A stretch of DNA of 64,000 nt from Patescibacteria group bacterium (GTDB lineage Bacteria; Patescibacteriota; WWE3; UBA101185; UBA10185): NCBI GenBank assembly GCA_049322215.1, contig JBMORU010000001.1, positions 836,023 to 900,022 of the forward strand. The letters run 5' to 3'. How positions within the stretch are numbered: position 1 is the first letter of the stretch; each line of letters opens with the position of its first letter. The translations under genes were made by a program, and so were the position numbers. Below are positions 1 through 64,000 of this stretch, piece by piece. Under the pieces are notes generated by a model. It saw only the letters and a list, made by a program, of their open reading frames with translations. It searched no databases and was not told where the DNA came from.

Positions 1-28
1 ATGCAAAGGGTATCATATACTAATATGT

Positions 29-1243
29 ATGCCCAATCTTAAAACTATTCAAGAAGCTTCGCAAGAGTTAGGAATATCAACAGATACATTAAGAAGATGG
101 GACAAAAAAGGCCTTATAAAATCAAAAAGAAATGAGTTAAATTACAGAGTTTTTGATACCGAAGAAATAGAGCGAATACAAAGTAAATTAAACGGCGATA
201 CTTCAAAAAACCACTTTAAAATATATAAAAATAAAAAAACTTATAACTATAAGGTTGTTGAGTTGTTTGCTGGTGCTGGTGGTACAGCATTAGGGTTTCA
301 TAATGCAGGTTTGCAACATGCATTGTTAATTGAAAATGATAAATTTTGCGTAGCAACATTAAAGAAAAATAAACCCAAGTGGAATATAGACGGTAGAGAC
401 ATAAGAACAGTTGATTATACGGGCATTAAGGCTGATATTGTAGAAGGGGGATTTCCATGCCAATCGTTTAGTTATGCTGGAAAAAGACAAGGTTTTGGAG
501 AAACAAGAGGTACTTTATTTTTTGAATTTGCGCGTGCAGTTGATGCGATTAAACCTAAAATTGCAGTTGCAGAAAATGTAAGGGGTTTAGAAACCCATGA
601 TGAAGGCAGAACATTAAAAACCATGTTACATACTTTAGAAAATCTTGGCTATAAAGTGGCGTATAAAATATTAAAAGCTCAGTATTTTGATGTACCTCAA
701 AAAAGAGAACGTATAATAATTATTGGAGTGCGCAAAAATCTAAATATTCCCATTTTGTTTCCCAAAGAAAAAAATTATATTGTAACTTTGCGAGAAGCAT
801 TGCAAAATGTACCAGAATCTGAAGGTCAAACATATTCAAAAGAAAAAGAAAAAATAATGAATCTAATTCCTCAAGGTGGTTATTGGAAAGACTTACCAGA
901 AGAACTTCAAAAATCTTATATGGGAGCAAGCTATTATCACACAGGAGGTAGAACAGGTATGGCTAGGCGTATGTCCTGGGATGAGCCCTCTCTAACATTA
1001 ACTACAAGTCCATCACAAAAGCAAACCGAAAGATGTCATCCAGAAGAAACTAGACCATTTACAGTCAGAGAATATGCAAGAATACAGACCTTTCCTGACG
1101 ACTGGGTATTTGAAGGGGGAATAACATCAAAATATAAACAAATTGGCAATGCCGTGCCAGTAAACCTAGGCTATCATATTGCAAATGGAATAATTAACAT
1201 GCTTGAGGGAAATATGGATAAAGACAATTTTGTTATTGTGTAG
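29..1243 (+). CDS. DNA (cytosine-5)-methyltransferase with N-terminal MerR/excisionase-like HTH domain
   Basis: Motif I FAGAGG, motif IV PCQSFSYAG, ENV, C-terminal QIGNAVPV; N-terminal 'ISTDTLRRWDKKGLI' HTH. Confidence 0.9.
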   Translation: MPNLKTIQEASQELGISTDTLRRWDKKGLIKSKRNELNYRVFDTEEIERIQSKLNGDTSKNHFKIYKNKKTYNYKVVELFAGAGGTALGFHNAGLQHALLIENDKFCVATLKKNKPKWNIDGRDIRTVDYTGIKADIVEGGFPCQSFSYAGKRQGFGETRGTLFFEFARAVDAIKPKIAVAENVRGLETHDEGRTLKTMLHTLENLGYKVAYKILKAQYFDVPQKRERIIIIGVRKNLNIPILFPKEKNYIVTLREALQNVPESEGQTYSKEKEKIMNLIPQGGYWKDLPEELQKSYMGASYYHTGGRTGMARRMSWDEPSLTLTTSPSQKQTERCHPEETRPFTVREYARIQTFPDDWVFEGGITSKYKQIGNAVPVNLGYHIANGIINMLEGNMDKDNFVIV

Positions 1244-1422
1244 TTTTACCTAAACAAACTCTTACTATCTTGTATCTCTTTACTTAGTTTTTCAATTACT
1301 TCCTCAAGTAAATCTTTAGCATCAGACCCCACAGCAATATCCCATAGCACATTTACCGGTTAAACACTTTGTAGTATAATACTAATGGTTCCTTTCCATT
1401 CCTTTTCTTTTAGTTTCTAGGG

Positions 1423-1434
1423 CGACATATGTCG
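1423..1434. promoter_or_regulatory. Perfect 12-bp palindrome CGACATATGTCG between the MTase gene and the next ORF
   Basis: Read directly from sequence; function unknown. Confidence 0.3.
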
Positions 1435-1463
1435 TTCAAGTTAATAATTTAGTATAAAAGAAA

Positions 1464-1494
1464 TCCGTGGAAAACCACGGAATTTTTGTTTTTT
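1464..1494 (+). terminator. Rho-independent terminator-like hairpin (TCCGTGG-AAAA-CCACGGA) followed by a T-run
   Basis: GC stem plus TTTTTGTTTTTT immediately before the RBS of the next ORF. Confidence 0.5.
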
Positions 1495-1509
1495 AGGAGG
1501 TGAGTAAGT

Positions 1510-1806
1510 ATGGAAAAAAATAAAAGCTTAATAATGGGTATTTGGAAGTTTCATGAAAGAGTTGGCGAAAAAGACCTTATTGAAGTTGCAAACGAATGGG
1601 CTAAAGACGAGAGATATGTTCAACTATACATTAGAAAAGTAAGCAAAGATCAAAATGGTATTGGGTTTGCCTATGAAAGCGATGGTACAAAAGAATCGCA
1701 TGATGTCTACTTTCACAATGCTTCTGATGGACTAAAAAGAAAATTTGGCAACGACTTAGTAGGTTGGGATATAGCTTCTACCTCAACTTTAGTAAAAGGA
1801 TTTTAG
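1510..1806 (+). CDS. hypothetical protein (98 aa)
   Basis: ORF preceded by AGGAGG RBS; no recognisable motif. Confidence 0.45.
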   Translation: MEKNKSLIMGIWKFHERVGEKDLIEVANEWAKDERYVQLYIRKVSKDQNGIGFAYESDGTKESHDVYFHNASDGLKRKFGNDLVGWDIASTSTLVKGF

Positions 1807-1848
1807 TGAGGTAGTAAGGTGGAGAGGAACCACCTAAAGCTTAAATTG

Positions 1849-3066
1849 TTAACCAAACATCAACAACTCAGGTTTAAATATAAGCAGTAACCCCACAATA
1901 AGCATAAGAATACCCCCTATTAAATGCGAAACACGACTATATTTAGTACTTATACCCGTCATTTCTAAGGTTATCATTGCTGTAAAAAAAACGAATAAGT
2001 CATCTAACATAAATACTAAAATATATAAAAGCATGTAAGCATAGTATTGCCACTGAGCTAAATTACTTAGTGTGAGTATTTGAGTAAAAACTACAGGTAA
2101 TCCCGCCGAACATATTAATTCTACTAAGTTAACTGCAAACGCCAAAAGAATAATTCCACCTAAAGCTATAAAAAATTGTTTTTGGTGTGTGATATTTTTT
2201 AACTTCTCAAAAACTAATTTCCTTTTTTCACCGCCAGTAACTTTACAACCACTATCTTTATTTGTAAAAAATTCTTTAAGATTATAGCCACCTCCACCTA
2301 TTGCTACTATACCAATTAGTATTCGTACCCAAACTATAAACCCAATAAACAAAAGTAAGTTTAACCAAGCAGCCATGAATAAAAAGTAAACAAACGCAGA
2401 AGCAACAATAAATGCTGTACCTAAAATCCAACGTCTTTTTTTGTCTTTCATACCTAAAAGCAAACTAATTAAGAATAGAAGCGTCCACATAGCACAAGGA
2501 TTAAAACCATCTAACCCACCAAGAACAACTGTTAAAACAGGTAAAGATAAGTTTTTAGGGTTTACTTTTCCTATAATGGGTAGGTTAAGCTCTGCGGGTA
2601 TAGCATCAGGTTGAACTTTATCCGGCACTGGTTGTGTAGGACTGTCAGGAGGTGTGTGAACAGAAGCTAAAATTTCATCCACAATATCTCGGCTATCATT
2701 TGCTAAAGCAAGTTGAACAGCATTTTCAATATCTTTTCCTGTGGTTTCTTCACTTAACCACCCTGTAAAATGCTTTTCTCCAACAACAGTAAAAGGTACT
2801 CCAGAAACTTTTATACCCAGGTTGTTTCCTACTTCAATAAGTAACTTCCTGTTTTCGCTGCTTCCCCAAGTTTCAAAGTCATTAACTTTAACTTCGGGAT
2901 ACTTTTTTTCTAACTCTTCTAAGAAGGGCTTTTCGTTAGCACAATGGGGGCAACCGTCTCCCCAAAAGAAATAAATATTAACTACTTTTTCTTGGGCAAA
3001 GGCAGGTTTAGCTAATAAAAGAAAAAGTATTAACCCAAATGAAATTTTAGACAGTTTTTTAAGCAT
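1849..3066 (-). CDS. thioredoxin-fold (CPHC) domain fused to a CcdA/DsbD-type transmembrane domain; secreted/membrane thiol-disulfide protein
   Basis: Signal peptide; WGDGCPHC redox motif; TM region with conserved Cys pair (GFNPCAMW ... ELICSAGLP) typical of the DsbD/CcdA core. Confidence 0.7.
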   Translation of the reverse strand: MLKKLSKISFGLILFLLLAKPAFAQEKVVNIYFFWGDGCPHCANEKPFLEELEKKYPEVKVNDFETWGSSENRKLLIEVGNNLGIKVSGVPFTVVGEKHFTGWLSEETTGKDIENAVQLALANDSRDIVDEILASVHTPPDSPTQPVPDKVQPDAIPAELNLPIIGKVNPKNLSLPVLTVVLGGLDGFNPCAMWTLLFLISLLLGMKDKKRRWILGTAFIVASAFVYFLFMAAWLNLLLFIGFIVWVRILIGIVAIGGGGYNLKEFFTNKDSGCKVTGGEKRKLVFEKLKNITHQKQFFIALGGIILLAFAVNLVELICSAGLPVVFTQILTLSNLAQWQYYAYMLLYILVFMLDDLFVFFTAMITLEMTGISTKYSRVSHLIGGILMLIVGLLLIFKPELLMFG

Positions 3067-3070
3067 TGTT

Positions 3071-3340
3071 TTATTTATCCTTGTTTTCTAAAATTATTTC
3101 AACAAGTTTGCTTTTTTCTATTTCGCCTTGAAGTCTTAAAAACTCGTTTTCATTCTTATCAAGAAAAACAAAGGTAGGAAGGTTTTCATCAATCTTGTGT
3201 TTTTCTACCATTTCTCTGTTATCATCGTAATCGTACATTTCAGTTTTTAGCCATGAATGTTCTTTTTCAATTTCAGCCCACCTTGGCTTCATAACTAAAC
3301 AACCTGAACACCATACAGCTCCAAATTTTAATACTTTCAT
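3071..3340 (-). CDS. thioredoxin-family protein (WCSGC)
   Basis: CxxC motif WCSGC in an 89-aa thioredoxin-like frame. Confidence 0.65.
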   Translation of the reverse strand: MKVLKFGAVWCSGCLVMKPRWAEIEKEHSWLKTEMYDYDDNREMVEKHKIDENLPTFVFLDKNENEFLRLQGEIEKSKLVEIILENKDK

Positions 3341-3372
3341 ACTTTACCTCCAATAAAAAGCTAAATAGAGCT

Positions 3373-4353
3373 TTATAAAATCCAATTAAATAAGTATCCC
3401 ATAAAGATAATTCCCACAATAGTTATACCGAAAAAGGTAAAAAGTAGTTGTTTTTTCATCAATTTTGCTAGCATTAAGCCTTCTGGAATGGATATAGTCA
3501 CAGTTGCAGTCATAAAGGCTAGTGCTGATCCCATTGGTATTCCTTTGCCTACTAAAACCTCAACTATGGGAATAATCCCTATAGAATTAGCATAAAGTGG
3601 CGCCCCTAAAAATACAACGCCTGGTACAACCCACCACTCTTTAAGAGATAAATATTTTGTAACTAAATCTTCGGGAACAAATCCATGAATTAAAGCCCCA
3701 ATACCAACACCTAGTAAAACATATGGAAAGATTTTTTTAGTTATACCGGCGGCTTCGCTTGCCCAATACTTTAGTAGATTCTTAAGGGGAACTTTTTGAC
3801 CATTATATGTAGCCTCAACTTGAGCTTTAGATTTAAACTTTAGAAATTCTGGTTGAACATATTTCTCCATTTTAAGCTTATGAATTAGCATTCCTCCCAT
3901 AACTGCGATAATTATTCCTACAACGTTATATAAAATAGTAACTTTTAAGCCAAATATTGCCGGAAACAAATAAAGAGAGGCTTCATTAACTAGGGGAGAG
4001 CTAATGAGAAAAGCAAAAGTAATGCCTAATGGAATACCTGCAGATAGAAATCCTATAAAAAGCGGTATAGAAGAACATGAACAAAACGGTGTTATAACAC
4101 CTAACACTGCTGCAAGTAGGTAGTCTAAACCATACCAATTTCTTTTAGTTAGAATATCTCGAACCTTTTCCATAGGAAAGTAATAACGCGTAATTGCCAT
4201 AATGTAGTTGATAACAATAAGAAGTAAGCCAATTTTTATGACATCGTAAATAAAAAAGTTTACTGTATCTCCCCAGTAAGAATCTTGTGAAATAGAGAAC
4301 CAATCATAAGTCACACTGTTCGCAAAGGTTTGGACTGAGGCAAAAATCTCCAT
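3373..4353 (-). CDS. DUF318/ArsP-like permease
   Basis: Polytopic membrane protein carrying TPFCSCSSIP, which matches the ArsP signature motif. Confidence 0.7.
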   Translation of the reverse strand: MEIFASVQTFANSVTYDWFSISQDSYWGDTVNFFIYDVIKIGLLLIVINYIMAITRYYFPMEKVRDILTKRNWYGLDYLLAAVLGVITPFCSCSSIPLFIGFLSAGIPLGITFAFLISSPLVNEASLYLFPAIFGLKVTILYNVVGIIIAVMGGMLIHKLKMEKYVQPEFLKFKSKAQVEATYNGQKVPLKNLLKYWASEAAGITKKIFPYVLLGVGIGALIHGFVPEDLVTKYLSLKEWWVVPGVVFLGAPLYANSIGIIPIVEVLVGKGIPMGSALAFMTATVTISIPEGLMLAKLMKKQLLFTFFGITIVGIIFMGYLFNWIL

Positions 4354-4357
4354 ACAA

Positions 4358-4612
4358 TTATTTTTCCTGTGTATCTAAAATTTTTTGTTTAATCTTGTTT
4401 AGGTCAGATATAAAACCAACCAGTGCTACTTTTTTATCTACCACTAAGACCGGACTACTCATTTGATTCAGTTCAATAATTTTCTGCATACCCTCAGTAC
4501 CAGTAATGTATTCAATTTCTGCTTCTAATTTTTCGTTCTGAACTACTTTTTGCACTATTTCATAAAGTTTTTTGCAGGTAGGGCACCCCGTACCTAACAC
4601 TTGTATCTTCAT
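4358..4612 (-). CDS. redox-active disulfide protein 2-like small thioredoxin-fold protein (CPTC)
   Basis: 84 aa with GTGCPTCKK motif; typical companion of DUF318 permeases and ArsR. Confidence 0.65.
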   Translation of the reverse strand: MKIQVLGTGCPTCKKLYEIVQKVVQNEKLEAEIEYITGTEGMQKIIELNQMSSPVLVVDKKVALVGFISDLNKIKQKILDTQEK

Positions 4613-4935
4613 AAATTTATCTCCGTGGGAATTTGAAATAATAAATCTGTGATTGTTTTACCTTTTTCTGTATAAGAGTAATACACGCGAACACCACGTT
4701 TTTCATCTTGCAAAATACCCATTTCTTTTAAGTCTTTTAGATGGTGTGAAATAAGGCTTTGTGACATATCAAGGTGTTTCATAATTTCATAAACACAATG
4801 GGAACCTTGTCTTAAAATGCATAAAATTTTTAGACGGCTTTCTTCAGAAACTAATTTTAAGATATTAGAAAGACTGCTTACATATTTGGACTCTTCAGTA
4901 CTAGGTTTGCAGCAACTATATGAATGCATGTTCAT
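4609..4935 (-). CDS. ArsR/SmtB-family metalloregulator
   Basis: HTH 'VYEIMKHLDMSQSLISHHLKDLKEMGIL'; N-terminal CC pair; ATGA overlap with downstream gene. Confidence 0.85.
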   Translation of the reverse strand: MNMHSYSCCKPSTEESKYVSSLSNILKLVSEESRLKILCILRQGSHCVYEIMKHLDMSQSLISHHLKDLKEMGILQDEKRGVRVYYSYTEKGKTITDLLFQIPTEINL

Positions 4936-4953
4936 ATAATATTCCTAAAAAAG

Positions 4954-4971
4954 TTGAAGTCAATATTTCAA
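4954..4971. promoter_or_regulatory. Candidate ArsR-type operator: imperfect inverted repeat TTGAAgtcaatatTTCAA in the divergent promoter region
   Basis: TGAA..TTCA-type inverted repeat 19-36 bp upstream of the arsR start. Confidence 0.35.
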
Positions 4972-5000
4972 AACACGCTACTATATTGTTTAGGGAAAAC

Positions 5001-5008
5001 TGTATAAT
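5001..5008 (+). promoter_or_regulatory. Extended -10 (TGTATAAT) placed 6 nt before the ATG: predicted leaderless promoter for the 5015 gene
   Basis: TGTATAAT-ataaca-ATG with no SD sequence. Confidence 0.4.
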
Positions 5009-5014
5009 ATAACA

Positions 5015-6355
5015 ATGAGCGGAGAACAATTTATTCCACCAGAAGCAATTCAAGAATTAATAGAAAAGGATTTGGCAAATGACGATGGTAAAAATACAGT
5101 GCAACGAGCGGGAGAGTACTACCCAAAAGCTACAAAAGATGCGTTTGAAAGAAGGGAATATTTTCTTGAGTATAGAAGCGCCGACTTAGAGAGCTTAATT
5201 GGAAGAGAACTACAATTTCCAATAGAGGCTTCTGAGAGTCAGATAGCAGAAGAATTAGATTTAGCAACACTATTCATTGTTTCTGAACTAACACAAGGCA
5301 AGTGGAAAGACGACTTTTTAAAAGAATACTACGGCGAATACTATACGCAATTAGCCGAAGGAAAAGATTCAAACAAACTAATTAATGACATAATAGAAAA
5401 TGATGGTAGAGAAGTAATTATTCAAGAGCTTACAGGTTTTTTTGTAGAGGGAATAAATAAAGAACTTGAAAAAGCAGAAAAACATCAATACGGCACACTA
5501 ACATCTGGTTTAGAGTTAGAAGTTGTACCAACAGATTTATCGAGTAAAAAAGCGCTAAAAGAGCAGGTAGCTCAAATAGATACATTGCAAGATATAGGTT
5601 ACCCAATAATGCTAGATATGTTAAGAGAAATACCTTTACCAAAATCCCCTTCAGCACACGAACAACTAAAAGCAACCTTAGAACTTATCGAAATGGGAAT
5701 GATAAAACCAAATCAAGAAATTGCCATTCACTTGAATTTTGGAGGTTTTGAGCGTTTTGACCAAGATTTTTTCATGCTGGATCAAATTATACGAACTTCT
5801 AATCTTTTTGGAATTGAAATTAATCCTTGGGATTCAGACGAACCCCCTGAAGAAGCCCGAAAGCCTTTGTATGAAGAAGATGTTTTTTCACCTATGGGTT
5901 TTCCATTTAAAGTAAGAGAAGATGGTGTAATTGAGTTTAGAGGACTCCCCCAAATGATTGACTACAAATCTTATGCTAAAGGCATAAAAACAGTAGAATC
6001 CTTATGCGAATCGCTTGCAGCTTATCAAAGGCAAGACTTAGGTAAAGAAGATAAAACAGGCAAAGATGCCGAGTTAGCCGCTGTTTGGAAAGATTTGCGA
6101 AATAATACAAGGCACAACTTTGGCACGTGGTTTCATTACGGAGAAATTGATTCTTACTATAACTTTGAGGATGCAGAAGAATACTGGAAACATGTTTCAA
6201 GACTAAAAATAAAAGTGGCTACAGTGGGCATGGACAGAGAAACATTACAGGAAAACAAAAGAAGAAGCGAAACTATTCACAACGACGTAGTAGAAGCACG
6301 TATTAAAGCTAGTAAGCTGCTTAAAGATGCCCACAAAAAGGGGGGAATTGATTAG
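5015..6355 (+). CDS. hypothetical cytoplasmic protein (446 aa, acidic)
   Basis: Long uninterrupted ORF, no recognisable motif. Confidence 0.5.
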   Translation: MSGEQFIPPEAIQELIEKDLANDDGKNTVQRAGEYYPKATKDAFERREYFLEYRSADLESLIGRELQFPIEASESQIAEELDLATLFIVSELTQGKWKDDFLKEYYGEYYTQLAEGKDSNKLINDIIENDGREVIIQELTGFFVEGINKELEKAEKHQYGTLTSGLELEVVPTDLSSKKALKEQVAQIDTLQDIGYPIMLDMLREIPLPKSPSAHEQLKATLELIEMGMIKPNQEIAIHLNFGGFERFDQDFFMLDQIIRTSNLFGIEINPWDSDEPPEEARKPLYEEDVFSPMGFPFKVREDGVIEFRGLPQMIDYKSYAKGIKTVESLCESLAAYQRQDLGKEDKTGKDAELAAVWKDLRNNTRHNFGTWFHYGEIDSYYNFEDAEEYWKHVSRLKIKVATVGMDRETLQENKRRSETIHNDVVEARIKASKLLKDAHKKGGID

Positions 6356-6408
6356 AAAAATGCCGACATCACATAATAAATACATGATACCGGCATATAC
6401 AGTTATTC

Positions 6409-7155
6409 TTAACAAATAAAGTGCGCAAAAAGACCCCAAACACCTGAGATATTTGGTTCGCACAAACCTCGAGTATAAAAGTAAAAAATTAAGCAATCTT
6501 CTGCTATGTAAATACTCAAAAGTAAAACGAACCCGGCAAATGGAATAATTAACCACCTTATCCAAGACTCTACCGTTGCATACTTTTTTGGCACTTCAGA
6601 AGACTTTATGCGTAAAAGATTTCTGAATACGAGTGTTAGGCCAACAAACATACTCACAAAGTATACGTATACAAGGTTTAGTACCCAGGCATTTATCTTA
6701 AAACTTGGTCCCAGGTTGATGTAGTTAAACCTAAATAGCAGCTCCCAATCGTTAGTCATGGTAGTTAGCCCAATTCCACTAACAAATGCCATAACCGCAA
6801 TGCTGGCTCCCAAAAAAATAGAAGCCAAGCGCCGGTTTTTTTCTTTGTATGCCATTAAAGCAAGAATTGCTAAGGCAAATGGGCTAACTAATACGCCCAA
6901 TACAAAGGTTAAAAAAATGGCAGCGAGAACAATCCATATAAAAGTCCCTCCTAAAGCTTCGCCCCCATCAATTGAAAACCCTGAATTTGGTTTAAACGAT
7001 CCGGTTACTGCATCAACAGCCCCAATTTGGGAACCGCTTGAGTTAAACACATTTCCAACGTGTGAAACCCCGCTGTTAAACCCATCAAAATGCCCATTGG
7101 CTATTTGCCCAATAGGGTTACCCGAGGAATCGAAAACATTAAAACCCTTTGACAT
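6409..7155 (-). CDS. hypothetical membrane protein with Gly/Ser/Asn-rich N-terminal region
   Basis: Several hydrophobic helices; low-complexity N-terminus; preferred over the overlapping plus-strand shadow ORF. Confidence 0.45.
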   Translation of the reverse strand: MSKGFNVFDSSGNPIGQIANGHFDGFNSGVSHVGNVFNSSGSQIGAVDAVTGSFKPNSGFSIDGGEALGGTFIWIVLAAIFLTFVLGVLVSPFALAILALMAYKEKNRRLASIFLGASIAVMAFVSGIGLTTMTNDWELLFRFNYINLGPSFKINAWVLNLVYVYFVSMFVGLTLVFRNLLRIKSSEVPKKYATVESWIRWLIIPFAGFVLLLSIYIAEDCLIFYFYTRGLCEPNISGVWGLFAHFIC

Positions 7156-7254
7156 GTTACTCTCCTTTTTTTTGCTTTTGTATGTGTGATATGTGTTGTA
7201 AAGGTGTTACTTTAGGAAAAATATAGCATTTTTTGCTAAATAAGCTTAAATGAG

Positions 7255-8829
7255 TCAATAAGTTACAGAAGATGCTGCCCTCTGCTTTTTGTTAAGTTCA
7301 ATTCTAACTTTATATCCATACTTATTAAAAAGATAAATAAGTTCCTCACCGTTAATAAGTTTAAGTGGCTTGTCTTTTGCAAATTCAAGAGAATCTTTAC
7401 CATAATAGCTTGTAGTTACTAATATGCCCTTTACAGCACCTTCGTTAAGCATAGTTCCATACAAATCTCTCACAGCACTAACTGGAACCAAATTGTTATA
7501 TCTCTTTGCTTGAATAACGTATTTTCCTCCCCTAATTGGATCTTGATCAAAAGCTATAGCATCAACACCTGCATCACGAGAGGCTCTTGTAACTTCGACC
7601 CTACATGTATCTGTAGAAAACATTTTTTGAACTAAATCTCTTACAAGTACTTCAAATTCTTGCCAGTCCATTATTGCAAGATTTACAGTTTCGTCTAACC
7701 CTTCAATTACACTCGATGCCTGAATAATCCTGTTATCTTCTGTATTCAGTTGCATTATTGGTTTTACTGGTGCCAATTTTGATAAAGACCCAGCAGTTAT
7801 ACCTTTTAAGTGTTTGAAGCAGTCAGTAGGTGCAACATTTATTAAATTTATGTCACCAAATTCTTCACGATTTACCTGTAAGCTTGCTATACAGTTATTG
7901 AATTTATTTCCAGTTTTAGAATCTATTCCTTCTACCCATCCATTTATTACTATTGTTTCAACATGATTATTATAGTCTGATTCGAAAACCTCATGAATTG
8001 TACGTAACAGAATTTGATATATAACTTCATTGTAAAACTGTTCGAATTCTTTAATACCCATTTTGACTTCTTCTATGGAATCTCTAGATCTAATATATTT
8101 AAACTCTTTGATATAAGGAACCTCTTCTGTATAAGGTAATGACATTTCTATAAGAAGCAGTTTAGAGTTTGATTCGTACGAAACTTCAGAAGATAAATTG
8201 AGCGTTTCAGGATACTCCGATCTATCTAGGACAGTTTCTATATAATGAACTACACCATCTCTTTCGCCTTTTTCATAGCTAGCCCTTTTTGCATCTATTT
8301 CTTCGTTAAAAGCCTTTTGTTGTAATTCAAAATCCGCTTTCTCTTTTTCATAAACTTCTTTACGGCGCTCTTCTATTTTTCCCCATTCTTCTTCTGCAAC
8401 GGCAAAACTCTCTTCTGCTTTTATTTCTGCATTTATTCGTTTTTCTTTAAATATGGGTACAAATTCTATAAAGCTTTTTTTAGGAACACCAATAAGAAAT
8501 TCTTCTTTTATTGGCTTTTCAGATGGGGCATAACTTTTGAAGATCTTATTGTTTTTTATACTTTCCCAATCAATTTTGTCATTTCTATCTAGCGTGTATT
8601 TCAAAATTGTTTTGTAAGAGTTAATTTCTTCTTGTGCTAATTTTGTTGAATTCAATGCTTCATTCTGGGATTTTTCTTTGGCTCTTAGGTTCTCATACTT
8701 TATATGCTGTTCTTCCCAAATCCTTTGCCTTTTTCTTACTTTTTCATCAAAGATAAATTTGTCATTAGATTTTATGAGAATGGTTTCTCCAGTGTAATCG
8801 TTAGTTAAATATGTTTGATAAGTTGCCAT
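7255..8829 (-). CDS. Mrr-cat (restriction endonuclease-like) domain protein with ~400-aa N-terminal coiled-coil/unknown region
   Basis: C-terminal 'DAGVDAIAFD...YVIQAKRY...GILVTTSYY' matches the Mrr catalytic-domain pattern (D..D...QxK). Confidence 0.7.
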   Translation of the reverse strand: MATYQTYLTNDYTGETILIKSNDKFIFDEKVRKRQRIWEEQHIKYENLRAKEKSQNEALNSTKLAQEEINSYKTILKYTLDRNDKIDWESIKNNKIFKSYAPSEKPIKEEFLIGVPKKSFIEFVPIFKEKRINAEIKAEESFAVAEEEWGKIEERRKEVYEKEKADFELQQKAFNEEIDAKRASYEKGERDGVVHYIETVLDRSEYPETLNLSSEVSYESNSKLLLIEMSLPYTEEVPYIKEFKYIRSRDSIEEVKMGIKEFEQFYNEVIYQILLRTIHEVFESDYNNHVETIVINGWVEGIDSKTGNKFNNCIASLQVNREEFGDINLINVAPTDCFKHLKGITAGSLSKLAPVKPIMQLNTEDNRIIQASSVIEGLDETVNLAIMDWQEFEVLVRDLVQKMFSTDTCRVEVTRASRDAGVDAIAFDQDPIRGGKYVIQAKRYNNLVPVSAVRDLYGTMLNEGAVKGILVTTSYYGKDSLEFAKDKPLKLINGEELIYLFNKYGYKVRIELNKKQRAASSVTY

Positions 8830-8878
8830 GACAATTTGATTATAGCACTAAGCTCTGTTAGTACATATCAAACTTACC

Positions 8879-9937
8879 TCAAACTAGTTTTCCACCATTT
8901 TGCTCAAAAGCGTCACTCAAACCGCTTCTTATTAATCTCATCAAAATATCAGAAAAGGGAACACCGTGTAATTCCTCAATAATCAACCCCATTGCTGTAT
9001 TTAACTCTTTTGGGCCAAAAGCCGGATTAGCATTAAAGTCAATAAAATAATGTCTTCCAGAACTATCAATGCGCACATCAAATTTTCCGTAACCTTCCAT
9101 TTTTGAAAGCTCAAAAGCCTTTTTTGCTAAATCTTTAAGTTTGTCGTCTTCATACTTTTCGTAAGTATATGCCCAGTTTGACTTGTCAGTGCCTACATCA
9201 AGCCATTGATCTTCAAACGTTGCCATAGCATATTTATTTTCTGCATTTTTAAAAGCTTTTTTTGCCATGTAAATTTTTGTGTTGGCACCTTCAAGGCACA
9301 TAACCGTTATTTCATCTCCAGAAATAAATTCCTCAATAAGCACGGGCTGATTGTATGTAGAAATAAGAAACTTAACTCTTTCTCTAAGGTGTTTTTCATC
9401 TTCAGAAATTGCATCGTAACCAATTTCAACACCACCGTGTATTTCGTTTAGTTTTGAAATAACGGGAAATCTTAGTTCAACATCTAAAGCATTACTTGGA
9501 GTATTAAACAGCTGAAAATTAGGAACAGGAATTCCTGCGTTTCTAAGCAACTTCCGCATTAAAAACTTGTTGTAACACAAAGCTAGTCCTAAAAGACCTG
9601 CACCAACATAGGGCAGATCCATTGTATCTAAAATTCCCGGAATAGTTGAAGAAAGGTACTCATTGCCTTTTATAGAATCTACTAGGTTAAAAACAACATC
9701 GGGTTTGCCTTTTTTTAAATTCTCAATTAGTGAATCATTTCCAGGGTATAACATTACTTTAAAACCAAGTGTTGTGAGTCGCGCAGCTACTAATTCTGCA
9801 TCTTCATGTGCATCTTTTTCTGTAAGGTACTGTTCTTCAGTAGGAAAATATTCTCGCTTAACATCGCTATAAATAATACCTACCTTTTTTACATCTTTTA
9901 AGGAGTCATTGTTTGATATTGTTGCTATTGATTGCAC
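8879..9937 (-). CDS. ATP-grasp ligase, D-alanine--D-alanine ligase-like family (divergent)
   Basis: Central 'PYVGAGLLGLALCYNKFLMRKLL..GIPVP' and C-terminal 'KFDVRID..GRHYFIDFNANPAF' resemble Ddl ATP-grasp motifs. Confidence 0.65.
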   Translation of the reverse strand: MQSIATISNNDSLKDVKKVGIIYSDVKREYFPTEEQYLTEKDAHEDAELVAARLTTLGFKVMLYPGNDSLIENLKKGKPDVVFNLVDSIKGNEYLSSTIPGILDTMDLPYVGAGLLGLALCYNKFLMRKLLRNAGIPVPNFQLFNTPSNALDVELRFPVISKLNEIHGGVEIGYDAISEDEKHLRERVKFLISTYNQPVLIEEFISGDEITVMCLEGANTKIYMAKKAFKNAENKYAMATFEDQWLDVGTDKSNWAYTYEKYEDDKLKDLAKKAFELSKMEGYGKFDVRIDSSGRHYFIDFNANPAFGPKELNTAMGLIIEELHGVPFSDILMRLIRSGLSDAFEQNGGKLV

Positions 9938-10033
9938 ATTTTAATGCTACCAGTATTTTTTGAAAAATAAATAAAATTTTTCAAGCAGCCCTATCGTGTT
10001 TCTATTTAGTACTCTGTTATAATTTTTTCGTAA

Positions 10034-11338
10034 ATGAAAATAAGGGAAAACACTACTATAATAAACTATGCGATTGGTATCCTAAAAAAGTGGAATAATC
10101 ATATTGTAAATTACAGTGTTGACGACAGCACAAGATTAAAAATGTTAATTTTATTGCTATTTACCTTCTTTTTTGGAATGCATCTTATTATTTCTGGGCA
10201 TAACGAATATGTAAACCAAACTGCAGCCTGGTTAAACGGAAAACTAGATATTCCTATGGCGCACTGCGGTGTTGATTCAGTAATTAAAAATGGTAAGTGC
10301 TATTGGACTTTAGGGCCTGCACCTTCTGTGTTATTACTACCCATGGTGGTACTTCTGGGTAGCAAATACTATTACTCGCAAAATATTTTAAATACTGTTT
10401 CAATTTTCTTAAGCTTTGTTTTTGCCTATAAAATAGCAACTAAACTAAAGGCTTCTAAAACTAAATCTATTCTACTTGCTGCTACTTTAATATTTGCTAG
10501 TACGTATATAAACGTATTAACAACACCTACTGGTTGGGCAATAGCCCACTCAACAACTGTGCTTTTTTCCTTGTTAGCCATATATGAATATTTAGATAAA
10601 AGACGACTTTTTTTAATTGGTTTACTCGTAGCTGTAGCAACAGCAACACGCATAACAACGGGGTTAGGAATAATTTTCTTTATTTATTCTGAAATTAATA
10701 GTAAATCAGACTTTAGCAAAAAAATTGCCAATGTATTAAAACTAACACTACCTGTTGGTTTAACAGTATTACTACTAACTGGCTTCAATGTTGCTAGATT
10801 TGGTAATGTTGCTGAGAGCGGTTATATATACCTTGCTGATAATATTTATTTCCCGTTGCTTGAGCAATACTACAATGAGCCAGTTTACCACACCTTGTTT
10901 CATATAAGTAATGTACCTAAAAATTTTGCAACTTACTTTTTAACAACAATTGGTAGGGGAGTACTTGGCTTAAATATTAATTTTTTTCTTGTATCTTTGC
11001 CATTTTTATACGTTTTTAAAACTAAAATTTCAGATAAATATGTGAAAGAGGCCTTAACAACTTCGTTTTTGATTTTAGTTGTATTGTTGAGTTACTATTG
11101 GCCGGGGGCTGATCAGCTAGGACCAAGATATACATTAGATTTATTGCCTTTTTTATATATACCTTTGTGTGTGTCACTAAGAAATAGTAAAAAAATATTA
11201 CTTTTTAAGTTACTTATGCTGTTATCAATATTTATAAATTCAACTATTATAGGGTATAAAGAAGTGTATGTTTTAACTAATCCCGAAACTATAGCCTGGT
11301 ATTTACAACATAGGAGTACGTTAACTGAAATAAACTGA
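10034..11338 (+). CDS. polytopic membrane protein, possibly GT-C-fold glycosyltransferase-like
   Basis: More than 10 predicted TM helices; no soluble domain. Confidence 0.35.
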   Translation: MKIRENTTIINYAIGILKKWNNHIVNYSVDDSTRLKMLILLLFTFFFGMHLIISGHNEYVNQTAAWLNGKLDIPMAHCGVDSVIKNGKCYWTLGPAPSVLLLPMVVLLGSKYYYSQNILNTVSIFLSFVFAYKIATKLKASKTKSILLAATLIFASTYINVLTTPTGWAIAHSTTVLFSLLAIYEYLDKRRLFLIGLLVAVATATRITTGLGIIFFIYSEINSKSDFSKKIANVLKLTLPVGLTVLLLTGFNVARFGNVAESGYIYLADNIYFPLLEQYYNEPVYHTLFHISNVPKNFATYFLTTIGRGVLGLNINFFLVSLPFLYVFKTKISDKYVKEALTTSFLILVVLLSYYWPGADQLGPRYTLDLLPFLYIPLCVSLRNSKKILLFKLLMLLSIFINSTIIGYKEVYVLTNPETIAWYLQHRSTLTEIN

Positions 11339-11522
11339 ACCACAATAGAATTTTTTACAGTGTGATAGACTTATTTAATGACTCCAAGAAAATTTTTTGT
11401 AGGAAGAGCTATAGGATTAATTATTGTTTTACTTTTAGCAATAATATGGTTTATTTTTAATTAGGCTTACTTATCATTAAAATCCTATTGTAAAGGATAT
11501 TTACAGAGAATATCATTAAGCA

Positions 11523-12461
11523 ATGATGGTAAAAGCTACTAAAGTCGTAACATTTCTATTTCTGCTGGCAGTATTTTCCACTTTTACTTACTTTTCATTT
11601 AGTAAAGTAACTACAAAATTTATTAAAGACTTTAATCGCTCAATGCTTCAAAGCGAAATTGAAACAGTAAAAACGGCGTTCTCACGTAGAACTGAAACAA
11701 TAGCACGCCTAAACGCAGACTGGTCTCAATGGGACGATTCTTATCAATTTGTGCAAGACTTAAACAATTCGTATATAGAAGCAAACTTAGTTGATGAAAC
11801 ATTTCAAAGTGCAAACCTTAATATGATTTTATTTTTTGATCGCAACGGCAACATAGTTTATAAAAAGGCTAGAAGCTTAGGCGGAATAGGCGATACATCA
11901 ATACCAGCAGAAGTTTTTAATTACACCACCAACAATAATAGAATCAACATTCAAGAAATAATTAGCTCTGGAAAACAGCAAACAGGGTTTTTAAGTACAA
12001 CTCAAGGAACATTTATTTTTGCTGTAAGTCCAATTATAACAAGTGAAGGAGAAGGTCCCGCAATGGGTGCTTTAATGATGGCGCGCTATTTTAACAACAC
12101 TGACCTGGAAGAACTAAAACAATACACGGGATTCAATTTAGATTTTGTAGAACACACTAGTTTAGGAAATTGGCAGCACCCGGAAGTAACATATAAAGAT
12201 ATAGAAAAAAGAGATTTTGTAGTTGAAAAAAATGATGTTTTCTCAGTATATACACTAACTAAAGATTCCTGGGGTAATGACGCAAAAGTAATAAACTTGC
12301 AGCATAAAATTGTAGGGCTTAACTATGTAAAAAAGCTAACATTAACTTTAACGGCAATTTCAGGCATAGTAACAGGATTGTTTGGATTAACTGTGCTGTC
12401 TGCACGTTCTACTAAAGATTTATACGAAATGGAAGAGAAAGTTATTAAAAACGTAATTTAA
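11523..12461 (+). CDS. membrane-anchored extracytoplasmic sensor-like protein (CHASE4-like), no output domain
   Basis: N- and C-terminal TM helices flanking a ~250-aa domain with DWSQWDDSYQF and NMILFFDRNGN motifs reminiscent of CHASE4. Confidence 0.35.
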   Translation: MMVKATKVVTFLFLLAVFSTFTYFSFSKVTTKFIKDFNRSMLQSEIETVKTAFSRRTETIARLNADWSQWDDSYQFVQDLNNSYIEANLVDETFQSANLNMILFFDRNGNIVYKKARSLGGIGDTSIPAEVFNYTTNNNRINIQEIISSGKQQTGFLSTTQGTFIFAVSPIITSEGEGPAMGALMMARYFNNTDLEELKQYTGFNLDFVEHTSLGNWQHPEVTYKDIEKRDFVVEKNDVFSVYTLTKDSWGNDAKVINLQHKIVGLNYVKKLTLTLTAISGIVTGLFGLTVLSARSTKDLYEMEEKVIKNVI

Positions 12462-12931
12462 CTAAGCGGCAAACTAATACTTGACCAGCTTTGTAGTAGT
12501 AAAAAAAGCAGCACAATAGATACAACCAAAACTACTTGCATAGTCACTTGTAAAATTATAAATACCTTCTGCTCTGAAATGTTTCCAAAAATATTCCTTA
12601 AACTTTCAAAATGAGCATTTATATAGTGAGGGTGATGCTTTGGTTGAATAAACTGTTGTAAAAAGTAATACAAAGTTTCACCAGCACTACGTACCAACCA
12701 AAAAACCACAAAAAACAACAACCAAAGTTTAAAGTCCCCAAAAATAATAGTGACTATAGAAATACCAATATGAAAAAGACTAAATACAAGTAAATCTTCC
12801 CAAACAAAGGCACCTATAAAAAACCCCCAACGGTAAATAAAATCGCAACCTTTTTTGTTGGAACGAACCTTTTTAATAGACAAAAAAAATAAAATTAAGC
12901 AAATCGCTACCCAAATGTATAAAAGAATCAT
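12458..12931 (-). CDS. hypothetical membrane protein
   Basis: Four hydrophobic helices. Confidence 0.4.
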   Translation of the reverse strand: MILLYIWVAICLILFFLSIKKVRSNKKGCDFIYRWGFFIGAFVWEDLLVFSLFHIGISIVTIIFGDFKLWLLFFVVFWLVRSAGETLYYFLQQFIQPKHHPHYINAHFESLRNIFGNISEQKVFIILQVTMQVVLVVSIVLLFLLLQSWSSISLPLS

Positions 12932-13044
12932 AAGCTAAGTATAGCAAGCCAAAGGTATTCATTCGCAATACCCCATAGTGTTGACCTGAAGACTGTATTA
13001 ACCTATAATATTTACACCTAAATATCACACATAAGGAGATCAAA

Positions 13045-13425
13045 ATGATCAATAAAACAACGTTATTCCACGCGCTTTTGGGTCTTTTGCTGACAGCAGT
13101 GTTACTGATTGCCTGTGGCCCGCAACCAACATCAGAAGTTACAACAGTTTATGTTGTTAACGAAGAGACTATTGGGGAGGACGGCTGGGAAGACATTGGA
13201 GACGAATTCAGCGTAGCGGGATTTTCAGTTGAATTCAAATTTTGGGGAACTTCCACGTCATATGGATGCCTAACCTTTGTTTACCTAAATGATAAAAAGG
13301 TAGATGCATGTTCTGGTGAGGCATTAGCAGCTGAAACGGCCACTGAAATTTGGTACTTCCGTCACGCATATGATGCCGGAGGGTTAACCACAGAACATCT
13401 TCAGCGAAAAATCGTACAAAAGTAA
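13045..13425 (+). CDS. hypothetical lipoprotein
   Basis: Signal peptide with lipobox LIAC; locally elevated GC. Confidence 0.5.
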   Translation: MINKTTLFHALLGLLLTAVLLIACGPQPTSEVTTVYVVNEETIGEDGWEDIGDEFSVAGFSVEFKFWGTSTSYGCLTFVYLNDKKVDACSGEALAAETATEIWYFRHAYDAGGLTTEHLQRKIVQK

Positions 13426-13550
13426 CTGACTTTGGCAGAGTTTGGATTTACAAAAACCCAAACCCTGCCATTTTTTTAGTAGTGTTACAACTACTATATA
13501 TCTCCCTGTTATAATTTAACTAGCATAAACAAAATTCTAAGGAGCAGTAA

Positions 13551-14141
13551 GTGAAAAAAAGCGTAAAAGAGTTTTTAAACATTTTTATAGTAGTAATATT
13601 AGCTACTTTCATCACTCTATATCTATATAAAAGCAATAATGACTATGTAAAAAATTCAGTACAACAGATAGTAATCCTTCCAAATAAAAGTGAGTGCGAC
13701 TATGGTGTTTTCGATTATCCATACAAAGAACATACAGTTACTCCAGGAGAATCAATACTGTCAATAGCTACAAAAGAGTTAAGTGATAGCTCCAGAGTAG
13801 GGGAAATAATTAAACTAAATAAATCAAAATATCCTACATTACTAAGCAACCCACAAAATTTAGAAATTGGTTGGAAATTAATGATACCCGAAAAGGACAT
13901 TTCAGTTAACGAATCCTCGGAAATAAAAGTATTTAAAGGGCATATACATCAAACTCACTCATTACACAACGGCGGGGTTGTCGTGAGTGTTGACGAAAAT
14001 GGTTCAACAACATATCTATATGCTAAAAACGGGTCTAAGTATTCAAACTACGGCTTAATATCGCCGGGAACCTGCTTTGAAGCAAAAGTTTTAAATAATA
14101 AAGATAATACAAATTCAATTATTACGTTAGATTTAAAATAA
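13551..14141 (+). CDS. LysM domain-containing membrane-anchored protein
   Basis: HTVTPGESILSIA...NLEIGWKLMIP fits the LysM consensus. Confidence 0.55.
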   Translation: MKKSVKEFLNIFIVVILATFITLYLYKSNNDYVKNSVQQIVILPNKSECDYGVFDYPYKEHTVTPGESILSIATKELSDSSRVGEIIKLNKSKYPTLLSNPQNLEIGWKLMIPEKDISVNESSEIKVFKGHIHQTHSLHNGGVVVSVDENGSTTYLYAKNGSKYSNYGLISPGTCFEAKVLNNKDNTNSIITLDLK

Positions 14142-14189
14142 ACCTCTAAACAGCTATGGTATAACCTTTAGAAACGTTATAATTTTCAC

Positions 14190-14618
14190 ATGCAGCATAT
14201 CCAGATAATTCCGGGCAGGTTAGAAGAGATTCAGAAATTTGAAAAAATAGAATGGGATAAGTTTGATGTTAAAAATTGGGGCAAGGTAAAAGATTGGAAA
14301 CTTATTGATTACAAGTTTTGTGCCGTAGTAGAAGAAATCACTACAGGTATAATATATGGAAAATTTGAAGCCGGAAGTTGCTACATAGATACACTAATAG
14401 TAGCTGATGCATTTAGAAATATGGGCATTGGCACTAAATTAATTAAACACGTAGAAGAATGGACTAAAGATCATGAGGGTATAAAGACTTGGCTTTTAAC
14501 ACAGAAAGATTGGCAAGCTAACAAATTTTATATAAAGCAAGGTTACAACTCGGCAGTTATATTAAAAAAGCATTTCTTAGGACAGGATTACGTACTGTAC
14601 GAAAAGTTTTTAGACTAG
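14190..14618 (+). CDS. GNAT family N-acetyltransferase
   Basis: AFRNMGIGTKLIKHVEEW acetyl-CoA binding motif. Confidence 0.7.
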   Translation: MQHIQIIPGRLEEIQKFEKIEWDKFDVKNWGKVKDWKLIDYKFCAVVEEITTGIIYGKFEAGSCYIDTLIVADAFRNMGIGTKLIKHVEEWTKDHEGIKTWLLTQKDWQANKFYIKQGYNSAVILKKHFLGQDYVLYEKFLD

Positions 14619-15151
14619 CGAATTTTTATTAAGGTACCGTTTTCTACTTTATACACATTAGAGGCTTTTCCCTCTATGTAACCCGCATCTACATAAAAAT
14701 CTACTTTTTCACCAAAATAATCCTGAGCTTCTGTTATACTTTTTGCGTAAGGTTTTTTATGTACGTTTGCACTAGTAGAAACTAAAGGACCCGTTAAACT
14801 TAGTACTTTAAGCAAATATTCTTTATTCGGTAATCGAAAAGATCGTGTGATTCCATTGGCTGTACTAAAAATTAGGGTGTTAGGGCCAGGCCAGTATTTG
14901 CTTATTAAGGATTTTTCGTAGTCACCTATATTTAAATTAAAAATATCCAAGTCTTTAATGCTTGAAATTAGGGTTATACAGGGACTTGATGCAGGGCGTT
15001 TTTTAATTTCGTAAATTTTATCAGTTAGGTCTTTGCTTAAAGCCTTACAGTGTAGTCCATATATAGTATCTGTAGGCATTACTCCTATTGCGCCGGAATT
15101 TAGCAACTCAGCTATTTTATTTATGTCTTGGATTGATAATATTGAAGGCAC
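14615..15151 (-). CDS. tsaC: L-threonylcarbamoyladenylate synthase (TsaC/YrdC family)
   Basis: MPTDTIYGL and GPLVSTSANVHKKP motifs. Confidence 0.85.
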   Translation of the reverse strand: MPSILSIQDINKIAELLNSGAIGVMPTDTIYGLHCKALSKDLTDKIYEIKKRPASSPCITLISSIKDLDIFNLNIGDYEKSLISKYWPGPNTLIFSTANGITRSFRLPNKEYLLKVLSLTGPLVSTSANVHKKPYAKSITEAQDYFGEKVDFYVDAGYIEGKASNVYKVENGTLIKIR

Positions 15152-15161
15152 AGTAAATAGG

Positions 15162-15602
15162 TTACATTTTCTGTAAACGATCTCTAGCCATTTTTCCTAT
15201 ATAAGGAATTTCGTACTCTTCATTATTATATGACTTGTACATTAAAACCACCCAAAAATACATGTATGCCAAAAATATAGCAGGTCCCAAAAGTACACCT
15301 ATAAAAACTACAGATAAAAATCCTGAGGCTAACATTCCCATTAAACCAACAACACCCATTATTGCAGACTGCATTGCATGAAACCTTACAAATGGGTTTT
15401 CTTTTTCTAAATGAAGAACAACAAACCCTGATAAAGGAGATACTGCATATGACAATGCTGCTAAAACATTAGGTTCTAAACCGGTGGTGTTTGTTTGAAC
15501 AGTATTACCTACTGGTTCAGATGTGGCACTAGGTGATGGAGAAACAGGCTGGGGAGAATTTGTTTGATTTTGCATATTATTTTGTTCTAAGTTGTCTTGC
15601 AT
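15162..15602 (-). CDS. DUF4870-like membrane protein
   Basis: NVLAALSY...FVRFHAMQS motif and 2-3 TM helices. Confidence 0.55.
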   Translation of the reverse strand: MQDNLEQNNMQNQTNSPQPVSPSPSATSEPVGNTVQTNTTGLEPNVLAALSYAVSPLSGFVVLHLEKENPFVRFHAMQSAIMGVVGLMGMLASGFLSVVFIGVLLGPAIFLAYMYFWVVLMYKSYNNEEYEIPYIGKMARDRLQKM

Positions 15603-15682
15603 ATCTAAATACTACGCTGGCAGAAATTTTTTGTAAAGCTATACCAAAAAACTTAGGGCAAGAAATATGGTAGTATAAATTT

Positions 15683-15928
15683 ATGCAAACTTTTCCTGAT
15701 AAATGGGTTCAGCACGAGAAACTAACAAGAAAAGTGAAAACCGCTGACTTTGTTAGTGCTGTAGAACTAATTAATAAAATATGCGAAATATCTGAAAAGC
15801 ATAATCATCATCCAAACTTGTGCCTTGATAATTATAATGAACTAACTATAGAAGTTTACACACATGATGCACAGAAAATCACCGAAAAAGATATTGCCCT
15901 TGCAAACGAATTGGAAAAACTCCTTTAA
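15683..15928 (+). CDS. pterin-4a-carbinolamine dehydratase
   Basis: EKHNHHPNL...EVYTHDA motif. Confidence 0.8.
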   Translation: MQTFPDKWVQHEKLTRKVKTADFVSAVELINKICEISEKHNHHPNLCLDNYNELTIEVYTHDAQKITEKDIALANELEKLL

Positions 15929-15929
15929 T

Positions 15930-16595
15930 TTATATACTTATCGATAAAAAGCTTTTCACATCTATTACACCCGCAGTGTATTCTGCAGCATTTTCTATTG
16001 CGCGTTTTTCGAGCCAGCTACTCACAGTACCTGATAAAGTAACGTGACCCCCATCTACTTCTACATAAATTTCGTCTGAAGTTGAGGATTGCAATCTGTT
16101 AATAGCCGACATAATGTCATCAGCAATGAGTTTGTCTTCAACGTCAGCTGAAGGCACTACTGCTAATCTATTTATTACACTAATAACCCCCATTATTGGC
16201 GTAATAAGTCGTTCTGCATGAAGTTTTTTCCAATAAGCATCTACAGTTCCTTCTAGGGTAACAATACCTTTGTCTACTGACACATCAATTTCAAAGGAAT
16301 AGACATCTGTGTCCCAAAGAATAACGTTATCAGCACTATTTTTTATTTCTTCATCTGAGGGCATTTCTATTGAATCCGGATAACTTACAGTAAGTTGATT
16401 ATTAACAGCTTTTACTCCTGGAATTGCGAAAGCACTGCTTTCTGCAGCTTTACTTATTGAGTAAAAGTTAACTGTGCCTGTAAGCGTTGCTTCACCATTC
16501 TCAACTGTTACTTTCACATCTGAAGCGTCCACAGAAGAGTTCCACTCTAACTCATTAACTATATCAACTTTAATTTGTTCGTCAGTTCTAACCAT
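15930..16595 (-). CDS. BON-domain (OsmY-like) protein
   Basis: Repeated ~70-aa segments with the 'VTVENGEATLTGTV' BON pattern. Confidence 0.6.
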   Translation of the reverse strand: MVRTDEQIKVDIVNELEWNSSVDASDVKVTVENGEATLTGTVNFYSISKAAESSAFAIPGVKAVNNQLTVSYPDSIEMPSDEEIKNSADNVILWDTDVYSFEIDVSVDKGIVTLEGTVDAYWKKLHAERLITPIMGVISVINRLAVVPSADVEDKLIADDIMSAINRLQSSTSDEIYVEVDGGHVTLSGTVSSWLEKRAIENAAEYTAGVIDVKSFLSISI

Positions 16596-16737
16596 AATCC
16601 CACCTCCATATGTAAACTTTATACAAAATGTATTTTAGTCTCTATGTTATAAACAGTAATACACACAAATTAAAACAAATTTAAATTGTTGTAAGACTTA
16701 AATAAGAAATATGGCTTATTAAGCAAAGCTTATAAAA

Positions 16738-17151
16738 TTAACCTAATTGCTTAGACTGTTCTACCAATTGTTCTCTTGGTATATCCTCATTGGGAATTTC
16801 TTGCTTTGAAATTATTGTTAATCCTGTTAAAAGTTTTCTAAGTTCAAGAGATTCTCCTCTTTTTAGGTACGAAATAGGTTCGGGATTATGTTCATAGCCT
16901 TCTATTTCAAAAACTATTGTGGCAAAAAAGACTCCTGTTGTAACAGTTACAGTTTTTATATCTTTAATTAAAATTGGAAACTCAGTTTTAAGTAACGGTA
17001 AGTAATTTCTTACAATAACAATTTTCTTTCTATAAACTTCAATTCTATCCGGAAATAAAGTGAAAGGAAAAACAGTGCTAGCAATCATAAGTGGATTACT
17101 TTCTTTAGATACCAACTTGTTAACTTGTTCTTCTATATGATTTTCTGGCAT
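16738..17151 (-). CDS. hypothetical protein, PH-like fold suspected
   Basis: Last gene of the leaderless four-gene operon; no strong motif. Confidence 0.4.
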   Translation of the reverse strand: MPENHIEEQVNKLVSKESNPLMIASTVFPFTLFPDRIEVYRKKIVIVRNYLPLLKTEFPILIKDIKTVTVTTGVFFATIVFEIEGYEHNPEPISYLKRGESLELRKLLTGLTIISKQEIPNEDIPREQLVEQSKQLG

Positions 17152-17154
17152 GGC

Positions 17155-18306
17155 TTAATACCTTAGTGTGGCAGCAATACCGCTAGAAATAGCTAATTGT
17201 TCTTCGGTTACTTTATAAACCTCTCCACCATTTTTTAAAGTTAAAACTATTGCAATGTTCATTAAATCAGTGGATTCTCTTCTTTTTCGTTTATCAATCA
17301 CTGCTGCGCTTGTTGACTCGTTAAACAAGCCCCATGTGTCATTAAAATTATTAATAAATAAAGTATCTACACGACCAAAAGCGGCTGATTTCAAAATATC
17401 GGTTAAAACTGTAAGTGAGTCACCAGTATTATTTTTGTATTTATCTATAGCAAGTTCTTCCTTTGAAACATATTCTTTTTCTACTAGCTGACGAGTTTTG
17501 CCTAAAAATTTCATTCTATCGCTTTTTGTATCAGGATTTCCATTTACATGTGCTTCAACCAAATGTGGATAATTATTAACTTTTTTATACTTTGCAAAAA
17601 TAGTGTCTGTGCAAATTAACACCAAAGGTAAATCATAGTTAGATATAATTTTGTTTACGTGGTTATCCAAGCGTTCTAAATAGCGTTGAAGTAAAGCATC
17701 GGTGCCATCTTTTATAGAACCATGCCCGTGAAACACTACACCACCCGTTGCACCACTTGATACAGCAATAGGTTTTGTAGCATGAAATTGTATTGATTTA
17801 TCAATATCAACTTCTGCAGGTAAAATTTCGGATCTAGAAATTAAGTCATAGCTACTATCAGCTACTGCATACAAAAAGTTCTTTTTTGGACTAACTGCCA
17901 AAACATAATACTGCGTGCTTTCACTTAAATAAGGTACTAAATGTTTAATGTTGAAATAAACCCCTAAATAAAACTTAGATGGAGTACTTTGTGGCAAAGC
18001 TACCGCTAGTTGCGTACTTTCTGAAATAATAAATAGCATGCTAGACGATGTTGTTTTCCAAAAATCTTCGGCAGAACTTAATTCTTCAATAGGGGATAAG
18101 TATTCAGTAATTTCAGGATTACGAAGTCCACGTGCGTATAATTTAGCACGTACTTCAGTCAAAAGATTTTTTAAGCGTATTCTAGCCTTGTCGTTACTTT
18201 CCCAGCGTCTATGCGTGTTTAAATAAACGGTTATAGCAGGAAATTTTTGTCTCTCTATCATTTCAGCTAAGTATTTTTTTAATTCATATGTTTTTATGAC
18301 TTTCAT
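17155..18306 (-). CDS. bacterial Pelota/eRF1-like (baeRF-type) protein
   Basis: C-terminal 'GRVDTLFINNFND...KNGGEV...EEQLAISSGIAATLRY' matches the eRF1/Pelota domain-3 hallmark (ETLLIS...GGIAAILRY); GGQ-like loop replaced. Confidence 0.55.
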   Translation of the reverse strand: MKVIKTYELKKYLAEMIERQKFPAITVYLNTHRRWESNDKARIRLKNLLTEVRAKLYARGLRNPEITEYLSPIEELSSAEDFWKTTSSSMLFIISESTQLAVALPQSTPSKFYLGVYFNIKHLVPYLSESTQYYVLAVSPKKNFLYAVADSSYDLISRSEILPAEVDIDKSIQFHATKPIAVSSGATGGVVFHGHGSIKDGTDALLQRYLERLDNHVNKIISNYDLPLVLICTDTIFAKYKKVNNYPHLVEAHVNGNPDTKSDRMKFLGKTRQLVEKEYVSKEELAIDKYKNNTGDSLTVLTDILKSAAFGRVDTLFINNFNDTWGLFNESTSAAVIDKRKRRESTDLMNIAIVLTLKNGGEVYKVTEEQLAISSGIAATLRY

Positions 18307-18904
18307 TTTCTATATTAGAAGATACATCAGTCAGTTCTAGGTCTGCCTCCCAAAGAATTCTAGAAACTTTTGTATTACCACTTTTAAGTAATGCTAAAAA
18401 TATGTGTTCTGGCTGTAGCATTGTGTTTCCCATATCTCTAGCCTCACTTAACGAGTTATTAAGTACAAATTCCACCTCCTCCGATAAATTTACAGAGTTG
18501 TTTTTGGAAAAAACATTAAATCCTACACCTTTTTCAGCGTGCTTAGGAATAATTGAGTGCAATAGTTTTAAGTTTGACCTATATATAGGAACTAGCTTTT
18601 CAACTACTGCTTCATGGCTGATTAAAGCTTGTAGCAAGTGTGTCACTCCAAGTGCGTTTGCATTATAAGAAAGAGTTATTGATCCAGCATTTTTTAAAAC
18701 ATCTTTCGATTCACTACTTAAATATCTTGATATATCTATATTAGGTACAGAATCAACTAAATCTGCTTCGTAGTTTAAATCGCGGCTAAATACAGTGTAT
18801 TCTCTAACAGTATCGTTAGATAATAAAGAAGCAAGTGATGTACCTTTTGAATTTTTAAATATACTTCTATTCATACGGTAATAATAACGAAGCAAAAAAT
18901 GCAT
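18284..18904 (-). CDS. Clp N-terminal-domain repeat protein (stand-alone, no AAA+ module)
   Basis: Two Clp_N-like repeats: 'ALGVTHLLQALI' and 'EARDMGNTMLQPEHIFLALLKSG'. Confidence 0.55.
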   Translation of the reverse strand: MHFLLRYYYRMNRSIFKNSKGTSLASLLSNDTVREYTVFSRDLNYEADLVDSVPNIDISRYLSSESKDVLKNAGSITLSYNANALGVTHLLQALISHEAVVEKLVPIYRSNLKLLHSIIPKHAEKGVGFNVFSKNNSVNLSEEVEFVLNNSLSEARDMGNTMLQPEHIFLALLKSGNTKVSRILWEADLELTDVSSNIENESHKNI

Positions 18905-18937
18905 AAAATGAATTTTATGTAAGAAGAATGTAAAAAA

Positions 18938-19618
18938 TTATTCGTGAATAGAATAACCAAAACCAGGTGTAGTGTGAATGAGAGGAATTTCTGAGTTTTT
19001 ATCAATTTTTTCACGCAAGTACCCTATGTATACGTCAACAATTCTATCGGATACGTCCTCGGTAGTAGCCCAAACTCTATTTAAAATCATATCGCGGGTT
19101 AAAACTCTGTTGGCGTTTTCCATTAAGTACTGAAGTAAGCGGTACTCAGTTGGAGTCAAAATTATTTCACGATCCCCACGGTGTGCTCGTTTGGTATTGT
19201 CGTTTAGTACTAAATCAGCCACAACTAAATCCCCATTATCTTTGGTCGCTGTCTCCTGTGGAAGTAAAAATTTGTTTATGCGAGACATAAGCTCAGCTGG
19301 TACAATTGGATGCAACATAAACTCGCAGTTGTCGTGTTGTAACATTCTGGTAATTAAACTTTCGTCTTTTATAGCACTAATAATGATAATTGGAATATCA
19401 GGATATAAAGTATAAACTTCTGCATATAGAGTTTCGCCGTCAATATCTGAAAGCTCATATGCGCATATAATTAAGTCTGCGTCTAAATTATGGATATCTT
19501 CCAAAAACTTCAAACCCGATTTAAATAAAGTTACCTTAAAGCCTTTTTCTAACAGTAAGCGTTTGTAAAATTTTGCAAGGGAATCATCTTGTTGCACTAG
19601 AATAAGGTGTTTATTCAT
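18938..19618 (-). CDS. OmpR/PhoB-family winged-helix regulator with degenerate receiver domain (phospho-acceptor Asp replaced by Ala)
   Basis: Receiver segment 'DLIICAYELSDIDG' aligns with the canonical 'DLxxLDxxMPxMDG'; the acceptor D is replaced by A and the conserved K by H; C-terminal trans_reg_C motif present. Confidence 0.75.
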   Translation of the reverse strand: MNKHLILVQQDDSLAKFYKRLLLEKGFKVTLFKSGLKFLEDIHNLDADLIICAYELSDIDGETLYAEVYTLYPDIPIIIISAIKDESLITRMLQHDNCEFMLHPIVPAELMSRINKFLLPQETATKDNGDLVVADLVLNDNTKRAHRGDREIILTPTEYRLLQYLMENANRVLTRDMILNRVWATTEDVSDRIVDVYIGYLREKIDKNSEIPLIHTTPGFGYSIHE

Positions 19619-19624
19619 TTAACT

Positions 19625-19632
19625 ATTATACA
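19625..19632 (-). promoter_or_regulatory. Extended -10 (TGTATAAT) 6 nt upstream of the regulator ATG: leaderless promoter
   Basis: Minus-strand cTGTATAAT-agttaa-ATG, no SD. Confidence 0.4.
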
Positions 19633-19671
19633 GGAGCTGGTAGTTTTTGCTGCTACCACAATCACACTTCT

Positions 19672-19707
19672 CAAAAAACACCCCTTTATTTGAGGGGTGC
19701 TTTTTTA
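19672..19707. terminator. Bidirectional rho-independent terminator (A-run, CACCCC-loop-GGGGTG, T-run)
   Basis: aaaaaacacccctttatttgaggggtgctttttt; ends the minus-strand gene 19726..20235. Confidence 0.6.
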
Positions 19708-19725
19708 TTTGTTTGCATGGAATGC

Positions 19726-20235
19726 CTACTCAGTTGCTGATTCTGTTTCAATATCTTGCCTAATTAGCTCTATAAGACCTTCTAATGTAAGTAGGGCATC
19801 TGCAGTATCTTCACGTGTGGTTTGTTCTAAAACTTCTAGTTCTGCATCAATATCCGCCAACTGCTCCTTAAATACACCTTCCGCAGTGTCATAGCTTGCT
19901 TGCACATCCTCTTGAAGTTCTGTAATTTCTTGCATTGTTTCATCTGTTACTTCATCTGCTAAAAAATCTGCTTGAATTGCAACTAAGCGCGCTTCTATTT
20001 GAGCACGCGTTGCCGCATAGTCAATTTCTTGCTCAGCTTCCATTGCAGCTTCTTCTGCTTCGTTTTCAAGCTCTTGAGCTTCTTGTGACACTTCTTGAGC
20101 TGTTTCTTCGGTTTGATCAACAACTGTAGGTACTAAGTCGTTTCCACTTCTATTAAAGGCGACCCAACCTATTAGTAAAGCAAGTACAGCTATAACTCCT
20201 ACAAAAACCATTAAACTACTGTTGTTTTCTTTCAT
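19726..20235 (-). CDS. membrane-anchored acidic coiled-coil protein
   Basis: N-terminal TM helix followed by a highly acidic E/A/Q-rich region. Confidence 0.45.
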   Translation of the reverse strand: MKENNSSLMVFVGVIAVLALLIGWVAFNRSGNDLVPTVVDQTEETAQEVSQEAQELENEAEEAAMEAEQEIDYAATRAQIEARLVAIQADFLADEVTDETMQEITELQEDVQASYDTAEGVFKEQLADIDAELEVLEQTTREDTADALLTLEGLIELIRQDIETESATE

Positions 20236-20249
20236 TATTACCTCCTTAC

Positions 20250-20792
20250 TTAATCATTAACTTCTATTGCTAAGTCTGAAATGTGCATTGCACCGTTAGA
20301 ACTAAATACGTCTTTAATTCTCTGCGTGTCACCATCACGGGCAGTAACACCTACAATTAAGTAGCCCTGCTTAAGATCTTCTTCATACTTAACCGCTAGT
20401 TGTTCATCTACACCTATTTCTTTAAGTGCGCCGGCTATACCACCTACTAAAGAACCAGCAATAGCTCCTGAGGCTGTAGCTCCTGCAACACCCGTTATAC
20501 CCAAGGCGGCAGCAATTGGACCTGAAACAAACAGTAAACCTATTCCTGGTATAGTTAACGCGCCCACGCCAACTAAAAGTCCTAGTATCCCTCCTATAAC
20601 TCCACCCGTTTTAGCAGAATCTTTTACGCCCTCAACTACATTGTTCTCAAATTTAACCTTGTCAGAGTTTAAAGCGTCTTTTGAAGTGACAACAGAAATA
20701 GCATCTTTTGTATAACCATTAACCTCTAAGGTCTTTAATACAGCATTAACTTCATCTACGCTTTTAAACATTCCTAATACATTTTTGGCCAT
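20250..20792 (-). CDS. general stress protein 17M-like (YflT-type N-domain) with Gly-rich membrane region
   Basis: N-terminus 'VLGMFKSVDEVNAVLKTLEVNGYTKDAISVV' resembles the YflT stress-protein domain. Confidence 0.55.
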   Translation of the reverse strand: MAKNVLGMFKSVDEVNAVLKTLEVNGYTKDAISVVTSKDALNSDKVKFENNVVEGVKDSAKTGGVIGGILGLLVGVGALTIPGIGLLFVSGPIAAALGITGVAGATASGAIAGSLVGGIAGALKEIGVDEQLAVKYEEDLKQGYLIVGVTARDGDTQRIKDVFSSNGAMHISDLAIEVND

Positions 20793-20805
20793 TTATACCC
20801 CTTTC

Positions 20806-21084
20806 TTATAATTTAGTACCACTCATTTCGTTATTTATACGCTGCCACATTTCGTTAATGTCATCTTTAACACTTTTCCAAGAGTCATCTGTGATATCGG
20901 CTATTTTGTTAAGCTTCTTTTCTATTTCGTCTAGATCTTCTTTTAGCAAAGAATACTTTTTTTGTGCGGTTTGCTGAAGTTCAGCAGAAGTTTCTTGCAT
21001 ACTTTGGGATAACGCATCTATAGACTGTCGCAGGTCTCGTATTTTTTGTTCCATAGTCGCAACGTACGTTTGCTTTTCATTCAT
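20806..21084 (-). CDS. small coiled-coil protein
   Basis: 92-aa heptad-rich ORF within the stress operon. Confidence 0.4.
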   Translation of the reverse strand: MNEKQTYVATMEQKIRDLRQSIDALSQSMQETSAELQQTAQKKYSLLKEDLDEIEKKLNKIADITDDSWKSVKDDINEMWQRINNEMSGTKL

Positions 21085-21097
21085 GGTAAAGCTCCAT

Positions 21098-21349
21098 TTA
21101 CTTTAATTTAATAACACGTGATAATCCAACTAAAAGCATAGCTCCTAATGTAGCAATTAATATGCTGTAAAAGTTAAATCCTGTGATTCCGGGTAAACCT
21201 AAGAAGGTACTTAAAAACCCTCCGAGCAAGGCACCTAGTATCCCTAAAACTATATTTCCTACAAGTCCTTGCTGCGCATCAGTACCCAATAGTAAAGAAG
21301 CTAACCAACCAACAAGAGCTCCAAATATTATCCAAAGTAATATACCCAT
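21098..21349 (-). CDS. GlsB/YeaQ/YmgE-family stress membrane protein
   Basis: GALVGWLASLL...GNIVLGILGALLGGFL motif. Confidence 0.7.
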   Translation of the reverse strand: MGILLWIIFGALVGWLASLLLGTDAQQGLVGNIVLGILGALLGGFLSTFLGLPGITGFNFYSILIATLGAMLLVGLSRVIKLK

Positions 21350-21449
21350 ATGTATTCCTTTCTTTTCAACTATGTAAATTCACTTTTCAAAGTACTAATT
21401 TTTAACTATATATGCATATTAAGGAAAACTTATTAAGTGTTTAGAAATT

Positions 21450-21493
21450 ATTTGTAAGAAATTGAAGAAAAGTACTTGTTTCTTCTTACAAAT
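21450..21493. promoter_or_regulatory. 11-bp perfect inverted repeat ATTTGTAAGAA-N22-TTCTTACAAAT in the divergent promoter region
   Basis: Read directly from sequence. Confidence 0.4.
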
Positions 21494-21553
21494 CTCTTAA
21501 AAATAGTCTAAACTGAATATATAGATAGACCTTTATATATTTAGGAGTACTTT

Positions 21554-21982
21554 ATGCAATTAAATCCATATTTAAATTTTGATGGAAATGCTGAAGAAGC
21601 ATTTAATTTTTATAAAAAAATATTTGGTGGGGAATTTACTTCCCTTATGAGATTTAGTGATATGCCAGAAGGTGAAGACAAACCAGTTGAAGAAGAAGCA
21701 AATCGCATAATGCATATAGCGTTACCTATTGGAGATACCTCAATACTAATGGCCTCAGATATTTCAAGTGCAAATGGGATGCAGCTAATAGAAGGAAATA
21801 ACAACTATATAACTATTTCTCCAGATTCCCTAGAAGAAACTGAGCGTTTGTATGAACAACTATCAGAAGGTGGAAATATTGAAATGCCGCTTCAAAAAAT
21901 GTTTTGGGGTAGCTATTTTGCGTCTTTTAAAGATAAGTTTGGTATTGAATGGATGATTGATTACGCAGAATCCACAAGCTAA
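21554..21982 (+). CDS. VOC-family (glyoxalase/PhnB-like) protein
   Basis: PhnB-like N-terminus 'LNPYLNFDGNAEEAFNFYKKIFGG'. Confidence 0.6.
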   Translation: MQLNPYLNFDGNAEEAFNFYKKIFGGEFTSLMRFSDMPEGEDKPVEEEANRIMHIALPIGDTSILMASDISSANGMQLIEGNNNYITISPDSLEETERLYEQLSEGGNIEMPLQKMFWGSYFASFKDKFGIEWMIDYAESTS

Positions 21983-21983
21983 A

Positions 21984-22838
21984 TTATTTGAGATTTTCTT
22001 CTAAAAAGCTAAGAGTTTTGTTCCAAGCGTCTAACGTTTCTTCTTGGGAGTAATTGTTACCTGTAGGGTTAGCAAAAGCATGACCAACGTTAGGGTAAAT
22101 GTTAATACTGCCTTCGATTTCTAGTGATTCAAGCTCTTTTGCAAACTTTTCAACATCATCAATAGAAATAGTTGTATCTTCTGCACCAAAAATGCCCAGT
22201 ACAGGAGAGTTCAAGTTTGCTAGTTCTGAAGACTCAGTTACTAAATTTCCATAGTAAATAACTGTTGCATCTAAGTTTGTAGCTAAAGATAGTTGTAAAG
22301 ATTGTCCTCCACCAAAGCACCAGCCTAATGAAGCAATTTTACTTGCACCCTCGTTTTGTAAATAATCCTTAGCAGCCTGTAAATTTTGCAACGCAATATC
22401 TTGGTTTAATGCGGTGGTTTGTGCAAGCGCTTCTTCGGGAGTTGTAGCAACTGTACCAAATAAATCAACAGCAAAAACTTTATAACCTTGTCCAGCCAAT
22501 TGTTCTGCCATATCTTTTATATGATCGTTTAAACCCCACCACTCATGAATCATCACTATACCTGGAAAGTCCCCAGGTTCTGTTGGAGATACAAAATATC
22601 CTGTAGATCCATTAAAATAGCTTACGTTTTTTGAAGTAACTTCAAACCTGGGTGCCCGCCTTAAAATATCGACATTTCTTTCAGGTGAGGTTGTAGATTC
22701 AGGTTCTTCTATCGTTTCATTAGGCTTCTGAACAACGGGTACGGTGGTTGGATCCTGTTGATCTGGATATTTCAAAAAGAAAAGGGCACCAAGAAGTATA
22801 AAAAAAATTAAAATTGCGAATATATGGGAGCGTTTCAT
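21984..22838 (-). CDS. dienelactone hydrolase family protein (secreted)
   Basis: GIVMIHEWWGLNDHIK and nucleophile motif LGWCFGGG. Confidence 0.75.
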   Translation of the reverse strand: MKRSHIFAILIFFILLGALFFLKYPDQQDPTTVPVVQKPNETIEEPESTTSPERNVDILRRAPRFEVTSKNVSYFNGSTGYFVSPTEPGDFPGIVMIHEWWGLNDHIKDMAEQLAGQGYKVFAVDLFGTVATTPEEALAQTTALNQDIALQNLQAAKDYLQNEGASKIASLGWCFGGGQSLQLSLATNLDATVIYYGNLVTESSELANLNSPVLGIFGAEDTTISIDDVEKFAKELESLEIEGSINIYPNVGHAFANPTGNNYSQEETLDAWNKTLSFLEENLK

Positions 22839-23014
22839 TTAACAAAGATTAGCATACTTTAACAACTATCACCATTCTCTTGCAAAGAAAAAGCCACCCT
22901 AAGGTGGCTTTTTCAAGTACCCTGATGAGATAAATCTCATTAGGGTGTTGGAATAATATATAAAACTTAAAATATTGTCAACACTTTCACAAATCCTTTG
23001 GTAAAATATACTTA

Positions 23015-24130
23015 ATGAAAGTAAAGACTATTATTCTTTTTTGGATAATAGGTGTTTTAGCAATTGCTGTCTCTTTATCGCTTTACAGTGTTTCTAGAAA
23101 ACAATCTACTCCTTATACTGCTGTAACATCCGTGAATAAAAATGCAGCTGAAGCCGAAAAAGAAAACGAAAGTAAAATTGCAAAAACACTAATAATTCCA
23201 AAGGAAAAAACATTAAAAAATATTAACCACGTGTTTCAAACGTTCAATAACTGTGGGCCTGCTTCTTTATCAATGGCACTATCATTTTATGGAATAAACA
23301 AATCGCAAACAGAGCTTGGGCAGCAGTTAAGACCCTACCAAAACCCTCAGGGGGATAACGATGATAAATCTGTTACATTAGAAGAACTTGCAAAAGAAGC
23401 AAATAAATATGGCTTCGCAACTTTTCATAGACCCGCTGGCAATATAGAAATGATTAAAAAGTTTGTAGCCTATGATATGCCGGTAATTACCAGAACATGG
23501 CTTAAACCTAATGATGATATAGGACATTACAGAGTAGTAAAAGGTTACGACGAAGATAAAGGTATATTAATACAAGATGACTCTTTGCAAGGTAAAGACC
23601 TTGAATACTCACATGGTGACTTCAACGAAATATGGAAAATGTTTAACTACGAATATTTAGTATTAGTACCAAACGACAAAGTAGAAATAGCAAAAGGAAT
23701 TCTGCAAAAAGATGTAAATGAAGACGAAGCCTGGAAAAAGGCAGTAAAACTGGCACGTCAACAACTTGAACAAAATGAAAACGACACTTACGCAAGATTT
23801 AACTTATCGGTAGCTCTTTACAACATAAAAGAATACGAAGCTGCCATAAAAGAATTTGAACAAGTAGAAACCTTGATATCAAAACGAACACTTTGGTATC
23901 AAATTGAGCCTATACTGGCTTATTATGAAATACAAGACTATGAAAGAGTTTTTACTTTAACAAATGAAATATTAAATAATAACAATCGCGCATTTTCCGA
24001 ACTATATATAGTACGTGGAAATATTTATAGAAACGAAGGAAAAATTAGTGAAGCAAAAAGTGAGTATGAAAAGGCACTAAACTACAATGTAAATTTAGAA
24101 GCGGCAAAACAGGCTATAAATTCTCTTTAA
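23015..24130 (+). CDS. C39-like (Peptidase_C39_2-type) domain protein with C-terminal TPR repeats, membrane anchored
   Basis: NCGPASLSMALSFYG Cys motif; TPR-like repeats at the C-terminus. Confidence 0.55.
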   Translation: MKVKTIILFWIIGVLAIAVSLSLYSVSRKQSTPYTAVTSVNKNAAEAEKENESKIAKTLIIPKEKTLKNINHVFQTFNNCGPASLSMALSFYGINKSQTELGQQLRPYQNPQGDNDDKSVTLEELAKEANKYGFATFHRPAGNIEMIKKFVAYDMPVITRTWLKPNDDIGHYRVVKGYDEDKGILIQDDSLQGKDLEYSHGDFNEIWKMFNYEYLVLVPNDKVEIAKGILQKDVNEDEAWKKAVKLARQQLEQNENDTYARFNLSVALYNIKEYEAAIKEFEQVETLISKRTLWYQIEPILAYYEIQDYERVFTLTNEILNNNNRAFSELYIVRGNIYRNEGKISEAKSEYEKALNYNVNLEAAKQAINSL

Positions 24131-25205
24131 AAAAATTAACTGTTCTTTGCATTGCCGTTTCAAAATAGGGTGATTCTATATTATGCCCGCCACCATAATA
24201 CTCATATAGCTCATAATTTTTCCCGTTTGCACTTAGCACTTTAGCTAAATCTCGCGAATAACCAATATTAACTACAGAATCATTTACTGCGTGGTGTATT
24301 TGTAAAGGCCTTTGCAAATAGTTTATGTTTTGAGTTAAAGAAATCGAACTCCAAAAATTATCATTGAAGTCTATTTTTTCAGGGTTAGATCTTAAATCTT
24401 GAATTTGGGAAGAATCCTCTCTGGAAGGGCTATCTTCTAACTTTTCACGTTGGCTGGGGGGTCTAGGAACATAGCTATTATCACTAATTCTATATTTTGC
24501 AAAATCCTCATAGCTATAAACTGCACCTGCCCAAATAACACCGGCCTTTATCTTGTCAGAAACAAGCATTGTTCGCAGAATCAAGTTCCCGGCCATACTG
24601 TGTCCCCAAATCCCAATCTGTTCTGCATTTACTTTTTCGTACTTTTGCAATGCAACTACAGCATTAACTGTGTCAATTGTGTACGCATTAGAGAAATAAG
24701 TACCTGTTGCTAATCCCTCAGATTCACCGTGTCCTCTCAAATCTATTTTAAACACCACAAAGCCATTTCGTGCTAAATAGTCTACATAGGCTACATATTT
24801 TTCTGTAGTCTTATATTGAGATGGTGGAATATAACCATGTACAAACACAACAGCTTTGTAACCTCCTTCTGGCATTTCAGTATTTGGAATAGTCAAGAGG
24901 CCATATAATTTATTACCATCACTTTGATAACTTGCAATATAGCTATTGTAGCTAGCACTAGTTGATACCTGTTCCTCAATTTGTAATCCATTATTACTTA
25001 TATTTAAAGTTTTCAAATACTCAATGGAAATAGGAGACGGGGAAGCTGCATCGGTAGCTTCGTCAACAATTGTTGCCATAGTATCAAAGTTGCTTTCAGA
25101 GTCTTCTACACGTGACAGTAGTGCTTTTTCGGAGTACACGTAACCTAAAAGCACAAAAATAGAAAGAACAATAATTAAAGAAAATAGTGTTAAATATTTT
25201 CGCAT
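24114..25205 (-). CDS. alpha/beta hydrolase (S9/dienelactone hydrolase-like), secreted
   Basis: GHSMAG nucleophile elbow, VVFVHGY. Confidence 0.7.
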   Translation of the reverse strand: MRKYLTLFSLIIVLSIFVLLGYVYSEKALLSRVEDSESNFDTMATIVDEATDAASPSPISIEYLKTLNISNNGLQIEEQVSTSASYNSYIASYQSDGNKLYGLLTIPNTEMPEGGYKAVVFVHGYIPPSQYKTTEKYVAYVDYLARNGFVVFKIDLRGHGESEGLATGTYFSNAYTIDTVNAVVALQKYEKVNAEQIGIWGHSMAGNLILRTMLVSDKIKAGVIWAGAVYSYEDFAKYRISDNSYVPRPPSQREKLEDSPSREDSSQIQDLRSNPEKIDFNDNFWSSISLTQNINYLQRPLQIHHAVNDSVVNIGYSRDLAKVLSANGKNYELYEYYGGGHNIESPYFETAMQRTVNFFKENL

Positions 25206-25496
25206 TACAAAACATATAATAACAAATTTATAGTTATCTATGCTTAATTAATACTTATTTCACTATATGTTGTCATACTAATAAATACTAAGCATTGACA
25301 TTTCTGATACATAGTTTATAAACTTAGTATCTTAAGTATTTTAAGACTCTTTTTTTGCAGTAGTAAAAAGGTCAAGTGACAACACAAGATAAACATTTAC
25401 TTAATATTAAAAATCCCAAAGTACTTACACAGGACTTATATTTTGAAACTTTTCACATGAAAAATTTATCATGCATTTTTGGAGGGGGTGATTAGT

Positions 25497-25745
25497 TTGC
25501 TAACAGAAGCTGAAATAAAGAAAAACCTTAGAAAAGATCCAGACTGGGAACCCGCTTTGGATGCAAGTGACGAAGATTGGGATTTGTTCGAAAGCGTAAG
25601 AGATGAAATGGATTTAGATATGGACTTGGATACCGACAGTGACGACGAAGACTCCAAGAAAAAGAAAAAACCCGACACGTGGAGCGACGACGATGTGTTT
25701 AGCGACGACAATCCAGGTTGGGACAGCTACAGTGATGATTATTAA
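25497..25745 (+). CDS. small highly acidic (D/E/S-rich) protein
   Basis: GGAGGGGG RBS with TTG start at 25497 (the ORF track extends to 25479); C-terminal poly-Asp/Ser. Confidence 0.4.
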   Translation: MLTEAEIKKNLRKDPDWEPALDASDEDWDLFESVRDEMDLDMDLDTDSDDEDSKKKKKPDTWSDDDVFSDDNPGWDSYSDDY

Positions 25746-25777
25746 ATTGCTCCATACCTGCCAAGGGGGTGATTCGC

Positions 25778-25846
25778 ATGGCAACAAAGCCTAAAAAGAA
25801 AGCGCCAGCTAAAAAAGCACCCGCTAAAAAAGCAAAGAAAAAGTAA
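25778..25846 (+). CDS. 22-aa Lys/Ala/Pro-rich basic peptide (MATKPKKKAPAKKAPAKKAKKK)
   Basis: AAGGGGGTGA RBS 5 nt before the ATG; followed by a strong terminator. Confidence 0.3.
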   Translation: MATKPKKKAPAKKAPAKKAKKK

Positions 25847-25875
25847 AAAGCTAATTTTAGCTGTTATTAAATGAG

Positions 25876-25913
25876 GAGCACTAAATTTATTTAGTGCTCT
25901 TTCATTTTTTTTT
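25876..25913 (+). terminator. Rho-independent terminator (GAGCACTAAAT-loop-TTAGTGCTC, then a T-run)
   Basis: Read directly from sequence. Confidence 0.6.
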
Positions 25914-26089
25914 AACCTGTCGTAATATTTTGTTATGAGAGCAAACCTTGCTAAAAATGAACAGGGCTCAGCCGTATTTTATCTTTTAATATTAATAGTA
26001 ATACTAATATTGAGTGGTGCCTTAATTACATATTTTAATTCTAAAACACCGCCTGCATATGAAATACCAAGCACAAACTCCCAATCATA

Positions 26090-26118
26090 TTGACACTTGG
26101 CACTCAGTTTGATAGAGT
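26090..26118 (+). promoter_or_regulatory. hsp20 promoter (-35 TTGACA, 17 nt, -10 TAGAGT)
   Basis: Read directly from sequence; overlaps CIRCE. Confidence 0.4.
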
Positions 26119-26123
26119 GCTAA
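26097..26123. promoter_or_regulatory. CIRCE element (HrcA operator) TTGGCACTC-N9-GAGTGCTAA
   Basis: One mismatch to the consensus TTAGCACTC-N9-GAGTGCTAA; 36 bp upstream of hsp20. Confidence 0.75.
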
Positions 26124-26158
26124 TATATTTGGTGTAAAAATTTAATAGGAGGAACTTT

Positions 26159-26599
26159 ATGAAAATTATAAAAAGAAATAACAGGGTACCTCAATTTAAC
26201 CCAATGAGGTCAATGCTAGATGATTTTTTTGCATTTCCTTCAATGCTTGATGAAATGCTTGAGTCTTCTTACACTTCAAAAAACATATCTGTAGATATCT
26301 GGGAAGAAGATGATAAATACTTCGTAAAAATGGCAATACCTGGAGTAGCAAAAGAAGATATAAATATAACAATTAATGCAGATTACATAACAATTAAGGG
26401 AAGTACTAAAAAAGAAGAAAAAGAGGATGATAAGAAAAAATACTACTACAAAACTTTAGAAACGGCATTTGAACAAACATTTAATCTACCAGCAAAAGTA
26501 GATTCCGATAATGCAGATGCTAAATATGAAAATGGGGTTTTAACATTAACCCTACCAAAAGCTTCTGATGTAAAACCTAAAACGTTAGAAGTGAAATAA
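26159..26599 (+). CDS. Hsp20/alpha-crystallin small heat-shock protein
   Basis: ACD motifs; 'ENGVLTLTLPK'. Confidence 0.9.
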   Translation: MKIIKRNNRVPQFNPMRSMLDDFFAFPSMLDEMLESSYTSKNISVDIWEEDDKYFVKMAIPGVAKEDINITINADYITIKGSTKKEEKEDDKKKYYYKTLETAFEQTFNLPAKVDSDNADAKYENGVLTLTLPKASDVKPKTLEVK

Positions 26600-26610
26600 A
26601 GGCTTAACAA

Positions 26611-26637
26611 AAAAAGGCGGGGAAAACCCGCCTTTTT
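26611..26637. terminator. Bidirectional terminator AAAAAGGCGGG-GAAAA-CCCGCCTTTTT
   Basis: Read directly from sequence. Confidence 0.65.
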
Positions 26638-26674
26638 CATAGAAAATACCCTCACACTAGGCTATCATTAAATT

Positions 26675-27676
26675 ATGTACCCACCAGACATTGACCACAT
26701 TGTTAAAAAATTTAAGCTTCCAGAAGAAAAGTACACGGTGCTTGATTTAGAAGAGCAACAGGGTTGGGGTACTAAAGTGCTATTGCGTCTTGATTTTGGA
26801 GACAAAGGCAAGTATGTGTTAAAAGGCAAAGATGATAATCAAATAGGAGGTCTTTTAGAATCTTCAAAACTTACCGAATATTTTGTACTAAATAAATATT
26901 TGGTTAGACAACCAATACTAACTAAGGAAAACAAATTTTTATACACAGAAAACTATATAACTTGGAATGTAACTAAATACATAGAAGGCATTGATAGCAA
27001 CTTTTCAAATTATCAAAAAAGTACTATTGAATCATTAATTGAACATATTAATGGATACATGGAATTAACATACGGAAATGAGAACTTAGCAGCTAAATAT
27101 AATATTGAAATAGTAAATAAAAACAATGTGTTTGATTCATTTAAACGCGTTGCAGATGAGAAAGTATCTAGTGTGCTGCTAACATTAATAAATAGTGAAA
27201 CTGTACAACTGAAAGATTGGCTCACAAATACTAGGCAAAATATTTTAAATATTTATCAAAAAAATGATAACAAAGCCATAATTCATGGCGACTTACATAA
27301 CAAAAATATACTTACATCTACTGACAGTACGTCTGTTGCGGCAATAATAGATTGGGACCACTGTAAATTCGATTTAGCCTTACTTGATATAGCTACATTC
27401 ACTAACCAGTTTTACGAACATGTTGTTAAAGTTGAAAAACAACATCTTTTACAATATTTTATGAAGAACTTAGAAAACATAGAATTTTTTTCAAAAATAC
27501 TCAATGACTATGAACTAATAAGGCAATTTCAACTCACTAAAACTAAATGGAATTCAATTTTGTTTTATGCTGATTTACTAATTAAGTATGGTGATACTAC
27601 ACACGAAGAAGATAGGTTTATTGCAACCATAAAAAGTGAAGCTCACGCCTGGAAAGCACTTTTGCACCAGCAATAA
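26675..27676 (+). CDS. phosphotransferase-family (APH/choline-kinase-like) protein
   Basis: Brenner motif IIHGDLHNKNIL and IIDWDHCKFD. Confidence 0.65.
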   Translation: MYPPDIDHIVKKFKLPEEKYTVLDLEEQQGWGTKVLLRLDFGDKGKYVLKGKDDNQIGGLLESSKLTEYFVLNKYLVRQPILTKENKFLYTENYITWNVTKYIEGIDSNFSNYQKSTIESLIEHINGYMELTYGNENLAAKYNIEIVNKNNVFDSFKRVADEKVSSVLLTLINSETVQLKDWLTNTRQNILNIYQKNDNKAIIHGDLHNKNILTSTDSTSVAAIIDWDHCKFDLALLDIATFTNQFYEHVVKVEKQHLLQYFMKNLENIEFFSKILNDYELIRQFQLTKTKWNSILFYADLLIKYGDTTHEEDRFIATIKSEAHAWKALLHQQ

Positions 27677-27681
27677 TAGCT

Positions 27682-28245
27682 TTATGAAATCTCTTTATGC
27701 CTAAAGCATGATATCAAATGATCATTTACCATACCTGTGGCTTGCATGTGACTGTAAATAATAGTTGGACCAATAAATTTAAAGCCACGTTTTTTTAAAT
27801 TTTTGCTTATTTCTTCTGATAAGGGTGTTTGCGTAGGTATTTCTGACAATGCAGAATAGTTATTTAAAATAGGTTTGTCCGATACAAAATTCCAAATATA
27901 TGTAGAAAAGCTTCCAAACTCTTTTTGAACATCAATAAAGCATTTTGCATTGTTTATGCTTGCTGTAATTTTTAATTTGTTCCTTACTATATTAGGGTTA
28001 TTTAGTAATGATTTGAAATCTTGATTAGAAAAAGCAGCAATTTTTTTTACGTCAAAATTTTTATAAGCTAATTTATAACCTTCGCGTTTATTTAAAATAG
28101 TAGACCAACTTAAGCCCGCTTGTGCTCCTTCTAAAATTAAAAATTCAAAAAGTTTAGTGTCATCGTGTATAGGAACACCCCATTCTTCATCGTGATACTT
28201 AATCATTTTTTCATCGGTTCCCACCCAAGGGCATCTTTGCAGCAT
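27682..28245 (-). CDS. tag: DNA-3-methyladenine glycosylase I
   Basis: RCPW...YHDEEWG...EGAQAGLSW motifs. Confidence 0.9.
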   Translation of the reverse strand: MLQRCPWVGTDEKMIKYHDEEWGVPIHDDTKLFEFLILEGAQAGLSWSTILNKREGYKLAYKNFDVKKIAAFSNQDFKSLLNNPNIVRNKLKITASINNAKCFIDVQKEFGSFSTYIWNFVSDKPILNNYSALSEIPTQTPLSEEISKNLKKRGFKFIGPTIIYSHMQATGMVNDHLISCFRHKEIS

Positions 28246-28336
28246 AAAATATTATAGGCAAACTTTTTCAGCAAAAAAAAGAGGCAGAACATAATGTACA
28301 TTTTTTGTATACATCATGTTTGCCTCAATTAATTAG

Positions 28337-28603
28337 TTAGCTGCGAATTCTTCGAACGCTTCGATCCTTGGCGCAGTAACCTTTATCACCGGGATCTCTT
28401 ACAGCTTCTTCAGAGCGACGTGTATTTGGCGTGGGCTCCAAAAAAACTCGATCGTTGTTGTCAATAGCCTCACCGTGTTCCAGGGCAAATTGCAAAGGAA
28501 TAAAAATGTGGCCAAATTGGTTTAGGTGTGTTTTTTCTTCAGGTTTTGCGAGGGCATAACCTTTACGTTTGTCGCATCTGAAAATCTGAGCTTTAATAAG
28601 CAT
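28337..28603 (-). CDS. hypothetical protein (88 aa), elevated GC
   Basis: ORF only. Confidence 0.35.
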   Translation of the reverse strand: MLIKAQIFRCDKRKGYALAKPEEKTHLNQFGHIFIPLQFALEHGEAIDNNDRVFLEPTPNTRRSEEAVRDPGDKGYCAKDRSVRRIRS

Positions 28604-28675
28604 CTCACTACTCCTTATTAGGTAATATTTGATTTGTTCTATAATTATAATACTATAGGGCTGTTTTGTTAAGGG

Positions 28676-29635
28676 CTAGTCTTCGCACTTAAAATGCTGG
28701 CGCAAATCAGCGGCGGCATCTTCTGAAGTTGCTTTATCGCTAACCCAAATTCCTGCACCCATTTCTAAAGCACCAAAAACCTTTATGTGCGGTAAAAATC
28801 CAACATGCCAATGGTAAGGTTCGTAACGTAAATTATGAATCCAAAAGTTTCTATCGGGTCGGTCAAAAAGTTGATTATATGCAACTAATGCACCTTTTAG
28901 TATGCGTGCGAAATCTTGTATTTCTGGTTCTGTTATATACAAAATGTTAGGTCTGTGTTCTTTTGGAACTAAGCGCATTTCATAGCTCCAACGTGATACG
29001 TATGGAACATATAAAACAAAATGAGCAGACTCGTGTATAACTCTTTTTCCATACCCAAGCTCTTTTTGCATTTCATCAGACCAGTAAGAACGCCCAAACT
29101 CATTAAAATAATGTAAAGCAGCACTTTTTTCGCGTTCCATTGTTCCAGGAAATCCTTTTGCTGCAAGTATTTGAGAATGCGGGTGTTCTATAGAGGCACC
29201 TGCTTTGCCACCTCTATTATTAAAAATGAAAACTTCTTTGTCTTTGGCGTTATAATAAGCTACACGATTTAAATACGCACGAATTATACGTACTGTTTGT
29301 TCAATCGGTAAATCTTCTATGTCTTTATCTTCAAAAGGGGAGTGAACTACAATTTCGTGATCTTCCAGTAAAGGAAACTTGTTTTTAAACACTCTAACAT
29401 TCCAGTCATCTTCATCTTGATACAAAGTTGGGGGAGTTAAGTGCTCGTTACCTTTTGCAAAATAATCTGTGCGTTTTTTTGGTTTTTCCGGTTCACTATC
29501 TGAGGGCTTTGCATTTTGAATACTAGAAACTGCACCTGTTTGGTCTACACGTTTTGCTCTGTTTGTGGCTATTATTGTTGGTTCACCTGTTAAAGGATCA
29601 AAAATAAAGGTATTCATTATATTAGTTTCACACAA
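28676..29635 (-). CDS. galactose-1-phosphate uridylyltransferase-family (GalT/HIT-like) nucleotidyltransferase
   Basis: N-terminus 'FDPLTGEPTIIATNRAKR'; active-site 'EHPHSQI' (HxHxQ). Confidence 0.75.
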   Translation of the reverse strand: MCETNIMNTFIFDPLTGEPTIIATNRAKRVDQTGAVSSIQNAKPSDSEPEKPKKRTDYFAKGNEHLTPPTLYQDEDDWNVRVFKNKFPLLEDHEIVVHSPFEDKDIEDLPIEQTVRIIRAYLNRVAYYNAKDKEVFIFNNRGGKAGASIEHPHSQILAAKGFPGTMEREKSAALHYFNEFGRSYWSDEMQKELGYGKRVIHESAHFVLYVPYVSRWSYEMRLVPKEHRPNILYITEPEIQDFARILKGALVAYNQLFDRPDRNFWIHNLRYEPYHWHVGFLPHIKVFGALEMGAGIWVSDKATSEDAAADLRQHFKCED

Positions 29636-29688
29636 GAAACTTTGTTGTACAACTACCTGATATAAATATATAAGTGTAGAATATTTAC

Positions 29689-30390
29689 GTGAACTTATTA
29701 TTTTTTGCTATGGTTCCAATATCACTTACTATTGCACACCTGTTTGGTCTGCAGTGGAATATTAAATCAAAGAAAGATTTAGATGGACTAAAGTCACTTA
29801 CAGCAGGATTATCAGTAGCATATGTATTTTTGGTTTTAATTCCTGAAATTGCTGCACTTAAAGTTACAACTACAATTGAACCACTTACTTTAGCTTTCTT
29901 CGGATTCATTATTTTTCACTTAACACACTCATTTGTGTTTCAAACTAGAAGTCATATAAAGAGAATTACGCTTCTTGATGAAGTTCATGTGGCTACCGCT
30001 GGTTTATATAATTTTTTATTAGCATTTTTGCTTGTGGAATTGCTTAAAATAAATGTTTTTCAAGGCATAATAGTTTCAGCAATTATAATTACACATACGA
30101 TTCTAAGTGAACTAACACATGCTGATATGCAGCCAAATACAAAGATAAGTGAACAAATTAAACCTACAGTTATAATTTTAGGAACCCTTGCGGGAGGACT
30201 ATTAGCCACCTTTGAAGTAGTGCACTATGCAATTGCCGATATTTTGTTTGGATTTACGGCAGGTGCAATTATTTACATAACCATTAGAGAAGAAATACCG
30301 TCAGATTCAAAAGGGAAACCAAAATGGTTTATAATAGGCGCGGCAATTCTTTATTTAGTAGATCATTTGTTATTAAAACTAACCCTGTAA
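29689..30390 (+). CDS. ZIP-family metal cation transporter-like membrane protein
   Basis: His-containing TM helices (HLTHSFVF, ITHTILSELTHADM) and C-terminal 'ITIREEIPS'. Confidence 0.45.
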   Translation: MNLLFFAMVPISLTIAHLFGLQWNIKSKKDLDGLKSLTAGLSVAYVFLVLIPEIAALKVTTTIEPLTLAFFGFIIFHLTHSFVFQTRSHIKRITLLDEVHVATAGLYNFLLAFLLVELLKINVFQGIIVSAIIITHTILSELTHADMQPNTKISEQIKPTVIILGTLAGGLLATFEVVHYAIADILFGFTAGAIIYITIREEIPSDSKGKPKWFIIGAAILYLVDHLLLKLTL

Positions 30391-30409
30391 AAAATAAGGA
30401 GACAAATAA

Positions 30410-30688
30410 ATGTCAGAAAATGTAGTGGAAATTACCATTGCTAACATGTCAGGAATTAAGCGCGCAGATAACGGACTTCCAATGTGTACACAAGCTGAAC
30501 TTGAAACTTACATGTGCAAAACAGCAAAAAATAGATTTTGGTTTTCTGCTAATGTAAACGGGAAAGTTGAGTTTTTTCTTTCACGCCAACCAGTACAAAA
30601 AGGCACACTGGTTAGAATTTCCGGGCAAAAAAAGACTATGGCAGTAAATACCTACAGAATGAAATATTTCTTTCTTGAAGACGCCTAA
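30410..30688 (+). CDS. hypothetical protein (92 aa)
   Basis: ORF followed by a terminator. Confidence 0.4.
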   Translation: MSENVVEITIANMSGIKRADNGLPMCTQAELETYMCKTAKNRFWFSANVNGKVEFFLSRQPVQKGTLVRISGQKKTMAVNTYRMKYFFLEDA

Positions 30689-30690
30689 AA

Positions 30691-30737
30691 GGTTAGATTC
30701 TGTTCTCACAAAGGGGATAGAATCTAACCATTTTTTG
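30691..30737 (+). terminator. Rho-independent terminator (GGTTAGATTCT-loop-AGAATCTAACC, then a T-run)
   Basis: Read directly from sequence. Confidence 0.6.
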
Positions 30738-30744
30738 TTAAAAT

Positions 30745-31857
30745 GTGGTCATGAAAAAAATTGCAATTTTTATTGTTTTGCCTCTTTTGCTTTTAATGTT
30801 TACCGGGAAAGCACACGCACAGGTAACTTCTGAAACACAAACAGGTGTAATTAAAAGCATAGAAGCATTAAGCAGCAATCCAATAGTCACTGGGCAACCA
30901 AATATTGTACTTAAGGTAGAACTTACGTCTGGAAAAAATAAAGGCAAAGAAATAACAATTGATTTAAGCAACGATATAGCAGCCTTAAATAAAAACTATC
31001 AAGCCGGAAATAAAATCCTTGTTCAAAAAGCCATTAATGAGCAAGGAGAAGAAATATATTATGTTAATGACTTTTTAAGAACTAACGCACTTATTGGACT
31101 TGCAATAATATTTGTTATTGCCGTATTAGTTGTAAGTAAAACCTGGGGACTTGCGTCTATTTTGGGAATGGCTTATTCCTTTTTTATAATTTTCAAATTT
31201 ATGCTACCTAATTTACTCAACGGATATGACCCTCTTTTAGTTGCAATTGTTGGTGCAATTTTAATATCACCTGTTACATTTTACTTTTCTCATGGATTCA
31301 ATAAAAAAACCACTGTTGCATTAATTGGTACTTTTATAGCTTTGCTAATTACTGAAGTGTTATCAACAATTGCCATTAATATGTCGCACTTAACAGGTTT
31401 TGGGTCTGAGGAAGCTTACTTTTTAAACTTAGCTAGTAAAGGAACTATTAATATGAAAGGCATTTTTTTAGCCGGAATAATAATAGGCACACTTGGGATA
31501 CTTGATGACGTAACTGTTTCACAAGCTTCGATTGTAAACCAACTTAAAAAGGCCAACAAAACTCTAACTCAAGCAGACTTGTTTAAAAGAGCAATGCATG
31601 TTGGACACGATCACATTACATCTACAGTAAACACACTCATTTTAGTTTATACAGGAGCCGCTATGCCTTTATTATTGTTATTTTTGAATTCTCAAAAATC
31701 GTTTATAGAACTCATTAATACAGAAATGGTTGCTGAAGAAATAATTCGAACGATGGTAGGAAGTATTGGTCTTATAGCCGCGGTGCCCATAACTACCTTA
31801 ATAGCGGTTTATGCATTAACAGGTGATGAAGACGACTCATTAGCACATCATCATTGA
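30745..31857 (+). CDS. YibE/F-like membrane protein
   Basis: Signal peptide, soluble N-domain, then ~7 TM helices. Confidence 0.45.
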   Translation: MVMKKIAIFIVLPLLLLMFTGKAHAQVTSETQTGVIKSIEALSSNPIVTGQPNIVLKVELTSGKNKGKEITIDLSNDIAALNKNYQAGNKILVQKAINEQGEEIYYVNDFLRTNALIGLAIIFVIAVLVVSKTWGLASILGMAYSFFIIFKFMLPNLLNGYDPLLVAIVGAILISPVTFYFSHGFNKKTTVALIGTFIALLITEVLSTIAINMSHLTGFGSEEAYFLNLASKGTINMKGIFLAGIIIGTLGILDDVTVSQASIVNQLKKANKTLTQADLFKRAMHVGHDHITSTVNTLILVYTGAAMPLLLLFLNSQKSFIELINTEMVAEEIIRTMVGSIGLIAAVPITTLIAVYALTGDEDDSLAHHH

Positions 31858-33026
31858 TTTTTGCTTTTGTGGTAACTCCCAATTGCTTCTGAAATATTTG
31901 AGTAACCATCTTTATGTATTAATGTAATTAATTCTTGTGAAATTTCGGAAGCTAGCTGAGGCCCACAATATATCATTCCGGTTATAAGTTGTACTAAAGA
32001 GGCGCCATACTTAATTTTTCTGTATGCATCTTTTGCATTAAAAATACCACCGCATCCAACTAAAATAATGTTTTTTCCAAAATGCTTATAAGATTTTTTT
32101 ATAAGTAAATCAGATCCTTTTTTGGTTGGAAATCCACTAAAGTTACCCTTTAATTTAGATATAGCTGCTACTTCTTTTTGATTTAAAAACGTATTATCTC
32201 TGTTTTTTACTAAATTAGACAAAATGAATTTATTTACCCCCATATTGGTACATAACTGCATGATTTCTTTAGTATGAGAAAACTCAAGCTCGTTAGGCAT
32301 TTTCACAAAAATGGGCTTTTTAATGTTTAGCTGCATTATTTCGTATAAAAGAGATTTTAGGTTATTGAGGTCAGTAAACGATTCAGTCATTGCAGTATTT
32401 GGGCAGCTTATATTTAATTCAAAATACTTAATGCAACTTTTATGCTTAAAAACATTAAATGTAGCTACATAGTCATTAATTGCTTTAGATATAGTATTTA
32501 TACTTGGAACATTAGAACTACCAACACTAATGCCTACTACAGAACTTTGTAAACTCATAGAATTTAGACGAAATGCTACATTTTCGGCTCCTGCAGATTT
32601 AAATCCTTTGTTAACCAAAAGTGATCTTGATTGGGGAAGTCTGTACAACTGCGGATATTTGTTTCCTTCGTATTGACGATATGTAACAGAACCAACAGTG
32701 TTAAAACCAAAACCCAAACAAGACATAAACTGAGCCAGATTTCCATCATAGTCAAACCCCGCAGCTAAACCTACCGGATTACTAAAATTAATGCCAGCAA
32801 TAGTTTGTGATAATATTTCTGACTTACACACAAATGCTTTTTTAGTAAGAGCTGATAAATATGTCGATTTGCTTAAACTTTCTCCTATAGATAAAGCCTG
32901 CGCATGTACGATGTGCGGGTCTATTTTAAACAAAACAGGCTTTAAAGCATTTTTGTACGTATTTGAAATTATTTTTGTACTTAACATATACTTAGTGAAA
33001 TCTATCAGGTAAATTGATTTTAACAA
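31851..33026 (-). CDS. pyrD: dihydroorotate dehydrogenase (Cys-type active site) with N-terminal extension
   Basis: GLAAGFDYDGN, NISCPNT, GCGGI..AKDAYRKIKYGASLVQL. Confidence 0.8.
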   Translation of the reverse strand: MLKSIYLIDFTKYMLSTKIISNTYKNALKPVLFKIDPHIVHAQALSIGESLSKSTYLSALTKKAFVCKSEILSQTIAGINFSNPVGLAAGFDYDGNLAQFMSCLGFGFNTVGSVTYRQYEGNKYPQLYRLPQSRSLLVNKGFKSAGAENVAFRLNSMSLQSSVVGISVGSSNVPSINTISKAINDYVATFNVFKHKSCIKYFELNISCPNTAMTESFTDLNNLKSLLYEIMQLNIKKPIFVKMPNELEFSHTKEIMQLCTNMGVNKFILSNLVKNRDNTFLNQKEVAAISKLKGNFSGFPTKKGSDLLIKKSYKHFGKNIILVGCGGIFNAKDAYRKIKYGASLVQLITGMIYCGPQLASEISQELITLIHKDGYSNISEAIGSYHKSKNQ

Positions 33027-33051
33027 AATTTATACGAAAGGCCTTATATTT

Positions 33052-33990
33052 ATGAATACAGGACACCACAAAACAAAAGCAGTAATTGTAGGAGCAGGAC
33101 GTGTTGGTTCTACCTTAGCATACGCATTATCTTTAAAATTGCTAGTTTCAGAAATAGTACTAATTGATATTGATGAAAAAAGAGCAATGGGAGAAGCTAT
33201 GGATTTAAACCACGGGTTGTCTTATTACGAAAACATAAAAATACACAGCGGAACTTACGAAGATGCAAAAGGAGCTTCATATATTTTAATTACTTCTGGA
33301 ATTAGTCAAAAGCCTGGCCAAACTAGACTAGACTTAGTTAAACAAAATGTAGAAATAATAAAAGACATTGTACCTAAATTGGCAGAATATAATTCAACAG
33401 CTCAATATGTACTAATAAGTAATCCTGTAGATGTTTTAACATATGTAACGTTAAAAATTACCGGATTCAAGAGACATCAGGTGTTTGGTACAGGTACCAC
33501 TCTTGATACAGCCCGCTATAAATACTTAATTGGGCACCACTTTAATGTAAGTCCATCTAATGTGCATGCCTTCATAGTGGGGGAACATGGAGATAGCGAA
33601 GTTCCGTTACTAAGTATGGCCAATATATCAGGAGTTCCTTTAACAAAGTTTGAGGAGTTTGATTTAAACAAAATGAACGAAATATTTGAATCAACCAAAA
33701 CTGCTGCTTACAAAATTGTTGAAGCTAAAGGATCTACATACTATGCAATTGGTTTAGTTACAGCAGAAATTGTTCAATCAATGGAACACAACCAAAAGAA
33801 AATATTTCCTGTTTCATCTTTGATTGAAGGGCAACTAGGCATAGAAAACGTATGTTTGAGCTTACCAACAGTTGTTGAAGGTACAGGAGTAGGGGATATT
33901 ATTAATATTTTCCCAACAGAAGAAGAGACTCAAAAAATACAAGCTTCTGCGAAAGTGCTTCAGCAAGTCATTAAAGACGTGGGGTTTTAA
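33052..33990 (+). CDS. ldh: L-lactate dehydrogenase
   Basis: GAGRVGST NAD motif; GEHGDSEVP signature. Confidence 0.9.
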   Translation: MNTGHHKTKAVIVGAGRVGSTLAYALSLKLLVSEIVLIDIDEKRAMGEAMDLNHGLSYYENIKIHSGTYEDAKGASYILITSGISQKPGQTRLDLVKQNVEIIKDIVPKLAEYNSTAQYVLISNPVDVLTYVTLKITGFKRHQVFGTGTTLDTARYKYLIGHHFNVSPSNVHAFIVGEHGDSEVPLLSMANISGVPLTKFEEFDLNKMNEIFESTKTAAYKIVEAKGSTYYAIGLVTAEIVQSMEHNQKKIFPVSSLIEGQLGIENVCLSLPTVVEGTGVGDIINIFPTEEETQKIQASAKVLQQVIKDVGF

Positions 33991-34027
33991 TCTACAATAA
34001 TGCTTAAAAAATGCTAAAATCAAAAAC

Positions 34028-34975
34028 GTGCACTCTCCTAGGGTTATAGAAGTAACAAACCTAATTAAGAAATATAAAAAGGCAAACAAAAATGCCGTAG
34101 ATGGAGTTTCTTTTTATGTAGAAAAGGGATCATTTTTTTCGCTTTTAGGACCAAATGGAGCAGGAAAAACAACTACTCTTTCAATATTAAACACAACATT
34201 GTCAAAAACATCCGGGCAAGTAGAACTGGCCGGATTTGATTTAGAAAAAAGCCCGGATATGGTTAGAAAAAATATTGGGGTAATTTTTCAAAACCCCAGT
34301 TTAGATATAAACCTAACTGCGGAGGAAAATGTTAGATTTCACGCAAATATATATGGCTTGTATTCATATAGACCAACATTTAGCATGATGCCCGAAGAAT
34401 ACAAAAGCCGTGTAATGGATTTAGCAAATGTACTTGGAATAAAAGAAGAAATATTTCAGCCTGTAAAATCATTGTCAGGCGGAATGAAACGAAAACTGGA
34501 AATAATAAGAGGATTAATGCATAAGCCTAAAATTTTATTTTTAGACGAACCAACAACGGGATTAGATCCTTTAAGTAGAAGACATTTGTGGGAGTATTTA
34601 CAAAAAATAAGAGAAGAGGAAAAGGTAACTATATTTTTAACAACTCACTATTTAGAAGAAGCTGAAAGCTCAGATTATCTTGCCATAATAAAAGATGGCA
34701 AAATAGTTTCTAAAGGAACTCCTACCGAAATCAAAAATGCCCTTATAAAAGAATACTTAATATTTGATGCAGAAAATAGGAATCAACTAGAAAAGGAACT
34801 AATCGACAAAAATATAGACTTTAAAGGTACGGGTCCTTTCAAAGTACAATTAAACGGAAACACTGGGCAAAGTATAATAAAAAATCTTGATACAAAGTTA
34901 AGCTTACTCGACATTAACAGACCAACACTTGAAGAAGCTTATTTGCAAATAATAGGAGCAGGTGAAAATGAATAA
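34028..34975 (+). CDS. ABC transporter ATP-binding protein (ABC-2 type)
   Basis: Walker A GPNGAGKTTT, signature LSGGMKRKLEI, Walker B LFLDEPTTGLD. Confidence 0.9.
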   Translation: MHSPRVIEVTNLIKKYKKANKNAVDGVSFYVEKGSFFSLLGPNGAGKTTTLSILNTTLSKTSGQVELAGFDLEKSPDMVRKNIGVIFQNPSLDINLTAEENVRFHANIYGLYSYRPTFSMMPEEYKSRVMDLANVLGIKEEIFQPVKSLSGGMKRKLEIIRGLMHKPKILFLDEPTTGLDPLSRRHLWEYLQKIREEEKVTIFLTTHYLEEAESSDYLAIIKDGKIVSKGTPTEIKNALIKEYLIFDAENRNQLEKELIDKNIDFKGTGPFKVQLNGNTGQSIIKNLDTKLSLLDINRPTLEEAYLQIIGAGENE

Positions 34976-35750
34976 AGAGTTAACTGCAATTATTACAATT
35001 GCATTCAGAGATCTTACAAAATTAATGAGAGATAAATTTAGAATTGCCGCAAACTTTGTTTTTCCTTTGATTTTTATTGGCGTGTTAGGAACAAGTTTAC
35101 AGTCTAATTTACAAGAAAACTTACAATACAACTTTTTAACTTTTGTTTTTACCGGAGTTGTCGCACAAACATTATTTCAATCAACTGCGGCAGGTTTAAT
35201 TTCACTAATTGAAGATAGGCAAAATGACTTTGCTCAAGAACTTTTTATATCTCCAATTTCCAGATATTCCATAATCATAGGAAAAATCTTGGGCGAAACA
35301 ATGGTAGCTTTTGTACAAATAACAGGGGTGCTTATTTTTGGCTTATTCTTTAATGTTCCTTTGGATATATTAACTTTAGTAAAACTTATACCCATAGGAA
35401 TTCTAATTGCGTTTTTTGGAGGTGCCTTTGGTGTTATTGTAATGGCAAACTTTAGTGATCAACGCACGGCAAATCAAATATTTCCATTTCTTCTATTTCC
35501 TCAGTTCTTCTTAGCTGGAGTTTTTAACCCAATCAAAGTGCTACCAACACCTATTTTGATACTTTCACGTATTGCCCCTTTAACATATGCCGTAGACCTA
35601 TTAAGAAGCATGTATTACGCAGGAAAGCCTGAGGCAGCGCATGCAGTTTTATATCCAGTTTGGTTAAATTTAACTATAGTAGGAGTATTTCTAATTTTAT
35701 TTTTAGTAGCGGGCACACTTTTATTTGTCAAAAAAGAAAAAAACAGATAA
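34962..35750 (+). CDS. ABC-2 family transporter permease
   Basis: Six TM helices; overlaps the ATPase gene stop. Confidence 0.8.
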   Translation: MKMNKELTAIITIAFRDLTKLMRDKFRIAANFVFPLIFIGVLGTSLQSNLQENLQYNFLTFVFTGVVAQTLFQSTAAGLISLIEDRQNDFAQELFISPISRYSIIIGKILGETMVAFVQITGVLIFGLFFNVPLDILTLVKLIPIGILIAFFGGAFGVIVMANFSDQRTANQIFPFLLFPQFFLAGVFNPIKVLPTPILILSRIAPLTYAVDLLRSMYYAGKPEAAHAVLYPVWLNLTIVGVFLILFLVAGTLLFVKKEKNR

Positions 35751-36392
35751 CTAAAATAGAGTAGGGCGACTAAAGCTTTGCGTTAAGTTTTCTTTATCAA
35801 CTTTTATTCTTTGTAATCTCTCTAAATCAAAAAAGTTTTTCACACCATATTTTTTTGAAGCAATTTTTACTAACTCAATAAGTACAACTGCGGTAGCCTC
35901 TGCATCGGGCAATGCTCTATGTCTAGCTGAAATTTTAATATTAAAATATTCCGATAGGGTATCTAAATTAGCACTTGGTAAATTAGGTAGCAGTTTTCTA
36001 CTAAGTTGTACTGTACAAATTCTTGGAACTTCAAACAAATGACCTACATTTTGCATTTCAGAGGCAATAAAGGGGTAATCAAAACCCACATTATGTGCAA
36101 CAAAAATAGTGTCATTAGTTAATTCGTTAACTTTATGGGCAATTTCCCTAAAAATAGGCTTTCCTGCTACATCAGCATCTCTAAGATTTGTAAATGTTGT
36201 TATCCAGTATGGAATTTTTTGCCGCGGATCAATTAAAGTTTCCCACTTATCTATAATTTCCCCATTTTTCACTAACACAATACCTATGTCCATTACTTTA
36301 TTATGTTCAGGAAACATTCCGGTAGTTTCAGTATCGATTACAGAAAAAGTTATATCGTTTATAGATTTATTAACCAGTTCATTTATGTGCAT
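35751..36392 (-). CDS. DnaQ-like 3'-5' exonuclease (DEDDh)
   Basis: Exo motifs VIDTETTG, FVAHNVGFDYPF, HRALPDAEAT. Confidence 0.85.
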   Translation of the reverse strand: MHINELVNKSINDITFSVIDTETTGMFPEHNKVMDIGIVLVKNGEIIDKWETLIDPRQKIPYWITTFTNLRDADVAGKPIFREIAHKVNELTNDTIFVAHNVGFDYPFIASEMQNVGHLFEVPRICTVQLSRKLLPNLPSANLDTLSEYFNIKISARHRALPDAEATAVVLIELVKIASKKYGVKNFFDLERLQRIKVDKENLTQSFSRPTLF

Positions 36393-37368
36393 TTTCTTTA
36401 GATCTGTATTTTGTATGCCAATCCCAAGCAGTTTGAATTATATCCTTTATGCTATTGTACTCCGGTTCCCAATTTAAAACTTCGCGTGCCTTTTTACCTC
36501 CAGAACATAACTCAGGTGGATCTCCAGCCCGTCGAGGTGCTTCATCAACTTTAAAATTAACACCAGTAACTTCTTTTGCAGCCTCTATTATTTCTTTAAC
36601 AGTAAAACCGTAACCTAGACCTAAATTAAAGAAATCAGAATTTCCTCCACTTTGTAAATACTCAACGGCTTTTAAATGTGCCTGCGCCAAATCAGTTACA
36701 TGTACATAGTCTCTTAAACAAGTGCCATCTTTAGTGGCATAATCAGTCCCAAAAATTTTTATGCTGTCTCTAATACCTAGTGCGGCATCAAGTACTAAAG
36801 GAATTAAGTGATGTTCGGGCTGGTGCATTTCTCCGATTTCAGAATCTGCAGCACAACCTGCAGCATTAAAATATCTGAATGCGACAAATTTTAAACCGTA
36901 TGCTTTGGCATAATCGGTCAAAATTTTTTCTGTAAATAACTTACTCATGCCATAGGGATTAATTGGATCTTGATTTTGTGTTTCTAAAATAGGCATTTCT
37001 TCGGGCATGCCATAAGTTGCACTTGTTGAAGAGTAAACAAGAGTATTAACGTTATGTTCACGCATAGAGTCAAGTAAGTTAAGTGTGCCTAATACGTTAT
37101 TTCTGTAATATTTTCCAGGATTAGAAACCGAATCAGCTACATCTGCAAAAGCGGCAAAATGTATAACTGCTTCAAAATCATATTTATCAAAAACTGAATC
37201 AAGCTGCTGCTTATTTAACAAATTAGCTTTTTCGAAAGCACCCCATTTAACTAATTCTTCAAATCCATTACTTAAATCATCTAAAACTACGGTATTTATA
37301 CCTTTTTCGTTTAAATACTTATTCATGTGTGAACCTATGTAGCCCGCACCACCAGTGACTAATATCAT
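36379..37368 (-). CDS. galE: UDP-glucose 4-epimerase
   Basis: MILVTGGAGYIGSH, catalytic YxxxK (YGMSK). Confidence 0.9.
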   Translation of the reverse strand: MILVTGGAGYIGSHMNKYLNEKGINTVVLDDLSNGFEELVKWGAFEKANLLNKQQLDSVFDKYDFEAVIHFAAFADVADSVSNPGKYYRNNVLGTLNLLDSMREHNVNTLVYSSTSATYGMPEEMPILETQNQDPINPYGMSKLFTEKILTDYAKAYGLKFVAFRYFNAAGCAADSEIGEMHQPEHHLIPLVLDAALGIRDSIKIFGTDYATKDGTCLRDYVHVTDLAQAHLKAVEYLQSGGNSDFFNLGLGYGFTVKEIIEAAKEVTGVNFKVDEAPRRAGDPPELCSGGKKAREVLNWEPEYNSIKDIIQTAWDWHTKYRSKENAHK

Positions 37369-37394
37369 ACTTTTACCTCAATTAATTTAAATAA

Positions 37395-37805
37395 CTAGTA
37401 TTGATTTTTTACCTTAATACTTACAAACGATTCTGTGTCTTTTGCTTCAATTCTCAAATAAAACTCGTCTTTATTTTTTTCATAAAGTTTGTAATAAACA
37501 TCATCAGGAAGATCATCGCTAATATCGTCGGGGCCACCCCAGCCGCGACTTCTTAATTCTGCTTTATAATAGGCGCTTATTTCTTCTTCTGTGTCGTTAG
37601 TTAATAACTCAACTTTCATTTCTTCTAAATGATCTGACTTTTTCGTAGATGAATCTAGCACAACAGCATCGGCATATATGGGTAAATCCATTGTTATATA
37701 AGATCCGGGATATTTGTATCTATTATCTTGCACATATATTAAGGATATACTTAAGAATAAAAGAAAAACGATTAGAAAAATTATAAAAACTTTATTCCTA
37801 TTCAT
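37395..37805 (-). CDS. hypothetical membrane-anchored protein
   Basis: N-terminal TM helix; acidic soluble domain. Confidence 0.45.
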   Translation of the reverse strand: MNRNKVFIIFLIVFLLFLSISLIYVQDNRYKYPGSYITMDLPIYADAVVLDSSTKKSDHLEEMKVELLTNDTEEEISAYYKAELRSRGWGGPDDISDDLPDDVYYKLYEKNKDEFYLRIEAKDTESFVSIKVKNQY

Positions 37806-37817
37806 ATGTATATAATA

Positions 37818-38651
37818 TCAAAGACTATGGTAATAGTCCTTTGCAATTTTAGCGCTTATTTCGATATCGGGAGTTTCAACGCTTACCCAACCAGAAACGT
37901 CATTTTCCTTTAATACTTGTAGCAATGTTTTCCACTCAAATTCGGTTTCCTCTTTTAAGGTACGGTGTTTTATTTCACCTTTTTCAGAGTAAATAATACC
38001 GCTTATGTGAATATGTAAGTTTTTTAGTGCTGATACGCCCAAACTTCCACTTATTTTATTCAAAGTTTGCTGAAAACTTTTTTTCCCGTTTTCTTTTCCA
38101 TTTGTTCTAGCGTAATAGTGTGAAAAATCAACGCAAATAGAAGTTTGTTTATTAAACGCGGTTGAAACAGCTAAAATATCATCAACCGAACCAAACTGAG
38201 TTGGCTTTCCTGTAGTTTCAGGAGCTATAAGCACATCAAGGGTATCAGTGTAGTCTAGCTTTGAAATAACATCGCGTAAACCTGTCACTACTCTTGATGT
38301 TACAACTTCTGGTGAATCTCCGTGCGTAAAAGCAGGATGAAAAGTAATGCTTTTTGCCCCCAACTCGTGTCCTTTAATAATAGTGTTTATCACACGTTCA
38401 ATACTTGCTTCAAACTTACTTTTATCTAATGAATTAAAGTTTATCCAGTAAGGTCCGTGAACGGTTAGTGTTAAATCTAAATTTTGAGCTTTTTGCTTAA
38501 CCGCAGAAGCCAGTGCAGAGCTCATATTTACTCCATGTGTAAATAAAACTTCCATACCGTCTAAGCCATATTGCTTTATGTAATCTAAACCGGCCAATAT
38601 TCCCTTAGGTTTTGCAGGGGTCGGTATGCCAGGAGAATGAAATCTTAACAT
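37818..38651 (-). CDS. nfo: endonuclease IV (AP endonuclease, TIM barrel)
   Basis: HGPYWINFNS, SITFHP, LIAPETTGK, VCVDFSHYYA metal-binding motifs. Confidence 0.8.
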   Translation of the reverse strand: MLRFHSPGIPTPAKPKGILAGLDYIKQYGLDGMEVLFTHGVNMSSALASAVKQKAQNLDLTLTVHGPYWINFNSLDKSKFEASIERVINTIIKGHELGAKSITFHPAFTHGDSPEVVTSRVVTGLRDVISKLDYTDTLDVLIAPETTGKPTQFGSVDDILAVSTAFNKQTSICVDFSHYYARTNGKENGKKSFQQTLNKISGSLGVSALKNLHIHISGIIYSEKGEIKHRTLKEETEFEWKTLLQVLKENDVSGWVSVETPDIEISAKIAKDYYHSL

Positions 38652-38709
38652 TTACCGAGTGTAACACAGATGCCTTGACCATAAGTATTTACAAGGATAT
38701 TCTTTATGT

Positions 38710-40119
38710 ATGGATATACCTGTTCCTCCTATCGATTCTAATCAAATTCAAGCCAACAGCGAGCCTACAAATGCTGAAGCCCAAAGGCTCGAAAACAATC
38801 AACAGATAATACCCCAAACGCCACCACCTCAAAAACAAAAGGTTCAACAAAATGATCCTCAGGTACCTATTGCTCAAACTCCGCAAGTGCCTAGCGAAGT
38901 TAAAACTAGAAAACTGCAAACCGAAAAACTAAAAGAAATTTTTACAAATGAGTCAGTAGAACCAATTGGCTATATAAATACTGTACTGTCTGAAACTGTA
39001 AGGCTGTCTGCATCAGATATACTTTTTGAACCAAGACGTAATAATGTAGTAATTAGAGCAAGAATAGACGGTGTTTTATACGAATTAGGAATAGCAGATC
39101 ATGCCGTTTATGAGTTTTTAGTAGCACGTGTAAAAGTTTTAGCCTCTTTAGATACTGCCAATAAAATTAAAATTCAAGAGGGTCAATTTGTATTTGAAGT
39201 TGATGGAAGAGTAGTTAACATGCGTGTTGAAATTGTACAAACAGTACACGGCGAGATGATAGTAATTAGGGTACACGAACTAAGCACAATAGTAATGAAT
39301 CTTAAGCAATTGGGATTTAGCGATGAAGCTTATATATCATACCAACAAATGATAAAAAAACAGGCTGGACTCATTTTAGTTTGTGGCCCCACGGGATCAG
39401 GAAAAACGACTACACTTTATTCAACTATTAGTAAACTTAATGAGCACAGAGACTTTAACGTTATGACAATAGAAAATCCAGTAGAATTTCAACTCGATGG
39501 TGTAAACCAAATGCAGGCAAATGAAGATCACGGTTTTTCTTTTGCACAGGGTTTACACACCGTATTAAGACTAAGCCCTGATATAGTTTTTGTCGGTGAA
39601 ATCAGAGACCTTAACACTGCAAAAATTGCTGTAGAATCAGGATTAACAGGGCATTTGGTGTTTTCCACTATACACGCAAGCGATTCTGTTGGAACATTAT
39701 TTAGACTTATTGACTTGGGTATAGAAACGTATTTGCTTAATTCCGCATTATCTGGGGTAATTTCTCAAAGACTGGTTAGAATGAATTGCCCTAACTGTTT
39801 AGCACAATATCAGCCTACAGAAGAAGAACTAGATATATTTAGAAATGTTATTGGAAGAGATCCTCAAAATCTTTATAAAAGTACAGGCTGTGACAACTGC
39901 AACAATTTGGCATTTAAAGGGCGTGTAGGAATTTTTGAGGTTTTAACTGTAGACTCGTACATTAGAAATATTATGAGACAAGAATTTGGGGAAGACGAAA
40001 TTAGAAACTTACTAAGGCAAGAAGGACTAACAACGATTTTAAAAGATGGATTACTTAAAGCCGAAAAAGGAGTGACAACAATTCATGAGGTATTGAGAAA
40101 CAGCTTAAGAATTGATTAA
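38710..40119 (+). CDS. GspE/PilB-family type II/IV secretion ATPase with Pro/Gln-rich N-terminal extension
   Basis: Walker A LVCGPTGSGKTTT, Asp box, His box TGHLVFSTIHA, C-terminal tetra-Cys Zn motif. Confidence 0.9.
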   Translation: MDIPVPPIDSNQIQANSEPTNAEAQRLENNQQIIPQTPPPQKQKVQQNDPQVPIAQTPQVPSEVKTRKLQTEKLKEIFTNESVEPIGYINTVLSETVRLSASDILFEPRRNNVVIRARIDGVLYELGIADHAVYEFLVARVKVLASLDTANKIKIQEGQFVFEVDGRVVNMRVEIVQTVHGEMIVIRVHELSTIVMNLKQLGFSDEAYISYQQMIKKQAGLILVCGPTGSGKTTTLYSTISKLNEHRDFNVMTIENPVEFQLDGVNQMQANEDHGFSFAQGLHTVLRLSPDIVFVGEIRDLNTAKIAVESGLTGHLVFSTIHASDSVGTLFRLIDLGIETYLLNSALSGVISQRLVRMNCPNCLAQYQPTEEELDIFRNVIGRDPQNLYKSTGCDNCNNLAFKGRVGIFEVLTVDSYIRNIMRQEFGEDEIRNLLRQEGLTTILKDGLLKAEKGVTTIHEVLRNSLRID

Positions 40120-40127
40120 ATTACTAA

Positions 40128-40661
40128 ATGGACTCTCAAAGAATTTCTATAAGAAAAACTAAACTTGCAAAACGTATTACCTTAACGGTAAAAAGCTCGG
40201 GAAGAGTCTCTATTACAGCTCCAAAGTTAACATCCGATACATTCATATATGAATTTGTAGAAAGCAAAAGAGATTGGATAAACGAACAGCTTGAAAAATT
40301 TGAAAACGAGCCAGGCTCACTTTTACTTAAAGGAAATAAAGAAGACTATTTGCAATACAAAAATGAAGCTCGAAAAATTGTTATCGAAAGGCTTAACTAC
40401 TTTAATAGTTTTTACAATTATCACTACGAAAAAGTAACTATTAGAAACCAAACAACTTTGTGGGGAAGCTGTTCTGCAAAAAACAATTTGAATTTTAACT
40501 ACAAGATCGTGTTTTTACCAAAAGAACTTCAAGACTACATAATTGTGCACGAACTTTGTCATTTAAAGGAATTCAATCATTCTGCTGAATACTGGAAATT
40601 AGTTCAAAAAACTATGCCAAATTATAAAAATTTAAGAAAAGCACTTAAAAACCTAACATAA
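40128..40661 (+). CDS. YgjP/DUF45-family metal-dependent hydrolase (SprT-like HExxH)
   Basis: WGSCSAKNNLNFN...DYIIVHELCHLKEFNHS...MPNY. Confidence 0.8.
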   Translation: MDSQRISIRKTKLAKRITLTVKSSGRVSITAPKLTSDTFIYEFVESKRDWINEQLEKFENEPGSLLLKGNKEDYLQYKNEARKIVIERLNYFNSFYNYHYEKVTIRNQTTLWGSCSAKNNLNFNYKIVFLPKELQDYIIVHELCHLKEFNHSAEYWKLVQKTMPNYKNLRKALKNLT

Positions 40662-40679
40662 TAGTGCTAATATACGTTT

Positions 40680-41378
40680 ATGAAAAATAATCTTTTCGTA
40701 ATATTTGGAGGTTTAACTCTATTAATAATTACAGGTTTATTTATTTATTCCAATTATCTAGACAGAAAAGCAAGCAAAGAACAAGCCCAAAATAGAATTG
40801 AAGAAACAAGTCAAAATCCTGAAGAAGAAAGTTTATCAAGTATTTCAGGTTCAATAGCAGATCTTTTGCAAAGAGGAACGGCACTTACATGCACATATGA
40901 TTCAACAACCGAAGCTGGTAACACTTCAGGCATTGTATACATTGATGATTCCAAATTAAGGGCAGACTTTACAACTAAATCCAATGATGAGGTAGAAATT
41001 AGTAGTTCAATGTTATTAAAGGAACAGCAAGTGTATGCTTGGTCTGATTCAGAAGTATTTGGTGGAAAAAATGGAGTTACTTTTAAAGTAAATGAAGAAA
41101 ATTCAGATTTTGATTTTAATATGGAAGAGTATGAAAATACTAATCTTTTGGATTTTCAACAAGCTTTCGATTGGGACTGCAAACCAGGTATTGTAAAAGC
41201 CTCAGCATTCGAGCTTCCAGAAGGAATAGAATTCATGGAAATAGACCAAGGATTATTGATGGAACAAGAGATTTTGAAAAACTTGGAAGATGAAGATCTA
41301 GCAGAGATTTGTTCAGCATGTGATAATGCTCCTACCCAAGCTGCAATTGAGCAGTGTAAACAAACACTTGGGTGTTAA
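40680..41378 (+). CDS. hypothetical secreted/membrane-anchored protein with C-terminal Cys cluster
   Basis: N-terminal TM helix; four C-terminal Cys. Confidence 0.45.
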   Translation: MKNNLFVIFGGLTLLIITGLFIYSNYLDRKASKEQAQNRIEETSQNPEEESLSSISGSIADLLQRGTALTCTYDSTTEAGNTSGIVYIDDSKLRADFTTKSNDEVEISSSMLLKEQQVYAWSDSEVFGGKNGVTFKVNEENSDFDFNMEEYENTNLLDFQQAFDWDCKPGIVKASAFELPEGIEFMEIDQGLLMEQEILKNLEDEDLAEICSACDNAPTQAAIEQCKQTLGC

Positions 41379-41423
41379 TAAAAGTACAAAATTAATAAGC
41401 TATAAATTTTAGAAAGGTAAAGT

Positions 41424-42152
41424 ATGGATAAGAAATTCATATCGCTTGTATTAGTAATACTAATAGCAGGTGGAGGATATTTTGTATTTACAAATGTGCT
41501 CAATAATGACACACCGTCAGATTCAATGATGATAGAAGAGGAAGATGCAATGATGGAGGAATCAAAGGCAAATGAAGCAATGATGGAGGAAGAAGCTACA
41601 AGAATGGCAGATGAAACAGCTATGGAAAAACCTGAAACAGCCTTTTCATACACAATTTCAGAAGAATCTAATGCAGAGTATGTAGCTCAAAAAAGATTCC
41701 TTAATCAGGATGATGTAGAAGTTGTGGGAGTTACCGAAGATGTTACAGGCGAAGGCTGGATAGACTTTGAAACTCAAAACTTGTACTTAAAAGCTATGGT
41801 AGATTTATCAACACTAACAACTGACACACCAACAAGAGATAAAGACTTGCAGGGTAGATTCGATGACACAAATGCAACCATAGTATTAGTAGGAATCGAA
41901 GATGAAGTAACTCTAAATACTCCTTTTACTACAACAGCTACTGCTGAGGTAACTATTAATGGTGTAACAATGGAAAAGGATGTAACAATTGATGGTACTA
42001 TTACAGAAGATGACTTCACGGCAGAAGGGTCATTTACAGCATTAGTAAGTGATTTTGGAATGGAACCACCATCTCTATTAAACGTTTATACAGTTGATGA
42101 TGAAATAGAAGTTAGATTTAACGTTGTAGGTACAAGAACACTAGAAGAATAA
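41424..42152 (+). CDS. YceI-like domain protein (membrane anchored)
   Basis: Weak YceI pattern 'TPTRDKDLQGRF'. Confidence 0.4.
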   Translation: MDKKFISLVLVILIAGGGYFVFTNVLNNDTPSDSMMIEEEDAMMEESKANEAMMEEEATRMADETAMEKPETAFSYTISEESNAEYVAQKRFLNQDDVEVVGVTEDVTGEGWIDFETQNLYLKAMVDLSTLTTDTPTRDKDLQGRFDDTNATIVLVGIEDEVTLNTPFTTTATAEVTINGVTMEKDVTIDGTITEDDFTAEGSFTALVSDFGMEPPSLLNVYTVDDEIEVRFNVVGTRTLEE

Positions 42153-42174
42153 CTTACTATAACAATAGTTAATG

Positions 42175-42205
42175 AAAACCCCTGGCATTAGTCAGGGGTT
42201 TTTTG
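42175..42205 (+). terminator. Rho-independent terminator (CCCCTG-loop-CAGGGG, then a T-run)
   Basis: Read directly from sequence. Confidence 0.65.
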
Positions 42206-42281
42206 TGCATATTATTAATGACATTAATATGAACCTATAGTATAATATGCTCACAAATATCCACCTATAAGGAGTAGAGCA

Positions 42282-42656
42282 ATGTTAAAAAAACTGATTG
42301 CATGGTTGAGAAAAAACGGACTATGGCCAAATTATCGGTCAAAGCACTTTGAAATTCAACGATACACATCTTGGCAACGACTTGATGATCCAAGAGTGGT
42401 AAACGCCCCACGTTTGATGGTAGTACCTAAAACCGCAGGAGCAGCATATTTCATGGCAGTCAACGTTTTTGCAGAATATGTCAAAGTAGTATCAAGTCCT
42501 GTCACAGTAAATGGACACCGCACATATGCATTCCGTTACTACGACGTGCCTGATAACTACAAAGACCTGCCTAATATCCTGTTGCCTTATCTAGATTCCC
42601 AGCTGAAAGAGTTGGATTTTACCAATCTTAACTGGGAAGACCTTAAAAAAAGCTAA
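42282..42656 (+). CDS. hypothetical protein (124 aa), elevated GC
   Basis: ORF only. Confidence 0.4.
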   Translation: MLKKLIAWLRKNGLWPNYRSKHFEIQRYTSWQRLDDPRVVNAPRLMVVPKTAGAAYFMAVNVFAEYVKVVSSPVTVNGHRTYAFRYYDVPDNYKDLPNILLPYLDSQLKELDFTNLNWEDLKKS

Positions 42657-42703
42657 GCTAAAAGTAGATCAAGTTTGTAAACAAAACATACAAACTTGGT
42701 CTA

Positions 42704-44473
42704 CTATTTTTTTTGCAAATCACAAACCTGATACAAAGTAGACAACTCAAAACCTAACTTTTTATAGTAACCACGAGTTCCAATAGCAGAAATAACACCT
42801 ACTCTTCTAAAACCTTCTTCAGCAGAAATCTCTTTTGCCTTGGCTATTAATGCTTTACCTAAACCACTATGTTGCGCTTTTCCTGCTTTTGATTCTCCAA
42901 TATTTAAACTTTGCCCATATACATGAACTTCTCTAATTACAGTACAGTTTTTTAGTTCTGCAACAAATGTTGGTTTAGTTGGCACGGACAGTCTTAAAAA
43001 GGCAGCAATTTTATCTGTTTTAGTAATATATTCTAAAAAGTACTCTTTAGAAACAGAAGTTGAATAAGTTGTTACGCGCAGCTTTAAATCTTTAATACTT
43101 ACATTTTGGCGTTTAATCTCTCTAGATCTAATATCCTCCAATTTTATTTTATGTTTACTTAAATACTTTTCTGCAATCTGCCTAAAATTAGTCATTTTAT
43201 TTCCTGCCACTATATCTGTAGAAGGAATATCACGAATTACCCTAGTTAATCGGCAGTATCGTGGTGTTAAAGGAAGTGCATTTACCAACACATTCAAAAG
43301 TTCCTCATGTGTGTAAGGCTTCCAACTACCATCTTTATAGTATTTCATTAATTCCGCGCTTTCTATTAAAGAACAAGGATATATTTTAAGTTCATCAGGA
43401 CGAATAGAATTATCGGAAAACAACTTTTTAAAGTCCTCAATATCTTTTTCAGGAGAAGAACCATACAGGTTGGGCATCCAGTGAGCATGAATTTTAAACC
43501 CTGCCTGACGTAAAAGACACAACGCACGACGCGTTTTTGCTACATTGTGACCACGTTTATTTTTCTTTAAAACAGTATCGTCCATACTTTGAATTCCAAT
43601 TTGAACTTTAGTAGCACCCAAACGTCGAATTTTTAAAACTTCTGCTTTTGTAATTTCATCTGGACGAGTTTCTATAACTAAACCTACACAACGGCATTTT
43701 GCATCTACATTTTTTTCATGAACCTCAAATAATTCTTCCCAGGTAGAACTTTCATTCATAGCATCAATTCTTTTTGTCGCTAAAGCTTTGGAAACAATTT
43801 TGTTGTAACTATCTTTCAAATCAACCCCGTATACTTTTTCAAGCATAGATTCTTCAAATGGAAGTTCTTTATTTGGCGTTAGCATTTTTGTTGAGTTTGT
43901 TTCTCCAAAGTCATGCATAGCATCAAAACATCGCTTAATAAACCAAATCTGATAACTTTCCGGATAAAAAGACCATGTTCCGCCCAAAACTAACAGTTCA
44001 ACTTTATCTGTGGGATGCCCTGTGTTTCTAAATGCCATAAGTCGGTTAAAAGTTTGAAAATAGGGATCAAACTTATTCATTTCAGCACGTTGCGCGCCAG
44101 GCTCATCAGATAAATAACTTTTAGGCATTCTCACATCATTAGGGCAAAATATACATTTACCCGGGCAGGGAAAAGGTTTAGTTAGCACTGTTACAGGTGT
44201 AACGCCAGAAACCGTACGCACCTTTTTCATTCGGACATTTTTTAAAAAAGCTATTTCCTGACTTTCAGTTAGCTTTATTAACTTTTGTTTTTTTAGCTTT
44301 TTGTACGCAAGTAGCAACCCACTTTTAGATAGCATTTTTCCATCATCAATAGGGTATTTCTTAAAAACATTATATAAAGCACGATCGGTTGCAGTAGACA
44401 GGGTAGCAATTTCGTTAATAGCTCCAACCAAGTTCGACTTGTTACTTTTAATATCAACTCGATAATTCTGCAT
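42704..44473 (-). CDS. elp3: Elp3-family radical SAM/GNAT protein (bacterial Elongator protein 3 homolog)
   Basis: CPGKCIFCPND radical-SAM cysteine motif; C-terminal GNAT 'QHSGLGKALIAKAKEISAEEGFRRVGVIS'. Confidence 0.85.
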   Translation of the reverse strand: MQNYRVDIKSNKSNLVGAINEIATLSTATDRALYNVFKKYPIDDGKMLSKSGLLLAYKKLKKQKLIKLTESQEIAFLKNVRMKKVRTVSGVTPVTVLTKPFPCPGKCIFCPNDVRMPKSYLSDEPGAQRAEMNKFDPYFQTFNRLMAFRNTGHPTDKVELLVLGGTWSFYPESYQIWFIKRCFDAMHDFGETNSTKMLTPNKELPFEESMLEKVYGVDLKDSYNKIVSKALATKRIDAMNESSTWEELFEVHEKNVDAKCRCVGLVIETRPDEITKAEVLKIRRLGATKVQIGIQSMDDTVLKKNKRGHNVAKTRRALCLLRQAGFKIHAHWMPNLYGSSPEKDIEDFKKLFSDNSIRPDELKIYPCSLIESAELMKYYKDGSWKPYTHEELLNVLVNALPLTPRYCRLTRVIRDIPSTDIVAGNKMTNFRQIAEKYLSKHKIKLEDIRSREIKRQNVSIKDLKLRVTTYSTSVSKEYFLEYITKTDKIAAFLRLSVPTKPTFVAELKNCTVIREVHVYGQSLNIGESKAGKAQHSGLGKALIAKAKEISAEEGFRRVGVISAIGTRGYYKKLGFELSTLYQVCDLQKK

Positions 44474-44511
44474 ATTACATTTATTTAGGTATTTACATTA
44501 TAATTTATACC

Positions 44512-45219
44512 ATGGATAAACAAAACTTTGATAAAGTAATGCAACTAAATGCAGAATTCTATGAAACGGTAGGAGATGAATTTGATGGAACTAGACAAAA
44601 TCCCTGGGAAGGCTGGAAGCATGTGATGATGTCAATTCAACCGTTTTTGCGACATTCTACACAAATAAAGGTATTAGATTTAGGCTGTGGTAACGGGCGA
44701 TTTTTAAGTTATATAGAGCGTTTAGACTTACCAATTAAATATTTAGGAATAGATGCTTCTGAAAAATTACTAAGTAAAACCTTTAAATCTGCAAGAGCTG
44801 ACTTTGCTAAAGTTGAATTTATAAAAAATTTGTACGAGCTTCATGGCTTAGGAACATTTGATTTAATAGTTGCTTTTGGCGTCACCCACCACATACCCGA
44901 CAAAGTACACAGAAAAAGGTGGTTTTTAACTATAGCAAACTTAATTAATCAAGGAGGATTTTTAATTTTTTCAACCTGGAATTTTAGTATAGATAAAGCA
45001 GTAATGGGGCCTTTCGAAGAGGACTTTTTAGAAGAAAACGACTACTTGCTAGGTTGGGGAGATACTGGCGCTCTTAGATTTTGTCATTATTATACTGAGG
45101 AAGAAATAAATCAGTTAATTAAAGAACTTAAAGACACAGGTCTTCATTTACTCAAAACATTCGAAGCTGACGGTAGTACTAATCAAAAAAATAAATACTA
45201 CGTATTAAGAAAGGGTTAA
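44512..45219 (+). CDS. class I SAM-dependent methyltransferase
   Basis: Motif I VLDLGCGNGRF. Confidence 0.75.
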   Translation: MDKQNFDKVMQLNAEFYETVGDEFDGTRQNPWEGWKHVMMSIQPFLRHSTQIKVLDLGCGNGRFLSYIERLDLPIKYLGIDASEKLLSKTFKSARADFAKVEFIKNLYELHGLGTFDLIVAFGVTHHIPDKVHRKRWFLTIANLINQGGFLIFSTWNFSIDKAVMGPFEEDFLEENDYLLGWGDTGALRFCHYYTEEEINQLIKELKDTGLHLLKTFEADGSTNQKNKYYVLRKG

Positions 45220-45974
45220 GTGCTTAATGTGTTTAAGTTAAATAGACGCAAAAGTGTTATAGAAATAAATTCAACCTTATTTATAAGCATTAAAACTCCC
45301 ATTATTATTATAAAAACAGACGCCGCTTTATTCATAAAATAACCATACTTAGAAAATAATGAGAGTCTTGGAGCTAAGTACTCAAAGAAAATACCTATAA
45401 GTAAAAAGGGAACACCAATACCTAAACCATAAGTTAAAAGTAGTAACATTCCTTTCAAGGTAGTTCCTGCCTGGCTTGCCCAAAACAAAATTACAGCAAG
45501 AACAGGACCAATACAAGGTGTCCATGCAAAACCAAAGGTAATTCCAGTTAAAAAGGAATTTAACTTATGCCACTTTAAAAATTTGGTACTAAAGCTGAGT
45601 TTGTATTCTTTTTGAAAAAAACTAAACTTAAACTTGCCAAGCATAACTAAACCCATTACTACAAAAAAACCACCCCCTATTTTTTGAAACAAGTTTCTAT
45701 TTACGGCTAACGTATTTGCTACTTTACTGGCTGAGGCACCTAAAAGTACAAAAACAAAAATAAAGCCAAGCGTAAAAAACAAACTTATTAAAAATAGCTC
45801 TTTTTTGTAAAATCTTTTCTTTTCAGAAGAGGCTATATATATATCGCTAGTAGTAATACCCGACAAATAGGCTAAGTATGTTGGAACCAAAGGCAACAAG
45901 CAGGAGGCAAAAAAAGTAATTAAACCTCCTGCAAATGCAATAGCTAAGTTAACATTAGAGCCATCAAAAAGCAT
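45216..45974 (-). CDS. ccdA: cytochrome c biogenesis/thiol-disulfide transporter CcdA (DsbD core)
   Basis: Conserved Cys-containing TM helices (FASCLLPLVP, WTPCIGPVL). Confidence 0.85.
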   Translation of the reverse strand: MLFDGSNVNLAIAFAGGLITFFASCLLPLVPTYLAYLSGITTSDIYIASSEKKRFYKKELFLISLFFTLGFIFVFVLLGASASKVANTLAVNRNLFQKIGGGFFVVMGLVMLGKFKFSFFQKEYKLSFSTKFLKWHKLNSFLTGITFGFAWTPCIGPVLAVILFWASQAGTTLKGMLLLLTYGLGIGVPFLLIGIFFEYLAPRLSLFSKYGYFMNKAASVFIIIMGVLMLINKVEFISITLLRLFNLNTLST

Positions 45975-45977
45975 GAA

Positions 45978-46697
45978 TCACTTTAGCTGTTCGATAGCGG
46001 CCTGTAATTGAACAAAAGGTATAGCACCTGGAATTAGCAATGCTTCGCCTGTTTCTACATTCATTATTACGTTACCTGGTGTTCCAGTTACCCCGGCTTT
46101 AGATCCTGATAGTAACTGATTCGATACCAATTCTGCCATTTCTTCAGAATCTATACATGTTTGAACAGCATTTGAGTCTACACCTAATTCACCTGCAACA
46201 GAGGCTAGTGAATCAACAGTGGTTGTAGGATTTTCGAAAATATAGTCAACAAATGCCCAAAAAGCATCATCACCACCAACTTTAGCTACACATTCCGAAG
46301 CTTGAGCTTTAGCCGTTGCTCCCGGGTGAATAGATGCTAAAGGAAAGTGCCTGTAAACCCACATTAACTCTCCTTCATATTCTTCTACAGCTTGCTGTGC
46401 TGTGGTATGAAAAGTAGCACAATAAGGACACTCTAAATCTGACCATTCAATTAACGCTATTTTGGCATTACGATCACCTCTTATATGATCACTATCTGTA
46501 ACTGGGTCAACTTCACCTGGCTCTCTGTTATTATTTCTTGCCGTTGGTGCTGCCGCAGGGTTGTTTACCACACTTCCAGTATTGTTTTTAGATACTGCGT
46601 CTAATTTTGAAGTTAGTGTACCCACATAATAAGCGCCTCCAACTAGTAAAAGTAAAAGAAAAACTATAATTCCATTTTTTGCTTGCTGATCAGACAT
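45978..46697 (-). CDS. DsbA/BdbD-like thioredoxin-fold thiol-disulfide oxidoreductase (membrane anchored)
   Basis: N-terminal TM helix; DLECPYCATFH active site. Confidence 0.8.
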   Translation of the reverse strand: MSDQQAKNGIIVFLLLLLVGGAYYVGTLTSKLDAVSKNNTGSVVNNPAAAPTARNNNREPGEVDPVTDSDHIRGDRNAKIALIEWSDLECPYCATFHTTAQQAVEEYEGELMWVYRHFPLASIHPGATAKAQASECVAKVGGDDAFWAFVDYIFENPTTTVDSLASVAGELGVDSNAVQTCIDSEEMAELVSNQLLSGSKAGVTGTPGNVIMNVETGEALLIPGAIPFVQLQAAIEQLK

Positions 46698-46913
46698 ATT
46701 ACTCCTATAAATTATTTAAAAGCCCTAAGTTAATAAGGATAAACGCCATTATCATACCTTTGCTAACAAAAAAACCACTTTCACCATGTAAGGCGTTTCC
46801 ATAAAAGTATATTAGGCATATAGAGTCCTGGCAATAGTAACGGTATTGTAAATAAAGTAAACACCAGAACTTAGTTAACTACTAATGTAAAGTAAGTCCT
46901 GGTGTTAAAGGGA

Positions 46914-47192
46914 TTAAACGGCAGGTTCGGCGGGCACCAACGCTTTATCACTAACCAATACATGAAGTGTTCCTTTTGGCTGGTTGTGTGCATGCACAAC
47001 GCCAACTGGAGTACTAGCAGTATTTAGAAAAACTTGCGCACCATTAGCTATAGTACCTGAAACAAAAAGATCCATAGTAGATACTATTTCGGCCTCAGCT
47101 TCACCTGCCAAATGTGGTGCTGTTACAAAGAAAATAACTGTATACCTAATCCAATCCTGCTTTAGCCTTGCTTTATCTGTATAAAGTCTCAT
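46914..47192 (-). CDS. hypothetical protein in GC-rich island
   Basis: ORF with ~50% GC, strongly contrasting with the flanks. Confidence 0.4.
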   Translation of the reverse strand: MRLYTDKARLKQDWIRYTVIFFVTAPHLAGEAEAEIVSTMDLFVSGTIANGAQVFLNTASTPVGVVHAHNQPKGTLHVLVSDKALVPAEPAV

Positions 47193-47352
47193 ATGGTCTC
47201 CTTTTTTTATTTTGTTAAGCGGAAATTATAAACTTTGTAAGGTAAGTATACAACCTATAGAGAAGAATGGGTAAAAATAGGCAAAAAAATATGGCTAAAG
47301 TTTACGAGGATTTTTTTGTTTCCTGTAAACTCTAGCCATTGGTGCGTGATGG

Positions 47353-47682
47353 TTAAGCAGTGCGAACGCGAATACCTGAACGCTCGAGACGATTCTTCAT
47401 GCCGGCGAGAGCGTCAGCGAGTGGATTTGGTTTCTCCACAGGGGGTAACTTGACCGGATCGATGAGGCGGATTTCGGCGGCTTCGTGATCGATATACGAC
47501 ACATAGCCAACGTCAAACTTGCCTCCCGCTTCATAAAAGGTTACTCGGTCGAACAAACGTAACCCATTGAGTGCTTTCCAGTTGACCAGAGCCTCAAACG
47601 TAGCCAGCAGGTCTTTTTCCTCGTTGTTACCACCGCGGCGTTCAAATACTTTGAGAGTAACTGGGCGCATACCTTTCTGCAC
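47353..47682 (-). CDS. hypothetical protein in GC-rich island
   Basis: ORF with ~50% GC; the probable true start is the internal ATG (MRPVTL...), preceded by a tiny uORF with a strong RBS. Confidence 0.4.
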   Translation of the reverse strand: MQKGMRPVTLKVFERRGGNNEEKDLLATFEALVNWKALNGLRLFDRVTFYEAGGKFDVGYVSYIDHEAAEIRLIDPVKLPPVEKPNPLADALAGMKNRLERSGIRVRTA

Positions 47683-47850
47683 TTTTACATAACCATTTTT
47701 TTACACTCGAAAGCTTTCATCAGTTTGTCTCCTTAAGGTGATTTGTGATATCTAGATATGATCTAAATACATTATAGACCCATAGTAATCATATGTCAAT
47801 CTATAAAGCCTTTACAAAACAAGGCAAAAAGCCTAATAATTAACTAAATA

Positions 47851-48501
47851 ATGACCTCTAATAAATACCTTTTTCTTGTAGATTTTGACAATACGCTCAT
47901 TAATAATGATGAGCTCAAGGAAAAGCTGTTTGATTCCATTAAAACTGTGCTAGGTGAAGAAGAAGCGTTAAAATTTTGGAACCACCACAGTGGCTTTGAA
48001 AATCACCAAATGTATGTAGATTATCCTATAATTGTTAGGGAATATTGTTCGGTGGAGTACCCAGATAGTTATAACTTAAAAGTAACATCCATATTCGACA
48101 ACATGGACATAAGCGCATGCGTAAATAGGAACGCAAAAGAAACACTCAAATATTTAAGTTCTTTGGGAGTTGTTTTAATATTCACAGGTGGTGATGTTGA
48201 ATTCCAAAAGAAAAAAGTAGAAAAAAGTAGTCTTGACAAATTCGTAGATGGAGTAAGAGTATTTCCTTTTAAAATGGAACATTTTGTTAACACAATAAAT
48301 GAGTACCCGAATAAGCAGGTAATTTATATTGATGATAATCCTTATAATTTAGACATGGCTAAAAAGACTATTACTGGAATAACAACTATTTGGGTTATGC
48401 AAGGTCATTATTGTAGAGAAAACCCTAATTATGCTAATTCTGACTTGTGTATTCCAAACATTGGCAAGCTTTTAGAAATTAAATCCTTTGAAATTCGCTA
48501 G
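47851..48501 (+). CDS. HAD-superfamily hydrolase
   Basis: Motif I 'LVDFDNTL'; motif IV 'YIDDNPYN'. Confidence 0.65.
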   Translation: MTSNKYLFLVDFDNTLINNDELKEKLFDSIKTVLGEEEALKFWNHHSGFENHQMYVDYPIIVREYCSVEYPDSYNLKVTSIFDNMDISACVNRNAKETLKYLSSLGVVLIFTGGDVEFQKKKVEKSSLDKFVDGVRVFPFKMEHFVNTINEYPNKQVIYIDDNPYNLDMAKKTITGITTIWVMQGHYCRENPNYANSDLCIPNIGKLLEIKSFEIR

Positions 48502-48517
48502 TAAATAACCCATAGTA

Positions 48518-48546
48518 TTGACTAAGTAATTCTATATTGATAAAAT
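48518..48546 (+). promoter_or_regulatory. sigma-70-like promoter TTGACT-17-TAAAAT (TG-extended) with upstream ATAGTA motif
   Basis: Read directly from sequence; the same ATAGTATTGACT motif recurs at 62503. Confidence 0.45.
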
Positions 48547-48576
48547 ACTACAAATATCACGATAAAGGAGTGAATC

Positions 48577-48693
48577 ATGATCAATATCACATTAGTTCAA
48601 AGTGATACCAAAACCAATGTTGCAGGTAATTTGTTGGACAAAATTTTGGCAACAATACCTAACCCCTACGATCAATTGAGGAAACTGTTGTAA
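48577..48693 (+). CDS. small ORF (38 aa, MINITLVQSDTKTNVAGNLLDKILATIPNPYDQLRKLL)
   Basis: Strong RBS AAAGGAG 7 nt upstream; promoter just upstream. Confidence 0.25.
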   Translation: MINITLVQSDTKTNVAGNLLDKILATIPNPYDQLRKLL

Positions 48694-48740
48694 AGGGGAA
48701 AACAACGTACAAAGTCCGGTACAGTGATTGGGGTAAGTTA

Positions 48741-49061
48741 GTGATGGATGTAGAAGTGTGCTTTTATCCAAAAAATCGTTTGGTAGTAAAAGGTCAGTTT
48801 GCAACATCACATGAGCTTAGCGTGGATGTTTTCACCGAAACCCCTGTTGAATTCAAAAGCTCTCGCTCGTATAAGCGCAAATTTAAAGAAGCCCTCAAAG
48901 CCAAAATCGAGCAAAGCGTTAATTTTGTTTTTGCCGTATTGGAAAAGGCAGTTAACGCCCGCCCTCATGATGAAGACGAAGATGCAGATAGTGTTTTCGA
49001 TGATGATTACGATTACGGCATGGACGAACTTGACGACGACTTCGATGTTTTCGACGACTAA
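48741..49061 (+). CDS. hypothetical protein with poly-acidic C-terminal tail
   Basis: ORF; C-terminus DEDEDADSVFDDDYDYGMDELDDDFDVFDD. Confidence 0.4.
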   Translation: MMDVEVCFYPKNRLVVKGQFATSHELSVDVFTETPVEFKSSRSYKRKFKEALKAKIEQSVNFVFAVLEKAVNARPHDEDEDADSVFDDDYDYGMDELDDDFDVFDD

Positions 49062-49120
49062 AATAACATAAATTTGGGTATAGAGATGTGACGCACTAAC
49101 AAATGCTTATATCTCTATAC

Positions 49121-50005
49121 TCAGCTTCTTAACTGCCGTACTCTACCTAAAAAAGAAATTCCTAAAATAACAATATTTGTAACAATCGCATTGTATTTAC
49201 CTTTATAATGTTTGTCGTAAAAAAGCTTCATAGCATGTGTAGTACTCACTCGCATTTTTTTACGAACCTCAGCAGGAGCCTTAGTTATATCTTTTGTTTC
49301 TCTTCTAACACCAACACTGACACCTTTATAATGTGTAGCCTGCCACTGTGGCAAATACATTATTTTCCAACCTGCTTGTTTTATTCTGTAGCAGTAATCT
49401 ACATCTTCACCGTAAACAAAGTAGTCTTCATCCCATAAACCTATTTTTTCTATTACTGACCGTTTTATAAGCATAAAATGAGAAATACATAAATCAATTT
49501 CATGCGGTTTATTTAAGTCCTCCCACCCAATGAAATACTGGTTAAACAGGCGGGATTTTGGAAAAACCTTATTTAGGCTAGAAAAGTGTGTAATAGCAGC
49601 CCAAGGAGTAGGAAAGCCACGATGTGCATCCATGTCGTAATTGCCATCTCTTGTAACAAGCTTTGGTGTAGCCGCACCTACTTGAGAATATTGCTTAAAA
49701 TATTCCACCATACCACTAATGGTATCTTTTTCAGGAAAAGCATCTGTACCTAAGTACAGTATAAAACGCTTAGTTGCGAGCTTATATCCTTGATTGCTTG
49801 CTTTAGCTAAACCAGCATTTTCTTTATTTTCTATAAGCTTTACCTGAGGAAAATTGCTTCGCACCATTAAAACTGAGTCGTCAGGGGAATTATTATCAAC
49901 AACTATAATTTCAAAGTCAGAGTAAATTGTATATAGGTTGTTTAAACATTCTTTAAGAATTTCGGATGTATTATAATTTACAATAATAATAGAAACATCA
50001 TTCAT
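49121..50005 (-). CDS. family 2 glycosyltransferase
   Basis: SIIIVNYNT, VVDNNSPDDS, YGEDVDYCYR motifs; the start is probably the leaderless ATG at 50005 (the ORF track extends to 50071). Confidence 0.85.
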   Translation of the reverse strand: MNDVSIIIVNYNTSEILKECLNNLYTIYSDFEIIVVDNNSPDDSVLMVRSNFPQVKLIENKENAGLAKASNQGYKLATKRFILYLGTDAFPEKDTISGMVEYFKQYSQVGAATPKLVTRDGNYDMDAHRGFPTPWAAITHFSSLNKVFPKSRLFNQYFIGWEDLNKPHEIDLCISHFMLIKRSVIEKIGLWDEDYFVYGEDVDYCYRIKQAGWKIMYLPQWQATHYKGVSVGVRRETKDITKAPAEVRKKMRVSTTHAMKLFYDKHYKGKYNAIVTNIVILGISFLGRVRQLRS

Positions 50006-50011
50006 GCTTAC

Positions 50012-50017
50012 ATTATA
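50012..50017 (-). promoter_or_regulatory. -10 TATAAT 6 nt upstream of the GT2 ATG (leaderless)
   Basis: Minus strand GGTATAAT-gtaagc-ATG. Confidence 0.35.
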
Positions 50018-50086
50018 CCTTTTTGATGAAAACAAAGTATTAGTGTAAGATAACTCGGTTAAACAACTCAAGTAAAGGAGCGAGAC

Positions 50087-50329
50087 ATGACTTTAACGGC
50101 AAAACTAGTAGTAGGGCAGGAATATACATCTGAAATGAGAAAGTGGCGCAATAAGTTTCCCTATGGATTTGCCAAAAATCCGGTAGACCCGAATGGTCCA
50201 GATGTCATGATTCACCATGAGCAGGTGAAGAACGTACCCGGATATGTGCGAATACCACGAGGTAGAGTACGCTTTACACTTCGACAGCGAAAAGACGGCT
50301 ACTACGGGGAAAACGTGTACAAACTGTGA
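50087..50329 (+). CDS. divergent cold-shock-domain-like protein
   Basis: 'MRKWRNKFPYGFAKNP...DVMIHHEQV...GYVRIPRGRVRFTL...GENV' loosely follows the CSD pattern (KWFN..GFGFI...DVFVH); elevated GC. Confidence 0.45.
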   Translation: MTLTAKLVVGQEYTSEMRKWRNKFPYGFAKNPVDPNGPDVMIHHEQVKNVPGYVRIPRGRVRFTLRQRKDGYYGENVYKL

Positions 50330-50384
50330 TTTACGCAATAGTTTTGGGATGTACGTATAAATTACCCATATTTATACTGCATCC

Positions 50385-51962
50385 CTATTTTATTATTAAA
50401 GACGGATCATCTATTTTATACAACACACTTGGTCTTTGATACACATATAAAATTGGCTTTTCAAAATAGTTTAAAGGAAATTTGATACGAACAGAATCAT
50501 ACAGTATTACGTTTGAATAGGTTTTTCTCATATCTACAGGCTTATCTAGTGAAACAATAAAAGTGGGATCTTTAATGCCAAACTTTGTATCCCAAGCACT
50601 ATTAACTGAAACACTTTGCAAAGGAACACCTTTTTTTGTTACTATTTCGGCAGCCAATGCCCAAGAAGCATTGTTTAACCTCACATAGTCCATAGTAAAC
50701 TGATACCCGATAAATGTTAAAAATACTAAATAAGCTATAGAAATAAACTTAAAACTCCAGTTATAGTCTTTATAGGTTTGAACAAACAGTATTATGAGTG
50801 CAGGTATTAAAGGTAATAAATACCTATCGTATACTTTTGGCAACAATACTAATGTAGAAATATAAACAACTATAAAAATTACAAAAAAGTTAATTATTTC
50901 TTCTTGTTTAAACTTTCTTACTAAGTGAGTAATTAAAACACCCGCCCCTAATAACCCAAAATGTCCCCAAAAGCTAAATAAATACAAAATTAAGGAACTG
51001 CTATACTTTCCACCTTGTATTGAAGTTGGAATAAATCCTGTTGAAGTAAAAACATCGTTAAAGTGAGGAAAGGTACTTGAGTAGCTTGTGGAATATATGA
51101 AAAAGCGATCAAACACAAAATAAACAAGAAATATTACAACTACTGTTTGCAAAAGTCTTTTAATAGATTTCTCCTGAACTATGGCATAAAATTCTCTCAA
51201 AACTAAAGGAAAAAGAAAGGCTCCCAGCAGAATAAAAATGGCTACAATCGTGTTTAGAGTAGCCCCCACATTAGTTAAATTATCTAGTAAAACACTTTTT
51301 CTTGAATACATTTCAATTGTTTGAGGAAACTTCAAGTAATAAACCAAAACTGTAACTATAAATAAAACAGCTTCTACAAGAGCATAATAGTATTTCTTTT
51401 TGAAAATATAGTAAATTGCTAAGGCCAGGGCAGAAACTAAAATAATTTGACGTACAAAAAAACCTATTACCAAAGATATATTTAAAAATATGAAGTCAGA
51501 AATTTGATCGTAAAGCTCAAGTGAGTGAAAAAAGTAAAACATCATTAAAAGCGCAAGCATCATATAAATTTCTGTCATAAAACTAAAAGTTGAATAAACA
51601 TGCAAGGGGTTTAAAAACATTAAAAAAGCAAATATTCCAATTGTTACTACATCAATATAATAGTTATCGAATAAAATGCGAGCAAACACATAAAAGCCAG
51701 TTACTGAAGCTAATAAAGTAAGAACCGGCAAATTAGACAAAGGGGCAACTGTAGCATAAGCAACTCCCAGTAATCCCTGACTATAAAACGTAGAGGGTGA
51801 TAAAACATGTAATCGATAATCACCAAAAATTAAATTTTCAACCATTGTGTAATAAACCCAGTCATCGCTTTGCATAAAGTTTATTGATAAAACCAACGGA
51901 AAAAGCAGTAAAAAAAGCAAAAATGCTAAATATAAAAACCAATCAAACCACCAACTTCGCAT
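50385..51962 (-). CDS. polytopic membrane protein, GT-C-fold glycosyltransferase-like
   Basis: More than 12 TM helices, no soluble domains. Confidence 0.45.
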   Translation of the reverse strand: MRSWWFDWFLYLAFLLFLLLFPLVLSINFMQSDDWVYYTMVENLIFGDYRLHVLSPSTFYSQGLLGVAYATVAPLSNLPVLTLLASVTGFYVFARILFDNYYIDVVTIGIFAFLMFLNPLHVYSTFSFMTEIYMMLALLMMFYFFHSLELYDQISDFIFLNISLVIGFFVRQIILVSALALAIYYIFKKKYYYALVEAVLFIVTVLVYYLKFPQTIEMYSRKSVLLDNLTNVGATLNTIVAIFILLGAFLFPLVLREFYAIVQEKSIKRLLQTVVVIFLVYFVFDRFFIYSTSYSSTFPHFNDVFTSTGFIPTSIQGGKYSSSLILYLFSFWGHFGLLGAGVLITHLVRKFKQEEIINFFVIFIVVYISTLVLLPKVYDRYLLPLIPALIILFVQTYKDYNWSFKFISIAYLVFLTFIGYQFTMDYVRLNNASWALAAEIVTKKGVPLQSVSVNSAWDTKFGIKDPTFIVSLDKPVDMRKTYSNVILYDSVRIKFPLNYFEKPILYVYQRPSVLYKIDDPSLIIK

Positions 51963-52006
51963 ACGAATAATATACAGTAAATAACCCCTTTGCTAAACTT
52001 ACTTCA

Positions 52007-53314
52007 ATGAAGAAACTGGCATTAAGGCAAATAAAAACACCAGCATTAATTTTTTTACTCACGCTAACCGTATATCTTTCAAATATAATTTATGATTTCA
52101 ATAAAAATTTAGAACTAAATGACTTTAGAAGAATGATGGTGTCGGCCGATATAGTTTCAAATACGTTTTTGCCTTGGGTGCTGCTGGATCAACACACAAT
52201 AAAGTTTGATAAAGTCAAAAGCAATTTAATTCAGTTTGATGCAAATAATGATCCACCTTACTTTTTAATAGACACAGGCACTAACTACTATTCTTCATAC
52301 CCAATACTTACAGGAATAATGGCATTGCCTTTTTATGTTTTACCTTACTATTTAGGAAAAATACCTAACATTGATAATAATCTTAATTTACTGAAAATAT
52401 TTTTTATTGGCAGAGTTGCTGCCTCTTTTTACACTACACTTGCGGTACTCATCTATTACTACATATTGAAAGAGATCTCTAAAAACGAACTTTTAATCAT
52501 TACATTCACTTTTTTTTATGCATTTGGAACAATTTCCTGGAGTGTAGCCAGTAGAGGGCTATGGCAGCACACTATTTCGCAAGTGTTTATAGCTGCAGTG
52601 ATATTGCTATTACTAAAAGCTAAACAAAATTCAAAATTAATAGGCCTAATAGGATTTTTTGTAGGTTTAACTGTTTTAGTACGACCTACAAACTTTTTGG
52701 TGGCAATTTTTGTTTCTGTGTATGTGCTTACCAAATATAAAGAACAGCGTTTGCGCTACATTTTCTGGGGAATGCCCGCACTTATATTTTTACTTGGTTA
52801 CAATTACTATGTATTTGGCTCAGTTTTTTCAGAAGGCTATGGGGCGCGTAATGATTTTAATTGGTCAACACCATTGAGTGAAAGCTTAACAGGATTTGCT
52901 ATAAGCCCCGCACGAAGTTTTTTGTTTATTTCGCCGCCTTTAGTTTTAGCATTTATTAGTATTTTCAAAATATTTATTAATAAAAACTTTTTTAAAGAAT
53001 GGAACTTACTTGTAAGATATATAAGTTTAGTTTTTATAAGTTCACTTGTTTTATTTGCAAAATGGTACACCTGGGACGGCGCCAACGCATTTGGACATAG
53101 AATGCTTTTAGACTACTTACCAATTTTAGGGTTACTAGCTTTCATTGCGTTTGAAAAATTAAAAAGTCAAGGAAAGATATTAATTTTACTGCTAATTTTA
53201 TATTCAGTGTTGATTAATGCAAATGCAGTGTTTAATAGAAAAAGCAGATGCGATAGAGAACATAATTGGAGTTTTTACTGTTTATCCCCACCGGATAGAC
53301 CAAGCAATTATTAA
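52007..53314 (+). CDS. polytopic membrane protein, GT-C-fold glycosyltransferase-like
   Basis: More than 10 TM helices. Confidence 0.4.
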   Translation: MKKLALRQIKTPALIFLLTLTVYLSNIIYDFNKNLELNDFRRMMVSADIVSNTFLPWVLLDQHTIKFDKVKSNLIQFDANNDPPYFLIDTGTNYYSSYPILTGIMALPFYVLPYYLGKIPNIDNNLNLLKIFFIGRVAASFYTTLAVLIYYYILKEISKNELLIITFTFFYAFGTISWSVASRGLWQHTISQVFIAAVILLLLKAKQNSKLIGLIGFFVGLTVLVRPTNFLVAIFVSVYVLTKYKEQRLRYIFWGMPALIFLLGYNYYVFGSVFSEGYGARNDFNWSTPLSESLTGFAISPARSFLFISPPLVLAFISIFKIFINKNFFKEWNLLVRYISLVFISSLVLFAKWYTWDGANAFGHRMLLDYLPILGLLAFIAFEKLKSQGKILILLLILYSVLINANAVFNRKSRCDREHNWSFYCLSPPDRPSNY

Positions 53315-53316
53315 TA

Positions 53317-54819
53317 ATGAAATATTTCAAGTTTTACAACATTCTTACAATAATTATATTTTCTATCATTTTGCTAGTAGGTATTGCTACATATAAAAAC
53401 TACGGAGTTTCATGGGACGAACCTATTCAAAGAGAGTATGGGCAAGCGGTTTATAACTATGTTACTGGAGAAAACAAAGCGTTACAAAAAAATAAAGAAA
53501 AGTATTACGGTCCATTGTTTGAAACATCGTTAATATTTGTTGAAAAAACCTTCAACATTGCTGACATACAGGATGTTTATTTTTCAAGGCACTTACTTAA
53601 CTTTTTATTGTTTTATTTGGGCTTAGTTACCTTTTATAGCTTTTTAAAAATAAGATTTAGTAATTATGCCGCTATATTTGGCGTACTAGTTTTAGCAATA
53701 CATCCTAGAATTTGGGCACACTCGTTTTACAACTCAAAAGATATTCCACTACTTGTTTTTTTCATAATTTCTTTTGCAACAATGCAGCAGTTATTAAACA
53801 AAAAAAATAATAGGTGGCTAATACTTCATGGAATTGCTTCCTCTGCAGTAATTTCTATAAGAATAGTAGGTGTAATGATTCCGATAATTACTTTAATAGT
53901 GCTAGCCTTGCAGTATGCCTTAGAAGAAAAAGACACTTCATTAAAAATGATAATCAACAAACTAGGGTTTTATGCTTTTATAACGGCTATAGTAACCGTA
54001 ATATTTTGGCCTACCCTTTGGCATAATCCAATAAAAGAATTTTTAAATGCCTTTGAAGCAATGAAGCAATACGATCAGTCTACACATATGCTTTACTATG
54101 GAGAAAAAATTAGCAGCACAAAAGTACCGTGGCACTACACACTGGGTTGGCTATATGTAACCACACCAATTGTATATTTGCTTTTTGCACTTTTAGGATT
54201 TTGTAAAATTATTTATGAATGGATTATAAATAAAAAAATAAACATAATTGATTTATCTATACTCTTATGGTTTTTTGTGCCTTTGGTAAGTGTAATTTAT
54301 TTTAAGTCTGTTTTATACGATTCCTGGAGGCAAATGTTTTTCATTTACCCTGCTTTTATATACTTTGTAATTAGATTAATTTTTACTAATGGAAAAAAAA
54401 TTAAATACTTTTTAGCAGTAATACTTGTAACCCAAATTATTTATACCGTAATACAAATGTCAAAACTGCATCCTCATGAAAATGTGTACTTTAGTGAAAC
54501 AGTGCATAACAAACAAAACCTTAGTACTAGGTTTGAACTTGACTACTGGGGGCTTTCGTATAAACAAGCCTTTGAATATTTAATAGAGCATGAAAATAAA
54601 GAAATACATATTTATGTAGAAAATAAACCAGGCTTAAATAATGTAGAAATAATGCCTAAAGAATATAGAGATAAAATTAAAATTGAAAAACAATATGAAA
54701 ACGCTGAGTACTACTTAACTAATTATAGAAAAAAAGAAGACATAAGTATGTTAGAAGAAATATACACAATTAGAGTTTATGAAAATAACATAGTTGGAAT
54801 TTACAAAATCGACCAATGA
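53317..54819 (+). CDS. PMT/ArnT-like (GT39/GT83-type) membrane glycosyltransferase
   Basis: First extracytoplasmic loop carries a DE motif (SWDEP), then many TM helices. Confidence 0.5.
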   Translation: MKYFKFYNILTIIIFSIILLVGIATYKNYGVSWDEPIQREYGQAVYNYVTGENKALQKNKEKYYGPLFETSLIFVEKTFNIADIQDVYFSRHLLNFLLFYLGLVTFYSFLKIRFSNYAAIFGVLVLAIHPRIWAHSFYNSKDIPLLVFFIISFATMQQLLNKKNNRWLILHGIASSAVISIRIVGVMIPIITLIVLALQYALEEKDTSLKMIINKLGFYAFITAIVTVIFWPTLWHNPIKEFLNAFEAMKQYDQSTHMLYYGEKISSTKVPWHYTLGWLYVTTPIVYLLFALLGFCKIIYEWIINKKINIIDLSILLWFFVPLVSVIYFKSVLYDSWRQMFFIYPAFIYFVIRLIFTNGKKIKYFLAVILVTQIIYTVIQMSKLHPHENVYFSETVHNKQNLSTRFELDYWGLSYKQAFEYLIEHENKEIHIYVENKPGLNNVEIMPKEYRDKIKIEKQYENAEYYLTNYRKKEDISMLEEIYTIRVYENNIVGIYKIDQ

Positions 54820-54843
54820 TATAATAAAAGCACTATATAAAAT

Positions 54844-55470
54844 TTGGAGATAACTATGCCTTTTGAATTACCTGAACTTCCATATAGTTACGATGCATTA
54901 GAACCAAAAATTGATGCAAAAACTATGGAAATACATTACACAAAACATCATCAAGGGTATGTAAACAATCTTAATGAGGCCCTACAAGGCTATAATGAAT
55001 TACAAGAAAAAACGCTAGACGAATTATTACAAAATTTAGATAGTCTACCAGAAGCAATTAGCACAGCAGTAAGAAATAATGGTGGGGGACACTATAACCA
55101 CAGTTTATTTTGGGAAACAATGACGCCTAGAGAAGGTACAGATATACCCGAAAAATTACAAACTGCCCTTGAAGTCAAATTTGAAAGTATGGATAAATTA
55201 AAAGATTTATTTAAGCTAACAGCGCTAGGACGGTTTGGAAGCGGATGGACATGGCTTACACTATCAAATGGTGAACTAACAGTGTATTCAACACCTAATC
55301 AAGATAATCCTATTATGCAAGGGGACATACCATTACTTGGTTTAGATGTTTGGGAGCACGCCTACTACTTGAACTATCAAAACAAGCGCGGTGACTATAT
55401 TGATGCCTGGTGGTCTCTAGTTGATTGGGAAAAAGTAGAAGAAAAGTATAGTGCTGCCTTAAACAGTTAA
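54844..55470 (+). CDS. sodA: Fe/Mn superoxide dismutase
   Basis: LPYSYDALEP..IHYTKHH; DVWEHAYY signature. Confidence 0.95.
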   Translation: MEITMPFELPELPYSYDALEPKIDAKTMEIHYTKHHQGYVNNLNEALQGYNELQEKTLDELLQNLDSLPEAISTAVRNNGGGHYNHSLFWETMTPREGTDIPEKLQTALEVKFESMDKLKDLFKLTALGRFGSGWTWLTLSNGELTVYSTPNQDNPIMQGDIPLLGLDVWEHAYYLNYQNKRGDYIDAWWSLVDWEKVEEKYSAALNS

Positions 55471-55472
55471 CC

Positions 55473-56024
55473 ATGTACGAAATAACAATTCTTGGAAAAA
55501 CAATAAACGCAGAAATTTTAGCTGATAGTGTAACTGCCTCCTTTGTTATTGTGGCTATAGCTCTTGTAGCTAAACTAGCCTCAAATCAACTAGTAGTATA
55601 CGTACTAAAAACACTGGAAGATAACGACACCAATACAGTAAATAACTTGGAGCAAAGAGCATATACTCTTGCGAGTATAGTAAAGAGCTTTTTTAGTGTA
55701 GCTATTTTTGGTATTGCTTTTGTAATGCTACTGTCGGAGTGGGGAATAAACATTGCACCAATTCTTACAGGGGCCGGAATTGTAGGTTTAGCCGTAGGTT
55801 TCGGGGCACAAACTTTAGTTAAAGACATAGTCACAGGGTTTTTCATTTTGCTTGAAAATCAATTTAATGTGGGCCAAAGAGTATCTATAGCAGGCAAAGA
55901 GGGCATAGTTAAAGAAATGAAATTAAGAGCAACTGTGATTAGGGATGAGGAAAACAAAACTACTTATTTTGTTCCCAACTCTCAAATTTCTACCGTTACA
56001 AGATACGATAAAACAAATGACTAG
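55473..56024 (+). CDS. mscS: small-conductance mechanosensitive channel, short form
   Basis: TM3 'GAGIVGLAVGFGAQTLVKDIVTGFFIL' and beta-domain 'GQRVSIAGKEGIVKEM'. Confidence 0.75.
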   Translation: MYEITILGKTINAEILADSVTASFVIVAIALVAKLASNQLVVYVLKTLEDNDTNTVNNLEQRAYTLASIVKSFFSVAIFGIAFVMLLSEWGINIAPILTGAGIVGLAVGFGAQTLVKDIVTGFFILLENQFNVGQRVSIAGKEGIVKEMKLRATVIRDEENKTTYFVPNSQISTVTRYDKTND

Positions 56025-56057
56025 TAATTTATAAATTTACTCTGGTATAATTTTAGT

Positions 56058-57020
56058 GTGAAAGACCTCGAGTGGATTAAAAATAATAAGCTTACCGCAG
56101 TTTTAATTGTAGTAGTAGCCTACTTCCTTATTGGTGGTAAAACATCAACATTCAAAAACGCACAATATGGAACCGGAATGTATAATTTAGGTTCTAACAA
56201 AGCCGGGATAACAAGCTTTATGGGAGCTGATAGCGCACTCATGGAATATGACATGCCTGCAACGCAAGAATCACGATCTGTACCAGGAATGCTACCTCCT
56301 ATAATTCCTGAACCAACACCTACTCCAGATGTTTCAGATAGAAAAGTAGTTAGAAACGCATCAGTTTCATTACTTGTTAAAGATGTAAATGAAAGCAAAG
56401 ATCAAATTGTGGCAGAGTCTGAAAAAATTGGTGGATACATGGTGTCTACTCAAGTGCATACCCCTTTTGAGGGAGGTAACGGATTTATACAAGTAAGAAT
56501 TCCTGCCGAGTCATTAGATTCCTTTTTAGAAAAACTAAGTTCATATTCTATTAGAGTGGTATCAGAAAACATAATAGGTAGTGACGTTACAGATCAATAC
56601 GTAGATACAGAAGAAAGATTAAGAATTTTAGAAAGAAATAAAACCAGATATGAAGAAATAATGGAAGCTGCAGAAGACGTAGATGAAATTTTGAGAGTGC
56701 AAAATCAAATTTTCGGCCTACAATCACAAATTGATTCACTAAATGGACAGCTTAAAAAGCTAGACGCTACATCACAAACATCACTAGTTTCAATTGATTT
56801 ATCTACAGACGAACTAGCACTATCTTATTTACCAGGATCTCCATGGAACCCAGAGGTAACAGCAAAACTTGCTGTTAGATCATTGGTTTCTACTATGCGT
56901 GGACTAGGGGATACCTTAATTTGGGCAGGCATCTACTCAATACTATGGGTTCCTGCTATAATAATATTCATAATAGTCAGAAAACGTTGGACAAATAAGA
57001 AATCATCCAAAAGCAAGTAA
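56058..57020 (+). CDS. DUF4349-like membrane protein
   Basis: N- and C-terminal TM helices, central coiled-coil. Confidence 0.45.
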   Translation: MKDLEWIKNNKLTAVLIVVVAYFLIGGKTSTFKNAQYGTGMYNLGSNKAGITSFMGADSALMEYDMPATQESRSVPGMLPPIIPEPTPTPDVSDRKVVRNASVSLLVKDVNESKDQIVAESEKIGGYMVSTQVHTPFEGGNGFIQVRIPAESLDSFLEKLSSYSIRVVSENIIGSDVTDQYVDTEERLRILERNKTRYEEIMEAAEDVDEILRVQNQIFGLQSQIDSLNGQLKKLDATSQTSLVSIDLSTDELALSYLPGSPWNPEVTAKLAVRSLVSTMRGLGDTLIWAGIYSILWVPAIIIFIIVRKRWTNKKSSKSK

Positions 57021-57039
57021 AAAATATAAGGAGAGCAAA

Positions 57040-57234
57040 ATGGCTAACAAACAAACTACGATTGTAGGAAAAGTTAACAGACCCATTGTTGATTTACGAG
57101 TGTCTAAGAAAACAGCTGTACCCGCACAACGAATTGCAAATAGCAAACTACGCAAAGGAACAGTTGAAGACGACTACGGCCAAGATTGTTGTGCCCGATC
57201 GCGGCAAGGGTACCCCTGTACCTGCAACAAATGA
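57040..57234 (+). CDS. small Cys-rich protein (64 aa)
   Basis: AAGGAG RBS; C-terminal DCCARSRQGYPCTCNK. Confidence 0.35.
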   Translation: MANKQTTIVGKVNRPIVDLRVSKKTAVPAQRIANSKLRKGTVEDDYGQDCCARSRQGYPCTCNK

Positions 57235-57263
57235 AGGTCACAATAGAGGAACTTACTGCAACT

Positions 57264-58757
57264 TTACTCAGTAACGTTTGTGGTAACTTCCTCTTTTTTT
57301 TGCTTGTAAATAGTAGCTAAAGGGTTTCCACTGTTATCTACAAACTGCTGTTCTAAAACATAGCTATTTAACACTTCCGTTGGGATTAGTCTAAATTCTT
57401 GATTAAAAGAAACCTGTACAATGTGTGCGGGCATTTGTGATGGATTTAAAGGATAGTATGGTGGACCATATATGTAGTACTCTCCAATTGTTTGATTATC
57501 GTCAGTATAAAAACTTCGGGGCAGTCCGTTTTCTTCAAAATAAGCAGAAACTTTATCCCAACTTCTGTAATATGGAAATCCGTACAAAAACAAGTGATAA
57601 TCATTTTTCTTAATTCTATCTACTTTGTAACCTAACACATGTGTACTTTTCCATGGGTAACCTGTATTGAGTAGAGGCAAGTAAACATTATAAGAAACAC
57701 CAAAAATTAAAACAAAAATCGTTATTGTAAATGCAACAAACCCCCATTTTAAATAACCAAAGGCAACTTCAATAACAGTAACCATGCCTACAGATGCCAA
57801 AATAAACAAAGGTGGGAAGTAGTTTAATATATGCGTCCCGGGATTAGAAAAAACTAGCTCAAAAAGTATAAATGGCAAAAGAAACCAAAGAAAAACAGTT
57901 TTTAAGCGCCAATCAAATTTATGAACAAAGGCTATTACTGAAAAACTTAAAGGAACTAAACTAAAGTACAAAGGATTATAAACTAAATACGTATATAAAC
58001 TGCTGTTGGTTGCGTAATCTTTTCCAGAAACCCGCCTTAACAAATAGTTGCTTGTATAGTCTGAAAAATATCCCTTTAATAAGTACGGAATGTAAAAGCT
58101 TGAAACAATAGCTAAAAATACTGGTACATAAAGTAAAACAACTTCTTTAAGTTTATTTGGATTTTTTAATAAATAAAAAAGAAGAATTAACCCAACAACA
58201 AAATCATAAAATAGGGCATCATAATGCGCTAAGTATGAAAAAGCTAAGAACACAGCAGAAAGAAATAACCAAAACCTGCTGTACTTGTAATTTTTAATAT
58301 ACATCAATACAAATAATATAGATAAAAAGCCAAAAAGAAGTAAAAAACTCTGATACTGTGCTGTTCTGCTAAAAGCAATAAAAAACCCATTAAAGCTAAA
58401 CAAAAATGCAGATATAGAAGCGACTTTAAAATTAAATAAAGTTTTAACCAAAAAGTAAAAAACAATAACCGCTAAAAATCCCGCAAGTGCATAAGGCAAG
58501 CGTATATATGCCTCATCAAAGTTTCCAAATATATTTTCTGCACCCCATGAAACTAAAAACTGAATTGGGCCCTTGCGTTGATTAAGCAAAAAGTCTTTTA
58601 AAGAAATATCTTTACGCAAAAATAGTGTTTTAGTTTCATCACCATAAAAATGTGAGTACCCTAATTGAGGAAAGCGCAAAAACGCACTAGTTATAATTAA
58701 TATTAGAAATGAGTTTATTTCTACAAAATTACGTTTGAAAAAACTTAGTTTAAACAC
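57264..58757 (-). CDS. PMT/ArnT-like GT-C membrane glycosyltransferase
   Basis: N-terminal loop DE motif (FYGDETK); more than 12 TM helices. Confidence 0.5.
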   Translation of the reverse strand: MFKLSFFKRNFVEINSFLILIITSAFLRFPQLGYSHFYGDETKTLFLRKDISLKDFLLNQRKGPIQFLVSWGAENIFGNFDEAYIRLPYALAGFLAVIVFYFLVKTLFNFKVASISAFLFSFNGFFIAFSRTAQYQSFLLLFGFLSILFVLMYIKNYKYSRFWLFLSAVFLAFSYLAHYDALFYDFVVGLILLFYLLKNPNKLKEVVLLYVPVFLAIVSSFYIPYLLKGYFSDYTSNYLLRRVSGKDYATNSSLYTYLVYNPLYFSLVPLSFSVIAFVHKFDWRLKTVFLWFLLPFILFELVFSNPGTHILNYFPPLFILASVGMVTVIEVAFGYLKWGFVAFTITIFVLIFGVSYNVYLPLLNTGYPWKSTHVLGYKVDRIKKNDYHLFLYGFPYYRSWDKVSAYFEENGLPRSFYTDDNQTIGEYYIYGPPYYPLNPSQMPAHIVQVSFNQEFRLIPTEVLNSYVLEQQFVDNSGNPLATIYKQKKEEVTTNVTE

Positions 58758-58763
58758 AATATC

Positions 58764-59708
58764 TTACTCAGAATCTTCTTTGCTTGCTAAATACTTTTCT
58801 GCATCCAAAGCAGCCATACAACCATAGCCAGCAGCTGTAATGGCTTGCCTGTAACGATAATCATGCACATCTCCCGAAATAAAAATTCCATTTAGAGAAG
58901 AATTTGTGTTTTCTTTTGTTACAGCATACCCAACATGATCAATTTCTATCACATCTTTCAAAAATCCTGTATTGGGATTATGCCCAATTGCAACAAATAA
59001 GCCCTGAACTTCTAAAGTTGATTCTTCGTTAGTTTTACTATTTAAAAGTTTTAAACCAGAAACAAAGTTTTCGCCTAAAACATCAGTAACTTCGGTATTA
59101 AATATAAACTCAATTTTTTCGTTTGAGTAGGCGCGTGTTTGCATTATTTTACTAGCTTTCATACTTTCTTTATCGCCACGAACTAAAACATATACCTTAG
59201 TAGCAAACTTTGTTAAAAAGTTAGATTCTTCCATAGCAGCGTCACCACCCCCTACAACTGCAACAACTTTGTCTTTGAAAAAGAATCCATCACATGTAGC
59301 ACACGCAGAAACACCTTTAGAACGTAAACGCTGCTCGTTTTCTAAACCTAACCACTTAGCAGAAGCTCCTGTAGCTACAATAACAGTCTTGCCTTTAAAA
59401 GTTTGCGTATCTTCAGTTTCAATACAAAAACCTTCTACACATTTTTCAACCTTAATTACATTTTCATCTAAAAATTCGGTTCCAAATCTTTTAGCTTGTT
59501 CCCGCATTAAATTTACTAACTCAGGACCTTGAACTCCTTTAGGAAATCCAGGATAGTTTTCTACCTCAGTTGTCCACATTAATTGTCCTCCTGGCGGATT
59601 TCCGGCAAAAACAAAAGTAGATAACTCGGCTCGAGAAGTGTAAATTGCAGCAGTTAAACCCGCTGGACCACCGCCAATTATTAAAACATCATAAATTTTG
59701 CTATTCAT
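58764..59708 (-). CDS. trxB: thioredoxin-disulfide reductase
   Basis: FAD motif GGGPAGLTAA, redox CATCDG, NADPH motif GGGDAAMEE. Confidence 0.95.
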   Translation of the reverse strand: MNSKIYDVLIIGGGPAGLTAAIYTSRAELSTFVFAGNPPGGQLMWTTEVENYPGFPKGVQGPELVNLMREQAKRFGTEFLDENVIKVEKCVEGFCIETEDTQTFKGKTVIVATGASAKWLGLENEQRLRSKGVSACATCDGFFFKDKVVAVVGGGDAAMEESNFLTKFATKVYVLVRGDKESMKASKIMQTRAYSNEKIEFIFNTEVTDVLGENFVSGLKLLNSKTNEESTLEVQGLFVAIGHNPNTGFLKDVIEIDHVGYAVTKENTNSSLNGIFISGDVHDYRYRQAITAAGYGCMAALDAEKYLASKEDSE

Positions 59709-59818
59709 TGCTTAATTATACGTTTAATTGCATTTTTGCAAAATGAAAAAGTCAGTTTGACATATATTGCTCAATACACATATAATTCGCTGCATGCTAA
59801 AAACTGCCACCAAAAAAT

Positions 59819-60442
59819 ATGCTGGAGTCACTACTGTTACTTCCATTTGTAATATCTGCTTTTTCGTCTCATAACCTTGAGGCAGCGTATGCATTAGAAA
59901 CCCAACACTTCATTGCAAATACAGACAAAAATATAATTCTTGATGTTCCATATTTTCATCAAATAAATAGTCTTACAGAGCAAGGAAAAAAAGAAAACGG
60001 AGGTTCTGCATGTGGACCAACTGCATTAGCAATGGTGCTAAGTTATGAGGGCTTAAATTTTACGCTAGACGAAGTTATTAATAAACTCCCAAACAATGTA
60101 TATGTAAAGGGTGTAATGTTTTACGATTTAGCCGCTGGACCAGAAATTTTTGGAAAAAAAGCAATTGAAATAGAACAAAACCCAACCTCGTATTACAACA
60201 TATTGAAAGAGGGTAAACCAATAGTACTTAACGTACAAAACTACGATGGCGTAGTAGGGCATGCACTAGTAATAGTAGGTATGGCAGGGTACAACGGAAA
60301 AACTGCAGATGCCTTAATTGTGCATGACCCACTTAAATCTTCCTATCAAAGTTTTGAATACATAAACAATAATACACTTAAACAACCAGCTGGGTATTCC
60401 TTACCAATTGGAATAATTAAACCATTCTATGTTGAAGACTGA
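59819..60442 (+). CDS. secreted C39-like peptidase-domain protein
   Basis: GGSACGPTALAMVLSY Cys motif, His in 'VVGHALVIVG'. Confidence 0.5.
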   Translation: MLESLLLLPFVISAFSSHNLEAAYALETQHFIANTDKNIILDVPYFHQINSLTEQGKKENGGSACGPTALAMVLSYEGLNFTLDEVINKLPNNVYVKGVMFYDLAAGPEIFGKKAIEIEQNPTSYYNILKEGKPIVLNVQNYDGVVGHALVIVGMAGYNGKTADALIVHDPLKSSYQSFEYINNNTLKQPAGYSLPIGIIKPFYVED

Positions 60443-60449
60443 ATAACAA

Positions 60450-61790
60450 GTGTTAGAATCAATAGTAATGAGAAAGAAAATTTTACTGCCCATAATACTA
60501 ATAGTATCTTTATTAGGTATTATTTATTTAATTAATCCACATGCATACAAGCCAATAACAGTTTTTAGAGGAGGAAGCAAAATAGGCAGCCTTGATTTAA
60601 CTGGAGAAAAACTAGACGTGGGTTACAATATACTAACTTATCAGCTTAAAAAACCTATTTACTTAAACTTAGAAACATCAAGCCAAGCGGTAACTTTAAA
60701 CGATATAGGCATAGGGATTAATTTAGACGCCCTAACAAAAATGACAAAGACATGCAGATTTAGTTCACTGCAGTTTTTTTGTAAAAACACTTCTAATGAA
60801 GCTCTTGATCCATTAAATGCGTTATCTTTAAATCAGGAAAAGTTAGACGAGTTTTTAAATCAAATAGAGCATGAAACTCAGTTTTTAGCAGAGAACACTA
60901 TTATTTCTTTTAGTGATTATACTTTTAGAGCAGCAACACCTAATGCAGCAATTGAATTAGATAGGGAACCTTTTAGTTCGAAAGAAAAAATTTCACAACT
61001 TATTACTCAAGAAGACCGTGTGAAAGTAAAACTAAATGCAAGTCCAGTAGACAATAAAGAAGAACAGCAAACCTTAACTAAAACTTTAATTTCAAACATT
61101 CAAAAACCACTGCTAATTAAATACGGAAGAAATCCTGTTTACATACCTGCTGAAACTATTGCAACTTTTGTAACTACAGAAGAACGAGATGGTTTATTGT
61201 ATGGTAAGGTAATAGAAGCTCCTATAGGCACTTACTTAGATAAACTTGGAAAAGAATACGAATCGGAAGATGTTATATTAGAAAAGAGCAATGCTGTGGA
61301 TGCGATACGACGTGCTTTGCTTTTTAGGGCAACAGATTACGAAATTAACAATGCCGTAATATTACCTATTGCAGGAAAACCCCAAACCGATGGTAGCTTG
61401 CATAATGTGTACCTTGAAGTAGTTAAAGATCAGCAAAGACTATATAGATGGGAAAATGGAGAGTTAGTGAAAACATATATTATATCTACAGGCTTAACGT
61501 GGGAAACACCTCCAGGAGAGTATAAAGTGTTAGGAAAGCAAAAAATGACAATATCTTATTACGACGATTGGTACATGCCAAATTACTTACCCATTGGTAC
61601 TATAAATGGATACAGATTTGGATTTCATTCTATTCCATATCACCAAGACGCTGCAGGAAATATTTACTCAAGAGATCCAAACACAATGGGAAGTCCTGCA
61701 ACAGGAGGATGTATTCAACTAACAGAAGAAGAGTCTTTAGAGCTATTTAACTGGGCCGAAATAGGTACACCAGTATATATTTACGAATAA
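60450..61790 (+). CDS. L,D-transpeptidase (YkuD domain) with N-terminal membrane anchor
   Basis: C-terminal 'GFHSIPY...GSPATGGCIQL' catalytic H/C motif. Confidence 0.8.
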   Translation: MLESIVMRKKILLPIILIVSLLGIIYLINPHAYKPITVFRGGSKIGSLDLTGEKLDVGYNILTYQLKKPIYLNLETSSQAVTLNDIGIGINLDALTKMTKTCRFSSLQFFCKNTSNEALDPLNALSLNQEKLDEFLNQIEHETQFLAENTIISFSDYTFRAATPNAAIELDREPFSSKEKISQLITQEDRVKVKLNASPVDNKEEQQTLTKTLISNIQKPLLIKYGRNPVYIPAETIATFVTTEERDGLLYGKVIEAPIGTYLDKLGKEYESEDVILEKSNAVDAIRRALLFRATDYEINNAVILPIAGKPQTDGSLHNVYLEVVKDQQRLYRWENGELVKTYIISTGLTWETPPGEYKVLGKQKMTISYYDDWYMPNYLPIGTINGYRFGFHSIPYHQDAAGNIYSRDPNTMGSPATGGCIQLTEEESLELFNWAEIGTPVYIYE

Positions 61791-61916
61791 AAAAAGGGCA
61801 AATGCAATAAAAACAAAAAGTTTCTACTACAAATGCCCTAACCAGATCGAGCGGAGAAAATCAATATGTTGTCATATTACAGGCTATAGGGTATGTTGTC
61901 AATGTTTTAATAAAAT

Positions 61917-62378
61917 ATGCCACACTTAATAATGGAACTACATGCGTATAGATTGAGAAATAAGTCTATCTTTAGACGGACTATTCAGATATATGATGAA
62001 TACGTTTTATATAAAAGAAGATCTTGGTTTAAAATGCACGAAGTTACCATGACATACAACCATATAACCCAAGTTAACATAGATACGGGAATAGTGTTTG
62101 CTCACATGGAATTAATTAGTTCAAGTAGCTCTGCAAATATACAAATTAGATACTTGTTTAAAAAACCTGCTTTAAAGGCAAAAGCCATTATAGAGAAAAA
62201 AATACATCTTGCTCACAATAAAGAGCACATGAGCATTTTTAACAACAAAAACTTAGGGTCTAAAATAGCAGGGTTAGAGATGTCACTTGATAGACTGCAG
62301 GAGCTTTTGCATCGAGGAAAAATAAATAAGAAAGAGTATAATAAAAGACGAGATAAACTAGTTAAAAAGATTGATTAA
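61917..62378 (+). CDS. hypothetical protein, bacterial PH (bPH_2/DUF304)-like
   Basis: 'ITQVNIDTGIVFAHMELISSS..ANIQIRYLFKK' pattern. Confidence 0.4.
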   Translation: MPHLIMELHAYRLRNKSIFRRTIQIYDEYVLYKRRSWFKMHEVTMTYNHITQVNIDTGIVFAHMELISSSSSANIQIRYLFKKPALKAKAIIEKKIHLAHNKEHMSIFNNKNLGSKIAGLEMSLDRLQELLHRGKINKKEYNKRRDKLVKKID

Positions 62379-62418
62379 GTACTTTAACTTGTGGTATTTT
62401 TCTCTCACTTGTATGTTT

Positions 62419-62494
62419 GCGGCGGTAGTTCAGTTGGTAGAATGTCTCCCTTCCAAGGAGAAGGTCGCCGGTTCGAATCCGGTCCGCCGCTCCA
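62419..62494 (+). tRNA. tRNA-Gly (anticodon UCC)
   Basis: Hand-folded cloverleaf: acceptor GCGGCGG/CCGCCGC, D arm GTTC/GAAT, anticodon stem TCTCC/GGAGA with loop CTTCCAA (U33, UCC, A37), T arm GCCGG-TTCGAAT-CCGGT, encoded CCA. Confidence 0.9.
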
Positions 62495-62509
62495 TTTAAA
62501 CCTATAGTA

Positions 62510-62538
62510 TTGACTGCTTTATCAATCACATTTATAAT
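62510..62538 (+). promoter_or_regulatory. sigma-70 promoter TTGACT-17-TATAAT with upstream ATAGTA
   Basis: Read directly from sequence; shares the ATAGTATTGACT motif with 48512-48523. Confidence 0.5.
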
Positions 62539-62593
62539 TGTCCAAGAATATTAACCCAATATGAATCCGGCTTAAAGCCAAGGAGATGTGGAA

Positions 62594-63049
62594 ATGACCA
62601 CGAAAATTAGTTACGCTTTAATCAAAGAAGACGCATACGAAGAAGAACGTGCTGAATTTTTACCAGGAAACAAAGCCTTATGTGAAAAGTTGAACAATGG
62701 CGCAAAGTTTGGCATTGCTTTCATGAACCCATTGTACGGAGAAGGTAGAAGCATTGAACTTGATGCTTGGCAACTTCAATATGCCGTTGTTTATTTAAAC
62801 GATGGTAATACATTGCCGTTTCCTCTTTTTTGGCATGCAATTGGATACAATACAGACGATGATTTTCCAGAAACACTAGGCATTTTAGAGTATATGATTA
62901 TGAAAATTTTCGGAAAACAATTTGCCGGGTGCACTGCTGTTACAGACGGTGATGAAAAAGGAAAATTACGTGCTAAACGAGCTGCTATTGCTCTTGCAAA
63001 TGGTAAAACACTGAATGATGCTTATGTAGATATTTTTCCCGTAAGCTAA
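62594..63049 (+). CDS. hypothetical protein (152 aa)
   Basis: AAGGAG RBS then ATG at 62594 (the ORF track starts at 62588); elevated GC. Confidence 0.45.
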   Translation: MTTKISYALIKEDAYEEERAEFLPGNKALCEKLNNGAKFGIAFMNPLYGEGRSIELDAWQLQYAVVYLNDGNTLPFPLFWHAIGYNTDDDFPETLGILEYMIMKIFGKQFAGCTAVTDGDEKGKLRAKRAAIALANGKTLNDAYVDIFPVS

Positions 63050-63273
63050 TTCAGTTTCTCAAAGCCAGGTAGATGCAGAAGTAAAAACAAACTTCTTTCA
63101 TTTACCTGGTATTTTTTACTTAATTTAGTTAGCCAAAAAAAGCTGCACTTTTTATAAGCACCAACTTATTTGTATAAAACCTGAATAAAACTAAACTATA
63201 CTAACAGCCGTTGTAAATGGCCTATAGTGATGATATAATGGTGGCAAAATATATCCCATAAAGGAGATTTGAT

Positions 63274-63579
63274 ATGTGGATCTTACAAATGTTTAGGAAA
63301 AAAAAGAAGCCGAAAACAACCGGTTTTAGCGACGAACTTAACATTGCAAGCTTTCAGGATGAAAAGCGACTTCGGCCAAAGTGGATAAAAGCCTTTACTG
63401 CAAAAAAGGGTGACCCAAAGGTTGTTATCAAACAAAAAAACCTAGTGGCAGAGGTGAAACGCGAAGACGAATGGTATGTAATTTGGGCATACGATAAACG
63501 TGATCCAATGCGCAACATAAAAACAAAAATAACGCTGTTCGAAGCAAAAAAGTTTGTTGCCAAAGTACGTAGTTGGTAG
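63274..63579 (+). CDS. hypothetical basic protein (101 aa)
   Basis: AAAGGAG RBS; Lys-rich. Confidence 0.4.
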   Translation: MWILQMFRKKKKPKTTGFSDELNIASFQDEKRLRPKWIKAFTAKKGDPKVVIKQKNLVAEVKREDEWYVIWAYDKRDPMRNIKTKITLFEAKKFVAKVRSW

Positions 63580-63643
63580 GAAAACAAAAAAGGCTTCGCG
63601 CTTATTAAAGCCCGCCTATAAACTATCCTACTAAAACTGACTA

Positions 63644-63688
63644 GGGAAAAAACAAGGCTATTTAACTCGTTTTTTCCCTATTTTTTTT
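63644..63688 (+). terminator. Rho-independent terminator (GGGAAAAAAC-loop-GTTTTTTCCC, then a T-run)
   Basis: Read directly from sequence. Confidence 0.55.
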
Positions 63689-63792
63689 ATATAGATGCTT
63701 TAGTTCCCCTAAGTTTTTATAGTTTGTGCAATTAATTAGCACATAACACAAACGTTTACCTAACTCTATAAAGCCGTTATCATATTAATATA

Positions 63793-64000
63793 TGAAATCA
63801 AGATCCGTGAAGTTAATGCACCGCGTTTATAGCTCAAACCATGTGCTAGATTCACCTCTGTTAATGTTTTCTACTATAGTAGTTTTGTTTACTATTGCAG
63901 ATGCAATAATTGCATACAGTGTTCCTATATATATTGAAAGCACATATCATAGCACAACCATAATGGGATTTTTAATGGCCATTTCTTCTACAGCAGGTAT
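63793..64000 (+). CDS. partial ORF running off the window end (probable membrane protein)
   Basis: ATG at 63793, hydrophobic stretch, no stop before the window end. Confidence 0.25.

What the first reader, a model, noticed from the sequence alone, without database searches (positions are those of the whole stretch)
7255..9937. Mrr-type nuclease with large unknown N-terminal region, co-oriented with a divergent D-Ala-D-Ala-ligase-like ATP-grasp enzyme
The 524-aa protein has a clear C-terminal Mrr catalytic-domain signature (DAGVDAIAFD ... YVIQAKRY). Its ~400-aa N-terminal part is coiled-coil-rich and has no recognisable motif. It lies 50 bp downstream of, and on the same strand as, an ATP-grasp ligase that resembles Ddl only loosely. 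A Mrr nuclease fused to an unknown sensor-like region is a typical architecture of single-gene anti-phage or modification-dependent restriction systems. Pairing with a peptide-ligase-type ATP-grasp enzyme is unusual.
Basis: partly seen in the sequence, partly recalled or inferred. Interest (0 to 1): 0.55.

Follow-up and report, generated by a model that had tools for sequence, protein, structure and literature searches.

The report
Solo Mrr-type nuclease; ATP-grasp neighbour coincidental
This is an ordinary stand-alone defence-type DNA nuclease from a widespread, already catalogued family, and it sits next to an unrelated, lineage-conserved ligase gene by chance, so the two are not a new two-gene system.

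Summary
Both ORFs exist exactly as described, in a Patescibacteria genome. They are a 524-aa protein (7255..8829, -) with an intact C-terminal Mrr_cat nuclease, and a 352-aa Ddl-like ATP-grasp protein (8879..9937, -) 49 bp upstream.

The interpretation only partly holds.
- **The nuclease is catalogued.** The whole protein, including most of its "unknown" N-terminal region, matches the PADLOC model mREase_IV PDLC03663 (E 2e-67). It has thousands of full-length homologues across bacterial phyla, archaea and plasmids.
- **The pairing is not conserved.** Profile HMM searches found no ATP-grasp gene in any of 80 Mrr-family loci. They found no Mrr gene in any of 55 ATP-grasp-family loci outside the same species.
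- **The ATP-grasp gene is vertically inherited.** Its relatives are all Patescibacteria (54-81% identity) and its neighbourhood differs in every genome examined.

One feature remains open. The N-terminal module is a helical hairpin plus a consistently acidic α/β domain. It has no Pfam model and no significant match among solved structures. It also occurs fused to TerB/SngA-like, DEDDh exonuclease and HIRAN domains, and on its own. The "methyl-directed" label is therefore an untested database inference.

Verdict: a new member of a known kind, of low interest.

The parts
7255..8829 (-). Gene for a 524-aa stand-alone Mrr-family nuclease (PADLOC mREase_IV PDLC03663 family)
   Evidence: ORF. It is 100% identical to a deposited protein named 'restriction endonuclease' from a Patescibacteria MAG. 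PADLOC PDLC03663 matches at E 2e-67 over aa 105-504.
7330..7671 (-). Mrr_cat PD-(D/E)xK nuclease domain (aa 387-500), with catalytic D422 and Q439-x-K441
   Evidence: Pfam PF04471, E 8e-29. D418, D422, D427, Q439 and K441 are invariant in 114 homologues. The motif aligns with 'RDGGRDGIG...EAKCY' of AspBHI, PDB 4oc8.
7795..8274 (-). Conserved acidic α/β domain (aa 186-345; four strands, a long helix, two strands, then helices) of unknown function
   Evidence: AF2 domain model, pLDDT 88.5, pTM 0.82. No PDB match below E 1e-3 and best TM-score 0.26. No Pfam hit. Net charge is -13 here; the family mean is -6.1 and 96% of members are negative.
8275..8829 (-). N-terminal β-hairpin (aa 3-20) and long antiparallel helical hairpin (aa 23-72 and 124-185)
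   Evidence: AF2 full-length model with pLDDT above 90 over this region.
8839..8847 (-). TGcTATAAT, an extended -10-like sequence 9 nt upstream of the Mrr ATG, in the 49-bp spacer. It may be the nuclease gene's own promoter, giving a near-leaderless mRNA.
   Evidence: Read directly from the sequence. The consensus scan did not list it because the -35 spacing is off. It is a consensus match only, not evidence of function.
8879..9937 (-). Adjacent, functionally unlinked gene: a 352-aa Ddl-superfamily ATP-grasp ligase of a Patescibacteria-specific family
   Evidence: Pfam Dala_Dala_lig_C, E 5e-16. The best NCBIfam Ddl model scores 110 bits against a cutoff of 243. There are 1089 homologues, and every listed hit that carries a taxon name is Patescibacteria, WWE3, Woesebacteria or Roizmanbacteria; aligned members are 54-81% identical. 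hhalign against E. coli DdlB gives 26% identity over DdlB 28-303.
6409..7155 (-). Downstream co-oriented 248-aa membrane protein, followed by a terminator-like hairpin at 6396-6360. Possibly co-transcribed, but not conserved alongside the nuclease.
   Evidence: ORF. Terminator-like site. No relative in any of 80 Mrr-family loci.

Best explanation
ORF 7255..8829 encodes a stand-alone, horizontally mobile nuclease that works on its own as a restriction or defence enzyme.

**Shown.** The C-terminal Mrr_cat PD-(D/E)xK domain has a complete catalytic motif, D422 ... Q439-x-K441. The N-terminal module is a β-hairpin, a long helical hairpin and an acidic α/β domain, and it is conserved across the whole family.

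**Inferred.** The nuclease domain cleaves DNA. The N-terminal module provides the control element, either target or trigger recognition or oligomerisation. The helical hairpin probably brings two nuclease domains together so that both strands can be cut.

Databases label the family 'Type IV methyl-directed'. That label is itself an inference from the Mrr_cat domain and has not been tested for this family here.

The upstream ATP-grasp gene is not part of this. It is a vertically inherited housekeeping-type ligase of the Ddl superfamily, specific to Patescibacteria. The nuclease gene came to lie next to it in this one species.
For: **Family membership**
- Pfam Mrr_cat scores 100.5 bits.
- PADLOC mREase_IV PDLC03663 matches at E 2e-67 over aa 105-504.
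- The catalytic residues are invariant in 114 homologues and align with the AspBHI active-site motif.
- Foldseek on the full model returns MspJI and AspBHI as top hits.

**Mobility**
- At least 3904 homologues were found; the 120 best are 43-59% identical and most are full length.
- In the genome scan 582 candidate stretches encode relatives. They span Patescibacteria, Bacillota, Planctomycetota, Bacteroidota, Chloroflexota, Methanosarcina and Bathyarchaeia.
- Ten plasmid records carry near-full-length copies.
- The gene has no conserved neighbour. The largest neighbour cluster occurs in 7 of 80 loci, and integrases occur in 6 of 80.

**Independence from the ATP-grasp gene**
- Neither tblastn nor profile HMMs found co-occurrence in either direction, across 0.90 Mb and 0.53 Mb of flanking sequence.
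- The nearest ATP-grasp relatives from other species (82% and 72% identity) have different genes downstream. DNA similarity to the window ends at the 3' end of the ATP-grasp gene.
- An extended -10-like sequence lies in the spacer.
Against: - No member of this exact family was found with experimental data, so both DNA cleavage and modification dependence are inferred.
- Mrr_cat alone does not dictate modification dependence. The review PMC3874153 cites LlaGI as a counter-example.
- The α/β domain is acidic in 96% of close members. This is unusual for a DNA-reading domain and fits poorly with the simple model of an N-terminal reader for modified bases.
- AF2 confidence is lower in the nuclease domain and the linker (pLDDT 42-75 over aa 361-440).
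- There is no terminator-like site between the ATP-grasp, Mrr and membrane-protein genes, so co-transcription in this species cannot be excluded.
Confidence: 0.8

Rival explanations
1. The nuclease is not a modified-DNA (Type IV) restriction enzyme. Its N-terminal module senses something other than DNA, such as a phage protein, a membrane or stress signal, or a small molecule. It then releases the nuclease, in the manner of an abortive-infection system.
For: - The α/β domain is acidic across the family: mean -6.1 with 96% of members negative, and mean -5.1 in 145 distant representatives.
- The domain has no SRA, winged-helix or other DNA-reader match in the PDB.
- The same module is fused to TerB_N/TerB/TerB_C proteins that match Shango SngA, to a DEDDh exonuclease and to HIRAN. 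It also occurs without any effector in 40 of 145 representatives.
- It matches a phage family of unknown function, phrog_38135.
- PMC3874153 warns that Mrr_cat does not imply methyl-dependence.
Against: - HIRAN and the DEDDh exonuclease are both nucleic-acid-related partners, so a nucleic-acid function remains plausible.
- Net charge is only a crude indicator of DNA binding.
- The short C-terminal tail is basic in 99% of members and could supply DNA contacts.
- There is no direct evidence for any trigger.
Confidence: 0.3
2. The ATP-grasp enzyme and the Mrr nuclease form a functional two-gene system. The ligase might, for example, make or modify a peptide or nucleotide signal that controls the nuclease.
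For: The genes share a strand with a 49-bp spacer and no terminator-like site between them. The pair is conserved in a contig of the same species.
Against: - No co-occurrence in 80 Mrr-family loci or in 55 ATP-grasp-family loci, by profile HMM. tblastn over all 80 Mrr loci and 51 of the ATP-grasp loci was also empty.
- The ATP-grasp family is present at 54-81% identity in Patescibacteria that have no Mrr gene within 5-8 kb.
- Its recurrent partners are a second ATP-grasp paralogue and a lysine-2,3-aminomutase-like enzyme, not a nuclease.
- No PADLOC model hits the ATP-grasp protein.
Confidence: 0.03
3. The ATP-grasp gene is simply this lineage's functional D-Ala-D-Ala ligase, highly diverged.
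For: - The best matches in every library are Ddl.
- The ATP-grasp core and the Mg2+ ligands are kept: DdlB D257, E270 and N272 correspond to invariant D286, D299 and N301.
- JGI annotators name relatives 'D-alanine-D-alanine ligase'.
- It is the only Ddl-like gene in the 64-kb window.
Against: - Scores fall far below every NCBIfam Ddl cutoff (110 against 243), and NCBI names relatives 'hypothetical protein'.
- The N-terminal Ddl segment that carries the D-Ala1 ligand (E15 of DdlB) does not align.
- DdlB R255 is replaced by an invariant Lys, and the Ser-rich loop 'EGSS' by 'HGGVE'.
- The gene is never next to mur genes in five annotated contexts.
- A subset of relatives sit in an operon with a paralogue and a lysine-2,3-aminomutase-like enzyme, which points to a different substrate.
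Confidence: 0.3
4. The nuclease domain is catalytically dead and acts only as a binding or regulatory domain, as the Pfam NA-iREase1 hit might suggest.
For: There is a secondary Pfam hit to NA-iREase1, the 'NACHT-associated inactive restriction endonuclease' (E 4e-9).
Against: Mrr_cat scores far higher (100.5 against 37 bits). The D...QxK catalytic residues are invariant in 114 sequences and align with those of the active enzyme AspBHI.
Confidence: 0.05

Closest known systems
PADLOC-DB model PDLC03663, 'mREase_IV' (named by PADLOC a Type IV methyl-directed restriction enzyme)
   Same: The match runs almost full length: aa 105-504 against profile positions 124-526 of 544, E 2e-67. It covers the α/β domain, the linker and Mrr_cat. 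The length is similar (505-530 aa) and the gene occurs singly.
   Different: Nothing architectural. The family label is itself a prediction. I found no experimental characterisation, and the window protein is at most 59% identical to any other member except the copy in the same species.
E. coli K-12 Mrr (EcoKMrr)
   Same: It has a C-terminal Mrr_cat domain with the (D/E)..(D/E/Q)xK motif in the 'QxK' variant, and it is a single-polypeptide, NTP-independent architecture.
   Different: EcoKMrr has a short N-terminal winged-helix domain, Mrr-N (PMC3874153). Here the N-terminus is a roughly 380-aa helical hairpin plus an acidic α/β domain with no Pfam match.
MspJI / AspBHI family (Type IIM/IV; SRA-like N-terminus plus Mrr_cat)
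   Same: These are the best structural hits for the full-length model (E 4e-7) and the only PDB sequence hit (AspBHI). The nuclease domain is C-terminal in both.
   Different: The similarity is confined to the nuclease domain. The domain-only model returns no MspJI, AspBHI or SRA hit at all. The full-model alignments have an rmsd of 16-20 Å and TM-scores of about 0.2.
Shango SngA-like TerB proteins
   Same: Some SngA-like proteins (P0272, P0293, P0298, P0360) carry the same N-terminal module found in the window protein.
   Different: The effector part differs: TerB_N, TerB and TerB_C in place of Mrr_cat. The window has no TerB protein, and no SngB or SngC partners were looked for.
D-alanine--D-alanine ligase (E. 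coli DdlB, PDB 2DLN/1IOV), for the neighbouring gene
   Same: It has the ATP-grasp fold and 26% identity over DdlB residues 28-303. The Mg2+/ATP ligands are kept.
   Different: It falls below all curated Ddl cutoffs. The N-terminal substrate-binding motif is not alignable and DdlB R255 is replaced by Lys. There are no mur neighbours.

Membership tests
Mrr_cat nuclease superfamily (Pfam PF04471) | Domain score above the Pfam gathering threshold | tested here: met
   100.5 bits against a cutoff of 21, aa 387-500.
Mrr_cat nuclease superfamily (Pfam PF04471) | Catalytic motif (D/E)...(D/E/Q)xK intact | tested here: met
   D422 and Q439-A-K441 are invariant in 114 homologues. They align with the AspBHI motif. 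The motif definition is from PMC3874153.
PADLOC mREase_IV PDLC03663 | Near-full-length profile match that includes the non-catalytic region | tested here: met
   E 2e-67, aa 105-504 against profile positions 124-526 of 544.
Type IV (modification-dependent) restriction enzymes | Cleaves only modified DNA | not testable with these tools
   This is a biochemical property. Mrr_cat similarity alone does not dictate it (PMC3874153, LlaGI example).
EcoKMrr-type Mrr | N-terminal Mrr-N winged-helix DNA-binding domain | tested here: not met
   No Pfam hit on aa 1-372 at E<=5. AF2 shows a helical hairpin plus an α/β domain instead.
MspJI family | N-terminal SRA-like base-flipping domain | tested here: not met
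   The domain-only model (pLDDT 88.5) has no SRA, MspJI or AspBHI hit. The best PDB hit is E 1.9e-3 with TM 0.26 to an unrelated lipoprotein.
Two-gene defence system (ATP-grasp plus Mrr) | Conserved co-occurrence of the two genes across genomes | tested here: not met
   No co-occurrence in 80 Mrr-family loci or in 55 ATP-grasp-family loci (HMM; tblastn; denominators). The pair is found only in a contig of the same species.
Canonical D-Ala-D-Ala ligase (neighbouring gene) | Score above the curated NCBIfam Ddl cutoffs | tested here: not met
   Best score 109.9 bits against a cutoff of 243 (NF002378). All 41 Ddl and Van models fall below their cutoffs.
Canonical D-Ala-D-Ala ligase (neighbouring gene) | Ddl substrate-binding residues (DdlB E15 region, R255, S150 loop) | tested here: inconclusive
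   The N-terminal region does not align. R255 is replaced by an invariant K284, and 'EGSS' by 'HGGVE'. The Mg2+ ligands are kept. The omega-loop alignment is ambiguous between phmmer and hhalign. The DdlB sequence and residue roles were taken from memory.
Canonical D-Ala-D-Ala ligase (neighbouring gene) | Genomic association with mur/dcw genes, and being the only ddl in the genome | tested here: inconclusive
   No mur genes lie nearby in the window or in five annotated relatives. The rest of the 1.11-Mb genome could not be searched.

The most novel reading that the evidence does not exclude
The roughly 350-aa N-terminal module is a helical hairpin plus a consistently acidic α/β domain with no Pfam family and no solved structural relative. 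It could be an undescribed, widely distributed sensor or regulatory module of conflict systems. It has 2329 representative clusters and is exchanged between Mrr nucleases, SngA-like TerB proteins, DEDDh exonucleases and HIRAN proteins. On this reading the whole 'mREase_IV PDLC03663' family is mislabelled: it would respond to a cue other than DNA methylation.
Probability: 0.3. Interest if true: 0.5.

Novelty: new member of a known kind. Interest (0 to 1): 0.18.

Why it matters
As stated, the finding would have pointed to a new two-gene defence system that couples a peptide-ligase-type enzyme to a nuclease. The data show this is not the case, so the locus does not need follow-up on those grounds.

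What remains useful is modest.
1. Patescibacteria, despite their tiny genomes, carry a stand-alone nuclease of a family that is also found in many other phyla, in archaea and on plasmids.
2. The abundant PDLC03663 family owes its 'methyl-directed' label only to its nuclease domain. Its large conserved N-terminal module has no known fold or function and is shared with TerB, exonuclease and HIRAN proteins. Characterising one member would give a function to thousands of genes.

Tried and rejected
- **Two-gene system.** Tested by tblastn and by profile HMMs in both directions. Rejected.
- **Any other conserved partner of the nuclease.** All neighbour ORFs within ±4 kb in 80 loci were clustered. 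Nothing recurs in more than 7 loci. The downstream membrane protein and the 446-aa ORF have no relative in any of the 80.
- **SRA-like or MspJI-like N-terminus.** The full-model Foldseek hits to MspJI and AspBHI suggested it. A separate domain-only model gave no such hit, so the similarity comes from the nuclease domain alone.
- **Sequence and profile searches of the N-terminal region.** Searches against PDB sequences returned only spurious coiled-coil hits (RIB43A, ClpC). A Pfam scan at E<=5 returned nothing. A BFVD fold search returned only uncharacterised phage proteins.
- **Signs of a discrete insertion.** No flanking repeats, no tRNA nearby and no GC anomaly were found. Synteny with the nearest other species is lost on both sides, so insertion boundaries cannot be defined.
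- **Context of a stand-alone N-module protein (P0262).** The contig is too short to be informative.
- **Canonical ddl or mur cluster in the window.** None was found in the regions scanned.
- **Phage records.** They hold only weak hits restricted to Mrr_cat.
- **Literature.** Searches found no paper on this family or on its N-terminal module.
Full report
**Observation**

The window is low in GC (about 33%).

The 524-aa protein is 100% identical to a deposited protein named 'restriction endonuclease' from a Patescibacteria MAG, on a 1.11-Mb contig.

Pfam places Mrr_cat at aa 387-500 (E 8e-29), with a weaker overlapping NA-iREase1 hit. The quoted motifs are present. D418, D422, D427, Q439 and K441 are invariant in 114 homologues. 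They align with the active-site motif of the solved enzyme AspBHI. This fits the (D/E)..(D/E/Q)xK definition of Mrr_cat given in PMC3874153. The nuclease therefore looks catalytically competent.

**The N-terminal region**

No Pfam, NCBIfam or PDB-sequence match exists for aa 1-372. Defence catalogues do recognise it, however. PADLOC model PDLC03663 ('mREase_IV') matches aa 105-504 at E 2e-67.

An AlphaFold2 model built on 114 homologues (mean pLDDT 86.8; above 90 over aa 1-350) shows these parts:
- a β-hairpin (aa 3-20);
- a long antiparallel helical hairpin (aa 23-72 and 124-185);
- an α/β domain (about aa 205-345);
- a low-confidence linker;
- the nuclease domain.

Foldseek on the full model returns MspJI and AspBHI at E of about 4e-7, but with TM-scores of about 0.2 and an rmsd of 16-20 Å. 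A separate model of aa 186-372 (pLDDT 88.5, pTM 0.82) finds no PDB structure below E 1e-3 and no SRA or MspJI hit. BFVD returns only uncharacterised phage proteins. The resemblance to MspJI is therefore confined to the nuclease domain.

The α/β domain is acidic. Its net charge is -13 here, the mean over 114 close homologues is -6.1, and 96% of them are negative. The mean over 145 distant representatives is -5.1. The short C-terminal tail is basic in 99% of close homologues.

**Distribution of the nuclease family**

At least 3904 homologues were found. The best 120 are 43-59% identical and most are full length. In species-representative genomes, 582 candidate stretches encode relatives. The best 80 span Patescibacteria, Bacillota, Planctomycetota, Bacteroidota, Chloroflexota, Actinomycetota, Proteobacteria, Methanosarcina and Bathyarchaeia. 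Ten plasmid records carry near-full-length copies. Phage records carry only weak Mrr_cat hits.

Clustering all neighbour ORFs within ±4 kb in the 80 loci shows no conserved partner. The largest clusters are a methyltransferase-like protein in 7 of 80 loci and integrases in 6 of 80. This is the pattern of a solitary, horizontally mobile gene.

**The N-terminal module elsewhere**

A phmmer search with aa 1-372 against 1.84 billion representative proteins gives 2329 hits at E<=1e-3. The top 145 divide as follows:
- 99 carry Mrr_cat;
- 40 end just after the module;
- 4 carry TerB, TerB_C and in one case TerB_N, and the two of these scanned against PADLOC match Shango SngA;
- 1 has an N-terminal DEDDh (RNase_T) exonuclease;
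- 1 has an N-terminal HIRAN domain.

The module also matches phrog_38135, a phage family of unknown function. It is therefore a reusable unit of conflict-system proteins. Its function is not known.

**The ATP-grasp gene**

It matches Pfam Dala_Dala_lig_C (E 5e-16). Its best NCBIfam Ddl model scores 110 bits against a cutoff of 243, and all Ddl and Van models fall below their cutoffs. The best solved relatives are Ddl enzymes at E 1e-15.

A profile of its family aligns to E. coli DdlB over residues 28-303 at 26% identity (the DdlB sequence was supplied from memory). The Mg2+ ligands are kept. DdlB R255 becomes an invariant Lys, the 'EGSS' loop is replaced, and the N-terminal segment that holds the D-Ala1 ligand does not align.

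The family has 1089 detected members. Every listed hit that carries a taxon name is Patescibacteria, WWE3, Woesebacteria or Roizmanbacteria, and the aligned members are 54-81% identical to the window protein. NCBI names them 'hypothetical protein'. This is vertical, lineage-specific conservation.

**Test of the pairing**

- *Mrr-family loci.* tblastn with the ATP-grasp protein and six other window neighbours found nothing in 80 loci. A profile HMM of the ATP-grasp family against six-frame translations of these loci (0.90 Mb) also found nothing at E<=1. Sixty-nine loci have at least 1.2 kb of upstream sequence.
- *ATP-grasp-family loci.* The Mrr-family HMM found nothing in 55 loci from other species (0.53 Mb). 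tblastn over 51 of them was also empty. tblastn placed the ATP-grasp gene in 53 of the 55, and 37 of those have at least 1.6 kb downstream.
- *Nearest relatives.* ATP-grasp genes from other species at 82% and 72% identity are followed by DUF1295 and Slr1353_N genes on the opposite strand. DNA similarity to the window stops at the 3' end of the ATP-grasp gene. Three more complete or large genomes each show a different context and no mur genes.
- *Same species.* The pair recurs only in a contig about 98% identical in DNA.
- *Own promoter.* The 49-bp spacer contains TGcTATAAT 9 nt before the Mrr ATG. This suggests the nuclease gene has its own promoter, although no terminator-like site separates the genes.

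The adjacency is best explained by chance placement of a mobile gene.

**Mechanism**

- *Shown:* an intact Mrr_cat catalytic motif; a conserved multi-part N-terminal module; solitary, mobile genomic behaviour.
- *Inferred:* DNA cleavage by the C-terminal domain. The N-terminal module would provide control and possibly dimerisation through the helical hairpin.
- *Unresolved:* whether the trigger is modified DNA, as the database label implies, or something else. The acidic α/β domain, the absence of any known DNA-reader fold and the fusions to TerB-type proteins keep a non-methyl-sensing model alive (about 0.3). PMC3874153 notes explicitly that Mrr-type nuclease motifs do not dictate modification dependence.

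**Comparison, novelty and verdict**

The protein is a member of the catalogued PDLC03663 family. It is not an EcoKMrr-type protein, because it has no Mrr-N winged helix. It is not an MspJI-type protein, because it has no SRA-like domain.

The ATP-grasp protein belongs to the Ddl superfamily but fails the curated Ddl thresholds. Whether it is this lineage's working Ddl could not be settled, because only 64 kb of the genome is available. In that stretch it is the only Ddl-like gene.

The finding is a new member of a known kind. The feature that made it look unusual, the pairing, is not real. Interest is low (0.18). The residual value lies in the uncharacterised N-terminal module.

Noticed in passing
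L115:5070-6164 (+), L127:1939-3195 (+), and other loci among L082-L132: In 12 of 51 loci with relatives of the window's ATP-grasp gene, a second Ddl-like ATP-grasp paralogue (26% identical to the window protein) lies immediately downstream on the same strand. A lysine-2,3-aminomutase-like radical SAM enzyme (LAM_C plus Radical_SAM) recurs nearby in 9 of 51. This may be a Patescibacteria operon for ligating a β-amino acid or peptide. None of it is present in the window.
   Followed up: partly
Proteins P0272, P0293, P0298, P0360, P0369, P0351 (from the representative search): The N-terminal module of the Mrr protein is also fused to SngA-like TerB proteins (TerB_N, TerB, TerB_C), to a DEDDh RNase_T exonuclease and to a HIRAN domain. 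It also exists as stand-alone proteins of 360-450 aa. The module has no Pfam family and no solved structural relative.
   Followed up: partly
window 29-1243 (+), and L081:20323-21575 (just outside the left edge of the window): A C5 cytosine DNA methyltransferase is fused to an N-terminal MerR-type HTH. Just beyond the window edge, after HD and NUDIX genes, lies a 913-aa ResIII/DEAD/RE_endonuc protein. A restriction-modification-like cluster therefore sits about 6 kb from the Mrr gene. The resident m5C methylation must be compatible with the Mrr nuclease.
   Followed up: no
window 17155-18306 (-) and 18284-18904 (-): A 383-aa protein matching several baeRF (bacterial/archaeal eRF1-like) families lies directly downstream of a Clp_N-domain protein and overlaps it slightly.
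   Followed up: no
window 5015-6355 (+): A 446-aa ORF has no hit in Pfam, NCBIfam, PADLOC or PHROGs. In the contig of the same species (L134) the corresponding region is called as two shorter genes of 247 and 96 aa, so it may be decaying or variable between strains.
   Followed up: partly
window 11523-12461 (+): A 312-aa protein consists of a CHASE4 extracellular sensor domain (E 5e-37) with no recognisable output domain.
   Followed up: no
window 8830-8847 (-): The Mrr gene has no Shine-Dalgarno-like sequence. A TGcTATAAT element ends only 9 nt before the ATG, which implies a leaderless or near-leaderless transcript if the element is used.
   Followed up: no

Follow-up and report, generated by a model that had tools for sequence, protein, structure and literature searches.

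A cluster of four minus-strand genes in an ultra-small bacterium of the Patescibacteria (CPR) is probably a general-stress or dormancy locus that combines a Balon-like factor with a Clp_N partner protein. The locus lies within a 64-kb stretch of DNA (64,000 nucleotides, hereafter the window) from a genome of 1.11 Mb, and all four open reading frames predicted there by the first-pass annotation are real. Balon, which parks idle ribosomes in stress, represents a known kind of system; the new part is its dedicated, previously undescribed Clp_N partner, whose role is inferred.

A divergent Balon-group protein

The 383-aa gene (18306..17155, minus strand; supported by ORF, Pfam, NCBIfam, PDB and model evidence) had been read as encoding a bacterial protein of the baeRF/eRF1 fold, and profile and structure comparisons both bear this out. 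Pfam baeRF_family7 (96.1 bits, cut-off 27.2) and baeRF_family3 (70.4 bits, cut-off 31.5) both match above their cut-offs, with further matches to baeRF families 6, 8 and 11, and the best sequence match found by phmmer in the PDB is 8rd8_B (E=3e-14 over residues 12-383), the entry 8RD8 being the Balon-ribosome structure and Balon itself the protein AOC03_06830 of Psychrobacter urativorans (PDB 8RD8/8RDV/8RDW; Helena-Bueno et al., Nature 2024, PMC10901736). The AF2 model (pLDDT 87, pTM 0.79) has the three-domain aeRF1-type fold, with N, M and C domains. Foldseek lists Balon first (8rd8_B, full length, E=2e-22, TM 0.57-0.60), followed by the aRF1/eRF1/Pelota group (aRF1 4af1, E=3e-14; Pelota/Dom34, 1e-6 to 1e-8), with Balon and the mycobacterial proteins Msmeg1130 (8v9j_z, E=3e-17) and Rv2629 (E=3e-12) ranking ahead of or alongside the latter. 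The N-termini of the Balon-like homologues align as MK(V/I/T)IK, and the length of 383 aa falls inside the range of 360-420 aa given for the group in the Balon literature.

The description of this fold as uncharacterised no longer applies, as since 2024 such proteins have been known as Balon ribosome hibernation factors and have NCBIfam models. The equivalog model NF052287 ('AOC03_06830 family ribosome hibernation factor', cut-off 330 bits) matches the window protein over its full length at 127.4 bits (E=9e-37), below the cut-off, and Balon itself at 506.7 bits. At the level of sequence, the evidence indicates a divergent sister subfamily of Balon rather than an equivalog. Balon and Msmeg1130 have both been solved as hibernation factors on the ribosomal A site, which is also bound by Rv2629, another of the more remote mycobacterial relatives of Balon (PMC10901736). 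Because even these more remote proteins, Msmeg1130 and Rv2629, bind the A site, tested members of the group lie on either side of the window protein.

As first noted, the C-terminus reads ...SSGIAATLRY, GRVDTLFINNFND is present and a GGQ string is absent; nor is there a NIKS string. An NIKH at residues 119-122 is a chance resemblance that aligns to ATRD in Balon. The loop equivalent to GGQ carries the subfamily motif VFHGHG in place of the GDGGS of Balon, so that the way it touches the peptidyl-transferase centre may not be that of Balon; in the model, the M-domain loop 169-196 that ends in VFHGHG is of low confidence. Features described for Balon include an HP motif (an N-domain insertion contacting A1492/A1913), a lasso loop, a bL27 trap and an EF-Tu-binding beta-hairpin. 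The REHPAND of Balon, the only H-P dipeptide of its aligned N domain and not necessarily the published 'HP motif', aligns to RRWESND in the window protein.

The confirmed eRF1/Pelota fold also invites a different reading, in which the 383-aa protein would act on stalled ribosomes as a Pelota/Dom34-like rescue or quality-control factor, with the Clp_N protein delivering nascent chains, whether released or stalled, to Clp proteases. Roles of the rescue type have been suggested for baeRF-1 proteins (Burroughs and Aravind), other activities of Balon were not excluded by its authors, and a Clp_N substrate-recognition module would suit such a hand-off. We nevertheless regard this reading as unlikely, given that the protein lacks GGQ and any other motif with a catalytic glutamine, that the closest tested proteins, Balon and its relatives from mycobacteria, are hibernation factors and leave the nascent chain where it is (PMC10901736), that the neighbouring genes are of the dormancy/general-stress kind rather than rescue or RNA-repair genes, and that no Clp ATPase or ClpP gene occurs in the 64-kb window.

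A stand-alone Clp_N protein whose gene overlaps the Balon-like gene

The gene immediately upstream (18284..18874, minus strand; ORF and Pfam) encodes a Clp N-domain with both of its repeats but no ATPase, as judged from Pfam, TIGR and PDB alignments. The first repeat is degenerate, and Pfam detects the second alone (Clp_N, 34.5 bits, cut-off 20.7). Residues 57-186 align to residues 11-136 of the ClpC N-terminal domain (NTD), residues 63-200 match positions 2-137 of the TIGR ClpB profile, and PDB matches to ClpC and ClpC1 NTDs reach E=1e-5 to 1e-7; a profile of the family itself aligns through positions 63-192 to ClpC1 NTD 10-137 (E=1e-7). The domain is preceded by a conserved N-terminal extension of ~55 aa that is present in no other Clp_N match. 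The only relatives of the same architecture are P0083, P0154 and a fragment at locus L006, and identity to Clp_N proteins outside this small family is only 22-33%. The two-repeat domain of the first-pass annotation stands, and the protein length of 206 aa, that of the longest ORF (from 18904), is probably too great: the N-termini of homologues, the NCBI annotation and the gene's own TATTAT-N6-ATG agree on Met11 (18874) as the most likely start, which gives 196 aa.

The end of this gene overlaps the start of the Balon-like gene by 23 nt (18284..18306, minus strand), as had been observed, the Balon-like ATG sitting inside ...GAA AAT GAA... of the Clp_N gene. The linkage is real and recurs with overlapping genes at two other loci, L006 and L013, so that three of the five related Balon loci have the pair, with overlaps of 23 nt in the window, 14 nt in L006 and 29 nt in L013. 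The overlap has been kept even though the proteins of the pair are just 25-42% identical among the three loci. No word starting with 'Clp' appears in the main text of the Balon paper (PMC10901736) or of the 2019 baeRF paper. The overlap probably reflects translational coupling, and, with the last codons of Clp_N overlapping the Balon-like start, the two proteins are probably co-produced and act together. Their partnership is not obligatory, as L015 and L016 have Balon-like genes without a Clp_N gene upstream and L014 has a member of the Clp_N family without an adjacent Balon gene.

Putative leaderless promoters, a conserved repeat and the limits of the unit

The regulator gene at the head of the locus has the reported TGTATAAT-N6-ATG upstream, an extended -10 box (19625..19632, minus strand) 6 nt before its ATG (19618) that is a putative promoter of leaderless type. 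Its geometry is not special to this unit: a -10-like box lies exactly 6 nt upstream of 20% of the true ATG starts in the window (10/50), compared with 0.7% of 1975 control ATGs, and leaderless starts, as predicted from such boxes, are a genome-wide habit. A second box, TATTAT (18881..18886, minus strand), stands 6 nt before the Met11 ATG of the Clp_N gene (18874), with equivalents in L013 (TAGTAT-N7-ATG) and L014 (TATCAT-N6-ATG). It is a probable internal leaderless promoter for the Clp_N and Balon-like genes and possibly serves the PH-like gene as well, whose start lies 3 nt past the Balon-like stop codon.

Between the regulator and this box lies a direct repeat, TTACA-N6-TTACA (18918..18933, minus strand), a candidate operator recognized in the sequence and by comparison with L013 and L014. 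It begins just past the regulator stop codon, has its centre ~51 nt ahead of the Clp_N start and forms part of a broader conserved core, TTTTTACA-N4-TCTTACA. The window, L013 (565-580) and L014 (3752-3767) have exact copies whose ends lie 43-44 nt from the Clp_N ATG, so that each of the three full-length Clp_N genes is preceded by the repeat and, after it, by a leaderless-type -10 box. Proteins of the OmpR/PhoB family recognize direct repeats of 11-bp period, and for this reason the neighbouring OmpR-type protein, itself aspartate-less, is the foremost candidate to bind what is likely a regulator target. The link between regulator and operator is tentative, as L013 and L014 carry the repeat and have no response regulator on their short contigs.

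The presence of the repeat ahead of every full-length Clp_N gene, at these two loci as well, lends some weight to an alternative in which the Clp_N protein is not a partner that binds Balon but an autoregulatory sensor, whose extension binds the TTACA repeat of the promoter of its own gene and whose Clp_N domain senses a ligand such as phosphoarginine-marked proteins, with the cassette switched on in proteotoxic stress. A precedent exists in mycobacterial ClpC2, a stand-alone protein resembling the ClpC1 NTD that sits on the operator of its own promoter as a repressor and is released by phosphoarginine, and the confinement of the conserved extension to this small family would fit such a role. 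Yet the extension is short and contains no DNA-binding domain recognized by Pfam, the PDB matches are N-domains of ClpC, ClpC1, ClpA and ClpB with no chain named ClpC2 among them, and repeats of 11-bp period are the classic site of the OmpR family, an OmpR-type gene adjoining the pair both in the window and in L006. The conserved overlap, moreover, suggests stoichiometric co-production with Balon rather than a regulator and its target. We judge this alternative to be rather improbable, though the most credible of those considered, and continue to prefer a Clp_N protein that is the partner of Balon.

The limits of the unit were said to be set by terminators on both sides. Upstream, a hairpin (19699-19679) and T-run (19678-19673) do separate it (19673..19699, minus strand; terminator scan and sequence); the scan lists the hairpin, 19679-19699, on the plus strand, and on the minus strand it reads GCACCCCTcaaataaAGGGGTG followed by TTTTTT. 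This is the 5′ boundary of the unit, set after the upstream stress operon. Downstream, neither the scan nor the sequence reveals a terminator-like site from the stop codon of the 137-aa gene (16738) to the start (16595) of BON, the next gene on this strand. The grouping of the four genes into one operon is doubtful too, given the likely internal promoter before Clp_N and a synteny that points to composite origin.

Regulator, PH-like protein and the stress-gene neighbourhood

The regulator (OmpR/PhoB family, 226 aa; 19618..18938, minus strand; ORF and Pfam) is, as proposed, an OmpR-type pseudo-receiver (Response_reg, 54.5 bits; Trans_reg_C, 90.6 bits). The acceptor Asp is replaced by Ala53 and the conserved Lys by His103, to which we add the loss of the acidic pair (Gln9-Gln10); alignment with DrrD, KdpE and PhoB places Q9 Q10, A53, S81 and H103 at the DD, D, T and K sites, so that four of the five active-site positions (QQ, A, H) are off consensus. 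It belongs among the aspartate-less pseudo-receivers, defined by a receiver-like domain plus Trans_reg_C without the acceptor Asp and/or other residues of the DD-D-T-K set (PMC12632262). No NCBIfam equivalog was found, all scores being far below cut-offs, NblR (109 bits) among the best. The reported lack of a nearby histidine kinase extends to the whole 64-kb window, where no HisKA or HATPase_c domain occurs among ORFs of at least 120 aa.

The 137-aa protein (17151..16738, minus strand; ORF, AF2 model and Foldseek) is PH-like, as first described: its model (pLDDT 82.7) has seven strands and a C-terminal helix, and the matches listed by Foldseek are all PH or PH-like domains (best E=5e-4, TM about 0.45-0.6), including bacterial 3dcx and 3hsa (E about 6e-4, TM 0.5-0.6). 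It has no Pfam match, the bPH models included, and a weak bPH_3 match (E=0.044) occurs in only two of the ten members of its family, which shares a conserved TVFPFTLFPD motif.

Around the unit lie general-stress genes, comprising BON/OsmY-like, YflT, Transgly_assoc and Hsp20. Downstream is a triple-BON (OsmY-like) gene (15930..16595, minus strand; Pfam and sequence; BON, 141 bits in three stretches) that has GGAGGTG as a strong Shine-Dalgarno sequence and a TGTATAAA box of its own; OsmY is a common neighbour of Balon genes (PMC10901736). Upstream is a four-gene stress operon (19726..21349, minus strand; Pfam and L007 orthologues) encoding Transgly_assoc (83 aa), 92-aa, YflT-like (180 aa) and acidic membrane (169 aa) proteins. 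Their orthologues on L007, a related contig (78%, 29%, 71% and 46% identity, respectively) are clustered with a regulator orthologue (52% identity, Asn at the acceptor site), directly behind which is a PH-like homologue (46% identity), and this same stress-gene cluster has no Clp_N or Balon gene. Conversely, the Clp_N-Balon pair is found elsewhere without the regulator and without the PH-like gene. Of the gene order first proposed, the pair recurs (L006, L013), and the four genes do not form a single evolutionary unit; on this comparative evidence the unit is of composite origin.

The same window contains an Mrr restriction endonuclease gene (7255-8829) and a DNA methylase gene (29-1243).

The suggestion that the cluster might be a conflict system, stopping translation on infection in an anti-phage or abortive-infection response, finds no support here. 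Shutting off translation is an established strategy of abortive infection, the diversification of baeRF-1 has been tied to biological conflicts (Burroughs and Aravind), and restriction genes share the window. These genes, however, are 8-17 kb away with housekeeping genes between, and the immediate neighbours are stress proteins syntenic with L007. PADLOC returns nothing for the Clp_N, Balon-like and PH-like proteins and only E=0.022, not a significant match, for the regulator, and no Balon or Clp_N relatives were found on viral contigs. We consider such a role very improbable.

A working model

In the reading that we favour, the Balon-like protein would, by homology, move into the ribosomal A site when the cell is stressed or starved and keep ribosomes inactive; lacking a GGQ, it would presumably leave the nascent chain unreleased. 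The Clp_N protein would be a stoichiometric partner controlling the availability, loading or removal of Balon, for example by handing it to, or shielding it from, Clp-type machinery. The pair is probably transcribed from its own leaderless promoter. The regulator and PH-like gene would belong to an older conserved stress cluster, between which the Clp_N-Balon cassette has come to lie in the lineage of the window.

Comparison with known systems

Balon, whose binding to the A site inhibits translation independently of mRNA and together with EF-Tu, shares with the 383-aa protein the three-domain aeRF1-type fold, a similar length, the absence of GGQ and NIKS, a C-terminal ...RY, a GRVDTLF-type domain-3 motif and a stress-gene setting with an OsmY/BON-like neighbour. 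The two are only ~20% identical in structural alignment and differ in best Pfam model (family3 for Balon, baeRF_family7 here). Genomes encoding Balon also encode RaiA according to the Balon literature; the window locus has no adjacent RaiA gene (no RaiA/HPF gene occurs within the 64 kb), and the end of a stand-alone Clp_N gene overlaps the start of its Balon-like gene. Ribosome binding is known for Balon; the 383-aa protein is known here from its sequence and model. With eRF1 and Pelota/Dom34 the latter shares overall fold and domain order, but it has neither NIKS, GGQ nor the Pelota loop A and is predicted to be non-catalytic; at the level of the baeRF family, bacterial hosts keep their own RF1/RF2-type termination (Burroughs and Aravind).

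The Clp_N protein resembles ClpC2 of mycobacteria and Streptomyces in being small and stand-alone, in its extra N-terminal region and in a conserved repeat inside its own promoter, and it shares the two-repeat N-domain with ClpC2 and with ClpC, ClpC1, ClpA and ClpB, here without an AAA+ module. It departs from these in its degenerate first repeat, family-unique extension and overlap with a Balon-like gene, and, whereas ClpC2 binds its operator and phosphoarginine, it is described here from its sequence. The regulator is like HP1043/HsrA, ChxR and NblR in its OmpR-type winged-helix output, receiver-like domain without an acceptor Asp and lack of a nearby partner kinase, and is not an equivalog of any of these. 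Finally, the 137-aa protein shares with the bPH proteins 3DCX and 3HSA a sandwich of seven strands with a C-terminal helix as its cap, but stands apart from them in lacking a Pfam bPH match and in its own TVFPFTLFPD motif.

The Balon-like protein

The 383-aa protein (17155-18306, minus strand) was originally proposed, in a first-pass annotation made from the sequence by eye, to adopt a bacterial eRF1/Pelota fold without a GGQ loop, and both profile and structure comparisons bear this out. By Pfam it belongs to the bacterial archaeo-eukaryotic release factor (baeRF) families, every score exceeding its cut-off (96 bits for family7, 70 bits for family3, and families 6, 8 and 11 as well). An AlphaFold2 model built on 47 homologues (pLDDT 87, pTM 0.79), in which residues 169-196 are the sole disordered segment, retrieves Balon from Foldseek (8rd8_B; E=2e-22, TM 0.57-0.60), followed by Msmeg1130 (E=3e-17), aRF1 (E=3e-14), Rv2629 (E=3e-12) and the best chains of eRF1 (E=1e-11 to 1e-9) and Pelota/Dom34 (E=1e-8 to 1e-6). 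Balon, or AOC03_06830, was found on Psychrobacter urativorans ribosomes, and 8RD8 is the Balon-RaiA-70S structure (PMC10901736); its chain B is also the best PDB sequence match (E=3e-14, residues 12-383). The NCBIfam model NF052287 ("AOC03_06830 family ribosome hibernation factor") aligns from residues 15 to 383 with profile positions 3-361 of 361 (E=9e-37), yet despite this full-length match the score is 127 bits against a cut-off of 330 bits; Balon itself, whose best Pfam family is family3, scores 507 bits, and the 383-aa protein and its relatives score 89-168 bits. Among 5.8 billion proteins, one relative is 98% identical, one 41%, and the rest at most 31%. Judged by sequence and predicted fold, the 383-aa protein is a divergent member of the Balon group. 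Since Msmeg1130 and Rv2629, more distant relatives with NCBIfam models of their own, were also shown to bind the A site (PMC10901736), binding of the ribosomal A site can be predicted for this protein with good support.

The C-terminal motifs that first drew attention to the protein are features of its family: across 47 sequences R382 is invariant, Y383 is present in 43, and G311-x-V-D-T-L is conserved. Inspection of the sequence found neither a GGQ nor an NIKS string. A candidate NIKS motif, "NIKH" at 119-122, was rejected, as it sits at the junction of the N and M domains and aligns to ATRD of Balon. The GGQ-equivalent position, just ahead of the long M-domain helix, is occupied by VFHGHG (residues 191-196; F in 40/47, H in 39/47, G194 in 46/47, the second H in 35/47 and the last G in 33/47), where Balon has GDGGS; Gln replaces the second His in five of the 47. 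Residue numbers for Balon's HP motif are absent from the main text of both versions of the Balon paper. A Pelota-like role in ribosome rescue, an early suggestion that drew on the fold, finds little support, as the catalytic motif is missing from the protein. Nor is the system as uncharacterised as it was then thought to be: the protein family was already known in 2019, and its function has been known since Balon-type hibernation was first described in 2024.

The Clp_N gene and its overlap with the Balon-like gene

The gene immediately upstream (18904..18284, minus strand, as the longest ORF) encodes a stand-alone Clp_N protein whose residues 57-186 align to the complete ClpC/ClpC1 N-domain (positions 11-136), the ATPase module being absent, as the first-pass annotation had it. 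Its length of 206 aa did not hold: because homologue N-termini align at Met11 (18874), NCBI annotates that start ("Clp protease N-terminal domain-containing protein") and TATTAT-N6 precedes it, the true start is most likely Met11, giving 196 aa. Proteins of this architecture are rare. A word-indexed homologue search found only the query itself; when 1.84 billion representative proteins were searched exhaustively with HMMER, 291 matched at E<=0.001, the best of them mostly proteins with several Clp_N repeat stretches. Only P0083 (195 aa) and P0154 (199 aa), both recovered by the exhaustive search, share the architecture among these 291, and an N-terminal extension of about 55 aa (SLxSLLxxDxxR ... 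VPxID) is unique to these two and the window protein.

The end of the Clp_N gene overlaps the start of the Balon-like gene, and this arrangement recurs. On L006, where the relative of 41% identity is encoded, the end of a Clp_N-type gene and the start of the Balon gene share 14 nt, with a convergent OmpR-type regulator gene beside them; on L013, the overlap between P0083 and a baeRF gene for 388 aa (32% identity) is 29 nt, CsoR-like and glutaredoxin genes come next, and neither the regulator nor the PH-like gene is present on this 3.1-kb contig. The overlapping pair is thus found in three of the five distinct loci of the sub-clade, with the Balon ATG falling within the codons for the conserved Clp_N C terminus, ...(E/D)-N/E.... 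In L015 (a Saccharibacteria MAG) and L016, the one locus each that scans of genomes and of metagenomes with a three-sequence alignment returned, the Balon-like gene belongs to this sub-clade and lacks a Clp_N gene ahead of it. Viral contigs scanned with the same alignment, and a genome scan with the single protein, gave no relatives. As the collection scans yielded so few loci, the census is small, a handful of short metagenomic contigs. Elsewhere, relatives of about 30% identity adjoin Usp-domain genes (L002-L005), P0198, a stand-alone Clp_N protein on L017, has no adjoining baeRF gene, and next to P0154 on L014 there is no Balon gene. The 3' end of the L014 Clp_N gene (3811-4410) reads ...AAAAATGAAAAC..., with the same ATGAAA that forms the Balon start elsewhere, and a glutaredoxin gene follows as in L013; the Balon gene may have been lost there.

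A composite locus in a stress-gene context

The four minus-strand ORFs (the regulator gene at 19618..18938, 226 aa, and the PH-like gene at 17151..16738, 137 aa, flank the pair) were originally read as one operon bracketed by terminators and driven by its own leaderless promoter, and this picture holds in part. A 98% copy from the same species (L001) retains the Balon, 137-aa, BON and pterin genes in unchanged order. On L007, a regulator orthologue (52%) is followed directly by an orthologue of the 137-aa gene (46%), and tblastn over 16 kb found neither Balon nor Clp_N; the "four-gene operon" is therefore composite. The pair formed by regulator and PH-like gene is the older one and is part of a conserved stress cluster, and in this lineage a two-gene Clp_N-Balon cassette sits between them, having been either inserted here or lost in L007. 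A four-gene stress operon lies near the aspartate-less regulator in both (window 19726-21349; L007 9814-11486), with identities of 78%, 29%, 71% and 46%; it encodes a Transgly_assoc protein, a helical protein of about 90 aa, a YflT-like protein with a Gly-rich membrane tail and an acidic membrane protein. A single sequencing run (SRR33375174) yielded both L007 and L013 (similar G+C, 0.368 and 0.353), the former carrying regulator and PH-like genes without Balon and the latter Clp_N and Balon without the regulator, and could be two loci of one genome.

The 137-aa protein, annotated by NCBI as hypothetical (ACOZAO_04580), has no Pfam, NCBIfam or PADLOC match. Its model (pLDDT 82.7), with seven strands and a C-terminal helix, retrieves only PH domains from Foldseek, including bacterial 3dcx and 3hsa (E ~6e-4, TM 0.5-0.6), in agreement with the PH-like assignment made at first sight. 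Its 12 homologues (29-46% identity) have a TVFPFTLFPD motif in common and adjoin the regulator in L007 only.

The window, with a G+C of about 33%, is part of a 1.11-Mb contig of an NCBI metagenome-assembled genome that carries the label "Patescibacteria group bacterium". Of the two terminators, the upstream one is present, a hairpin with a T-run (19699-19673, minus strand) 3' of the preceding operon; downstream of the 137-aa gene, which starts 3 nt after the Balon stop, neither a terminator scan nor the sequence gave a terminator-like site, and the BON gene that comes next is equipped with a strong Shine-Dalgarno sequence and with a separate TGTATAAA box. The only Rfam match in the window is a tRNA. 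The putative leaderless promoter of the regulator is visible as a TGTATAAT box (19632-19625, minus strand) 6 nt ahead of its ATG (19618), a geometry that is not peculiar to this unit: a -10-like hexamer ends exactly 6 nt before ATG in 10/50 true starts versus 14/1975 (0.7%) control ATGs, and about a third of the ORFs have this geometry and another third a Shine-Dalgarno sequence. Starts at 5015, 14190, 19618, 56058 and 58764 exemplify the TATAAT-like box, N6 and ATG. By these counts the leaderless signature is strong and genome-wide, and it is a separate, cheap lead on translation initiation in Patescibacteria/CPR, for which one Patescibacteria review makes no mention of "leaderless". An inverted repeat, TGGTAG-N9-CTACCA (19638-19658, minus strand), ends 5 nt 5' of the regulator's extended -10 box and spans the place where a -35 element usually lies; an operator and a small hairpin are both conceivable.

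Elsewhere in the window lie a fusion of an N-terminal MerR-type HTH with a C-5 cytosine DNA methylase (29-1243, plus strand), a 524-aa protein (7255-8829, minus strand) in which an Mrr-type restriction endonuclease domain forms the C-terminal part and some 380 N-terminal residues are without assignment, and five ORFs of 405-525 aa (1849-3066, 5015-6355, 10034-11338, 50385-51962 and 52007-53314) that Pfam does not match, the threshold being E<=0.001 in the case of 10034-11338 and E<=1e-6 in that of the remaining four.

The regulator and the TTACA repeat

The regulator combines Response_reg and Trans_reg_C domains (Pfam). Aligned to DrrD, KdpE and PhoB, its DD-D-T-K quintet reads Q9 Q10 - A53 - S81 - H103, so that both the acceptor Asp and the conserved Lys are substituted, as initially noticed; going by these residues it is an aspartate-less pseudo-receiver under published definitions (PMC12632262). 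The L007 orthologue differs in having D9 N10 and N53 and in keeping the Lys. The reported lack of a nearby histidine kinase also stands: no such domain occurs among window ORFs of at least 120 aa. The sole sensor-type protein is a CHASE4-only ORF (11523-12461, plus strand; 312 aa, CHASE4 127 bits) without a detected kinase, cyclase or other output domain.

Just after the regulator stop begins a TTACA-N6-TTACA direct repeat (18933-18918, minus strand; wider core TTTTTACA-N4-TCTTACA), the 3' end of which is separated from the Clp_N ATG by 43 nt. L013 and L014 have exact copies that end 43-44 nt ahead of their Clp_N ATG. Neither exact copies in the window (2 vs 0.54 expected) nor one-mismatch copies (12 vs 15.6 expected) exceed chance, and what speaks for the repeat is not its copy number but the constant position that it keeps in loci with proteins of 25-28% identity; by our own estimate from window base composition, the odds that chance alone would place a match within ±1 nt are ~1e-5 for each locus, although L013 and L014 are perhaps not fully independent of each other. 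Together with -10-like boxes 6-7 nt ahead of the Clp_N ATG, this position suggests a separate leaderless Clp_N-Balon promoter with an activator-type site centred near -51. Ahead of the regulator gene itself, neither the window nor L007 showed a TTACA-type site. The Transgly_assoc stress operon and a glyoxalase/VOC gene (21554, plus strand) diverge from each other, and the intergenic region that separates them contains a one-mismatch copy, TTACAAATCTCTTAAA (21486-21501, plus strand), which differs little from the repeat of L013 and may be a second site of the same regulator.

Direct repeats of 11-bp period are the kind of site that OmpR-family proteins bind, and the adjacent regulator would be the protein that binds the TTACA repeat. 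The main alternative, both to this step and to a partnership of Clp_N with Balon, is that Clp_N itself could bind the repeat in the manner of mycobacterial ClpC2, which likewise stands alone, resembles the ClpC1 NTD and keeps its own promoter repressed until phosphoarginine releases it; by this analogy the repeat would be explained in L013 and L014, contigs on which the regulator is absent.

A possible hibernation module and its known relatives

The neighbours of the locus are stress genes (BON/OsmY-like, YflT, Transgly_assoc and Hsp20), and published Balon genes also sit in such contexts (PMC10901736). A role in defence or conflict, as the first-pass annotation had entertained, finds little backing in a locus that lies outside any defence-island context, has no significant PADLOC match and gave no viral relatives. 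Under stress, when ribosomes idle or stall, the 383-aa protein would instead enter their A site and hold them inactive, with Clp_N co-produced through translational coupling and presumably acting together with it. We tentatively propose, as a possibility that we consider rather doubtful in its entirety, that Clp_N is a dedicated Balon co-factor in a two-protein CPR hibernation module, gating Balon's loading onto or removal from the ribosome or linking hibernating ribosomes to protein-damage signals such as phosphoarginine, and that the module is switched via the TTACA operator by the aspartate-less OmpR-type regulator.

Patescibacteria/CPR are ultra-small and have reduced ribosomes, and Balon-like genes occur among them. 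RaiA was reported to be required for growth in the sole member tested (PMC11665869). Balon and Patescibacteria/CPR were not found together among the top-ranked papers of our literature search, which also returned no accessory protein controlling Balon and no description of a Clp_N gene coupled to a Balon-type gene; words beginning with "Clp" do not appear in the main text of the Balon paper, the 2019 baeRF paper or a preprint from 2025 about how hibernation factors evolved. There are known precedents for atypical OmpR regulators, for stand-alone Clp_N proteins and for bacterial PH domains. How Balon is loaded onto and removed from ribosomes is not explained in the literature searched, and the small Clp_N protein, encoded across the Balon start in each of three divergent loci, is a candidate accessory factor for these steps.
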